Of a DNA stretch of 64,000 nt, positions 1 through 64,000 are shown piece by piece. The stretch is from an uncultured Clostridia bacterium (GTDB taxonomy: Bacteria > Bacillota > Clostridia > Christensenellales > UBA1242). The stretch's first letter is position 1. Each line of letters opens with the position of its first letter. The notes below the pieces were generated by a model that was not told where the DNA came from, ran no database searches, and was given only the letters and a program-made list of their open reading frames with translations. Location of the stretch: positions 381,827 through 445,826 of the forward strand of contig CAKVNK010000001.1 in assembly GCA_934777435.1 (NCBI GenBank), read 5' to 3'. The position numbers were made by a program, and so were the translations under genes.

Positions 1-24
1 TAATTTCAAAACACAAAGTAGAGT

Positions 25-297
25 CTATTTCACACTGCGTTTCAAATTATCGCTAGCCTTAAAAACCGGTGCACGGCGTTCTTCCGCTAAATATGTTTTA
101 CCAGTTTGAAAACTATACATAGGTTTTGGTTTAACTTGATTCACCTTAAATTTGCCAAAGTTGGAAAGTGTCACACTGTCGCCGTTTCTAAGTGCGTCTT
201 TAATAACCCCAACTATTGTTTCCAAGCAAAGTTTGCAATCTTTTTTTGTTAAACCAGTTTTTAAATTAACTTGATTGATAAATTCATTTTTATTCAT
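25..297 (-). CDS. hup: HU-family nucleoid-associated DNA-binding protein
   Basis: 90 aa; MNKNEFI N-terminus, GDSVTLSNFGKFKV beta-arm entry and basic C-terminal arm are classic HU/IHF; AAGGAG RBS just upstream of the ATG. Confidence 0.85.
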   Translation of the reverse strand: MNKNEFINQVNLKTGLTKKDCKLCLETIVGVIKDALRNGDSVTLSNFGKFKVNQVKPKPMYSFQTGKTYLAEERRAPVFKASDNLKRSVK

Positions 298-355
298 AAC
301 AACTCCTTAATTTGGTTGTTACCAATAACACAAAATTTAATCACAAAAGTTAAAT

Positions 356-1894
356 TTAACGTTTTATTGTTCCATATTTAAGCATGGCTATATCTTTTTT
401 ATTGAAAATTTTAAACATAAACAAACTCCCCACATAATTGAGTCCAACCAACATCAAGCCTAAAAGTGAACAGATTGCCCCATCGCAAATCATAAACACT
501 GCAACAAGTGTCACCAGCATCACAACATTACAAAGCAAAAGTTTACACATAAATATATAGTCAAATTTCAATGGAAAACTTAAACCAATTTCAATATGAT
601 TCAAAACCATTGCAGTCACATAACAAGTAGTATTACCTATTGCCAAAGCATAAATATTAATCATTGCACTTGGCATAAAGGTTAGTTGAATAACATATTT
701 CACAACAACCGCTATTATCAAATTTCTTATAGTTGTAAACCTTTTATCGATTGCCTGCAAACAACTTGAATATAGTTGATTGATTGCCAAAAACACAACA
801 CCAAGCCCACTTATTGCCAACAACCTATATGCCAAATTTAAACCTTCCACACCGTAACCTGAAAGTCTGTTTGCATATAAAATTGTTATCAATTTATCTG
901 GTATTAATAAAAAGCAAATAACACATGGCAACGTGATTATAAGCACAATTTTAAGCCCTAAAGCAATTTTGTGTGTCTTGTTATAAATGTGTCCTTTTGC
1001 TGTTAAACTTGGCAATAAAACGCTTGCTATTGCAAACGAAAATATTGTTGGCAAACTTATCAGCGAACCAACCGCACCCGATTCCACACCATACATAAAA
1101 ATTGACATTTGCCTGCTAAAATTTATAGCAAGCAAATTAACTACTAGTAAACTATCCACAAAGCCAGTGATTGGTAAAATAACATTTGTGAGTGTTATTG
1201 GCCAAACATCTTTAAAAATCTCTTTAACCGACAATTTTTCATGTGTTTCATTGTTCGTTGGTGGATTCTTCTTCAAATAAATAAGCAAAGTTGCAAGTGA
1301 AAATAACTCACTAATTGCAATAGCCACCATTGCCCCAACTATTGACGCAAACAGGCTAATTTTAACCAACACAACACACATTGTTAAGCCAAAAGTCAAT
1401 TTGACAAATTGTTCTATAATATTTGAAACCATGCTTGGCGTAAAATATCCCGCACCTTGAAAATATCCACGCAGCACACTGCTTGCACTGATTAATATTA
1501 ATGTTGGTGCTAACACTACATAACAAACCCAAATCTCAGTTGACCCTTGAAGCGTTGCAAGCGGTTTACTAACTATCACTAAAACAAAGCCCAAAGCGAG
1601 TGCAATTAAACTTGTTGTTAACAAACATTTTTTTACAATTTGCGATTGATTGTTTTTATACCTTGAAATAACTTTTGATATTGCCATTGGCAAGCCTGCC
1701 GTAGCAATAACCACGCATAAAGAATATAGCGGAAAAGCCAACTGATAAAGTCCGATTCCTTCTCCACCCAAAATACGTGTTAAAACAATGCGGTATATTG
1801 CACTAAAAATTTTAGCCAACACACCACCTATTGAAAGAATCAAAGCACCTGAAAATAAATTATTCTTTTTCATAACAATATTTTTTACAATCAA
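356..1894 (-). CDS. MOP-superfamily flippase (MurJ/SpoVB/YabM-like)
   Basis: 512 aa polytopic membrane protein; N-terminal block GALILSIGGVLAKIFSAIYRIVLTRILGGEGIGLYQLAFPLY is typical of MurJ/SpoVB-type flippases; true start may be the internal MKKNNLF (1873). Confidence 0.7.
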   Translation of the reverse strand: MIVKNIVMKKNNLFSGALILSIGGVLAKIFSAIYRIVLTRILGGEGIGLYQLAFPLYSLCVVIATAGLPMAISKVISRYKNNQSQIVKKCLLTTSLIALALGFVLVIVSKPLATLQGSTEIWVCYVVLAPTLILISASSVLRGYFQGAGYFTPSMVSNIIEQFVKLTFGLTMCVVLVKISLFASIVGAMVAIAISELFSLATLLIYLKKNPPTNNETHEKLSVKEIFKDVWPITLTNVILPITGFVDSLLVVNLLAINFSRQMSIFMYGVESGAVGSLISLPTIFSFAIASVLLPSLTAKGHIYNKTHKIALGLKIVLIITLPCVICFLLIPDKLITILYANRLSGYGVEGLNLAYRLLAISGLGVVFLAINQLYSSCLQAIDKRFTTIRNLIIAVVVKYVIQLTFMPSAMINIYALAIGNTTCYVTAMVLNHIEIGLSFPLKFDYIFMCKLLLCNVVMLVTLVAVFMICDGAICSLLGLMLVGLNYVGSLFMFKIFNKKDIAMLKYGTIKR

Positions 1895-2199
1895 AATAAA
1901 AATATTTATTTATCTATATTAAAATTTAAATCAAAAAATAAATATTTAATTTAAAAATTTAATAAAAATTATTCAAAACCCTTAAAAAATAGTATTTTTC
2001 AATATATTTAAGTGTTTTTTTAATATATTTAAATTATTTTTTATAAATTATTTATGTGAATTATAATAATTTTAGATTATATTTTTTATTAACTTAAAGC
2101 CTATAAAAAATCACTGCAAGCATAAATTTAAAAAATATTTATCATTTACAAACTTAAAAAACACTAGGAAATTTTTTACAATTTTTATATAATAATATT

Positions 2200-3114
2200 A
2201 TGAAATTAAAATTCAACAAGTTCATCTATGCACTTGCTCCCATGGCAGGTGTAACTGATTTTGCATTTAGAAAAATATGTGCAGACTTTGGTGCAGACAT
2301 GGTTGTTACTGAAATGATAAGTTTAAAAGCATTTGAAAATAACAGCCGTCAAACATCAAAAATGTTAAGAGAAGAAGCCAACGCAATATGCGGTTGTCAA
2401 GTGTTTTTTCATGATCCTAATATTGCTCATCTTGTTGCAGATAAACAGTTTGAAAAATTTGATTTTATAGATTTAAACTGTGGTTGCCCAGCACCCAAAA
2501 TTGTTAAGAACAAAGATGGCAGTGCAATGATGAAAGATATTGATAATTCACGTGAAGTCATTTCTGCCCTTGTTAAAAGTACAAGCAAACCAGTATCAGT
2601 TAAATTTAGGCTTGGTATCGACGGCAATGAAAACTATTTAGAATTTGCCAAAATGTGTGAACAATGTGGTGTTGCTTTTGTAACTTTGCATGCCCGCACA
2701 CGTGAACAAGGCTATGCTGGAAATGTGGATAAAGACGCATATAAAAAACTTATTAATGCTGTTAATATCCCTGTGTTTTGGTCTGGTGATATTATATCCA
2801 AACAAGATGCAGAATTTGCAAAATCTATTGGTTGTGCTGGTGTTATGATTGGACGTTCTGCAATGGGTTGCCCTGAAATATTTTGCGAATTTAAAGGCAC
2901 AAATAAACCATACAGCAAAAAACAAGCAATTCAAACACATTTGGAATTGTTAAAAACATATTTTAGAACTGAAAAAACATTAGTTGCATATTTTAAAAAA
3001 CACCTTATGTGGTATGTTAAAAATGAACCTCTTGCAACGAAAAAGCGATTGGAAATTATGCAATACACCAATCTTGAAGAGATTGAAAATCTTATTTCTC
3101 TTTTACCAGATTAA
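2200..3114 (+). CDS. dus: tRNA-dihydrouridine synthase
   Basis: 304 aa; APMAGVTDFAFR, DLNCGCPAPKI and TLHARTR blocks of the Dus FMN TIM-barrel family. Confidence 0.85.
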   Translation: MKLKFNKFIYALAPMAGVTDFAFRKICADFGADMVVTEMISLKAFENNSRQTSKMLREEANAICGCQVFFHDPNIAHLVADKQFEKFDFIDLNCGCPAPKIVKNKDGSAMMKDIDNSREVISALVKSTSKPVSVKFRLGIDGNENYLEFAKMCEQCGVAFVTLHARTREQGYAGNVDKDAYKKLINAVNIPVFWSGDIISKQDAEFAKSIGCAGVMIGRSAMGCPEIFCEFKGTNKPYSKKQAIQTHLELLKTYFRTEKTLVAYFKKHLMWYVKNEPLATKKRLEIMQYTNLEEIENLISLLPD

Positions 3115-3240
3115 AATATCTAGCCTTTACAATCAAAAATGTTAATTCTATAACCACATATAAAATTTGCATTTATATAAACTTAAATATCTATTTAACA
3201 TTAATTAAAAAACAATATCTACAAAGCAAAATATATCAAC

Positions 3241-3831
3241 ATGCTAAAAATAAAATATATTGACAATTCAACAATAAAGCAGTTTAACACAAACCAAATA
3301 GGTTGTGCATATTTTTCAACTCGCTTTAACGAATACTCACAGCAACAAAACAAGTTAAATGTATATTGTGAATATGTTTTGCTTAAAAATTTATTAAAAT
3401 CTATAAATATCGATTTAGATAAGCAAACCATTATAAAAATATCATCTGGTAAGCCTATTTTTGATAACTTAAAGATATTTTTTAACATATCACACAGCAA
3501 AGATCTTGTTGCTGTTGCGATTTCAAGCAATCCTATTGGTATTGACATACAAGCAATCAGCCCATACAACGCAAAAGTAGCACAAAAATATTTTAACACT
3601 GATGAACTTACTGTTATAGAGAAATCAAAAAATAAAGATATTCAGTTTACTAAATATTGGACAAAATATGAGAGCATGTTAAAACTTTTTGGCTCTCGCA
3701 AAGAGATGTTGAATAAAAATGTAAAAGTTAACACAAAGTTCAAAAACGTTAAAGATTTAAACAATACCAAATACAGTCTTTGCATTTCCACATCAAAACA
3801 TATTTCACTTGACAATCCCACCACTCTATGA
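3241..3831 (+). CDS. Sfp-type 4'-phosphopantetheinyl transferase
   Basis: 196 aa; SGKPIF...NISHSKDLVAVAIS...IGIDIQ and FTKYWTKYESMLK match the PPTase G-x-D and W-x-x-K-E-S motifs; paralogue of 35305-35853. Confidence 0.6.
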   Translation: MLKIKYIDNSTIKQFNTNQIGCAYFSTRFNEYSQQQNKLNVYCEYVLLKNLLKSINIDLDKQTIIKISSGKPIFDNLKIFFNISHSKDLVAVAISSNPIGIDIQAISPYNAKVAQKYFNTDELTVIEKSKNKDIQFTKYWTKYESMLKLFGSRKEMLNKNVKVNTKFKNVKDLNNTKYSLCISTSKHISLDNPTTL

Positions 3832-3928
3832 TAACATATAAGCGTTTTAAAATTCTTGTTGACTAACATTAATGAATAACACAAACAACATTTGAATATT
3901 TAATTTTAAACCAAATTAAAACCAATAT

Positions 3929-3967
3929 GTTCTCGTAGTAAAACGGATATTACGGAGCCCTCCTAAG
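3929..3967 (+). pseudogene. 5' half of a tRNA-Arg(CCU) gene interrupted by the island (attL side)
   Basis: GTTCTCG-TA-GTAA-AACGGATA-TTAC-G-GAGCC-CTCCTAA-G, then unrelated sequence; acceptor strand GTTCTCG is the exact complement of CGAGAAC at 18202-18208; anticodon stem GAGCC pairs with GGCTT at 18176-18180. Confidence 0.85.
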
Positions 3968-4092
3968 TATCGACTTGTACAAAATAAAAATCGCTAAATA
4001 TCCCTAAAATACGGACAATTTGCGATTACTTCAAACTCACACAAAACCAAAGTTCACCAAAAATTCACCCAAGCACCAATAAAACCCATTAT

Positions 4093-4169
<77 letters not shown>

Positions 4170-4177
4170 ATTCCAAA

Positions 4178-4209
4178 AGAAAAAAGACGGCTTATTTAGT
4201 CGTCTTTTT
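4178..4209. terminator. bidirectional intrinsic terminator
   Basis: AAGACGGCT / AGTCGTCTT 9-bp stem (one G-U), 5-nt loop, A-run before and T-run after; sits between the tRNA (+) and the end of the 197-aa gene (-). Confidence 0.6.
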
Positions 4210-4785
4210 CTGTGATATTCTTACTATATCCGAACGATTAGATTTTATTTTTATTATTTTATTAATATACATATCAACATTTTTTGCGAATATGTAAAGC
4301 GTTTTTTCTTCTTTGTCTTTCAACGACATACATTTACATTCGTAAATTCTATATTTTAAAATGTTTAATGTGGGATTAATATAATACAAGTTTTCTCTTA
4401 TATAAATAAATCCAAGTAGTAAATGTATCATACATATGAAAATACAATCAAATAGCAAATCTGTGTAGGGTACAGCAAAGGCTGTTAAAACCAACAAAGA
4501 AAAATGAGTAAAATATTGTTCTCCTGTATGATTTTTGCATTCAACTATTTTGTACTCTATTCCTAGTGAACTCTGTTTAAATTTTAATGTTTTAAAAAAT
4601 ATTAAAACGGAGGCTATCATGCCTATGAAAGTTAATAGTGTAACAATCCCAAAGCAAATCCATGATCCTAAATTCATTGTATAATCACTATTTATTAAAT
4701 AATCTGGAATCATTCTTATCAAGAATATTATGTTCATAAAACATACAGCCATTAAATAATAAAAGATTTTTTCAATTATTCTCAT
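4192..4785 (-). CDS. four-TM membrane protein, KwaA-like (Kiwa-type defence candidate)
   Basis: 197 aa, four hydrophobic helices then a ~70-aa soluble tail; ATGA start/stop overlap with the upstream 314-aa gene; paralogue at 41717-42265 shares the EQYF..FSL.VL and YI(R/K)..L(Y/F)YINP.LN.L.Y blocks. Confidence 0.5.
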   Translation of the reverse strand: MRIIEKIFYYLMAVCFMNIIFLIRMIPDYLINSDYTMNLGSWICFGIVTLLTFIGMIASVLIFFKTLKFKQSSLGIEYKIVECKNHTGEQYFTHFSLLVLTAFAVPYTDLLFDCIFICMIHLLLGFIYIRENLYYINPTLNILKYRIYECKCMSLKDKEEKTLYIFAKNVDMYINKIIKIKSNRSDIVRISQKKTTK

Positions 4786-5726
4786 TCTTCTACCTTATCT
4801 TCAAATATATTATATTTCAATTCTTTCGAGATTAAGTTGATAATTTTTTTACCATTCTTTTTAGTTACGTTTAACAAATCTTCTTTAAAATCTTCTTCAC
4901 TAAACACATTTCTACATTTATCTAAAATACGATTTTTTAAATCTTTGGGATCAAATGCTTCTATTGCATTTAAATAACTAGTATCTTTACTAATTTTTGC
5001 AATTCCTCTATATGCATATTTATTTTTTAATAAATCCATAAATTTATCTGCATTATAAAATATTTTCCATTTTGAAACATGTTCAGATGCTGTTTTCATT
5101 GCTGTTTCTTTCAAATTTTCATCATAATCAAATATAGAGTTGAATCTTGTTTCACTTAATATATACACATTATCATTTAAGATGACAACATCTATATTAT
5201 AATTTAATGTTAATGCCTTTGTATTCTCTTTTTCTTTAAAGCGACCATATTCTTCTAAGAATAATCGTTTATATTTCAATACTTTTTGTGTGTTTTGATA
5301 TTTTGAAACAAAATAGCAATAAGAATCATCCGTTGTGTCTTTTATTTCAGTTACATAAAGATTTAATTCTTCATTATTATACGATAATTTTTCACTAGTA
5401 TTTAATGTGTAGATATCTCTTTGCGATAGATTTCCACAACTATTTATTGTTTTGCATATAGCATCCCATCTTTTTTCAATTGACGATAAATTAAGAACTG
5501 GCAATGCACTATTATCATTCCCATTCGGATTATAGTTTTTTACTTCTCTATTGATAAATCCATATAAATAGTCATTGTAGTCTTTTAACAATGAAGAATT
5601 AATATCGTCTGGCAATAAAACCGCATTGTTAAGTTTCTCGCTTCTTGCATCGAATTTAACTAAATATATATTAATTTCACAATGCTTTAATTTATCAATT
5701 ATATCAGTAATAACTATATTTTCCAT
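4782..5726 (-). CDS. soluble 314-aa protein, KwaB/DUF4868-like (Kiwa-type defence candidate)
   Basis: Size and blocks such as LNYNIDVVILNDNVYILSETRFNSIFDY and YRGIAKISKD resemble DUF4868/KwaB as I remember it; translationally coupled to the TM protein; not verified by HMM. Confidence 0.45.
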   Translation of the reverse strand: MENIVITDIIDKLKHCEINIYLVKFDARSEKLNNAVLLPDDINSSLLKDYNDYLYGFINREVKNYNPNGNDNSALPVLNLSSIEKRWDAICKTINSCGNLSQRDIYTLNTSEKLSYNNEELNLYVTEIKDTTDDSYCYFVSKYQNTQKVLKYKRLFLEEYGRFKEKENTKALTLNYNIDVVILNDNVYILSETRFNSIFDYDENLKETAMKTASEHVSKWKIFYNADKFMDLLKNKYAYRGIAKISKDTSYLNAIEAFDPKDLKNRILDKCRNVFSEEDFKEDLLNVTKKNGKKIINLISKELKYNIFEDKVEE

Positions 5727-5790
5727 AATATCTCCTTAAGTTAAGATATTATAACATAAATTATGTCAAATTACCATACATGTTGCCAAT

Positions 5791-7182
5791 TTATTCAAAT
5801 ATTTTATTTATTACTTCACTTGCATGTATATCACTATTCTTTAGAAAGTGGCTATAGAAATCACTGGTGGTTGAGGCTTTGCTGTGGCCAGCTCTGGCTG
5901 ATACAGTCTTCATATCTACGCCCGCCATTAGTTGCAATGTTATGTTTGTATGGCGAAGTGAGTGGAGTGTAACGATTGGCAGTCCTGCTCGTGCAAGAGT
6001 TTTTTGTAACCATACTCGTAGCAGTCCTGGGCAGATATCTTTGCCGTCTTCTGTGCAGAATAGTCTATCTGTGTCGCCAAACCTATCACCAAGATACTTC
6101 TTCTGGTTTTGCCACCAAGCTTCGTATTCGTGTAAGCATTCAATAAGTTTGTCTGGCATTGAGATTGTGCGTTTTTAATTTTCTGTCTTTGGCTCTTTGG
6201 TGATTATTCCAAACCCAACTATATCTTGAACAGATCTTGCTATTGTCATTGTTTTGTTTGAATAATCTATATCTTTCCATCCAAGACCTGCAAGTTCGCC
6301 ACGTCTTATGCCCATAAAGAGTGCTATTAGCAAGGCGATTTTCCATCTTGGATTATCTAGTTTGTCTAGATACACAGCCAGTTGTTTTGCTTCTTTGTCA
6401 TTAAGTATCTTAACTTCTTTTTTGTGTCCTTGAATTGGTGCAATGTAATCACGAGATGCAAAGTTGTGTTCAACTAATCTTTGCCTTTTCGCATCGGCTA
6501 GAATTGTTGCTAATATGCGTTTAAGTTTGAGTATAGTTTCTTTTGCGTACGGGCGACTAATTACTTTAACATCAAACCACTCATCAAAGTCTAAGTTGAG
6601 TGCACTACATATTGTTTTTGCGCTATCAATCCTTATGCCATTACCAACTGTGGCTGAGTAATAGATTGATCTAGAGATGCCACTATTTCTAGTAGCATCA
6701 ATCAGTTTTATACAGTGAGATTTTAAATATTGAGTTAAATCTCGTTTGAGTATTGCATATCTTTGTTCATATTTCTTAGCCATCATTTCATCTAGGAAAC
6801 CTTGCACCATGACTGGTGTTATTTGGTTAAGTTTAATATTCCCAAAGTATGCCTCAAACTTTCTAATATTGTCTCTGCCTTTTATGTAGTAGTTTAGCGA
6901 TCTTGTATTTTTAATCTTTTCAAGCCACTTATTGGCATAATCTATAAAAGTTATGTCGTTATCTACTGTAAGCATACCGTTTAGTTGTTTTTTGAATTTA
7001 TCTTCAAAGTCCAAGCAAACTCTTTGCAATTCTTTCTTGGCTTGAATTTCGGTTAACTCGTTTGGTTTCCTCCAACACATTGATTTCGCCACAAATTGTC
7101 CAGTCCTTAGATCTTTTGCTTTTACTTGTATTCTATATGATATTGATCCGTCATTTAGTTTTTTCTTTCTAACGCAATCCAT
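5791..7182 (-). pseudogene. int: tyrosine recombinase (phage-type integrase) interrupted by one in-frame TAA
   Basis: ORFs 6175-7182 and 5791-6159 are in the same frame. The N-terminal core-binding domain and catalytic Arg (GIRRGEL) are followed by ...KEPKTEN-TAA(6175-6177)-KRTISMPDKL. Downstream are LHSLRHT (HxxR), AGH and the catalytic Tyr in SDFYSHF. Confidence 0.85.
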
Positions 7183-7196
7183 TTTATTTCTCCCTT

Positions 7197-7415
7197 TTAT
7201 CTAATAATTACTTGTTCCATTGGTAGTTCATAATCTTTGCTCTGCAAGAAGGCAAGCAGTGAATCATAGTCAATTAATACCTTCTTTCCAGTTTTAATTG
7301 ATCTAATTTTGTATCCATCTGCCAACTTTCTTATTAAGAATTCACTTAGTCCAGTGTTTGGATCTTCTTGTTTAATCATTTGTAATGTTTCTTTAATTGT
7401 TCTAATTCTTTGCAT
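7197..7415 (-). CDS. xis: excisionase-type HTH DNA-binding protein
   Basis: 72 aa from the internal ATG preceded by GGAGG; IRTIKET...LSEFLIRKLADGYKIRSIKTGKKVLIDYDSLLAFL fits the Firmicute ICE Xis/HTH_17 pattern; directly upstream of int. Confidence 0.6.
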   Translation of the reverse strand: MQRIRTIKETLQMIKQEDPNTGLSEFLIRKLADGYKIRSIKTGKKVLIDYDSLLAFLQSKDYELPMEQVIIR

Positions 7416-7724
7416 TATTCCTCCAGGTGCTGTCACTACCTGGACTTGCATTCTTATGCGAAACAAAAAGTACCGCAAAAGAGTATACAAGTCCAGTGAA
7501 ACAGCAAAATATATTCAAAATTAAACTCTGTATCTTTGAATTCTTTTTTGCTTTGTTTCTGTTTATATTTGTATCTCTGTTATCTTGGTCAAATTCGTGC
7601 CTTCTTTGATTTTTTAGCAGTCCACTTGACAATTTATTCAAGTCAAGATTTATCGCTCCTAAAACTTGAAATGACGGCTTATGTTTTCATAAAATTGCCA
7701 ACTGAAATATTACATATTTGAACT

Positions 7725-7840
7725 ATTTTGATTTAGATTTGATTGTTTTTGATTTTTATTTTGAAATCAAAATACGCAAAAGCCTTTCTTTTCCTAACTT
7801 TTTAATAAAATTTTGAAAAATTTTTTGATTTTTGATTATG
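7725..7840. repeat. iteron-like TTGATT repeats (candidate island replication origin)
   Basis: TTGATT at 7728, 7739, 7749 (10-11 bp phasing), inverted copy at 7765-7770, and again at 7825 and 7832; non-coding AT-rich stretch next to the rep-like gene. Confidence 0.35.
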
Positions 7841-7911
7841 CGAAAATTTGCGTGCGACTGCCTGTCCGCTTATTAAAAACCTTTGGCTAGAGATTTGACC
7901 GCCCCTTGGGG

Positions 7912-8574
7912 TTATGCATCCACCAGCTCTTTTATGGTTTCATCCAATGCTTCCTTAAACTTATTCCCATATTGTAATCCAAGAACTTTTACATTTGAGA
8001 CATCAAAAAGGATATATGTATCTGTTATTTTATCAATAAACAAAAAATTATCAATATAAGCCTTAAATAAAGTTTCTCCAAAACGCAATTTGAGTTTAGC
8101 AAGAAGGTAAGTGAGGATATCGTTTTTATCCAGATCTTTCACGCGCGCGTTATCATGTATTATTTTAATTTTTTTAATATCATAATAATCTATTGTCAGC
8201 AGTCCGTTACCTTCATCGTGGAAGCCAATTTCCGACAAGTTAAAGTGGGCTGGCATTTTGTTGCCGAATAGGACATCAAAATCTATAAATAGATGCAGTT
8301 CGTTAATTTTTCCTGAAAGCCTTTGAATAATTTCTTTTTTTTCCAGCCTTGCTATTAAGTTTCCAATTTGTCGTTCTTTTATGTTAAGGATGGGTAAGTC
8401 CTCTAAAATCTTTTTGTAGGTTATTTTATAATATCTCTTTTGGTCTATGAATTTGTATCTCATATAACCACTATTTACGAATTGTAACAAATATTCCAAG
8501 AACAGAAGATCGTTGAGTTTTAAGCCAAGTCTTAACACAATTTGTTGATCGAATTCAAAAATGTAATTTCTCAT
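7912..8574 (-). CDS. putative replication initiator/organiser (wHTH N-terminus, DnaA-domain-I-like C-terminus)
   Basis: 220 aa; N-terminal LNDLLFLEYLL...ERQIGNLIARLEKKEIIQR resembles DnaD/replisome-organiser wHTH; C-terminal LFKAYIDNFLFIDKITDTYILFDVSNVKVLGLQYGNKFKEAL resembles DnaA N-terminal domain. Confidence 0.35.
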   Translation of the reverse strand: MRNYIFEFDQQIVLRLGLKLNDLLFLEYLLQFVNSGYMRYKFIDQKRYYKITYKKILEDLPILNIKERQIGNLIARLEKKEIIQRLSGKINELHLFIDFDVLFGNKMPAHFNLSEIGFHDEGNGLLTIDYYDIKKIKIIHDNARVKDLDKNDILTYLLAKLKLRFGETLFKAYIDNFLFIDKITDTYILFDVSNVKVLGLQYGNKFKEALDETIKELVDA

Positions 8575-8825
8575 TATTTCTCCTTGTATCTATTGTTTTG
8601 AATGCCATACCAAAGATCTTCTTTAAGTTCTTTTATAAAATGTTTAAGTTCTTTTATTGTTTTTGTGTGTTCCAAATGATTAATAATCAACCAATCGCTG
8701 TTTGCATCTTGTAATTGCCATACAGGTACTAATTGGTATTTTGGAATTGAATAATAACAACTCATAAATTTCCTTAAAGACATTTTGCGAATATCTTTTG
8801 TTGTTAACAATTTGTTTATGAACAT
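8574..8825 (-). CDS. hypothetical protein (island)
   Basis: 83 aa ORF with GGAGG RBS; the RBS can pair with AATCCTC 20 nt upstream (possible RBS-sequestering hairpin); start/stop overlaps the rep-like gene. Confidence 0.4.
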   Translation of the reverse strand: MFINKLLTTKDIRKMSLRKFMSCYYSIPKYQLVPVWQLQDANSDWLIINHLEHTKTIKELKHFIKELKEDLWYGIQNNRYKEK

Positions 8826-8933
8826 AAAAAAATCCTCCTTTTTTAGATTAGAGGATTAATTCAAACGAGCTCTTTTTTGAAGTGACCCTCTACTTATAAG
8901 GGTGCACTTTTTTGTATATGTCCGAAAACTGTC

Positions 8934-9158
8934 CTAATGTAGTCTTTCTAATATTCCTGAGCTTTCTAATAATGTAAATATTTGATCTTTAATAGATTGA
9001 TCTTCTATTTCTTGTAGGTCTGTTGCTTCTTCTTCAAATATCTCATCAAACACTGCTTGAGCGAGGTCATATCGCGCAAGTAATCCTGCAAAAATATATC
9101 TTGCCTTTTTTGTTTGATGTTCGACAGAACCTTTTGTCATATTATGTTTTTTTTGCAT
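8934..9158 (-). CDS. hypothetical acidic protein (island)
   Basis: 74 aa ORF overlapping the end of the upstream gene by 17 nt. Confidence 0.35.
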   Translation of the reverse strand: MQKKHNMTKGSVEHQTKKARYIFAGLLARYDLAQAVFDEIFEEEATDLQEIEDQSIKDQIFTLLESSGILERLH

Positions 9159-9780
9159 ATTCTCTTATTGAAATACCTTTTAAAAACCGTTCAATAATAA
9201 GGTCGTGGTAGTTCTTCAATTCTGAATTTTTTAATGCATTTGATAAGCAGTTCATATTACTTGCAAGTTCCAATAATTCATCATAAGTCATACCAACGGG
9301 AATTAAACTCTTTTTGCCATTTTTTATTCTAATACAATTCTTATATCTAGGATAATCTGTTTTTAGGTTATCTAATATAAACTTTGCTTTGTAATCATAG
9401 CCAACTGGAACATTTCGTTTATGGTACTTGTGAGCATATCTTTTTTCGCCATAGTTTCCATCAGTATAATACTTATGAAAATAATCTCTCACTCTACCAA
9501 TTTGGGTATGGTATTTTCTCATTACCATTTTCATGAAAAGTCTTTGATGGTATTTGTCAACTTCATCTGAATTATCAAATTCTTCAAGCAATTCATCTGT
9601 CAAACACATGTCTTGGATCTCTCTTGGAAGTTTTGCAAATTCAGCAAGTGGAAGATCAGCATATTCTTTTAATCGTTCTTTTGTAGGTTTATTATCAGAT
9701 AGTTCTTCAATTATTTATTCTTCCATATTAGATTCATCTGCTATTGTATCCCAAATATCATAACTATCATCTTCGTACAT
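9142..9780 (-). pseudogene. sigma-70 region-4-like HTH protein, apparently interrupted by an in-frame TAA
   Basis: C-terminus LIIERFLKGISIREYAKK looks like a sigma region-4 HTH. The frame is open from ATG 9780 (GGAG RBS) through MYEDDSYDIWDTIADESNMEE-TAA(9715-9717)-IIEELSDNKPTKERL... into ORF 9142-9609. Confidence 0.4.
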
Positions 9781-9848
9781 AATCTTTCTCCGTTTCAACC
9801 ATTATACATTAAATTCCATAAAATTACTTTTATTTTGCCTACATTTAA

Positions 9849-9880
9849 TAAAAAAGAACGGATTTAATTTTCCGTTTCTT
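9849..9880 (-). terminator. intrinsic terminator ending the RM operon
   Basis: AACGGA / TCCGTT stem with a T-run on the minus strand, immediately after the MT-A70 gene stop. Confidence 0.45.
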
Positions 9881-9881
9881 T

Positions 9882-10439
9882 CTAAGCTTCATATCCCCAG
9901 CGATCCCATCCATCAACAATTCTTCTTGCAAAAAGTTCAATTTTTGTCGTGTTTGCGCCAAATAATCGTTCAATCCTACGCATTATTTCATCTGGCTTTA
10001 CAGAATGTCCCAACCTAGGATGCATTAAAACTTGAGGGACGGTTTTATCTACGCTTTTTATATGACCTCTCATGGCTAAAAGGCATAATTCTGCATTTGC
10101 TTTGGTATAACTCCCCATTCCTGATAGTGGTTGTCCATCTTTTTTTGTTTTTATCCAAGTAAATGCACATGTTTTATACTTAAAGCCCCATGATTCAATC
10201 ACTTTAAAAACTTCTGGTAAACAGGGCATTGTTGTCCAAATAAAAAGGGCACAATTTTTATTTCTTAATTGTTTAATATGTTCACCCAACTGGCATATTT
10301 CTTCAGTTGACATTGTTTTATAATGCTTTTCAGGACAAAAATTACCACCTTTTTCTCCTTTCCCCCATAAATAAGCCCAAGGCGGATCTGCATATATAAT
10401 GTCATATTTATTGTTTGTATTTGTAATATCTATTTTCAT
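9882..10439 (-). CDS. MT-A70-family DNA N6-adenine methyltransferase (second MTase of the RM operon)
   Basis: 185 aa; IIYADPPWAY (DPPW catalytic motif) near the N-terminus; 7 nt after the REase gene. Confidence 0.75.
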   Translation of the reverse strand: MKIDITNTNNKYDIIYADPPWAYLWGKGEKGGNFCPEKHYKTMSTEEICQLGEHIKQLRNKNCALFIWTTMPCLPEVFKVIESWGFKYKTCAFTWIKTKKDGQPLSGMGSYTKANAELCLLAMRGHIKSVDKTVPQVLMHPRLGHSVKPDEIMRRIERLFGANTTKIELFARRIVDGWDRWGYEA

Positions 10440-10446
10440 ATTCTTC

Positions 10447-11580
10447 CTAGTTAAAATAAGTTTTATAATATTCTTTTACTTTTTCATATATTAATTCATC
10501 GAAGAACATTTTACCTGCTATTGTAGGTTTTAGTTGTCGTACTTTGTTAATATTGAAAACAATAAAATCATTTTCGAATTCGCAATCCTTTAAACGAATA
10601 AAAAACAAAGATGTAATTTTATAACCTGAAAGTTTTTGATTTCCTCCACGTTCTTTTCTTTCTCCGAGTAGGTTTTTATTAACTTTAACTATATTACCAT
10701 TAATTTGCGCATTATAATCTTGCAAAAACTTTTTTAATGCAATAGGAGTCCATACTTTATAATGATTCCTACCAGCAGAACGTATTTCTCCTTCGGTGTT
10801 AGCCCATATAAATGCTTGATTTGATGGCAACATCACTAACAGTCCATTTATATCTTCTGTACATATTACTGTTATAATTTTATTCACTCCAACGTTTGAA
10901 ACAGCCAATGAAATACTTTCTTTTGAAAAAGAATTTATATTATGACCTCTTATTTCAAAAAAATTAAGTTGTGATTGTTCTTCTAACATTTGTTTAAATT
11001 GAGGATTTTTAGACAACCATTTATCATCAATTTCAAGTAAACCATTTTCCCCGTATTTTGGTAAATCGGGCTCACCAGTTTTAGCCCCAGGCTCTTTAAA
11101 TTCAATAGTGTAAAATACTAGATCTCCAATAACAGTTACTAAAGCACTATCAACTCCATCGCATCCGCCAGCCTGAATCAGCATTCTGCTTTTGTCTGCT
11201 TTGGAATATACATATCTAGGAACCATCTTATAAGAATCTAAAAAATTTCTTACAGATTGTGGAATATATGTATTATCATCATAGCAATTAATAAAATTAT
11301 CAAGATTAAAAATGTTTGCAAGCGTTTGAGCATAGACGCATTCACTAAAAACTGCCGCTTGTATATTTTTCCCTGAATTATAACTTCTCATAATTTGATG
11401 TTCTAGTGCTGGACATATTCTTTTTAGCCAATCAAAATCTATTTCAGATATTCTTTTTGTAGCTTTATTCCATAGTATATCTCGTTCCTGTTTATTCAAT
11501 ACTACTTTTGTAGGCTTTTTTGAATAAAATTCCGACATGATTTCTTTTTGTTCTTTTGTTAATGGTATTCTATTGTTCAT
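10447..11580 (-). CDS. putative type II restriction endonuclease
   Basis: 377 aa, no MTase motifs; candidate PD-(D/E)xK core in VIGDLVFYTIEFKEP; sandwiched between two MTase genes with 15- and 7-nt spacers. Confidence 0.55.
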   Translation of the reverse strand: MNNRIPLTKEQKEIMSEFYSKKPTKVVLNKQERDILWNKATKRISEIDFDWLKRICPALEHQIMRSYNSGKNIQAAVFSECVYAQTLANIFNLDNFINCYDDNTYIPQSVRNFLDSYKMVPRYVYSKADKSRMLIQAGGCDGVDSALVTVIGDLVFYTIEFKEPGAKTGEPDLPKYGENGLLEIDDKWLSKNPQFKQMLEEQSQLNFFEIRGHNINSFSKESISLAVSNVGVNKIITVICTEDINGLLVMLPSNQAFIWANTEGEIRSAGRNHYKVWTPIALKKFLQDYNAQINGNIVKVNKNLLGERKERGGNQKLSGYKITSLFFIRLKDCEFENDFIVFNINKVRQLKPTIAGKMFFDELIYEKVKEYYKTYFN

Positions 11581-11595
11581 TTGTTTTTCTCCTTT

Positions 11596-13242
11596 TTATT
11601 CTTCAGAATTGTTTAGATTTCCGAAAAAACTATTTTTGTGTAATATATCAAAAGCTTGTGATCGTAAATAGTCAAAACCTAAAATTTTTAGCAGTCTATT
11701 GTTTATCTGATCTCTATATTTTGAGGGAAATTTTAAGTTTTCTTGGATTGATCCTGCATTTAATTTTGTAACTACACATTCCTTTTCGATTCTCATCATA
11801 TCTTCACTTATTGCTCTAAAGAATTCCTTATCTTCATTATTTAGCAAGTTTATAAAGATCGGTAAAGAATTAAGCAAACCTATTGGATAGGTTATTCCAC
11901 CATCAAACATTCTCCACCACCAGTAGGCAAAACTTGAGTTAATTAAACAATAGACAAATGAATACTCAATTTCATTTTCGAAACACAAATTGATAAAGCC
12001 AGTTCTTTTTAATTCATATGAAGATGCCGTTGTAAAATACCTACATGTGTTTGGGATAAATATTTTGTATTTTGATGATTTTGTTGAAACAATATTTTTT
12101 AAGCATTGATTTGATTTGTTCATCCAGGCATCTTTTATTAATTCTAAATCTTTTGGACATTTTATATATGCTTTATTATTTTTGTCCACAATTTGTTTTT
12201 TTGCAGATAATGTTGATTCAAGAATATTGCATTTTAGTATTTTATCTCTTTCTTCATTTTTAAATCTTATTAGAGGGCTTATATTAAACCCTTTGCCTTT
12301 GTTATCCACAACTGTTATTGCCGCTCTTACTGAATTACTAGTGTTTGTATTAAATATTCCGTGTTTTCTCCCACAAAATATATTACCTGGGACATTATCA
12401 AACGAAACTATGAAACCAGCATATTCATTCATAAGTAAACGAAGGGGATAAAACTTATTTCCTCCAATAAAACTATATGGAGTGATTATAACAGATTTAT
12501 CGCTTTCTAATAAAATTTTTTCCATAAAACTAGAATATAGTTCTTTAGTATACATTTGTATTTTTGATCTATCCCATTCGTAAGGAATGGATGAAATGCC
12601 AGCGTATGGGGGATTGGATATTACTTTTGAATCGGAAGGTAAGTGAACTTTCTTGTTTAGGAAGTCGCAGTGGATTGCATGAATGTTTTTTGAGTATTGC
12701 TTTCCATACCTCATCAAAATTGCTGTCTTACAAATTGTAAGTGCGGTTTCATCCAAGTCGTAAAGATAAATTTTGCTTTCACTTAACAATCTATGTGCTT
12801 CATCGGTTCCGATCAAGTCTAGATATGTTAGTATTAGTATACCAGTACCACATGCCACATCACACACATTATGAGCATCAAGATCTTTCAACCATCCAGC
12901 CATAATAAGAGCAACATCTTCTGGTGTGTAATATTGGCCATTATCTTTCTTTTGTTTTTTGTCTTGTATAGCCAATGCTATTTCATATAACTCGCCAAAA
13001 TTATTTACATTTAAGAACTCACTGACTTTATTCTCAATAACATAACCACATATATTATTCCATGTAGTCTGAATACCAAACTGTTCAATATCTTTAGTAT
13101 ATTTATTTATATCGTACGACCTAAATTTTTCTTTCCATGAATCAGGTATATTGGTATTTATTTCACCTAATTCTTCAATTTGATTATTTTCTGGCGAAGA
13201 CTCTAGATAATCAAATAAAGTAAATTGATTATAATTTTCCAT
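11596..13242 (-). CDS. gamma-class N6-adenine DNA methyltransferase (Eco57I/TaqI-like)
   Basis: 548 aa; GQYYTPEDVA, SAM motif VCDVACGTGILIL, catalytic VISNPPYAG, followed by a C-terminal target-recognition region. Confidence 0.8.
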   Translation of the reverse strand: MENYNQFTLFDYLESSPENNQIEELGEINTNIPDSWKEKFRSYDINKYTKDIEQFGIQTTWNNICGYVIENKVSEFLNVNNFGELYEIALAIQDKKQKKDNGQYYTPEDVALIMAGWLKDLDAHNVCDVACGTGILILTYLDLIGTDEAHRLLSESKIYLYDLDETALTICKTAILMRYGKQYSKNIHAIHCDFLNKKVHLPSDSKVISNPPYAGISSIPYEWDRSKIQMYTKELYSSFMEKILLESDKSVIITPYSFIGGNKFYPLRLLMNEYAGFIVSFDNVPGNIFCGRKHGIFNTNTSNSVRAAITVVDNKGKGFNISPLIRFKNEERDKILKCNILESTLSAKKQIVDKNNKAYIKCPKDLELIKDAWMNKSNQCLKNIVSTKSSKYKIFIPNTCRYFTTASSYELKRTGFINLCFENEIEYSFVYCLINSSFAYWWWRMFDGGITYPIGLLNSLPIFINLLNNEDKEFFRAISEDMMRIEKECVVTKLNAGSIQENLKFPSKYRDQINNRLLKILGFDYLRSQAFDILHKNSFFGNLNNSEE

Positions 13243-13454
13243 TATTCATCTCCACTAGGCAATACATCCATAATTTCTGATATATTACAATTCAACACTT
13301 GACAAATTCTCAAAAGAACATCCATGCTAACTTGCTGGTCTTTACTAAGTTTCGCGAGTGTAGCAGTCCCTAGATCTGCCTGTAATCTTAACTGTGTTTT
13401 TGTCATTTTTAAATCTATTAGTAGTTTCCATAATTTATTATAACTAATATTCAT
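13242..13454 (-). CDS. XRE-family HTH protein, likely RM controller (C) protein
   Basis: 70 aa; TKTQLRLQADLGTATLAKLSKDQQVSMDVLLRICQVLNCNISEI is a Cro/C1-type HTH; TAATG overlap with the downstream MTase. Confidence 0.65.
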   Translation of the reverse strand: MNISYNKLWKLLIDLKMTKTQLRLQADLGTATLAKLSKDQQVSMDVLLRICQVLNCNISEIMDVLPSGDE

Positions 13455-13614
13455 ATTTTACTCCCAACTAAGTTTTATCTATTATAAAATATTTTAAATT
13501 AAAATGCTAATAAATTATTCAACTTCGCAAATAAATTATGTATAAAAAATTCTCTTAAATGACTTGCAAAAGAAATATATTTACGGTAAAACACAAACAC
13601 GTTGGAGGTGGGTT

Positions 13615-13848
13615 ATGAAAAAGATAGTTGAACTTGTTAATATGAGTTTTAAAAACTCGCAAGAATATTTCAAGCAAAGTATTGAAATTCAACACATTAA
13701 GGCTGATTTAATTGAAACATTGTTAGCCGAGCAAAAACAAAAGTTTGAGCAGTTGTTGGCTAGCATTTATAAGCTTCACAGACTAGACAACGAAGAATAT
13801 ATCGTTCATACCTTCAATATTTGCAAGGATATATTTAAACTTAGGTAG
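13615..13848 (+). CDS. hypothetical protein (island)
   Basis: 77 aa from the ATG preceded by GGAGGTG; coiled-coil-like sequence. Confidence 0.4.
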   Translation: MKKIVELVNMSFKNSQEYFKQSIEIQHIKADLIETLLAEQKQKFEQLLASIYKLHRLDNEEYIVHTFNICKDIFKLR

Positions 13849-13898
13849 ACTTACCTCTTAGGATGCTTTGGCCTATCCATTTTATTTTAGGAGATTTT

Positions 13899-14273
13899 AT
13901 GAAAACTAGATTTGTTTGCAAGATGCCTGATGCGAGACTTGTGCGCAATGCTATCGATCGCAAAGAAGGACGAATGCGTGAATATATTGTTGAAAGAACG
14001 ATTTATCTTTCAAAGTAAAAGTTTATACACTTTAGAAGTCATTTGCTCGATGATATTGATGAACTCAATAATTACAAAAATGAAATGTTTATTGATAAAA
14101 ATGGTTGTTTTCATGTGTTGATGTTTGGCTCAATGATTGCTGATATTATGATCCTAGTTTACAGCGATGGCGAAGATTATGCCAAATATGTTTCTATAAT
14201 TTCTAATGGAGGTGAAAAAGTTGAACCACGTTTTACAACTAGTGAAAGATATCCTAAAAAACGAAAAAATTAG
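13899..14273 (+). pseudogene. hypothetical protein interrupted by an in-frame TAA
   Basis: AGGAG RBS then MKTRFVCKMPDARL...ERTIYLSK-TAA(14016-14018)-KFIHFRSHLLDDIDELNNYK... continuing in the same frame to 14273. Confidence 0.35.
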
Positions 14274-14463
14274 TGCAGAAGAACAACTGCAATTAAATAA
14301 AATATGCGAACTTGAAGATAAATTTGTAAAGGGTTTTTCAAAAGAAAAATGGCGAGAGTATTTTGACTTAGACGTAGAAAAAGGTCAACTTGTAAACCTA
14401 CAAATTGACCATATTGTTGAGATTACATATAGAGTTGTGAAAGAGTTAATACTGATTAAATAA
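14206..14463 (+). CDS. hypothetical protein (island)
   Basis: 85 aa ORF; start uncertain (ATG 14206 or TTG after GGAGGTG); its 3' end overlaps the convergent helicase gene by 8 nt. Confidence 0.3.
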   Translation: MEVKKLNHVLQLVKDILKNEKISAEEQLQLNKICELEDKFVKGFSKEKWREYFDLDVEKGQLVNLQIDHIVEITYRVVKELILIK

Positions 14464-17400
14464 TATCGATTAAATTTTCAATATATTTGTAGTCTATTTC
14501 ATTTTCGTCGTTTATCAAATATGGAACTTGTATTATTTTATCATCAACAGATACTTTAATTTTGTGATTGCCTCTTTGAAAAATATTGGCAACTATAACT
14601 TTTACACCTTGCACTGTGCCAAGTTTCCAATCAATGAAACGGCAATAACCATCATTGTCTTTTACAAAATAATCCCAATGTTTAAAATCGAAATAAAAGT
14701 TCTTAATTTTGAAGTCAAAAGCTTCATATTGCCCATTGTGATCAAGCTCTTCTAAATCATAACCAAGTGCTTTGTCTATAATATATTTTCCAACAACTTC
14801 TCCCAGTGCACCTTTGTAAACTTGTTTGTATAAGGACTCCGTCATAATGTATTTCCCACTCTTAAAATCGGTGGCATAACCGCTTTCTTCAAAATACTTC
14901 CTTAATTCTGGGATATTCATTAACCTAATTAATTCACTTTCTTCTGCAGAGACTTGATTTGTTTCATAAGAGTTATTAAAAGAAATTTTTGTAAACTCAT
15001 GCTTATTGTTTAGTTTAAATGCATAGCCAGAATATGGTGTATCAAACTCAAGATACAAATCCCTATACTTTTCTGGAACAAAATTTGCTGTTGGGTTTTT
15101 TAATACAAAATCACGCAGATCCTGCCATTCTACAACAGCCTGTTCTGATTCTCGAACAGCTTTTGACATTCTACAAATTGTGACGAATGCTTGTTTGTTC
15201 CTATTAGTATATTTTACCAACTCTAAATCATCACTTTTAACTGGTTGACTTAACAATTGATAAAATTCTTTGTTAAAAATAAATTCACCATTAATTAATT
15301 CTTCTTGTATTATGCTTAATCGATTTAGCACTTCTTGGTCGTAAAAGATATTTATTACTTTGTTTTTATTTTTACACCTACAAATTCTTCCAACAGCTTG
15401 TATGGTCAACTGTGCTGTGTGCAGTAGTATATCTTGATTTCGCTTATAAGAGGAGATTATTCTGTCCCCATAAAAGGTTTTTCTGAATCCTGCCTCAATA
15501 TTAGTCTTTCTTTCACTGTGATTTATATATTTTTTTTGATACAAATATTCTTGTTGAAAAAGATACTTACACAATTCATTTGCCTTATTTTCAGAGTCAT
15601 AAGATAAAATTTGTATCAAATTCGTTGGCGTGGAAAGATAAATAGCATCAAAGTCCTTTTGAGGTTTATTTTCTGGAAAAGACACTACATTGGATTTAAT
15701 ATTTTGAATCTCTGGGATATCATATTGAATATTTTTGCCATTTCCAATTGTTTTATAGGTGCTTAAAACAAATACTTTTTTGCCTTCCGCCAGTTCTTCA
15801 TCAATTTTGGCAAATTCTTCATCATATGTGCTACTTTTTACAATGTGCAAAATTGGAGGGGCGACATAATTATTTTGTGTAATTAAATCTTGTAGGCCTT
15901 TTTCTAAAATGTCCCTGTCTAAAAAGTGCTCGCTTTTTGCTTTCTCTTTAGTAGTTGGAAACGAATTTAAAAATGCTAAGAAAGAGAATATGTTTTTGCT
16001 TTCGGTCACTTCTTTAAAAAGTTTCAATAATTTGCAAATAATAAAGAAGTGATAATGGCTATTACTTTTTTCAAGATAATCTAAATATAATCTTTTATTT
16101 TCTTCATTAAATAATGAGTTGATTATTGTTATACATTTTTCTTTGTCTGAAAAAAAGTTAAAATCATCAATAGCAATGGTTTTTATTTTTATATCATTAT
16201 CTTCGTATATCTTTTGACTTTCTACAAATTGCTTTTCTAACCTGCGATGATCGCTGTCTGGAACGCAATAAAAGCTATCTCTTAATATTTTTTTAAGATA
16301 ATCAATATCATAATTTCCAATTACTGTATCAATAGATGCGGTAGCAGAAATTCCTACTACACGAGACTTTATACTCAACTTTGTTATTATATCCTCTGGA
16401 GTTGTATCAAATTTAAATGCGTGAGATTTGGTCTGCAAATCATGATTATGATCATCTTCAATTTCTGTGTATTCAAAGCCTTTACGCATAAATTCAAACT
16501 CAGTATCAATCGACAAATCTAGTTTTAAGTTAGCATCCTTGTCTATTATACGATCAAGCAAATATTGTTTAAATTCGTTAGCAATATTAAATGCTGATAA
16601 TATAGTTAATACAGATTCTTCGAACGAGTATTTTGTTTGATAGCCTTTCAATGACTGATTCTTATAGTCTGTATAGTTCTTAGATATATATGCGGCTTTA
16701 TTTACGAAATCATCGATAGCATATTTAACTTCTCTTAAGACATTGTCAAATCTTTTATTTTCTTGACCAACATAGCTTTTTGCCTCTGCATATAATGAAA
16801 TATTGTTTTCGTCTTTATCTAACTTAGTATGAAGAACTCTTTTTGAATTATCATTAAAAATATTTAATGTTTTTCCGTCATCAAATATAAAAGCTTTTTT
16901 CTCTTCAAATCCTTTACTCTTTGTGAAGAATTCAAAATTATAATCTTGATATACTTCTACAAAATGCTTCTCTAGTTGACTTTTCAAGGTTTTAATATCA
17001 TCCCATTCTTGATTTGCTATTTTTTCCTTTCTATAATCACTAAGCTTCATTAAAGAATTCGGGAACTTCAAATTTGTAAGAGAATAATAAATATTTAAAA
17101 ATAATGCAAATATATCTATATCAAATTTTAATCCATCGTCAATTATCTGAGAAAGGAGAGTCTCTTTTGTAGTATCAAACTCATCAATGAACGTCACAGT
17201 ATTGTTCATCATTGAGTTGTTGTTATAAATGTAAAACGGCATACGAGAAAATGTATCCATTGGACTAAAGAATTTTTTAGTGCTTGATAAAACAACTTTT
17301 ATGTTTTCATCTTTTAATTTGCAAGTTGGATAAAGTTCCGCTATCCACTTATTGTTGTTCAGAAACTTGTCTTTGTCATTTGTTGATTTATTGTATAAGT

Positions 17401-17893
17401 AGTTCTTTTTTATAAATTGTCTAAATTTAATTTCAGTGTCTTTTTCAATTTTTTGTTCATAAGATTTAATCAATTTTTTTGTCTGCTTGTATTCGTGATC
17501 GAAATTTTCAATTTTAAATTTTTCTTTATCTGCTCTAAATTTATAAAGAGTTTCAATATCCAAATTTAAATTTTTATATTCATCTGAATTAAGAATTTCA
17601 GAATTATTGATTTGAACATATTTCCACTTTTCAGTTACCGATTGCCAATATGGTTTTAGATACAAGCAATAATCATTGTAAGCGCTTCCAAACAATTCCT
17701 TAAGCTGTTTCTCAGGAAGATTGTTTTTAAGGTTAGTGACGAAATAAACACGTTTTGCAACAGGCAATTCATTATTAATAAAATCTTTTATGAAGTTGAT
17801 AACACTCGTTGTCTTACCAAACCCAGTTGGTAAATCTAAAAGCATCAAACCATTATCTTTACTTTCTACAAAATTTTCTATACTTTTAAGCAT
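14456..17893 (-). CDS. SF2 helicase fused to a C-terminal PD-(D/E)xK nuclease-like domain (single-gene defence candidate, Hna-like architecture)
   Basis: 1145 aa. Motif I is LLDLPTGFGKTT, motif II VTFIDEFD, motif III VVGISATAS, motif V STYKTIGNGKNIQ, motif VI QAVGRICR. The C-terminal GALGEVVGKYII...YEAFDFKI...FYFDFKHW fits E...D...DxK. Confidence 0.65.
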   Translation of the reverse strand: MLKSIENFVESKDNGLMLLDLPTGFGKTTSVINFIKDFINNELPVAKRVYFVTNLKNNLPEKQLKELFGSAYNDYCLYLKPYWQSVTEKWKYVQINNSEILNSDEYKNLNLDIETLYKFRADKEKFKIENFDHEYKQTKKLIKSYEQKIEKDTEIKFRQFIKKNYLYNKSTNDKDKFLNNNKWIAELYPTCKLKDENIKVVLSSTKKFFSPMDTFSRMPFYIYNNNSMMNNTVTFIDEFDTTKETLLSQIIDDGLKFDIDIFALFLNIYYSLTNLKFPNSLMKLSDYRKEKIANQEWDDIKTLKSQLEKHFVEVYQDYNFEFFTKSKGFEEKKAFIFDDGKTLNIFNDNSKRVLHTKLDKDENNISLYAEAKSYVGQENKRFDNVLREVKYAIDDFVNKAAYISKNYTDYKNQSLKGYQTKYSFEESVLTILSAFNIANEFKQYLLDRIIDKDANLKLDLSIDTEFEFMRKGFEYTEIEDDHNHDLQTKSHAFKFDTTPEDIITKLSIKSRVVGISATASIDTVIGNYDIDYLKKILRDSFYCVPDSDHRRLEKQFVESQKIYEDNDIKIKTIAIDDFNFFSDKEKCITIINSLFNEENKRLYLDYLEKSNSHYHFFIICKLLKLFKEVTESKNIFSFLAFLNSFPTTKEKAKSEHFLDRDILEKGLQDLITQNNYVAPPILHIVKSSTYDEEFAKIDEELAEGKKVFVLSTYKTIGNGKNIQYDIPEIQNIKSNVVSFPENKPQKDFDAIYLSTPTNLIQILSYDSENKANELCKYLFQQEYLYQKKYINHSERKTNIEAGFRKTFYGDRIISSYKRNQDILLHTAQLTIQAVGRICRCKNKNKVINIFYDQEVLNRLSIIQEELINGEFIFNKEFYQLLSQPVKSDDLELVKYTNRNKQAFVTICRMSKAVRESEQAVVEWQDLRDFVLKNPTANFVPEKYRDLYLEFDTPYSGYAFKLNNKHEFTKISFNNSYETNQVSAEESELIRLMNIPELRKYFEESGYATDFKSGKYIMTESLYKQVYKGALGEVVGKYIIDKALGYDLEELDHNGQYEAFDFKIKNFYFDFKHWDYFVKDNDGYCRFIDWKLGTVQGVKVIVANIFQRGNHKIKVSVDDKIIQVPYLINDENEIDYKYIENLIDII

Positions 17894-18168
17894 GCAATTT
17901 CTCCAAATACATTTACATTATAACATAAAAATTGTAAAATTGAATAATAGTAGCAAAGATTGTTTAAATTATCTAATTTTATAGAAATGCACCCAAAGTG
18001 CAAAATGAGTGAAATGTTCACCATTTGTGTACCGTGGGTTTGAAAGGAGTTGATTAAAAATTATAAAAGTTAGCCGTTTTGGTTAAAATACTGCACAATT
18101 TTGGCTAAAATTTTGATAAGAATTGCGATTTTTAATAAGAAATAGATTAAAATTATAATTTTCCATTG

Positions 18169-18212
18169 CTCCTAAGGCTTTGTTGTGGGTTCGATTCCCG
18201 CCGAGAACACCA
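18169..18212 (+). pseudogene. 3' half of the interrupted tRNA-Arg(CCU) gene (attR side)
   Basis: CTCCTAA-GGCTT-TGTT-GTGGG-TTCGATT-CCCGC-CGAGAAC-A-CCA; complements the 5' half at 3929-3967. Confidence 0.85.
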
Positions 18213-18250
18213 AATAAAAAAACGGCTGTTTTAGCCATTTTTTTTGTTTT
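18213..18250. terminator. weak bidirectional terminator after the tRNA 3' half and the M60-like gene
   Basis: GGCT-gtttt-AGCC short stem flanked by an A-run and a T-run. Confidence 0.35.
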
Positions 18251-18312
18251 ATAAAATGATAATTTAAAATTAAACAAATTAAAATCATTGAATTAAAAGA
18301 AGATTCTAATTT

Positions 18313-21300
18313 TTATTTTTCTGCTTTTTGCTTATGTTTTTTGATTAGAACCATAATTGTGATAGCTATTATAAAACCTAAAACAAAGGTTGTTGTCAAT
18401 ATTGGAACAATATACTCTTTTGCTGTATGCGCGACTTCTAACGTTGTGTCACCATTAATTATTACTTTGCTTCCGTCAATTTTTGTGCCATTATTTAACC
18501 AATATGAAACCGTTTCTTGATACAATGTGCTTAAATCTATTTCTGTGCCATATTCATAATATCCAGTATACACCACTTTGCCTTTATTTTTAAGAGTAAG
18601 CAAGAAAAGTTGTTCATAGACAGCAGTATAAGTTGTGTTGGAAATTGCAACAACTGGTTCTTGAATTGAATAAACTGCAGTACTATTGCCCCATGCAATC
18701 AATTTTTTATCTGCTTCCAACTCTGTTCCATCAAAATTTGGGAGACTGAACATGGTGTATGGTGTGTAATATGCTGTTTCAGTTTTTGCACCATAATCAA
18801 AATTAATTTTAACCTTATTGCCTAAATTTGCTGTAAGTGTAATATTTACTTGCATTGTGATTTTGCTATTAAAAGAATATTCATTGCCAAGTTGGTCTGA
18901 AAAACTTACAGCATATTGTGTTGGTAAAAGGTCAAAATCAAGTGTTACGATTTCGCCATATTTATAGGTTTTTGTTTGTTGCAAACTGCCAAAATTAAGA
19001 GTTAAACCAACTGGGCTTGCTTTGCCAATTATTGTATTATCTTTTAACTCTGCACTTATGTTTGAAGTTGATAAATTAACTAGTTCACAATATGCGTCTG
19101 TTAAGGCAAAATTGTTTGCCTTTAAAATGCACATATCGTCAACAAAATCAAGCAAATTGAAAGTGCAATTTGTTAAGTTTGTAAACACACCACCATCAAG
19201 TATCAATTCACTACCAAATTTGATATTGATTTGTGCTTGAATATTTGCCCCAGCATTTATTGTTGTTTTACCACCAAGCAAACTGATTTCTCCGGATTGC
19301 TCGTCACCGCCAACTATTGCGTTTTTAAGTGTTAAATTGCCTGACACAATCACAATATCGTTACCAGACACAGCGGTGTTGTCTTGAACAACGGAATTAT
19401 CAATAATAAGTTGGCGAACTGCAACTGTTGTTGAATAATATATTCCACCTGCTTGTTTTGTTGCTGTGTTATTGCTTATTTGTGAATATTTAATATTTGT
19501 GTATCCGTCAATATGTAAACCCGCACCAATTTCAGCAGTGTTTTGTGTGATTATGCAGTTGTTTGTGTTTAAAATGCCACCTGCATAATTTTTGATTGTT
19601 CCATTTTGAGATTTGTTGTTTTTTATTTCACAACGATTTAAAGATATGTTACATTTGAAAGCCAAAACACCATCTTTTGTTGAAACATTATCAGAGATAA
19701 TTGTTGTTAAAAATGTTGCACTCGCACTTGCGTAATCGCCGAAAAGTGCACTACCATTTTGTGCTTTGTTATTTGTGATTTTACAGTTTTCAAAGGTTGA
19801 ATTTTTTGAGTTGTTAAGCAAAATTATTGCTCCACCATTGCCTGACGACACATTATTAGTTAACACAACATATTGTGCTTTAACTGTGCCAGCAGTACTG
19901 ATTAAAGCCCCATTTTGAGTAAAGCCATTACCGTTCAAAATCAACCAATTTGTGCTTTTGCCTACCAAATTAAAGGTAGCACCTGTTACAACTGAAATCA
20001 AATTGCCAGCTTCAATTTTTGAAATTGTTATGTCACCTTCAACCCCTTCCGCAATAGCAAAAGTTAAGTTTTTATCTATTGTTAAATTTACGCTTGAACA
20101 ACTTTTTAACAACAAAATTGTGTCGCCAGATTGAGCAAATTTGACTGCTTCAAGCAAAGAATTATATTCGGTTTCACCAATTTTACAAACCGCTTGACTG
20201 TTTGTTTGTGGTTGCATTGCCACACTTAAACATGAACTGCTGAAAGTGTTATCAACTGCAACAACTTTATAATTTGGTGTGTAGCCCTCTGGATAGGTTG
20301 TTGAATCTGTAAACGCATTTGTGTAACTGAAACCTATTTGTTTATAGCCGTTTGTTTCATCACCCTGCCAAATTTCATGGCCCAAATGATTTTCATTGTT
20401 TGTGTGATTGATAAATATATTATATCCTGTTGCAGTTTTTGTTATGCTTTGTATGTTTGCAACTGTGGAAGATGAATAAATTGGTGTTGTGTTTGTGTTG
20501 TGATATGCAGTGGCTGTTTGATACCATAATTTTGGCTGTTTTGTGTTGTCAATTATACCATTTGTTGTTGCCAGTGACATAAGTTCTTTAAATGTTTTGC
20601 TTGCGTTTTCAATTTTGAAAACTGGGTCATTCTCCAATTTATTTGTAAGCGAATAACCCCAACGGTCAAAATAATAACTCATATCTATGCCAGTAACCAA
20701 AGAAGAAAACAAAACTTGTTTTTCAGTTGGTTTAAGGTTATTTATTTGTGTTTGTATTGTGCTATCTAATGCCAAAAATAGCTTTAATGTTGCGTTTGTG
20801 CCACGATAACAATTTTCAAGGTTTGCCCAATAGCCTTTTTGCCAACACTCTATATACCACCAAATTAAAAAGTTATAGCGATTGCTGTTAAAATATGGTG
20901 TTGCATCATAAATTAAATCGTTTGAAAGTGTGGTTGTTGTTTTTGCAAACTCGCCACGTGCATTAAGTTTTTCAATAACTGTTTCATTATACTTTGCAAA
21001 CATATTGTTGGTAGTTTCACCGATTGTGCGGTTTGGATTGTCCATCATATGCCCAATTTCGTGCGGGATACCCCAGCCAAAGCCTGAACCAGTGATTAAA
21101 CTGCTTTGCCAACTGTAATATACACCAATATGTTCTGAATAAGCATAAGCTGCTGCCCCTGCCCATGGTTGCACAACCCTAATATTTACGTTGGCGTGCA
21201 AGTTACGTTCATCAAAAAGTGGATTAGATTTATTTTGTGTTATGCCATCAAATTCAAGCAGTTGGTCCATAAAAGTGTTCCAATTTGTGATTGCTTGGCT

Positions 21301-22806
21301 TGGATTAAAGTTTGCATAAATTTCGTTTGCCTTTGTGGCTGTTACTGTTAAAATCGCATGGTCAGTTACAATTTCAGTTAAGTCCACGACTTCGCTTGGG
21401 TTGGCTTGCACTTGTTTTGCATATTCATTAAGTTGCAATTTATATGCTTTTGTATCTGTTGTTGCGGTAAGCACTGGAAACAATGCTCCGCCTTCAATAT
21501 ACACTTTCACATTTGAACTTTGCTCTGTGCTTGAATAAGGATTGCAAATATAGATTGGCCCACCAAGTGGAACGTCTATTGAATAGTCATCTGTTTTAAA
21601 GTTTGGTACAGTGAACGTATTTTTGCCAACGCTTAACTGCAATTCTCCACTTAACCATTTACGCCAATAACCAACATGTTGTGAAAATCTTATTTTTGGT
21701 AATGGGTCGCTTGCTTCTGCTTCAACATACACGGTGATTTGTTGCCCTGCATACGCCAAGACACCCGTTGTTTGCCTGTTTGTGCCAAACGAATTAAGTT
21801 GCAAATTATTGCGACAATATGCTTCTATATTACCATACTGATTGATAACATTTTGTGCATTTTGATTGGTTGACAATTCCCTTTGTGGTGCGTAAACCAC
21901 TTTGTTTAATGCCACTTGTTTTGCACGGTCAAGTTTAGTTTGAGTTAAAGAATAATTTACGTTTTGTTTAAGTTTGTTTTCAAGTTCTTTAACCTTTTCA
22001 AAAGTTGAATATTTGCTGTTTAATTTTGTTTGTGTGTAATCTGTGAAAAGGTTTGAATAATCTTCAAACAACTCATTTTCTGGTTGCAAGAAAATAATTT
22101 CCCTTGCTGTTGGCTGATATTTGTGATATGTTGGCACTTTAACATATTCAAACCTAAATTGTTTAACAGCAAAAGTTGTGCCAAAATCAAAAACAACAAG
22201 GTTTGATGTTTCAGTAGATTTTATGTTGCAAATTTGTTGCCAGCCATTGCCGTTGTTAAAATACAAATTAAGTTCGGTTGGATAACCCCTTGTTGTGCCG
22301 TTTTCTGTGCCATAAATTAAGCGGTTAATATTAACTGTTTGATTGAAAGTTACATCAATATGGTTAAGGAAGTTTGTTACAAGCACTTCATTAGTGGTTT
22401 TATCCACAACGTTAACATTGTTATCTTGTGCTGATTTAAAGCAAGTGTTAAAATTGCGGTCAAATGCTTTTGATAATTCATTGCCAGCCGCCGCACCACC
22501 ATTGTTTGAATAACTGAACATACTGGTTGGCACTGAATAGAAGTTTAAATATTCACTTTGTATGCGGTAATCTCCACTTTCAAGCACGGTTGCCGTTGGG
22601 GTTGTTTGTTTAGGTGTTAAATCTATTGCTGTGTTTGTGATTTTGCTTGCTTTTTCAGATGTTGAAATGTCGGCTACAACTTTACTTTGATAAACACCAA
22701 AAAGTTTTGGTGTTTTAACGCCAAACAAAAATGGAACAGCGCTTAACATAAACACAAAAATGCTAAGTAAAGAACATTTAAAAACTTTTGATTTTGATTG
22801 TTTCAT
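18313..22806 (-). CDS. M60-like (enhancin-type) zinc metallopeptidase surface protein with beta-helix repeats and C-terminal TM anchor
   Basis: 1497 aa; N-terminal signal/TM; GWGIPHEIGHMMD...GETTNNMF matches the M60-like HExxH plus downstream E-T-N signature. Later GGAI/GGIL/AGGIYY repeats are typical of a right-handed beta-helix. Listeria-Bacteroides-type repeats and a C-terminal hydrophobic anchor plus KKHKQK follow. Confidence 0.75.
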   Translation of the reverse strand: MKQSKSKVFKCSLLSIFVFMLSAVPFLFGVKTPKLFGVYQSKVVADISTSEKASKITNTAIDLTPKQTTPTATVLESGDYRIQSEYLNFYSVPTSMFSYSNNGGAAAGNELSKAFDRNFNTCFKSAQDNNVNVVDKTTNEVLVTNFLNHIDVTFNQTVNINRLIYGTENGTTRGYPTELNLYFNNGNGWQQICNIKSTETSNLVVFDFGTTFAVKQFRFEYVKVPTYHKYQPTAREIIFLQPENELFEDYSNLFTDYTQTKLNSKYSTFEKVKELENKLKQNVNYSLTQTKLDRAKQVALNKVVYAPQRELSTNQNAQNVINQYGNIEAYCRNNLQLNSFGTNRQTTGVLAYAGQQITVYVEAEASDPLPKIRFSQHVGYWRKWLSGELQLSVGKNTFTVPNFKTDDYSIDVPLGGPIYICNPYSSTEQSSNVKVYIEGGALFPVLTATTDTKAYKLQLNEYAKQVQANPSEVVDLTEIVTDHAILTVTATKANEIYANFNPSQAITNWNTFMDQLLEFDGITQNKSNPLFDERNLHANVNIRVVQPWAGAAAYAYSEHIGVYYSWQSSLITGSGFGWGIPHEIGHMMDNPNRTIGETTNNMFAKYNETVIEKLNARGEFAKTTTTLSNDLIYDATPYFNSNRYNFLIWWYIECWQKGYWANLENCYRGTNATLKLFLALDSTIQTQINNLKPTEKQVLFSSLVTGIDMSYYFDRWGYSLTNKLENDPVFKIENASKTFKELMSLATTNGIIDNTKQPKLWYQTATAYHNTNTTPIYSSSTVANIQSITKTATGYNIFINHTNNENHLGHEIWQGDETNGYKQIGFSYTNAFTDSTTYPEGYTPNYKVVAVDNTFSSSCLSVAMQPQTNSQAVCKIGETEYNSLLEAVKFAQSGDTILLLKSCSSVNLTIDKNLTFAIAEGVEGDITISKIEAGNLISVVTGATFNLVGKSTNWLILNGNGFTQNGALISTAGTVKAQYVVLTNNVSSGNGGAIILLNNSKNSTFENCKITNNKAQNGSALFGDYASASATFLTTIISDNVSTKDGVLAFKCNISLNRCEIKNNKSQNGTIKNYAGGILNTNNCIITQNTAEIGAGLHIDGYTNIKYSQISNNTATKQAGGIYYSTTVAVRQLIIDNSVVQDNTAVSGNDIVIVSGNLTLKNAIVGGDEQSGEISLLGGKTTINAGANIQAQINIKFGSELILDGGVFTNLTNCTFNLLDFVDDMCILKANNFALTDAYCELVNLSTSNISAELKDNTIIGKASPVGLTLNFGSLQQTKTYKYGEIVTLDFDLLPTQYAVSFSDQLGNEYSFNSKITMQVNITLTANLGNKVKINFDYGAKTETAYYTPYTMFSLPNFDGTELEADKKLIAWGNSTAVYSIQEPVVAISNTTYTAVYEQLFLLTLKNKGKVVYTGYYEYGTEIDLSTLYQETVSYWLNNGTKIDGSKVIINGDTTLEVAHTAKEYIVPILTTTFVLGFIIAITIMVLIKKHKQKAEK

Positions 22807-22902
22807 ACACTATTCCTTTTGATTTTCAACGTAACAACAAATTAATCAATAAAATTATTTTACTTGTCTATATTTATTTATGTTGTTATATTGCTTTTTT
22901 TA

Positions 22903-22946
22903 TATTCAAGTATATAATACTTGCTATTCAAGTATATTTTACTTGC
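22903..22946. promoter_or_regulatory. two tandem 22-bp units each containing a CAAGTAT-N3-ATACTTG-type palindrome (operator-like)
   Basis: TATTCAAGTATATAATACTTGC then TATTCAAGTATATTTTACTTGC, 100-140 bp upstream of the M60-like start codon and just past the terminator of the upstream gene. Confidence 0.4.
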
Positions 22947-22965
22947 AAACCAGTTAATAAGGCAA

Positions 22966-22998
22966 GCAAAAAAGCCACAATATTCTGTGGCTTTTTTA
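22966..22998. terminator. bidirectional intrinsic terminator after the giant surface-protein gene
   Basis: AGCCACA-atattc-TGTGGCT stem-loop flanked by an A-run and a T-run. Confidence 0.7.
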
Positions 22999-23048
22999 TT
23001 GAATAAATTGTTTAAACAAATTAAATAAATTTATTAAATCAATTAAAT

Positions 23049-26000
23049 TTAGTTTTTACCGGTTTTGACAACACCATTCCAATTTGCATAAATGGTTGTG
23101 TCACCAGTAACGGTTAAACTTGTGATATTTGAACCACCTTTTGAAGTTGACCAACCTTCAAATTCATAATGCCACCATTTTACAACCCATTTACCAGTTG
23201 AATAAACCCATGTTGGTGTATAGTTGCTTAAATTGATTGTTTCACCTTCAAGTACAAGCAAACTTTCAACTGGGAAACTTATATCTGATTTATACGCACT
23301 CGTAATATTTGTATCTTTGCTAAAGCTGATTGTAAAGTAGTTTTTGATTTGTTCGTCCCACGATGCAATAACTTCAATATCACTATTTGGCATTGTGATT
23401 GAAGATATATCTTCTACTTTGGTTTCATCAATATAATAGCCGTTAAATGTTAAATAAATGTGTTGAGATAATTGACCATTTGCATAGGTATCCCAATCAG
23501 AACTTGATTGTGATGCAACATCAAATGTTTCGCCTTGGTACAAACTGATTGCGTAATCTAATATTGTACCTTTTACTGAAACAATTTTTGCAGTATATTT
23601 ATTACGAATATGAAGTTCAATATCTTGTTCAGGCATTGTGAAGTTTGCAATATCAATTTGATTTGTGAAATTGCTATCTAAATAGTACAAAGTATCATCT
23701 TTAAATTGACTGCCATTTAATGTGAGTGTTTGACCAACAAGCACACGGCGAACTAGCAATTTTTGACCAGCGTCATAAATTGTTAATTGATAACTTGTTG
23801 CACTATCCATAATCACCCATTTTGCATAAAGCACTGTGTTTTGACTTGGTGCAACATTTGAAGCAAATTCTGTTGTTAAACTTTCGTCAACAAACCAACC
23901 TTCAAATTGCTTTGTATAAGTTGTGTTGCCAACAACTTCAATTAACAAATCAACATATGTTGGCAATTCAAATGTTTCGCCTTCAAGCAAGGTAATTGAA
24001 TCTTTTGCTTCTCCACCATTTGTAACAAAATTGATTGTTACATATTTTTTAACAACTGTTTCCCATTTTGCATAGATTGTTAAATCTTTTCTTGGCAAAA
24101 TGTGTTCAGCATATTCGGTACCCATTGCAAAATCTTTGCTTGTGTACCAGCCAACAAAATTATAGTAAGTGCGTTCTGTGGCTGAATCCACATAATAGTT
24201 TTCCAAAACTGGCAAAGCAAATTCTGTGCCAGCAATACCTTTGACGTCTGCCACGGTGTGTATGCTGTTTGTTTCAAACTTCAATGTGAATTCACGTTGG
24301 CTTGAAAGTTTCCAGTCACCATCATAAGCGTCCCATGCCGCACCTTCTTGCAAACCGCTGTTGTTTGAAACAAAGTCATACATTGTTTGCATGTCAGTTT
24401 CTCCACCGATGTTGACAAGGTTAAGATTATCAGTTTTGATTGTGATTTCAACACTGCTTGCAACTGGCATAAACACGTCAAGTGTGATTCCTCTTACAAC
24501 TTGTTTGCCGTTATAATCGGTTGTTCTTATGCCAAGGGTCATAGTGTCTAATTGGTCGTTTTCAGCAAGTTCTTTAAGGTTTAAAGTTAAAGCATAGTAA
24601 TTGCTAGATGCGTTGAAACCTTTTAAGATGTTGCTGTAATCTAATGGATTTTGACGTTGCTTGTTCATAGAATCGTTGATTGCTGACATAATTTTGTCAC
24701 TCATACCGAATCCGTATTGAAGCAAATAGTAAAGCGGATCTTCTAAGAAAGTGTCCATATGGACTTTCATTTTCTTTTCATAGGTCTTTGTGCCTGAAAG
24801 TGTTGTAATCTTTTCTGTTCTGTAAATATACACCATTTCATTTTTGATGTAGATATACAACATACGTTTGTCGCCCGCTGACAGATTACCGGTTTTGAAA
24901 GGCACATCGTTATTCACGCCCACAACAACTGGAATTGCACCCATTTTTACGCTTGCTTCAAACTTGCCGTTTTCAAGCAATTTGATTTTTGCGTTTACTG
25001 GAATATTCCAGTCAATGTTGATGCCGATAACATTAATTTTAAGTTTTACACTGCCGTCAATTTCAAAATCTTTAAAGTTTTTGCTGTTGTTAACCGCTTC
25101 AAGCAAATTGCCAACACCAGACAGGTCAATATAATCACCTTCTGGCAATGCACCGATTGGCTCAAATTCGTTTAAGCAAATTTCAACTTTATCAATAGCA
25201 TTGTTTTTATATGTCAAATCTTTAAGTGTAACTTTGGTTAATCTTTCAGGTGAATAATCAACACTTAATTTAAGTTTATTAAACACTGATGTGTTAAAGC
25301 CCATATTGCTTAAATCTGCAATCAAACTTAAATTGCTATCGGTTAAACTGATTGATTTAAGCATTTCAATGCTGAGTTTATTTAAAATTGATTTATCGTT
25401 TGCTTGTCCAATTAAATTTTTGATGCTGTCAATCACGCTTGAACCAGTTTCAACGCCAAGCAATTCACAAACATTGTTAATAATTTGAACAATGTTTTCA
25501 CCATTGATTTTAACATACATATTGTTGTAACGCACATATGCAACATTATTAAGGTAGTTGATTTGAATTGTATGTTCATTGTTAACTGTTCTTGCAACTG
25601 TATCGCTTCTTGCCCCAGTTGAACTATGCTCGTAAGTGTTGGTTGTTGTAACAGCATTTAGGTTAATGCTGATTTGCATTTTGGTGAAGTCAAATTTATT
25701 TTTGCCGTCCACCATTGAATAAGCGTTTGTCCAAACAAATTTTGCATTGCTGGTTGGCAACAAGTTTACAACTGTTTCAGTTGTGCTGATTGGTTGGTTA
25801 TTTTCGTTATATGTTGTTTTTGTGTTTGTAAGTTGTGTTTGCAAGCCAAATGAAATGTGCTTGTTATCAACCACTTCAACCGCTGTGTTAAGTGCACTAT
25901 TTACGGCTGATTTTAAGTTGTTAAGGCTTGTATATTCACTTGCGTCAACACTAGGCATATCAAATGAGTTAAGAATTGCCACATCACCAGATGCTGAAAT

Positions 26001-29000
26001 GCCTTTGATATTCAATCCGTCAAAGCGAAGACCAGTTATGCTATCATTGAAGTTGATGTTAAATTCTAAATCTTCATTTGAGTCAAACAAGTGTTTTGCA
26101 AAGACAACACGTAAAGTTTGATTTTCAATGCTAATGTGTGAAAGCACGCTTAAATCTAACTTGCTGAAATCCTTGTTAATCAATGCGTCAATATCCAAGC
26201 CTGGCAAAATTGATTTTGCAAATGCTAATGCGTCAAATTTGCTTTCAGTGCTGGTTGTTTGTTTTGATTGTTCAACCAAATCACGCATTGAAATGTTTGA
26301 AAGGTCTTGTGTGATTAAATTATCACTGATAAATTTAATTTGCTTTAAAACTGCAATAATGTCTTTTAAATTTGCCACGTCAAGGCTGAGTTTTAAGTTG
26401 TTATATTTAACATAGATTGTGCCATCAATAACTTGTGCTGTAATATTGTGAGTGTAATTTTTTGCTGTATCTACCACCGCCAAGTTAACGTAAGCGGTTA
26501 AACCTGCTAAATTAAACTCTGTGCCTTGTTCTGTTTTTGTAAATGCGTTGTTTAAATCCGCATAAACTGTGCCAGTTAAGGCATAGGTTTTGCCTTTTAA
26601 TTTAACAAACATATTGTTAACCGACAAAGCAATTTGTTTTGTTTTTGTGATATTGTTAACAGTTGTTAAAGCACTTGAAACAAGGTTTTCAACACCTGAC
26701 AAATTGTTAAATTCTGCTGTGTTAACAGTTGAAGGAACAAATGCGTAATCAAGGTTGATGTTGGCATTTGCTTGAATATCACTAATAGACAAGTTGGCAA
26801 TCTTTAAACTTTCCACTGCTGTGCCATATCCAACTGTTAAATCAACATCTTGGTTAAGGTTGATAAGTTCTTTTGCTAAACCGATTTGCAATATGTTTTC
26901 AGTTAAACTGATATTTTTGATAAGTGCCATGGTTAAATTGCTGAAATCTTTATTCAACAATTCTTCCAACACAGAGCCAGAGATAAGGCTTGTTAAATCA
27001 AATTCAGTTTTTGTTTCGTTTGTTGGCAATAATGGTTTGATTGTTTCAATCAATGCTTTGATGCTTTCAACTGAAATTTTAATTTTTTGATTTTGGAAGT
27101 TAATATAAGCCACACCATTTTCAAGCCATAATTCAACTGCATAACTGCTGTTTAAAACAAAGTTTAAATTTGCATATGCTTTGATGCTTTCAATGTTGTA
27201 AGGTTTGTTTAAGTTAGATAAATCTAAATAAAGTTTGCCATTTACACCTAAATTTAAATCTGCCTTTTTAATGTTCAAATTTAAATCAAGTGCAAATTGT
27301 TTGTTGCTTAAATTTTCAACGGTTTGTTTTACGGCTGTTGCTAAATTGGTGATATTCGATAAATCGCTATATTCACCAATAATTTCAGGCACGCCATATG
27401 TGTTGTATACTGTTACATTTGCATTTGCTTGAATATCTTTTATATCAATGCCTGAGATTGACAATGCTTGCAAACTTTCACCATAGGTTAATTTAAGCAC
27501 GATGTTGGTTTTGGTTGCAATGTAAGCATTGCTGAGTTCAATGCGTGCGGTTGTTTCGCCAATTTCAATGCTTTCAATCAAGCCAAGGCTTAAACTGCTA
27601 AAATCGCCTGCTTTGATTTGTTCAAAGTTAAAGTTTGGTAAAATTTCTTTTAACACTGCATTAACATCAACTGAACCGCCTAAAATTGTTGTTAAATCTG
27701 TGATTTTGCTGATTGGCAATTTAACTTTTAAGCCGTCCAAATTCAAATAGATAACATTATCTTTAATATGTGCTTCAACCGGAATTGTTTTGCCTTCAAC
27801 CACGGCATTTAAGTTAACATAAATTGTGCCATTGTTGTAAGCCATATCACCATTGACTGCCACTGTTTTGCCCTTAACAATAAGGCTTGAAGCAATGTTA
27901 ACTGCAAATTTGTTGTTTGCTTTGAAGTTATCAACAGTGTTCATAACTGCTGAAATCAACTTGTTCGCGTTTTTTAAAGCGGTAAATTGGTATGATGTGG
28001 TGTCAAATTCAAATGCGGTTGCACCTAAACTTACGCTTGCGGTTGCGTGAACATTGTTAATATCTAAATTGCTTAACACAATGCTTGAAATTTGTGTGCC
28101 ATAATTTAACAAGATATCCACATTTTGTTCGCTGTTTAAAAGTTGTTTATCAAGTTGCAAACCAAACTTGCCTGCTGTGGAACTGATAACCGCCACCACA
28201 TTTTGTGGCAATTTGTTAAGGTTGCAAGCCACAACGTCAATAATAACGCTTGTGTTTGCCAAAATTTGTTTTGCAAGGTCTGCCACTTGCAAGACTGCTT
28301 GATTATTAAGTGCCAGTTTGATTGAAGCTAATATATTTTTAAAATCGTCAAAGGTCGCTTTGAATTTTAAGTTATCCACAACCATATATACTGTGCCGTC
28401 AACCACGCTTGCTTGAACAGAAATTGTTTTGTTGAATAAGTTTGCAACCAAGTTTGCACTGATTTTAAGGTTTGTGTTAAAGTCCACTGTTACAACGCCG
28501 TTAACCGCAACTGGTTTGCCGTCAGCCACAATGTTTGTTGCAAGGTTTAAACTAACTTGTTTGGTTGCCTTGATTTGTTTTACAGTGTTGATAACTGCAT
28601 TTGTAAGCCCTGACAAATCATTAAGGCTTGTATATTGTGCTTTATTGATTGCTGGAATTTCAACTTGACTGCTATAACTGATTTTTGCACTTAAATTGCT
28701 ATCCAACAACTTGATATTAGCAAGTGTGATTGAACTAAGTTGGTCGTTTTCGTCCAAAGCGATTTCAATTTTTAAATCATTTTCAATGCCAAGTGCTTTG
28801 CCTTTAAGGGTTACAATAATAACGTTTTCTTCCCCCCTTGCAAATTTAAGCAAGTTGTTGATATTGATATTAGATAAATCGCCTTCCAAGATTTTTGAAA
28901 GTTCAAAACCAGGAATAATTTTTGCAATCTTCACAAGCAAATTTTGCCCTGCTTGTTCGATATTGAATTGGCTTGAAATCGTGTCTACCACTGCTTGCAA

Positions 29001-30083
29001 GTTGGTTTTGCTTACCATAACTTTTAAGTTATTAAAGCAGATATATAAATCTTGTCCAACATAGCCAACACTTATTTGATGTGTTGTGCCGTCTAAATTC
29101 ACATTTAAGTTTGCAAAAGCGTCAACATCGTTGTTAAAGTCCACATCAACATTGCCATTTACGCCGATATTAAACTTGCCTGTCATATTGGCTTTTAAAT
29201 TTAAGTGGAATTTTTTGTTGGTTAAAATTTCTTTAACACTATCTAGAATGTTTAAAGTTTTTGTAACATCAACATATTCTTTTTCTTGCTCTGGACTAAT
29301 GATTTCAATGGTTTCGTCCTTAACCAAGTTTGCGTTAAGGTTTGCTGTGTTGCCCTCAAATTGAAGGTTGTTTGCTTCCACTTTTTTGATAACATAGTTT
29401 GCATCTGTGATAAAGTTTAAAGCCAAAGTTTCTGTTAAGTTCAAAGGTAAAAGAAAATCGCCAGATTCAAGCACTTGTGCTTTCATTGTTTGGAAGTTTG
29501 ACATAATTGCGTCAACATCTAACTTCTCCTTCATACTAGCTAAATCAATGTCAATACCAAGGGTTGGCAACAATGCAAGCACTTTGCTTAAACTGTTAAC
29601 TTCCATTTTGATGTTCATTGATTGGTTGGCAATAAATAATCTGCCGTCCATATAAGTTAAGTCGATACTGATTGTTTGACCACTCATTTTAACATTGATT
29701 GTGCCTGTAACTTTGATGTTTTCAAGGTCCGGCATACTGAGTTTACCGTTAAATTCAACTTCCATCTTTGGTGTTGGTTGTGTTGCGTCTGCCAAAAGGT
29801 GTGTATTTGAATATTTTGTGTTTATTGTTTGAGGTGTTGGTTGTGTTGTTGTTTCATAGACATTAAAGTTAAGGTTTATGTTTGTGCCCCCCATATTAAG
29901 CAGACCGTCCAAAAGTTTTTCGCCGTCTGATTTTTCGGTTGGTTTGTTAGGAGTTTCAATATTTGTATGGTTGTTATCATGGCTATTAGAGCGTATTAAA
30001 AGGCTGCTTGTGGCAATAGTGCCAAAAGCTGCTGCAAATGCTACAAATATAAATGTTAATGCGTAAAGTAAAAACTTTTTCAT
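23049..30083 (-). CDS. giant modular surface protein (about seven ~200-aa tandem modules plus C-terminal Listeria-Bacteroides repeats)
   Basis: 2344 aa from the ATG with AAGGAG RBS (MKKFLLYALTFIF signal/TM). Modules start with x-LN-x-LSG-x-x-N-x-V and end with DG-T-x-Y-x-x-x-NLK-x-K. C-terminal F.GW(Y/F)...(I/L)YA(K/N)W repeats follow. Confidence 0.8.
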   Translation of the reverse strand: MKKFLLYALTFIFVAFAAAFGTIATSSLLIRSNSHDNNHTNIETPNKPTEKSDGEKLLDGLLNMGGTNINLNFNVYETTTQPTPQTINTKYSNTHLLADATQPTPKMEVEFNGKLSMPDLENIKVTGTINVKMSGQTISIDLTYMDGRLFIANQSMNIKMEVNSLSKVLALLPTLGIDIDLASMKEKLDVDAIMSNFQTMKAQVLESGDFLLPLNLTETLALNFITDANYVIKKVEANNLQFEGNTANLNANLVKDETIEIISPEQEKEYVDVTKTLNILDSVKEILTNKKFHLNLKANMTGKFNIGVNGNVDVDFNNDVDAFANLNVNLDGTTHQISVGYVGQDLYICFNNLKVMVSKTNLQAVVDTISSQFNIEQAGQNLLVKIAKIIPGFELSKILEGDLSNININNLLKFARGEENVIIVTLKGKALGIENDLKIEIALDENDQLSSITLANIKLLDSNLSAKISYSSQVEIPAINKAQYTSLNDLSGLTNAVINTVKQIKATKQVSLNLATNIVADGKPVAVNGVVTVDFNTNLKISANLVANLFNKTISVQASVVDGTVYMVVDNLKFKATFDDFKNILASIKLALNNQAVLQVADLAKQILANTSVIIDVVACNLNKLPQNVVAVISSTAGKFGLQLDKQLLNSEQNVDILLNYGTQISSIVLSNLDINNVHATASVSLGATAFEFDTTSYQFTALKNANKLISAVMNTVDNFKANNKFAVNIASSLIVKGKTVAVNGDMAYNNGTIYVNLNAVVEGKTIPVEAHIKDNVIYLNLDGLKVKLPISKITDLTTILGGSVDVNAVLKEILPNFNFEQIKAGDFSSLSLGLIESIEIGETTARIELSNAYIATKTNIVLKLTYGESLQALSISGIDIKDIQANANVTVYNTYGVPEIIGEYSDLSNITNLATAVKQTVENLSNKQFALDLNLNIKKADLNLGVNGKLYLDLSNLNKPYNIESIKAYANLNFVLNSSYAVELWLENGVAYINFQNQKIKISVESIKALIETIKPLLPTNETKTEFDLTSLISGSVLEELLNKDFSNLTMALIKNISLTENILQIGLAKELINLNQDVDLTVGYGTAVESLKIANLSISDIQANANINLDYAFVPSTVNTAEFNNLSGVENLVSSALTTVNNITKTKQIALSVNNMFVKLKGKTYALTGTVYADLNNAFTKTEQGTEFNLAGLTAYVNLAVVDTAKNYTHNITAQVIDGTIYVKYNNLKLSLDVANLKDIIAVLKQIKFISDNLITQDLSNISMRDLVEQSKQTTSTESKFDALAFAKSILPGLDIDALINKDFSKLDLSVLSHISIENQTLRVVFAKHLFDSNEDLEFNINFNDSITGLRFDGLNIKGISASGDVAILNSFDMPSVDASEYTSLNNLKSAVNSALNTAVEVVDNKHISFGLQTQLTNTKTTYNENNQPISTTETVVNLLPTSNAKFVWTNAYSMVDGKNKFDFTKMQISINLNAVTTTNTYEHSSTGARSDTVARTVNNEHTIQINYLNNVAYVRYNNMYVKINGENIVQIINNVCELLGVETGSSVIDSIKNLIGQANDKSILNKLSIEMLKSISLTDSNLSLIADLSNMGFNTSVFNKLKLSVDYSPERLTKVTLKDLTYKNNAIDKVEICLNEFEPIGALPEGDYIDLSGVGNLLEAVNNSKNFKDFEIDGSVKLKINVIGINIDWNIPVNAKIKLLENGKFEASVKMGAIPVVVGVNNDVPFKTGNLSAGDKRMLYIYIKNEMVYIYRTEKITTLSGTKTYEKKMKVHMDTFLEDPLYYLLQYGFGMSDKIMSAINDSMNKQRQNPLDYSNILKGFNASSNYYALTLNLKELAENDQLDTMTLGIRTTDYNGKQVVRGITLDVFMPVASSVEITIKTDNLNLVNIGGETDMQTMYDFVSNNSGLQEGAAWDAYDGDWKLSSQREFTLKFETNSIHTVADVKGIAGTEFALPVLENYYVDSATERTYYNFVGWYTSKDFAMGTEYAEHILPRKDLTIYAKWETVVKKYVTINFVTNGGEAKDSITLLEGETFELPTYVDLLIEVVGNTTYTKQFEGWFVDESLTTEFASNVAPSQNTVLYAKWVIMDSATSYQLTIYDAGQKLLVRRVLVGQTLTLNGSQFKDDTLYYLDSNFTNQIDIANFTMPEQDIELHIRNKYTAKIVSVKGTILDYAISLYQGETFDVASQSSSDWDTYANGQLSQHIYLTFNGYYIDETKVEDISSITMPNSDIEVIASWDEQIKNYFTISFSKDTNITSAYKSDISFPVESLLVLEGETINLSNYTPTWVYSTGKWVVKWWHYEFEGWSTSKGGSNITSLTVTGDTTIYANWNGVVKTGKN

Positions 30084-30165
30084 TATTTTCTCCTTCAACC
30101 AACTAGGTTGACCTTGTTGCCTTAAACTTGGTGCTTTAATTCTGTTTGTATTTTTGTTTGTTTTA

Positions 30166-31236
30166 TTAAATGTAAGTTTTATCTGTCAACGCTGGAATTT
30201 CAAAGTCTTGGTCGTAACTGAAAGTGTTGCTTAATCTACCAACACTTTTGTTTTCACCAACAATATAAACTGAATATCTTTCATAACTGGTGAATTGGAT
30301 AATTCTAAATTGAGCATCCATTTCAACTGTGATTTCTGGGTTTGCTGTAAAGTCAGGATAATCTTTCAAATTACCAGTATCTTTCATTGTTTTAACATAG
30401 TTCACAACCGCCTTGCTTTTATCAAGGGTAAGGTTGAAAACATAATTGCCATCAGCGTTTTTCGTTACACTGCTGGCTGTAACCACGGTTTTGGAAGACA
30501 CAATAAATGTCATATATTCATTGAGCGTGCTACCAAATTTGCTTTTATACTGTGCAACAGTTTTAACATCGTTTGCCCCAGTGTTATCTGGTGTGGTTGC
30601 CCAGTTTACAGTGGTTTTGCCAGACATTGAGCCTTTATAGTGCCTAATATCTTGTCCGTCAACATAATAACGATTAAGGGCCTTAACAAATGAACTTACG
30701 CTTACGTTTTCATAGAAAATTTTATCGTTCATTCTGATTGTCCTTGCATTGATTGATTGTGTTATTCCAGATGATTTAACACTACCAACACCAACAACAC
30801 TCACACGTGGACAATTAAAAGTTGTGTCAAATGCCAACACACAGCACTTGGTTGCACCAAGTTCTTCTGGCGTTTTTGTGGCAGATTCTGTGCGGATTTC
30901 TGACACATTGTCAAGCAAAGCACTAACTTCAAAGTTATAGCGGTTTGGATCAAGGCTTCTTGGCCTTAAATAAATGCCTACACTTACACCAGTTACAAGC
31001 CCAACCATACATACAATAAGCAAGTTAACCAACGTGGTTTTATTCATCATTGGCGGTGCATTTTTACGTGCTTCTTTTCTAATTGCCTTTTTTTCTTGTT
31101 TCGTTTTGGCATTTTTAAGTGCCAATTTAACATCAGCCAAACGTTGTTTTTCTTTTTGTTTGGCTGTTATTCTATTCTCTTTGGCTTGTTGTTTTTTAGC
31201 CAACTTTTCTTCTTTAGTCAATTTTTTCTTTTCCAT
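30166..31236 (-). CDS. single-pass membrane protein with Lys/Glu-rich cytoplasmic N-terminus
   Basis: 356 aa; ~65 aa of K/E/Q-rich sequence, TM LVNLLIVCMVGLVTGVSVGIYL, then a ~260-aa external domain; 23-nt overlap with the upstream gene. Confidence 0.55.
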   Translation of the reverse strand: MEKKKLTKEEKLAKKQQAKENRITAKQKEKQRLADVKLALKNAKTKQEKKAIRKEARKNAPPMMNKTTLVNLLIVCMVGLVTGVSVGIYLRPRSLDPNRYNFEVSALLDNVSEIRTESATKTPEELGATKCCVLAFDTTFNCPRVSVVGVGSVKSSGITQSINARTIRMNDKIFYENVSVSSFVKALNRYYVDGQDIRHYKGSMSGKTTVNWATTPDNTGANDVKTVAQYKSKFGSTLNEYMTFIVSSKTVVTASSVTKNADGNYVFNLTLDKSKAVVNYVKTMKDTGNLKDYPDFTANPEITVEMDAQFRIIQFTSYERYSVYIVGENKSVGRLSNTFSYDQDFEIPALTDKTYI

Positions 31237-31969
31237 TTGCTACCTTCTGCACATCAGTATGAGTGTGCGGTTTTAACGATTTTGCCAAACTCCAAAGCAT
31301 TCTGAGTGGCAAAGTTGATATCCTTGCAATCTGCCTTACGCTGGCCTTTGTAACGCTGAAAATCTGTGATAATGCCTTATTCATAAAGCCTTTTGGCATA
31401 TTTTTTAAGTTTTCAGGTTGTATGTTAAAAGTGTTGATAATGTAGTTTGTAACTTCTTGGTCAGTCATCTTAATTGCTTGTTTATTTTGCTTTAACTGAT
31501 TGCAATGCTCTAAAAATGCTGACTTCGTTTTGAAAAAGTTGAGTGGATAACCAGTTTTTACAAACTGATTTGCAAAATAATCTTGACTGGACGACATCGC
31601 TTCTGAATTGATTTCAGCCGCAGAGTGAACATTAACAATCAGTTGCCAAACATCTTCCATTGTGTGGGCTGGATAACTTGCGTATCTGCCATCAAAGATT
31701 TTTCCGCTTCTGTTATGCAATTTGTTGTACCATTTTGCAAACTTGATTGTTTGTGTGCGGATAATCACATCAAGTGGATTTTCCGTTTCCTTAACCACAA
31801 ACAAAAAAGCATTGTTAAGCAAGGTGTAGCCTAACAAAAATGTGTTATTTTGAACTAAAATATTTAAAAAGTTTGTTTTGTCTAATGCGTCAAAAGCAAC
31901 ATCTTCAACGCTTTTAAGATAAACCATATATATTCCAAGTTCGCTCTTTTCCCTTGCTTTTCGAGCCAC
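31214..31969 (-). CDS. IS200/Y1-transposase-like (COG1943-type) protein lacking the HUH and Tyr motifs, with C-terminal DnaA-C-like HTH
   Basis: 251 aa; MARKAREKSELGIYMVY..., LLGYTLLNNAFLFVVKE (normally NHVHLL), FAKWYNKLHNRSGKIFDGRYAS, C-terminal KASVRQIARISTLPL HTH. Confidence 0.6.
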   Translation of the reverse strand: MARKAREKSELGIYMVYLKSVEDVAFDALDKTNFLNILVQNNTFLLGYTLLNNAFLFVVKETENPLDVIIRTQTIKFAKWYNKLHNRSGKIFDGRYASYPAHTMEDVWQLIVNVHSAAEINSEAMSSSQDYFANQFVKTGYPLNFFKTKSAFLEHCNQLKQNKQAIKMTDQEVTNYIINTFNIQPENLKNMPKGFMNKALSQIFSVTKASVRQIARISTLPLRMLWSLAKSLKPHTHTDVQKVANGKEKID

Positions 31970-32332
31970 TTAAATTTCTCCCAAATCTGCTAAAAGTGCT
32001 TGCCTAATTTCTTATGCTTGTCAAAATATTGTGTTTTAAAAGCCAAAATCTTAACAAATTTAGCACTAATAGCATAGTTATACTAACAAAAACACAAGGT
32101 GTTGTCAATGGTTTAGTGTCCCTTTTGCAACATTTTTTAAAAATTTACCTATTTTTTTGTGTAAATACGGTCAATTTTACACCAAATCTGCAATTTTGCC
32201 ATTTTGCTATCAATTTTGACGCTTCAAAGCCTAAATTTCGCCTTGATTGTGGGTTTAACTGCTATTCATTTCTCTTAGATTGTGAATACTCAACAATTTG
32301 AAAAAAGAGAAAAGTAAATTTGCCCTATGTGG

Positions 32333-32360
32333 TTGACAAATGCCATAAATAGTGTATAAT
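32333..32360 (+). promoter_or_regulatory. sigma-70-type promoter of the NDK-like gene
   Basis: TTGACA (32333-32338), 16-nt spacer, TATAAT (32355-32360), 29 nt before the AAGGAG-led ATG. Confidence 0.6.
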
Positions 32361-32389
32361 ACAATCAGTTTAATAATTAAGGAGTTTTT

Positions 32390-32995
32390 ATGAAAAGTCA
32401 TGTTGAAAGAATTAAAGATTTCGTCAACGGTTCAGACAAATATCAATACACATTTATCGCTTTAAAACCAAATGCCTTTGACCTTACCGCAATTGATGTG
32501 GTTATGAGCAAATTGGCAGAAAATAACCTTGAAGTTGTTTGGCACGGTCCAGCAATTTACACACCAGAAAATGTTAAAAAGCATTATAAAGAAATTTACG
32601 ACGCTGCTATGGCTGACCCAAATAGTAAATATCACGATATTCTCATTTTCTTGTTGGAATATTTAACAAGTGGTCCTATTTATGGTTTGGTTGTCACAGG
32701 TCCTATGAAAGATGTTGTTAAATTTACAAAACAACTTGCTGGTGCAACCAAAGACCCAGCCCCAGGCACAATGAGATACAACCTTGCAAAACGCAAAGGC
32801 ATTGAATATGATAAAGATAGAAATGGTATTCACGCTTCTGGCGAAGTTGATGAAGCAAGACGTGAAATTGCAAACTTTATCAGTGCTTATTACACAAATG
32901 TTTCCTTCACCCTTGAAGAAGCACAACAAGCAGCAAAAATATCTGACTTTATTAACAATTACAAAGATTGCCAAGAACACACACTTGAAAGATAA
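32390..32995 (+). CDS. nucleoside-diphosphate-kinase-like protein with N- and C-terminal extensions
   Basis: 201 aa; FIALKPNAF (NDK IKPD-like), RNGIHASGE (NxxH active-site His block); longer than canonical Ndk. Confidence 0.55.
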   Translation: MKSHVERIKDFVNGSDKYQYTFIALKPNAFDLTAIDVVMSKLAENNLEVVWHGPAIYTPENVKKHYKEIYDAAMADPNSKYHDILIFLLEYLTSGPIYGLVVTGPMKDVVKFTKQLAGATKDPAPGTMRYNLAKRKGIEYDKDRNGIHASGEVDEARREIANFISAYYTNVSFTLEEAQQAAKISDFINNYKDCQEHTLER

Positions 32996-33393
32996 AGATA
33001 TTAAATTGCTAACTAATTTTGTAGCATAACAAAGGAGAAATGGACAATGGAAGATGTTGTTAAATTTACAAAGAAACTTGCCGGTGCAACTAAAGACCCA
33101 GCCCCAGGCGCAATGAGATACAACCTTGCAAAACGCAAAGGCATTGAATATGATAAAGATAGAAATGGTATTCACGCTTCTGGCGAAGTTGATGAAGTAA
33201 AACGTGAAATTGCAAACTTTATCAGTGATCATCACACAAATGTTTCTTTCCCACCCGAAGAAGCAAAACAAGCAGCAGAAATATCTGACTCTATTGACAG
33301 TTGCACAGATTGCCAAGAACATACACTTGAAAGATAAGATATTAAATCGCTAACTAATTTTGTAGCATAACAAAGGAGAAATGGACAATGGAA
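32711..33393 (+). repeat. tandem duplication, two units of 342/341 bp
   Basis: Unit = last ~95 codons of the NDK-like gene plus the 51-nt spacer and the first codons of the next gene. The leader GATATTAAAT(T/C)GCTAACTAATTTTGTAGCATAACAAAGGAGAAATGGACAATGGAAGA occurs at 32998 and 33338. Confidence 0.9.
33047..33337 (+). CDS. truncated NDK-like paralogue (C-terminal half only) created by the duplication
   Basis: 96 aa, roughly 84 percent identical to residues 106-201 of the upstream protein; uses the RBS and ATG-GAA-GA start of the downstream gene. Confidence 0.5.
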   Translation: MEDVVKFTKKLAGATKDPAPGAMRYNLAKRKGIEYDKDRNGIHASGEVDEVKREIANFISDHHTNVSFPPEEAKQAAEISDSIDSCTDCQEHTLER

Positions 33394-33861
33394 GAACGTT
33401 TGGTTGAATTACAAGATAGCCCATATTTTAGACGTGAAGTGGAACATGACGCACGTGAAGGTGTTTATGAAGACTGTGTTTACAACACAAAAAATGGTCA
33501 AGAGTATTTTATGTTCTACGGCAACGGCTGTGCTTTGCACTTTTATGAAAATGGTATGTTGGTGGAAAACCGCACACCATACAGTGTTGAAAACAATTTG
33601 CAAAAATTCACTTTTTACAACAATGACGGCAATGTTGTTTTGGAAATAGACAACTTTGAAAATGACAAAGACCTGGCAAAGCCATTTATGTCAACAAAAG
33701 CATCTCACACTCTCAGTGTTGAAGTGTATAAACGTAATATTGTTGTGATTGAAAAAACTTTTGACGGCAGGCTTATCCGCTCCACTGCTTATGATGTTAA
33801 AACTGGTCAAGCGGTTGAGTTGGAAAAATCAAACGGCGTTCAATTATCCTTTGACATTTAA
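33388..33861 (+). CDS. hypothetical protein
   Basis: 157 aa ORF with GGAGA RBS; no motif recognised. Confidence 0.5.
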   Translation: MEERLVELQDSPYFRREVEHDAREGVYEDCVYNTKNGQEYFMFYGNGCALHFYENGMLVENRTPYSVENNLQKFTFYNNDGNVVLEIDNFENDKDLAKPFMSTKASHTLSVEVYKRNIVVIEKTFDGRLIRSTAYDVKTGQAVELEKSNGVQLSFDI

Positions 33862-33990
33862 TTAAAGTTTGGAAATATAATTAAAACATATATTATTAAA
33901 ACATCAATGTTTAATTAAAATCAGTTTAATTATAGTAAACAAAATGATTTTATTTAAAGATAAAAAATTCGATTTATTACGAACAATAAA

Positions 33991-34027
33991 AAAACAAAAG
34001 AACACTATATCTAGTGTTCTTTTTTAT
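33991..34027. terminator. bidirectional intrinsic terminator
   Basis: AAGAACACTA-tatc-TAGTGTTCTT 10-bp stem, A-run before and T-run after. Confidence 0.75.
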
Positions 34028-34067
34028 TTTGTCTATTGCATTTTGTGTTTTACACCAAGTCTACGAT

Positions 34068-35087
34068 TTAGTTTTCATCCATAGTGTAAACTTTATAAAT
34101 TGCTTGTTCAATAGCGTCAACTGCTTTTTTAGGTTTAATTTCACCATTAACAATGCGTTGGTAAGTTTCAAGCAAATATGCCCTTAATTGCATTGCATCA
34201 CTAACTTGGTTGTTGTAATTTATCATCCTTCTAATCAAGCCTGTAACCGCTTGTTTGCCTTCGATTGATTGGAAAGGCAATTCAGGGTTGCAAGTGCCCT
34301 GTTTAACAAGTTCCATACCAAAGGTTAAGTTATGGCTGTTTTTATCATACATTGTGGCATCGTAGTCACCCAACAAGGGCAAACGGCGTGCTGTTTTTGG
34401 TAAGCATTGCATAGCCTCCAAATATCTTTCCATTTCAGCCAAACTTGCACACATCAGTGAACCACGCAAAGTGTCGTTATGTGAACCAACGCACATACCA
34501 CCTAAACCGCCATAAACATTTTTGGCAGCAGCACAAATTTCAACACCTTTAACGTCAAACAAAGGAAAAAGTGTGAAATTTGAATTTGTTAAAAGGTTTG
34601 CCACATGCTTTGCCATTTTAGAATCATAGCCAGCAACAACCATATGTGTTTTTTCACCGACAACGATTGATTGTGGGTGACCTGGACCTGCAAGCACGCA
34701 GATATTATCCTTATCAACGCCATTATCAATCAAAATTTCGCTTAAAGTGCGACCGGTTGTTTGTTCTATGCCTTTCATTGCCAAAATATATTTTTTGTTT
34801 TCATAGCCTGGAACTTGTTTGATTTCTTGCATCATTTCGTCCACACTTTGGCTTAAAATTGAGATGATAACATATTCACCAAAATTAAGTGTTTTTGCCA
34901 AATCATGTGTGGTTTTTAATGTGCTTGCTGACAAATCAACATACGCATTTTTATGTTCCTTATAAAATTGGCTTTCTTCCTTACCTTCAAAAACTTTTTC
35001 CCACACCAAAACATTATGTTTATTTTCAACACAAAGCCAAGCCATTGTTGATGCCCAACGGCCAGAGCCTATAATACCTATTTTCAT
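34068..35087 (-). CDS. gpsA: NAD(P)H-dependent glycerol-3-phosphate dehydrogenase-like
   Basis: 339 aa; MKIGIIGSGRWAST Rossmann start, AAAKNVYGGLGGMCVG block typical of GpsA. Confidence 0.65.
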   Translation of the reverse strand: MKIGIIGSGRWASTMAWLCVENKHNVLVWEKVFEGKEESQFYKEHKNAYVDLSASTLKTTHDLAKTLNFGEYVIISILSQSVDEMMQEIKQVPGYENKKYILAMKGIEQTTGRTLSEILIDNGVDKDNICVLAGPGHPQSIVVGEKTHMVVAGYDSKMAKHVANLLTNSNFTLFPLFDVKGVEICAAAKNVYGGLGGMCVGSHNDTLRGSLMCASLAEMERYLEAMQCLPKTARRLPLLGDYDATMYDKNSHNLTFGMELVKQGTCNPELPFQSIEGKQAVTGLIRRMINYNNQVSDAMQLRAYLLETYQRIVNGEIKPKKAVDAIEQAIYKVYTMDEN

Positions 35088-35286
35088 ATTTCTCCTTAAA
35101 GCAAAACTAAAATTAAAATTTATTGCGAAAGTTTATTGTTCATTTAAGCCGATTAATGCAACTTGTTTTTGTTTTGTTTAGTTGTTATTTAGCCAAAATA
35201 AGCACTCTTTCGCCTCACGATATGTTAATTATAATGTCTAATATACATTTTGTCAAATGTTTAATTAACAGCAAACCTAACACACA

Positions 35287-35318
35287 TAAAAAAACCAACC
35301 AGCATTAACTGATTGGTT
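35287..35318 (-). terminator. intrinsic terminator ending the dlt-like operon
   Basis: AACCAATCAG-ttaatg-CTGGTTGGTT (one mismatch) followed by T8 on the minus strand; the stop codon lies in the loop. Confidence 0.6.
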
Positions 35319-35853
35319 TACAAACACAAAGTTCAAAGCCTTTGCCTGATTTTGTTTTATACTTAAAATTTGGGTTGCGTTCAAAAATTGTTTTTAAATC
35401 TTGGTTAAAACCTTCACCTTTGCATTTAATCAAACTTTCCTTTTTTGCCCAAAGTTTGGTTAATTCCCTTGCTGGGTTACGGCTGTTATTAACTTGCTCC
35501 AACTCTTTTTCATTGCAAATTGTTTTTGCCAAAGCCTTATCATAAGGCAAAATTGTTTGAACGTCCACCCCAACGGTTTTATTGCTGATTGCCACAGCCA
35601 ACATATTGCCAGAGTGCGACAAACTGAACTGTTTTGCACCTTCAAAATAAGGTTTGCCACGGTTGCCATACTTAATCAAACTTAAATCAATATTGAGTTT
35701 TTTTGCCAAATATGTGTACTCAAAAATGGTAACTGCACGGTCAAACTTGTCAACCTTTTTGTTTGCATAATCTTTTATATTTTGTGGCAAGGTCTGTTCG
35801 GTTTTTGCCAGCCACAAATCGTCAAATTTTAAATTACGGAACAATTTTACCAT
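35305..35853 (-). CDS. Sfp-type 4'-phosphopantetheinyl transferase
   Basis: 182 aa; RGKPYF...SLSHSGNMLAVAIS...VGVDVQ and LWAKKESLIKCKG motifs; overlaps the end of the DltD-like gene. Confidence 0.7.
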   Translation of the reverse strand: MVKLFRNLKFDDLWLAKTEQTLPQNIKDYANKKVDKFDRAVTIFEYTYLAKKLNIDLSLIKYGNRGKPYFEGAKQFSLSHSGNMLAVAISNKTVGVDVQTILPYDKALAKTICNEKELEQVNNSRNPARELTKLWAKKESLIKCKGEGFNQDLKTIFERNPNFKYKTKSGKGFELCVCKPIS

Positions 35854-36817
35854 TTTGATTCTCTATATAATTTTCATATTTTTTAAGCAATTCTTGCCAT
35901 TTTGCGTTGGTTGATTGGTCGGTTAATTCTGCATAGTTGGTTTTTAAAAATTCACCAACTGCAGTTGAAACCACTTTTGCCCCTTCAAAGTTACAGTGGT
36001 TGCCGTTATCTCTAAAATGGCGTGAATAATCAAAACCTTCAAGCCCTAAATTCATATCATAAAATTTAACTTCAAATTCAGGTGCGATTTGATTATATTT
36101 ATCTGCCAACGCCTTTATTCCATTTGATTTAGCATTATCCCATGTGATAGGTGTTGGAATGGTGATTAAACTTAACTTGATATTATGTTCTTTGCAAAGT
36201 TTATAAATCTTATCAAAGTCGCGCAAAATTGATTTTTCTATCTTTGCTGGTTTGGCGGTTGGGTCTTGCATATAACCATCTTTAAGTGTGTAATCATACA
36301 CTTTGTTTGAATATGTATAACCTTTTAAACAATTATCTTTGCCTTTCATTGTTGGAGGGGTTACAAAATCATTAAATCTTAATTCCTTCCACCTTGTGTG
36401 ATACATGAAAGGTGCAACCAAAAAGGCGTAATCATAAGTTGCAGTACCTTTTAATTTTGGGTTTGGTTGGTAAAAACAGTCTGTATCCAATACAACCACT
36501 TTTGGTTTTTGAGTTTTGAGTGTGGTTTTGAGTTGCTTATAAATCGAATTCATTGTTTGTTGTGCCGCCCCACACCCATATGAAGTGATGCCAGTTTGCT
36601 TGTAAATTTCCATTGAAGAAATGCCACTATACACATCTGAATTGCCATAAAACATAACATCAAGTGTGTTTTTAGGTTCATATTTATATGACACTGCCCC
36701 ATAATATTTTTCGCCACCCATATCGTTTAAATCTTTTGGCATAAACACCATGCCAGCATAGAAATAAAGCAATATAAACACAATTATAAATGAAGATATT
36801 TTAAGAAATTTTTTCAT
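35834..36817 (-). CDS. dltD: DltD-like SGNH-fold membrane-anchored protein
   Basis: 327 aa from MKKFLKIS (GGAGG RBS, TAATG overlap with dltB); N-terminal TM, GNSDV (block I) and DNGNH (block V-like). Confidence 0.55.
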   Translation of the reverse strand: MKKFLKISSFIIVFILLYFYAGMVFMPKDLNDMGGEKYYGAVSYKYEPKNTLDVMFYGNSDVYSGISSMEIYKQTGITSYGCGAAQQTMNSIYKQLKTTLKTQKPKVVVLDTDCFYQPNPKLKGTATYDYAFLVAPFMYHTRWKELRFNDFVTPPTMKGKDNCLKGYTYSNKVYDYTLKDGYMQDPTAKPAKIEKSILRDFDKIYKLCKEHNIKLSLITIPTPITWDNAKSNGIKALADKYNQIAPEFEVKFYDMNLGLEGFDYSRHFRDNGNHCNFEGAKVVSTAVGEFLKTNYAELTDQSTNAKWQELLKKYENYIENQNGKIVP

Positions 36818-38397
36818 TAAAAACCTCCGTAAATAGGGTCTACTGGCACATAGCCTTGACCATAAGCCCCAAATATAATAATCACAAAGAATACACAAAC
36901 ATAAACCGCCAATCGAAGGGCTTGAGGCTTCGCCATAAGGTATTCTTTAACATTGACCTTATACTCTTTAAGTGCGTCTGCAACCAACAAAATTGCAACA
37001 CCAATAAAGCACAAAATAACATCATGCACATCAATAACCGAAGTTGGAATATATCCCATGCCACCTTTAAAGATTTGACCTATCATGTTAAAGCCATCAA
37101 TCAAAGTTGGTGCACGGAAGATAAGCATACCAATGTTAATTATGATAAAAGTGCGGACAACACGTAAAACATTTAAAAATTTTTCCTTTTTTGTACCTGG
37201 TTCAATATGCAGTTTTGCATATATCTTTTTTGCAAGCGGTTCAAGGCACATACCTATCATCATAATCAAATAATAGTATAGACCATAAACTATGTATTTC
37301 CCACTTGCACCATGCCACAATCCATTAAAGAACCAAACAAAGAACAAGGCAAACATTGATGGAATAAAACTTTCAAAGAAAGGGTTAACCTTGCCATGCA
37401 ATTTCCTTGAAAGATTCATGAAAGGTTTGCTCATAGAAATTGGATAAAAAACATATTCTCTAAACCATACACCAAGTGACATATGCCATCTACGCCAGAA
37501 CTCGTTAACGTTGCGTGAAAAGAAAGGTTGTTCAAAGTTTTTGGCAAGGTCTATGCCAAACATTTTGCTTACACCTGTTGCGATGTCGATAATGCCTGAA
37601 AATTCAGCATAAAGTTGGAAAGTGAACGCCAACACACCCAGCACAACAAAAAAGCCGTTGTATTGTGTGTAATTTTTAAAGATTTCGCCAGCGACAATCG
37701 CCAAGCGATCTGCAATCACAACCTTTTTTAAAAAGCCCCATAAAACAGTTAATATCCCATTTGAACAATTTTGTTTGTCAAAGGTGTGTCCTTCGCAAAG
37801 TTGTGGTGACAATTTATCAAATTGTGCAAAAGGGCCTTCCAACATTTGTGGAAAAAAGCACACAAAAAGCGCAACTTTAAAAAAGTTGGTTTCTGCCTTA
37901 TATTTACCACGGTTAACATCAACCAAATAGCCGATTGATGATAATGTGTAATATGATATGCCCAGTGGCAAGCCAATTTTAAGCACTGGCAAATGTGCAG
38001 TAACTTTAAACCATGACAAAAAGCCTTCAAACATATCTGCAAACATGCCTGAATATTTAAGCACAGCAATAAAGCTCAAATTTAAAAGGATTGTCAAAAT
38101 TACAACACAATTCTTTTTCTTTTTAAATTTTGCTTTTAAAAGTTTTCTTTGATCCTTTTCAATGTTCTGTTTTTGAACGTCAAATTTTGCATCAAGTTTG
38201 TTTATTCCAATACCCGCAAAATAAATTGTGGTAATTGTAAGCAACAAAAATACAGTTAAAAATTTGCTGTATATAGCATAAAACAGCAAACTTGCAACCA
38301 ACAAAACGATATATCTTTTGTTTAACGGAACGGTAAAGTATAAACCAAAAACAACACTCATAAAAAGCAAAAACATTATGATGAGTGTTAAATCCAT
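36817..38397 (-). CDS. dltB: MBOAT-family D-alanyl transfer protein DltB
   Basis: 526 aa polytopic; FWRRWHMSL and WFFNGLWHG blocks including the conserved MBOAT His. Confidence 0.8.
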   Translation of the reverse strand: MDLTLIIMFLLFMSVVFGLYFTVPLNKRYIVLLVASLLFYAIYSKFLTVFLLLTITTIYFAGIGINKLDAKFDVQKQNIEKDQRKLLKAKFKKKKNCVVILTILLNLSFIAVLKYSGMFADMFEGFLSWFKVTAHLPVLKIGLPLGISYYTLSSIGYLVDVNRGKYKAETNFFKVALFVCFFPQMLEGPFAQFDKLSPQLCEGHTFDKQNCSNGILTVLWGFLKKVVIADRLAIVAGEIFKNYTQYNGFFVVLGVLAFTFQLYAEFSGIIDIATGVSKMFGIDLAKNFEQPFFSRNVNEFWRRWHMSLGVWFREYVFYPISMSKPFMNLSRKLHGKVNPFFESFIPSMFALFFVWFFNGLWHGASGKYIVYGLYYYLIMMIGMCLEPLAKKIYAKLHIEPGTKKEKFLNVLRVVRTFIIINIGMLIFRAPTLIDGFNMIGQIFKGGMGYIPTSVIDVHDVILCFIGVAILLVADALKEYKVNVKEYLMAKPQALRLAVYVCVFFVIIIFGAYGQGYVPVDPIYGGF

Positions 38398-38400
38398 ATG

Positions 38401-38631
38401 TTAGTCCTCGTCTTCAATTTTTTCAATCAATGCCATAATTGTTTTTGCTGAACTAAAATTTTCTGGCACGATGTGAATAGGTGTGATTTCAATATCAAAT
38501 TCATTGTTAAGTTCAACAACTAATCTAATGATATCAAAAGATGTTAAAATACCTTTACCAATCAAATCGGTTTCGTGTTCAAAGTCCACATTTGGTTTTA
38601 ATTCGTTTAAAATTTTTAAAAGTTTTTCCAT
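38401..38631 (-). CDS. dltC: D-alanyl carrier protein DltC
   Basis: 76 aa acidic four-helix ACP-like; GILTSFDIIRLV attachment-site region; sits between dltA and dltB. Confidence 0.75.
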   Translation of the reverse strand: MEKLLKILNELKPNVDFEHETDLIGKGILTSFDIIRLVVELNNEFDIEITPIHIVPENFSSAKTIMALIEKIEDED

Positions 38632-38773
38632 ATATTCTCCTTAATTTTTTGTGTTTTTCTTTATTTTAAATTTTTTTTATTTTGTTTTTTGTTTAGTGTG
38701 ATTCTATTTTTTTAATTGAAATATTTTATTTTTTATTATTGTTTAATCTTTTTATGGTCTTTTTTAATCTAGA

Positions 38774-40303
38774 TTAGTTTTCCATCAATGCCTTATAATT
38801 TGATTTTAAATATGCACGGTCAATTTTTCCGTTTGCATTTATTGGCATTTGTTTTGCTTTAATAAGCACGTTTGGCACCATATAGTAAGGCACTTTTTGT
38901 TTGATAGCGTCCATAACCACATCTTGTTTTGCTCTGCCCTCATAAATCATAACAATCAAATCGGCTTGTGTGTCATAAACGCATACAACCGAGTTAACAT
39001 TTGCTATTGCACTGGCTGATGTTTCAATTTCGCCAAGTTCAATACGATAGCCCATGTGCTTAATTTGGAAATCTTTTCTGCCCATATACACATACTCACC
39101 ATACTGATTAAGTTTCACCAAATCGCCGGTTTTGTAAACTTTTTCTGGGTAATGGTTATGTAATGGATTTTGAACAAATGCAGATGCCGTTTTTTCAGGA
39201 TTATCATAATAGCCAGAAGCCACGAAACTGCCCCTAACATAAAGTTCACCAACCTTATCTTGTTCGGTAACTTCATGGTTGTTTTCATCGACAATAAAAG
39301 TGTTACAGTTGTTGCAATGCTTGCCTATTGGCAGGCTTTCGTCATCATTAAATGGACGATTAACAACATAATATGTACAAATATCCGTTGTTTCAGTTGG
39401 TCCAAACAAGTTTGCAAAACTTACATCTGGCAATGCCCTACGCCAATAGTTGAGTTGTTTGTTTGGCATAACTTCGCCAGCAAACATAACTTTGGTTAAA
39501 TATTTTGGTTTTTCATAGTCAAACAATTTGATGTTAGCAACTATGCAAAGTGCACTTGGCACCCAATAAATTGTGTTAATTTGCCTTTCATTTAAAAACT
39601 TTACCAACTGAATAGGAAAGGAAAAATATGATTTTGGCACAATGTTAAAGGTTGCACCTGACATAACTGTGCCAAAAATATCTGACACAGACATAGAAAA
39701 ATAAAATGGTGTTTGATTGCCAAAGATTGTGTCTTTATTGATTGAAAAACAATCCACAAACCAAGTTGTGTAATCTACCACATTTTGATGTGTTAAAATT
39801 GTGCCTTTTGGTGTGCCTGTTGAACCAGATGTGAATAGTGCATAAATTGGGTCAGTAGAGATAAGTTCTTCTCTCTTTTTTGAAATAAACTCTTGGTCAA
39901 TCTCTGATTTTTCACAATCATCAATCATCAAAGCTGTTGCGTCAGTTTTAAGTGTGGCAAGCAATTCTTTGTTATGTTCTTCACCCAAAATTGCAATCGG
40001 TTTGATAACATCTAATATTTTTTGCAAGCGTTCGCTTGGTGATTTTGAATCTAAAACAATATAGTAGTTGCCTGAATACATAACCGCAAACATACCTTTT
40101 AAAGTGTTAATGTTGCGATTGTCAAAAACTGCTATTGGTTGATTATGGCTACCCCCCCCCAGCAGAATTTTCATTGAACTGGCAATCTTTTTACATTGCG
40201 TTTCAAACTGACTATAACTGATTGAATTTTCACTGTCAGCAAAAATGGTTTTATTCGGCATTTCAAGTGCATTTGCTTCTAAACATTGTAGAATGGTTTT
40301 CAT
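38774..40303 (-). CDS. dltA: D-alanine--D-alanyl carrier protein ligase DltA
   Basis: 509 aa; FTSGSTGTPKG, YKTGD, GRKDFQIKHMGYRIELGEIE adenylation-domain motifs in the DltA-specific form. Confidence 0.85.
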   Translation of the reverse strand: MKTILQCLEANALEMPNKTIFADSENSISYSQFETQCKKIASSMKILLGGGSHNQPIAVFDNRNINTLKGMFAVMYSGNYYIVLDSKSPSERLQKILDVIKPIAILGEEHNKELLATLKTDATALMIDDCEKSEIDQEFISKKREELISTDPIYALFTSGSTGTPKGTILTHQNVVDYTTWFVDCFSINKDTIFGNQTPFYFSMSVSDIFGTVMSGATFNIVPKSYFSFPIQLVKFLNERQINTIYWVPSALCIVANIKLFDYEKPKYLTKVMFAGEVMPNKQLNYWRRALPDVSFANLFGPTETTDICTYYVVNRPFNDDESLPIGKHCNNCNTFIVDENNHEVTEQDKVGELYVRGSFVASGYYDNPEKTASAFVQNPLHNHYPEKVYKTGDLVKLNQYGEYVYMGRKDFQIKHMGYRIELGEIETSASAIANVNSVVCVYDTQADLIVMIYEGRAKQDVVMDAIKQKVPYYMVPNVLIKAKQMPINANGKIDRAYLKSNYKALMEN

Positions 40304-40633
40304 TTCTTCTCCAAATTAACCTGTCATTAGGCTTGCTTTATTTGTGATATACTAGCAAATAAACATATTAAAGTCAAACAGATATGTGATTTTGTCGATT
40401 ATTAACACCATTTTCACACTAAACAAAAAAATAATGAAATAAAATAAAAATAATATGTTTATAAAAATAAAAACAATATAATAAAAACCCCAACAAAAAC
40501 AAACAAAAACAAAATTTTATATCAAAACAAACAAATTCTATTTTAAACCTAGTAATTAGATTTGTCATTTTTAAAAAAAAGTGCTACTATTATCGGTGTT
40601 GTTAACGTTTTAAGCGTTATTTAAAAGGTATTT

Positions 40634-41464
40634 ATGAAAAACTCATTTAAAGATAAATTAAAAAATTTTTTTAAGTCGTTCACGCCATATCAAATTATTT
40701 ATTTAGCTAGCGTTGTTGTTATTGTTGTTTTATTCACAATCTTTTTGCCAGATGAAATGCTTGAAAGCACAGATGGGCTTAGCAAAGGTATGGCAACTTT
40801 GGTTACAACTTGTGCCATAATTGCAGTTATTGCCAACCCTGTTTGTGAATTGTTAATTTCAAAACAAAGCAAATGGAATTTTATTGTATCTATCGTTTTT
40901 GTTGAAATCACTGAATCTGTTGTGTTGTTTGCACAAGGCAATTACGCATCAGCAATTATCACTCTTTTGTTTTGGATTCCTATTGATTTTGCATCATTCA
41001 TCAACTGGAACAAACACCCAGACGAAAAAGATGAAGAAGTAACAAAAGTTAAAAAATTAAGTTGGAAGGCAGACATTTTAATTGTGCTTGGCATTGTTGC
41101 CTTTGGCTTTGGTGTTGGTTGGTTGTTAAAACTTATCCCAGGCGCTGAAAACACATTTATTGACGCATTTTGCAGTGCGGTTGGTATGGCTAATGCAATA
41201 TTGCTTATGTTGCGTTACAACGAGCAATGGATTGCTTGGGGGCTTTATCTTATATTAGACGCAGTGTTGTATATTATGGCTGGTTCATACATTATGCTTA
41301 TCACTGTTGTGGCAATGATGATAAACACAATTTATGGTTTGATAAAATGGTTGGTTTATATTAAAAAACATAAAAAAGAAAATGCCACAACTATTAATGC
41401 TGAACAAGAAAAAAATAATTCAGCAAATGAAATTGCCAACACAAACAATGAAGCAAATAAATAA
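40634..41464 (+). CDS. pnuC: nicotinamide riboside transporter PnuC-like
   Basis: 276 aa, seven to eight TM helices; WIPIDFASFINWNKH and NEQWIAWGLYLILD blocks recall PnuC. Confidence 0.65.
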   Translation: MKNSFKDKLKNFFKSFTPYQIIYLASVVVIVVLFTIFLPDEMLESTDGLSKGMATLVTTCAIIAVIANPVCELLISKQSKWNFIVSIVFVEITESVVLFAQGNYASAIITLLFWIPIDFASFINWNKHPDEKDEEVTKVKKLSWKADILIVLGIVAFGFGVGWLLKLIPGAENTFIDAFCSAVGMANAILLMLRYNEQWIAWGLYLILDAVLYIMAGSYIMLITVVAMMINTIYGLIKWLVYIKKHKKENATTINAEQEKNNSANEIANTNNEANK

Positions 41465-41716
41465 TACAAAATAAATATTTAAACGAATTAAAAAAAATTA
41501 AAAACACTAAAAATAATTAATTTTTATTTGATTAAAAATAAATTTTAATTATTTTTTTATTTAAAAAATTAATTTATGTTGAAAATATTACCATAAAATA
41601 TATAAAAATACATTAATATTTTATTTTTTAAATTTTTATTTTAAATAAAATTAATTAAATATAAAATTGTATTTTTAATTTTGAATAATTTTATTTATTA
41701 TTTACAAATTAAAATT

Positions 41717-42265
41717 ATGAAAAAGTTGATGTTATATTTAAGTGCTTTTGTTCCTTTGTATTTTTTGCTTATTTTAAAAATTTTGGTTGATATTCTTTTT
41801 GGCAATTTAACTTTTAATGTGCTTAACAGTTTATCTTTGATTTTGTATTCCTTGGCAATGATTATGGGAATTGCTGGTGCAATAAATGCACTAAAACACA
41901 ATCAAACAAAACCAACAAAAATTGAAATTGTTGAAAAGCACAGTTTAACTGAACAATATTTTTTAGGCTACTTTTCTTTATTCGTTTTGTTTGCACTCAG
42001 TTTTGAAATTGAAAAAGTGAGTATGTTTGTTGTGTTTGTATCTATTATAATTTTGATTGGCATTGTATACATCAAGAACGATTTGTTTTATATCAATCCA
42101 TTTTTAAATTTGTTGGGTTACAATTTTTATCAGGTCACTTTTATGTTAGACGGCAAAACTGAAAAGCAAGTGGCAAAATTTTTATTCAAGGGTCAACTTA
42201 AAACAAAACAGAAATACAACGCCAAATTAAGCCATGAAAATTTCAGTATTATTGAAAAGTTTTAA
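41717..42265 (+). CDS. orphan paralogue of the island KwaA-like four-TM protein
   Basis: 182 aa from ATG 41717; shares TEQYFLGYFSLFVL and VYIKNDLFYINPFLNLLGY with 4192-4785; no KwaB-like partner adjacent. Confidence 0.5.
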   Translation: MKKLMLYLSAFVPLYFLLILKILVDILFGNLTFNVLNSLSLILYSLAMIMGIAGAINALKHNQTKPTKIEIVEKHSLTEQYFLGYFSLFVLFALSFEIEKVSMFVVFVSIIILIGIVYIKNDLFYINPFLNLLGYNFYQVTFMLDGKTEKQVAKFLFKGQLKTKQKYNAKLSHENFSIIEKF

Positions 42266-42313
42266 AAGTATAAAACACAAATTTGCACACAAACTATTTT
42301 AAGGAGAAATTAT

Positions 42314-42850
42314 ATGGAAGGAAAAGGAATTGTCCGCCGTGTGGACGAATTGGGGCGTATTGTTTTGCCACGTGAAATGCGTAAAATGATTAATGTTCGT
42401 GTTGGCAGTAAATTGGAAATAGGTATTGTTGATGGCAATAAATTTTTGCTTACAAAATATAGTGATATGGACGCATTAAAAGAATATAGTGACGCGGTTG
42501 CATCTGCCATTTCAGTTAGCATAGAACACGATGTACTTATAAGTGATATGGAAAAAATTTTATCTTCAAACCGCAAAAAATATATAGGTAAACAGATGAA
42601 CGAAGATGTGCAAGAATTGATATATGCAAAAGAGATAATTATAAAAAAGCAAGATGACGATAGTGAAATGTTAAACTTCTTTCCCAACACAGAAAATGAA
42701 TTTTGCTGTCAACTGGTTGTTCCAATTATCAAAGATGGTGACGCAATAGGTTCAATTATTATTTTAGCAACCGAAAACAAGTGCTTTGACGACAGTGCCG
42801 TCAAAATCTGTAAAGCTTTTAGTAAGTATCTATCCGACCAGTTAAGTTAA
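42314..42850 (+). CDS. spoVT: SpoVT-like AbrB-family regulator (SpoVT-AbrB swapped-hairpin plus GAF-like domain)
   Basis: 178 aa; GIVRRVDELGRIVLPREMRKMINVRVGSKLEI matches the AbrB/SpoVT N-domain; length and C-terminal VVPIIKDGDAIGSIIIL match SpoVT. Confidence 0.7.
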   Translation: MEGKGIVRRVDELGRIVLPREMRKMINVRVGSKLEIGIVDGNKFLLTKYSDMDALKEYSDAVASAISVSIEHDVLISDMEKILSSNRKKYIGKQMNEDVQELIYAKEIIIKKQDDDSEMLNFFPNTENEFCCQLVVPIIKDGDAIGSIIILATENKCFDDSAVKICKAFSKYLSDQLS

Positions 42851-42863
42851 CTTAATATATAAA

Positions 42864-42896
42864 TAAAAAAACACCTAAAATTTAGGTGCTTTTTTA
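42864..42896. terminator. bidirectional intrinsic terminator
   Basis: CACCTAAA / TTTAGGTG palindrome flanked by an A-run and a T-run between the convergent spoVT-like and VirB4-like genes. Confidence 0.65.
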
Positions 42897-42940
42897 CTTT
42901 TTCTATTAGAAAATTGTGTTTTGTTTAGCAAATAATATTT

Positions 42941-45682
42941 CTATTTCTTTGCTTCACCAATCATCACTTTAACCATATCGTAAGCGTAAATATCAATAAA
43001 CAAACGTGTCATAGGGCTTGTGATTAAGAATGCACGACCTAATGGTGCGGTTACAATACCCTCTTGTTCGTTTTTATTGATACCACCTGCTGATTTGTAA
43101 AGTTCCAACAAGTCCGCCATATCGTTTGGTGCAAGTTGCAAAATCATACTGTATTGGCAGGCGTTAATAATAGCCGCTGACCTACGTTGAATTTCTGGTG
43201 TTCCCAAGAAGTCTTTAATATTTTGTGTAATAACAATTTGCATACCTTGATATTTACGGATACGTTTAGCCATTTCAGCCATGAAGTTAAGTGCTACTGG
43301 GCTATCTGGGTCAATGAACATGTGCGCTTCATCGACAGCGATAACAACTTGACGTTTAATATCTTCGCCTGTACGTTGGTAATATTCTTCATTAAAGCGT
43401 TTGTTGTTAATAATTTCGTTGTTCAAATATTTAAACACAAGCAACATTTGAGCATTTGCCAACTTGTTGTTTTTGCTTGCAAACAATGTTTGGAAGTTAA
43501 ATGTAATCAAGTTTTCATCTGTCAAAATGCTGGTTGGCCCGTTCCATAAGTCACTGTTACGACCACCTGACGCAAATTTTTGAATATATGTTTCAAGAAC
43601 AAGCAAATTTTTACGGTAATAATCATCTTTAACTGTTTTAAGTTTGCTTTGTATAAGTGCAAACAAATCGTCAAATATTGGGTAATCTTCCGCTTTCAAT
43701 TTACCGATATTTGTATGTTGGTTAATACCTTTATTATTGTAAAGTTCAACAACCAAAGTGTTAAGTGTTTCAAATGCGTCACTGTCAATACCTTCCAAAA
43801 TTGCACGGAAGAATTGTTCCAAGAATTGCAAGTGAGTAAAGAAAGTTTTGTTGGTGCCTTTCATAACAAGGTCGTCAATGCTTTCATCGTCAACATCGTC
43901 TTTGCCTTCTGTTGCCGCATCCAAGTCTTCCAACGATGCCATGATGTGGAAAGGATTTAAGATACCTGATTTATTTGTGCCTACGTCAATAACTTTACCA
44001 CCAAGGTTACGTGTCATCACGTCATATTCTTGTTCCGGGTCGAGAATAAACATTTTTGTTCTGTCCGCAGCCAAGTTTGCCAAAATGGTTTTTGTTGCAT
44101 ATGATTTACCAGAACCAGATTTACCAATAACCATCATATTAGAGTTAATACGGCCTGATTTTCTATCCCTTACAAAGAAGTCCACAAACACAGGATAGCC
44201 ACTTGCTGTTGCCACACCAAGGCAGAAACCTGCTTTATCTTGCATAATACTATCAACCATTGGAAAAGATGCCGCAATAGTTGTTGATGGCATACTACGA
44301 TAATAATTTTTTAATGTGTCAATACGGTTAACACTGCTTGATACAAATGCATCCACTTGCCTACCAAATAAATCTGATTGTTTAAAACCATTTTGTTTAA
44401 GCACGTTGCGGAATTCCTTACGGTCTTCTTCTTTAACACGTGCATGAATGGACACATCATAAAGTTGTTCGTTGTTAGTTTTTAAGTCACGTAGCAGTTG
44501 TTGTAAACTTTCAATATCTGCTTGTTTTTCAATAATTTGGCTGGAACGATAAGTTCTATCCAACTTTGATTCTTTTTCCATAACCGCACGGTCGATTGCT
44601 TTTTCGCCTTTATCTTTATCAACCGGCATAATATTCATAACAACACGTGTGTTTTCCTGGTTAAAGATTGGATAAGCCCAACCATTACCAACTTCCAAAG
44701 GATAATTTGTAATAACAAATTGTTTAAATGGACGTTTGTCAATTTCCACACGTGACATTTTAAATTCTACCCTATTAGGCATAATCCAGTGTGTTAACTG
44801 ACTTGGTGGCACACCGTCAATTTCACGTTCAGAGAACACTTCTTGATAGTTTGATTTTAAGAAACTGATTAAGTCCTTTTCCATCACAATATGAGAACTG
44901 ATTGTGTATTGTCCAACACCCAAATCACCAACAATACCTTTGGCAGTGTCGTCCAAACTGGTTTTATCTGAACCATAGATAACAAGGTAATAGTGTGCTT
45001 GCAAAATTGGTTCTGCTTTGATTGCGTTGTTAAGCCTTGCAACACGCTCACGGAATATCAATGAACGAGAGTCCATTTCCGCATCTGTATATTGCCCTTC
45101 TTCATAAAGCTTATCAAGCAAAGCGTATTTGCGGTCATCACTTTTTAAGAACACGTCAAAGTTCATTGGCTTTGTTGTTTTGATAATGCTTGCACGTTGG
45201 TATTGTGATATACGTTTAAGTGCTTTACTAAACGTGTTAATAACTGCATCTTGGGCTGGCTCTTGCATCAAGTCCAACGCAAGTGGGTCAATTTCGATAA
45301 CAATGCCAGAATATTCACCAAAGTTAATATATTTACCAACTTCAATATTGAAGAAAGGTGTTAAGTTAGACATTGGTTTGATTGACCCTTTTGCACCTTC
45401 TTTAACATATTTTTTGCTAAATGCGGCGAAGCGGATAATCAACACCACCGAACTATACATCCTAAGCCCTTCATCAATAGGCAGGAAGAAAGACACACTA
45501 ACAGCCAACCAGCCGATAAGTGCGTACCATCTGTAATCTACGTCATTGATTTTAAACAGGTTGCTTGCGATAATAACCACAGCAAAAGCCAAACAAAGAA
45601 TAGCCAGGATAATATCGCCCAGCGTAATATTCTTTAAAAATTCTGTTTTAACCCGAGTTTTACCCGGAATATACCTAATCAT
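42941..45682 (-). CDS. VirB4/TraE-family T4SS ATPase with N-terminal VirB3/PrgI-like TM segment
   Basis: 913 aa; two N-terminal TM helices, Walker A MVIGKSGSGKSY, Walker B VVIAVDEAHMF. Confidence 0.85.
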   Translation of the reverse strand: MIRYIPGKTRVKTEFLKNITLGDIILAILCLAFAVVIIASNLFKINDVDYRWYALIGWLAVSVSFFLPIDEGLRMYSSVVLIIRFAAFSKKYVKEGAKGSIKPMSNLTPFFNIEVGKYINFGEYSGIVIEIDPLALDLMQEPAQDAVINTFSKALKRISQYQRASIIKTTKPMNFDVFLKSDDRKYALLDKLYEEGQYTDAEMDSRSLIFRERVARLNNAIKAEPILQAHYYLVIYGSDKTSLDDTAKGIVGDLGVGQYTISSHIVMEKDLISFLKSNYQEVFSEREIDGVPPSQLTHWIMPNRVEFKMSRVEIDKRPFKQFVITNYPLEVGNGWAYPIFNQENTRVVMNIMPVDKDKGEKAIDRAVMEKESKLDRTYRSSQIIEKQADIESLQQLLRDLKTNNEQLYDVSIHARVKEEDRKEFRNVLKQNGFKQSDLFGRQVDAFVSSSVNRIDTLKNYYRSMPSTTIAASFPMVDSIMQDKAGFCLGVATASGYPVFVDFFVRDRKSGRINSNMMVIGKSGSGKSYATKTILANLAADRTKMFILDPEQEYDVMTRNLGGKVIDVGTNKSGILNPFHIMASLEDLDAATEGKDDVDDESIDDLVMKGTNKTFFTHLQFLEQFFRAILEGIDSDAFETLNTLVVELYNNKGINQHTNIGKLKAEDYPIFDDLFALIQSKLKTVKDDYYRKNLLVLETYIQKFASGGRNSDLWNGPTSILTDENLITFNFQTLFASKNNKLANAQMLLVFKYLNNEIINNKRFNEEYYQRTGEDIKRQVVIAVDEAHMFIDPDSPVALNFMAEMAKRIRKYQGMQIVITQNIKDFLGTPEIQRRSAAIINACQYSMILQLAPNDMADLLELYKSAGGINKNEQEGIVTAPLGRAFLITSPMTRLFIDIYAYDMVKVMIGEAKK

Positions 45683-45910
45683 TTAACCCCTATTTTTTAG
45701 GCCAAGCCTAAATACAATAATATTTTAACCTAAAACAAACAACTTTAATTCGTTTTTAGTTCCTAATTTAGTTCCTAACATAATTTGTTGTTAACATAAG
45801 AAAATATTTTTTTAATACGTTTTGTTGTTAACACATTAAACAAATTTAGGTGCATAGGCCAAGCAATATGAATTTGATTGCTCAGCCTAAGCCATAAATT
45901 TTTATTTAAT
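45683..45910. repeat. repeat-rich 228-bp spacer between the VirB6-like and VirB4-like genes
   Basis: TTTAGTTCCTAA x2 in tandem (45755-45778); TTTGTTGTTAACA x2 (45786 and 45821); TAGGCCAAGC x2 (45698 and 45854), the second inside a TAGGCCAAGCAAT...ATTGCTCAGCCTA hairpin. Confidence 0.6.

Positions 45911-64000: not shown

Follow-up and report, generated by a model that had tools for sequence, protein, structure and literature searches.

The 1145-amino-acid protein encoded by the last cargo gene of an integrative island in the window (the whole 64,000-nucleotide stretch of DNA analyzed here) is almost certainly a full-length member of the DdmD family. The best explanation of our data, to which we assign a probability of about 0.6, is that it represents a complete DdmD-family enzyme of a Bacillota clade without DdmE, encoded by a self-contained single gene that moves between defense islands. 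As this branch has no guide protein, it probably acts as a one-gene defense on a mobile island. The single-gene status is the point of interest: DdmDE, the named system, depends on two genes, of which only the first is present here. All coordinates are compiled in Table 1.

Assignment of the Protein to the DdmD Family

The open reading frame is real, starts with ATG, and all SF2 helicase motifs quoted in the first-pass annotation of this DNA were found: PTGFGKTT (residues 22-29), IDEFD (236-240), SAT (516-518), TIGNGKN (715-721) and QAVGRICR (832-839). The key residues of the helicase region are K27 in Walker A, D237/E238 in motif II, S516-T518 in motif III and Q832/G835/R836/R839 in motif VI; the Walker A lysine had been numbered K28, so that the residue stands and its position shifts by one. 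The C-terminal E...D...DxK pattern is made up of E1032 in GALGE, D1060 in FD as well as D1069 and K1071 in DFK. It is not a chance pattern, because helicase motifs I-VI and the catalytic residues of both helicase and nuclease do not vary among 14 relatives with identities as low as 24%. Furthermore, the four nuclease residues align to E1059, D1085, D1100 and K1102 of the Vibrio cholerae protein (VcDdmD residues 958-1117), in which the exchange K1102A abolishes activity (10.1101/2024.05.10.593530). The fusion of an SF2 helicase with a PD-(D/E)xK nuclease and the stand-alone, monocistronic nature of the gene had been recognized correctly.

The protein had been left unassigned, which turned out to be wrong. 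PADLOC identified DdmD (PDLC04130) with an E-value of 1.3e-34 over residues 184-1069, and a phmmer search against the PDB retrieved the Lactobacillus casei protein (LcDdmD, 9ix4) with 3.7e-47 and VcDdmD with 2e-35. Using the AF2 model (pLDDT 86, pTM 0.82) as Foldseek query, the best 20 matches were all DdmD (E-values from 1e-50 to 1e-41, TM 0.53-0.60), followed by DinG and XPD as the next folds with an E-value of 1e-9 and a TM of about 0.3. Both PADLOC and the structure search hence place the protein firmly in a named family. Pfam and NCBIfam were uninformative, because they yielded nothing beyond a sub-threshold ResIII match (17.6 bits at a cut-off of 22.5, residues 3-126 only). A type III Res subunit was ruled out, as ResIII stays below the Pfam cut-off and the neighboring methyltransferases match type II models and belong to a separate operon; in addition, PADLOC REase_III did not match the protein. 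The suspected resemblance to Hna found no support, with DdmD as the sole PADLOC match at E ≤ 0.01 in a release that may lack an Hna model.

The spacing between motifs I and II (about 206 amino acids) and between motifs II and III (about 276 amino acids) is as large as described before. These insertions are not unusual, however, since they represent INS and Arch, two domains of XPD-type helicases: both align to the corresponding domains of LcDdmD, and they are present and collinear with those of DdmE-paired DdmDs. The domain limits were carried over from the published LcDdmD limits via sequence alignment. The INS domain is helical in the AF2 model and contains a single cysteine in residues 76-195, and therefore no Fe-S cluster.

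Table 1. Features of the defense island and of the DdmD-like gene (window coordinates; residue numbers refer to the 1145-amino-acid protein).
Feature	Position	Strand	Basis or remark
Integrative defense island, 14,201 bp (14.2 kb)	3968..18168	.	Bounded by split tRNA-Arg(CCT)
attL, 5' half of host tRNA-Arg(CCT)	3929..3967	+	8-bp repeat CTCCTAAG at 3960-3967
attR, 3' half of host tRNA-Arg(CCT)	18169..18213	+	8-bp repeat CTCCTAAG at 18169-18176
Type II RM operon	9882..13454	-	Pfam, PADLOC
MT-A70 methyltransferase, RM operon	9882-10439	-	Pfam, PADLOC
Probable restriction endonuclease, 377 aa, RM operon	10447-11580	-	Atlas lead only
N6-adenine methyltransferase, RM operon	11596-13242	-	Pfam, PADLOC
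HTH controller-like protein, RM operon	13242-13454	-	Pfam, PADLOC
Three-ORF cassette, convergent with helicase gene	13615..14463	+	Island backbone
ORF A, 77 aa, weakly DUF6809-like	13615-13848	+	
ORF B, matches phrog_21303	13863-14273	+	In-frame TAA at 14016-14018 in the window
ORF C, 85 aa	14206-14463	+	Overlaps helicase stop codon by 8 nt
Terminator-like hairpin and T-run, predicted	14383..14410	-	Consensus scan; 46 nt past stop codon
DdmD-family helicase-nuclease gene (P0001), DdmE-less clade	14456..17893	-	ORF, PADLOC, PDB, AF2/Foldseek, dN/dS
C-terminal PD-(D/E)xK nuclease domain, residues ~881-1145	14459..15253	-	VcDdmD alignment, invariant residues
XPD/DinG-type SF2 helicase region, residues ~1-880	15254..17893	-	Approximate boundaries
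Arch domain, residues ~256-496, between motifs II and III	16406..17128	-	Approximate boundaries; LcDdmD alignment
INS (insertion) domain, residues ~76-195, between motifs I and II	17309..17668	-	Approximate boundaries
Promoter-like site, predicted	17976..18004	-	Consensus scan; ~85 nt upstream of ATG

A Distinct Clade Without DdmE

In relatives with 28-32% identity, a DdmE gene nearly always adjoins the helicase-nuclease gene. In 43 of the loci at 27-32% identity the abutting open reading frame encodes 590-730 amino acids, and these proteins form one family that matches solved DdmE. No ORF of this size adjoins the helicase-nuclease gene in the window. A FastTree tree placed the protein in a clade of 19 rows with a support of 100, all from Bacillota, and none of the 19 has an abutting DdmE ORF; the L021 row of this tree is a Tmn-like neighbor and not a DdmD-like ORF, and its long branch is to be disregarded. 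Two additional proteins with 32-33% identity (P0129 and P0131) are also solo, and P0134 (34%) is paired. The clade is deep and diverse and comprises over 100 clusters when grouped at 90% identity.

The PADLOC DdmE model gave no match in the genome of the window, a result that we did not trust because the model recognized only one of five genuine DdmE partners tested. It was replaced by a purpose-built profile of 30 DdmE sequences, which detected the partner in all five positive-control genomes. This profile had no match at E ≤ 10 in the genome of the window (a 91% complete assembly) and found nothing in 14 of the 15 other solo-clade genomes. The 15th contains a separate complete DdmD-DdmE pair besides the solo gene. 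A Piwi domain was also not found in the window's genome. The search covers homologs of DdmE, and a non-homologous partner encoded in trans is outside its reach; at 91% completeness a partner on unassembled DNA is possible, and the 14 other genomes agree with its absence. Within the protein itself we detected neither clade-specific indels of at least five amino acids as a substitute for DdmE nor clade-specific domain losses. Substitutions specific to the clade are R217/P219/F220, C840, Q1024 and Y1056. Taken together, we consider it very likely that this is a genuinely DdmE-less functional lineage, a distinct Bacillota clade that either lost DdmE or never had it, as the tree is unrooted. A literature search of incomplete coverage retrieved no description of such a clade.

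Genomic Context and Selection

The island splits the host tRNA-Arg(CCT) at the anticodon loop, and joining positions 3929-3967 to the attR half restores a tRNA-Arg(cct) of 75 nucleotides. An intact tRNA-Arg(CCT) carried by the island itself (4093-4169) was ruled out as attL, since its acceptor stem mismatches the attR remnant. This tRNA is followed by KwaA/KwaB, a broken tyrosine integrase, two unknown genes, the type II RM operon, the small-ORF cassette and finally the DdmD-like gene, which thus shares the island with Kiwa and a restriction-modification system and lies at its attR edge beside the RM operon, as the first-pass annotation had described. The sequence upstream of the gene is almost identical in L007, L008 and L012, and the predicted terminator falls within ORF C of the opposite strand. 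Nonsense mutations interrupt both the integrase and ORF B, a sign that the island is in decay in places.

This decay, together with the fact that characterized DdmD requires DdmE in vivo, would be compatible with a remnant, a DdmD stranded after the loss of DdmE and kept by chance or as selfish cargo without a defense function of its own. However, the gene has a dN/dS of 0.04-0.05 (about 0.045) across saturated synonymous divergence, and judged by this ratio it is under strong purifying selection. The invariance of all catalytic residues, the well-supported and diverse clade in which DdmE is lacking, and the one genome that retains the solo gene next to a complete DdmDE pair also speak against a remnant, which we regard as highly improbable.

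Defense systems are found beside the gene in many solo-clade loci, among them type I restriction endonucleases (L010, L014, L020), a type III restriction endonuclease (L025), Gabija (L013, L026), PDC-S06 (L023) and Tmn (L021). This upholds the view of a probable defense gene, and a role in anti-plasmid or anti-phage defense is likely. A helicase-nuclease of DNA repair or recombination, a housekeeping enzyme similar to DinG or AddAB with no part in immunity, would fit the DinG/XPD-like helicase core and the housekeeping neighbors in some loci, such as L004, where the gene is the only part in common with the window and stands alone amid housekeeping genes including ogt. Such an enzyme would hardly be expected to travel on an integrative island that also encodes Kiwa and RM systems, to have defense systems as frequent neighbors, or to show a distribution as patchy as that observed, with homologs in only two of 48 congeneric genomes and in none of the 32 other genomes of the order. 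These counts and the Foldseek E-values of 1e-9 for DinG/XPD versus 1e-50 for DdmD speak against a DinG/XPD housekeeping helicase as the identity of the protein, and a repair function in general has a very small probability.

Possible Mode of Action

DdmD dimers are dissociated by ssDNA or forked DNA. DdmD alone degrades ssDNA and not dsDNA (10.1101/2024.05.10.593530). Without DdmE, V. cholerae DdmD does not eliminate plasmids, and dsDNA plasmids remain largely intact in vitro (10.1101/2024.05.10.593530). As the V. cholerae enzyme needs DdmE, a relative without DdmE requires another route of activation or recruitment. It is conceivable that the protein, like characterized DdmD, forms an autoinhibited dimer at rest, kept together by the INS and Arch domains, and that exposed ssDNA or forked DNA would open this dimer directly without DdmE. 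Such DNA could stem from incoming conjugative strands, from rolling-circle intermediates of plasmids or phages, or from fragments produced by neighboring restriction systems. The monomer would then translocate in 5'-3' direction on ATP, and the nuclease would shred the strand. A guide-independent anti-plasmid or anti-phage nuclease triggered by ssDNA or forks seems the most likely function, and the trigger itself is proposed tentatively, at somewhat less than even odds. That this large DdmD lineage in general consists of self-sufficient, guide-independent single-gene immune nucleases, which sense ssDNA or forks directly, appears possible to a similar, at best slightly higher degree.

Alternatively, a two-part system might be at work, in which the protein serves as effector and a sensor non-homologous to DdmE is encoded elsewhere or varies between islands. 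In one version of this idea, neighboring restriction enzymes would generate the DNA ends or flaps for loading. The window and eight other loci (L005, L008, L010, L014, L016, L020, L022 and L025) indeed have RM genes at a distance of at most 5 kb, but RM adjacency is expected for any gene of a defense island, and the gene stands alone in L004. In the other version, the helicase-nuclease would be regulated by the small-ORF cassette of the island. The convergent ORFs overlapping the 3' end of the gene, which had been suggested as partners or antisense regulators, are present; the cassette abuts the gene in five loci and in two different arrangements, and a dN/dS of 0.15-0.31 indicates purifying selection on ORF C. 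Nevertheless, the cassette follows the integrase backbone of the island and not the helicase, it is missing from most solo-clade loci, and ORF B is broken in the window. The cassette is not helicase-specific, because ORF C is about 80% identical in L024 at only 39% identity of the helicase, and a role of the small ORFs as specific helicase partners was thus ruled out. As no neighboring gene is conserved across the solo clade, we consider a two-part system unlikely, and we prefer the reading of a self-contained single gene.

Implications

DdmDE is currently seen as an obligate two-part machine in which target finding falls to the Argonaute and plasmid destruction to the helicase-nuclease. A clade of complete DdmDs without Argonaute points to a second mode of activation or to a different class of targets. 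Solo DdmD is common in Firmicutes of gut and rumen, as a single gene moving between defense islands. If the self-sufficient reading is true, Argonaute guidance would be an add-on to an autonomous helicase-nuclease or was later lost from it, and guided and unguided modes could coexist in one genome without being redundant. The clade also raises the question of how, in the absence of a guide, helicase-nuclease effectors recognize DNA as foreign rather than self, and one gene with clear point mutants makes this a directly testable system. The solo genes carry the annotation "hypothetical protein" and escape tools that need both DdmD and DdmE; therefore, the defense repertoire of gut anaerobes is under-counted.

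Comparison With Known Systems

The closest known system is DdmDE of V. cholerae and L. casei (PDB 9ix4, 9ixm, 9bf1, 8u0u, 9ezx). DdmD has the same length (about 1150-1190 amino acids) and the same order of HD1 with INS and Arch insertions, HD2 and the PD-(D/E)xK nuclease. Its ATPase and nuclease residues recur in the window protein (K27 corresponds to Vc K55 and K1071 to Vc K1102), an Fe-S cluster is lacking in both, and the similarity in sequence and fold extends across the entire protein, yet the identity is only about 18-20%. The difference lies in DdmE, a catalytically inactive pAgo-like protein, whose gene adjoins ddmD in these systems and is present neither next to the gene nor anywhere else in the 91% complete genome analyzed here. 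DinG and XPD (e.g., Escherichia coli DinG, 6fws) have the topology of the helicase core and two HD1 insertions in common with the protein, and a 5'-3' polarity is to be expected; however, they have no fused PD-(D/E)xK nuclease, and the distribution of the window gene is accessory rather than core. Like the window protein, the single-gene abortive-infection protein Hna has its helicase at the N-terminus and its nuclease at the C-terminus, but the searches gave no link in sequence or fold, and the top structural matches are all DdmD. Cas3 and DruE of type III Druantia follow a similar principle, in which invader DNA is degraded by a helicase-nuclease that is either autoinhibited or recruited. 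Their folds are unrelated, with an SF2 helicase and an HD nuclease in Cas3 and an MrfA-like 3'-5' helicase and a PLD nuclease in DruE, and they need Cascade and DruH, respectively, whereas the window gene is alone. DruE is an autoinhibited dimer that is opened by forked DNA (10.64898/2026.05.13.724313).

The helicase-nuclease is a member of the DdmD family

All SF2 motifs quoted in the first-pass annotation were found in the window protein, namely PTGFGKTT (Walker A), IDEFD (motif II), SAT (motif III), TIGNGKN and QAVGRICR (motif VI), together with the nuclease-like pattern GALGE...FD...DFK at the C-terminus; the Walker A lysine is K27 and not K28. In an alignment with 14 relatives (lowest identity 24%), the helicase residues G24, G26, K27, D237, E238, S516, A517, T518, Q832, G835, R836 and R839 and the nuclease residues E1032, D1060, D1069 and K1071 are invariant, which excludes chance matches, and as judged from conservation these are selected catalytic residues.

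The protein had been regarded as unassigned, and indeed NCBIfam gave no match and Pfam only ResIII below threshold. PADLOC identified it as DdmD over nearly its full length (E 1.3e-34), and phmmer against PDB sequences retrieved DdmD of Lactobacillus casei (9ix4, E 3.7e-47; the match covers the N-terminal P-loop and residues 180-1130) and of Vibrio cholerae (E 2e-35). An AlphaFold2 model made from a 14-sequence alignment (pLDDT 86, pTM 0.82) was compared with the PDB using Foldseek: the best 20 hits were all DdmD (E 1e-50 to 1e-41, TM 0.53-0.60, ~1200 columns), and DinG and XPD ranked after them (E ~1e-9). Published DdmD structures consist of a DinG/XPD-like helicase with INS and Arch insertions in HD1, no Fe-S cluster and a PD-(D/E)xK nuclease. 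The unusually long insertions between the motifs are accounted for by INS and Arch, and the INS region of the window protein contains one cysteine. In the C-terminal alignment E1032, D1060, D1069 and K1071 correspond to E1059, D1085, D1100 and K1102 of V. cholerae DdmD, whose K1102A exchange abolished plasmid elimination (10.1101/2024.05.10.593530). These searches and the domain layout place the protein among the DdmD-family helicase-nucleases, and the earlier comparison with Hna-type proteins is not upheld. The same placement rules out a type III Res subunit, the ResIII match being sub-threshold.

Absence of a DdmE partner

To our knowledge, DdmD is known solely as one half of DdmDE, together with the Argonaute-like guide protein DdmE. 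A survey of 79 genome loci of relatives revealed a same-strand ORF of 590-730 aa abutting or overlapping directly downstream in 43 loci, all of which show 27-32% identity to the window protein. The 43 ORFs form one family, each matching 42/42 others by BLASTP, and match the solved DdmE of L. casei (E 1e-12 to 1e-14) and V. cholerae (E 1e-7 and 7e-4). As the PADLOC DdmE model detected only one of five tested partner ORFs, we built a DdmE profile from 30 sequences, which recognized all five paired-locus genomes used as positive control, one of them outside the building set. Neither this profile, even at E<=10, nor a Piwi domain search gave a match in the genome of the window (1.0 Mb, 3 contigs, 91% complete). 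No DdmE was found by the profile in 14 of 15 other genomes in which the window gene has a close homologue, apart from a 12.7-bit chance match in one of the 14; the 15th contains a separate complete DdmD-DdmE pair on a different contig besides the solo gene. Residues S603-A633 of V. cholerae DdmD form the HD2 helical bundle that contacts DdmE; the corresponding residues of the window protein are ~576-607 and are kept as helices in the model, but as this bundle also lies at the ssDNA entrance, its retention says nothing about a partner.

In an unrooted FastTree phylogeny the window protein falls into a clade of 19 rows (support 100), all from Bacillota and all DdmE-less, with a mostly paired sister group of 51 rows (support 95). 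The intermediate proteins P0129 and P0131 (32-33% identity, solo) and P0134 (34%, paired) are consistent with this split. DdmE may have been lost from the solo clade or never been present, since the unrooted tree fits both. DdmE-less groups also exist outside this clade, a Bacteroidota subgroup among the paired relatives (loci L039, L046, L053, L081) and a three-member Bacillota group (L078, L080, L085), and therefore the DdmE-less state probably arose more than once. In the Christensenella-like genome G092 a solo-clade gene coexists with a complete canonical DdmD-DdmE pair and with a third, degraded DdmD that has internal stops, which suggests that the solo and paired forms are not redundant. 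A non-exhaustive literature search found no published description of a DdmE-less DdmD clade.

Selection, distribution and gene neighbours

Comparison with four relatives gave a dN/dS of 0.04-0.05 with saturated dS. Solo and paired proteins are collinear; their alignment contains no solo-clade-specific indels of at least 5 aa, and only a handful of columns discriminate between them (R217/P219/F220, I722, C840, Q1024, Y1056). The distribution is highly patchy: among 48 species genomes of the genus two have the gene, one of these belonging to a different sub-lineage (41% identity), and it is missing from all 32 examined genomes of other families in the order. Defence genes are frequent in solo-clade loci, where the gene is found near type I (L010, L014, L020) and type III (L025) REases, Gabija (L013, L026) and a PDC-S06/LmuB-like system (L023), and Tmn lies near the DdmD-like gene of L021. 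KAP NTPase, HsdR and a NOV_C giant adjoin P0129 and P0131. No neighbour conserved throughout the solo clade was found, and in L004 (79% identity) the helicase gene is the sole sequence common to the window and is surrounded by housekeeping genes. Taken together, purifying selection, collinearity, patchy distribution, defence neighbours and the lack of a fixed neighbour indicate a single-gene module of defence-island type that is self-contained and mobile. In L021 the 1134-aa DdmD-like gene is directly followed by a gene for a 1164-aa Tmn-like ATPase (PADLOC Tmn E 1.4e-62).

The island and its small-ORF cassette

The island splits the host tRNA-Arg(CCT) at the anticodon loop, each junction carrying the 8-bp repeat CTCCTAAG, and joining the halves in silico restored a 75-nt tRNA-Arg(cct). 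The host tRNA is not rebuilt upon integration; the island supplies a substitute copy instead. The attR junction is the same in L007, L008 and L012 with host-specific tRNA halves (3'), and the integrase region is common to L007, L012 and L024. A TAA at 6175-6177, in place of the TCA of L024 and L012, interrupts the integrase, and the island is probably immobilised; the L024 copy looks interrupted at another place. KwaA (197 aa, PADLOC E 2e-14) and KwaB (314 aa, PADLOC E 2e-10, Pfam KwaB) form the Kiwa-like pair. The 377-aa gene had no match in Pfam, PADLOC or PHROG, but R.HinP1I/MspI/HaeIII-like clusters are among its neighbours in a protein language model (0.92-0.94), which makes it the probable restriction endonuclease of the RM operon. 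Promoter-like and terminator-like sites on either side of the helicase gene, which are consensus matches only, are consistent with its proposed monocistronic organization. The two giant genes just outside the island (1497 and 2349 aa) probably encode surface or adhesin-like proteins; the former has M60-like_N, beta-helix and F5/8 type C matches, all of them weak, and both genes stand out in a genome of ~1.0 Mb and 30% GC (congeners all 0.7-1.5 Mb).

Features of the window and of related loci
Feature	Position	Strand	Remark
Island	3968-18168		14,201 bp; DdmD-like gene is last cargo gene
Host tRNA-Arg(CCT), 5' half	3929-3967
Host tRNA-Arg(CCT), 3' half	18169-18213
Island's complete tRNA-Arg(CCT)	4093-4169		just inside attL; acceptor stem unlike host's
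Kiwa-like pair KwaA/KwaB	4192-5726	minus	between island tRNA and integrase
Tyrosine integrase, interrupted	5791-7182	minus	pieces of 335 aa and 122 aa
Type II RM operon with HTH controller			island cargo
377-aa gene	10447-11580	minus	between two methyltransferases
Cassette of ORFs A, B and C	13615-14463	plus	L007 11434-12239; L024 7070-7875
DdmD-like ORF	14456-17893	minus	1145 codons
Two giant genes	18313-30098	minus
DdmD-like and Tmn-like genes	L021 7980-14993
Solo, paired and degraded DdmD loci of G092 (L100-L102)	C9 25611-28970; C17 34726-39892; C25 15554-17122

The small convergent ORFs had been proposed as possible partners of the helicase. The helicase gene shares 8 nt, including its stop codon, with ORF C, whose dN/dS of 0.15-0.31 shows purifying selection. 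ORF B, which holds a nonsense codon in the window, has a match to phrog_21303 (E 3e-16), and ORF A is weakly DUF6809-like. In L024 the cassette precedes the helicase gene in divergent orientation and is ~80% identical to that of the window, compared with only 39% for the helicase and, at the DNA level, 92% for the integrase. The cassette thus belongs to the island backbone and is no specific partner of the helicase. It is a conserved marker of the cargo end in this family of islands; the cargo convergent to ORF C is the DdmD-like gene in the window and a 701-aa gene in L024.

Proposed mechanism and comparison with V. cholerae DdmD

Characterised DdmD alone degrades ssDNA-containing substrates and spares blunt or supercoiled dsDNA; it forms an autoinhibited dimer that sufficiently long ssDNA or forked DNA opens. 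In the simplest model, exposed ssDNA or forks would directly activate a DdmE-less DdmD, which would then use ATP to translocate 5'-3' and degrade the DNA with its nuclease; candidate substrates would be strands entering by conjugation, intermediates of rolling-circle replication, phage replication forks or restriction fragments. However, in vivo the V. cholerae enzyme fails to eliminate plasmids on its own, which counts against this model. Judged by this comparison, the solo clade must differ from V. cholerae DdmD in regulation or target.
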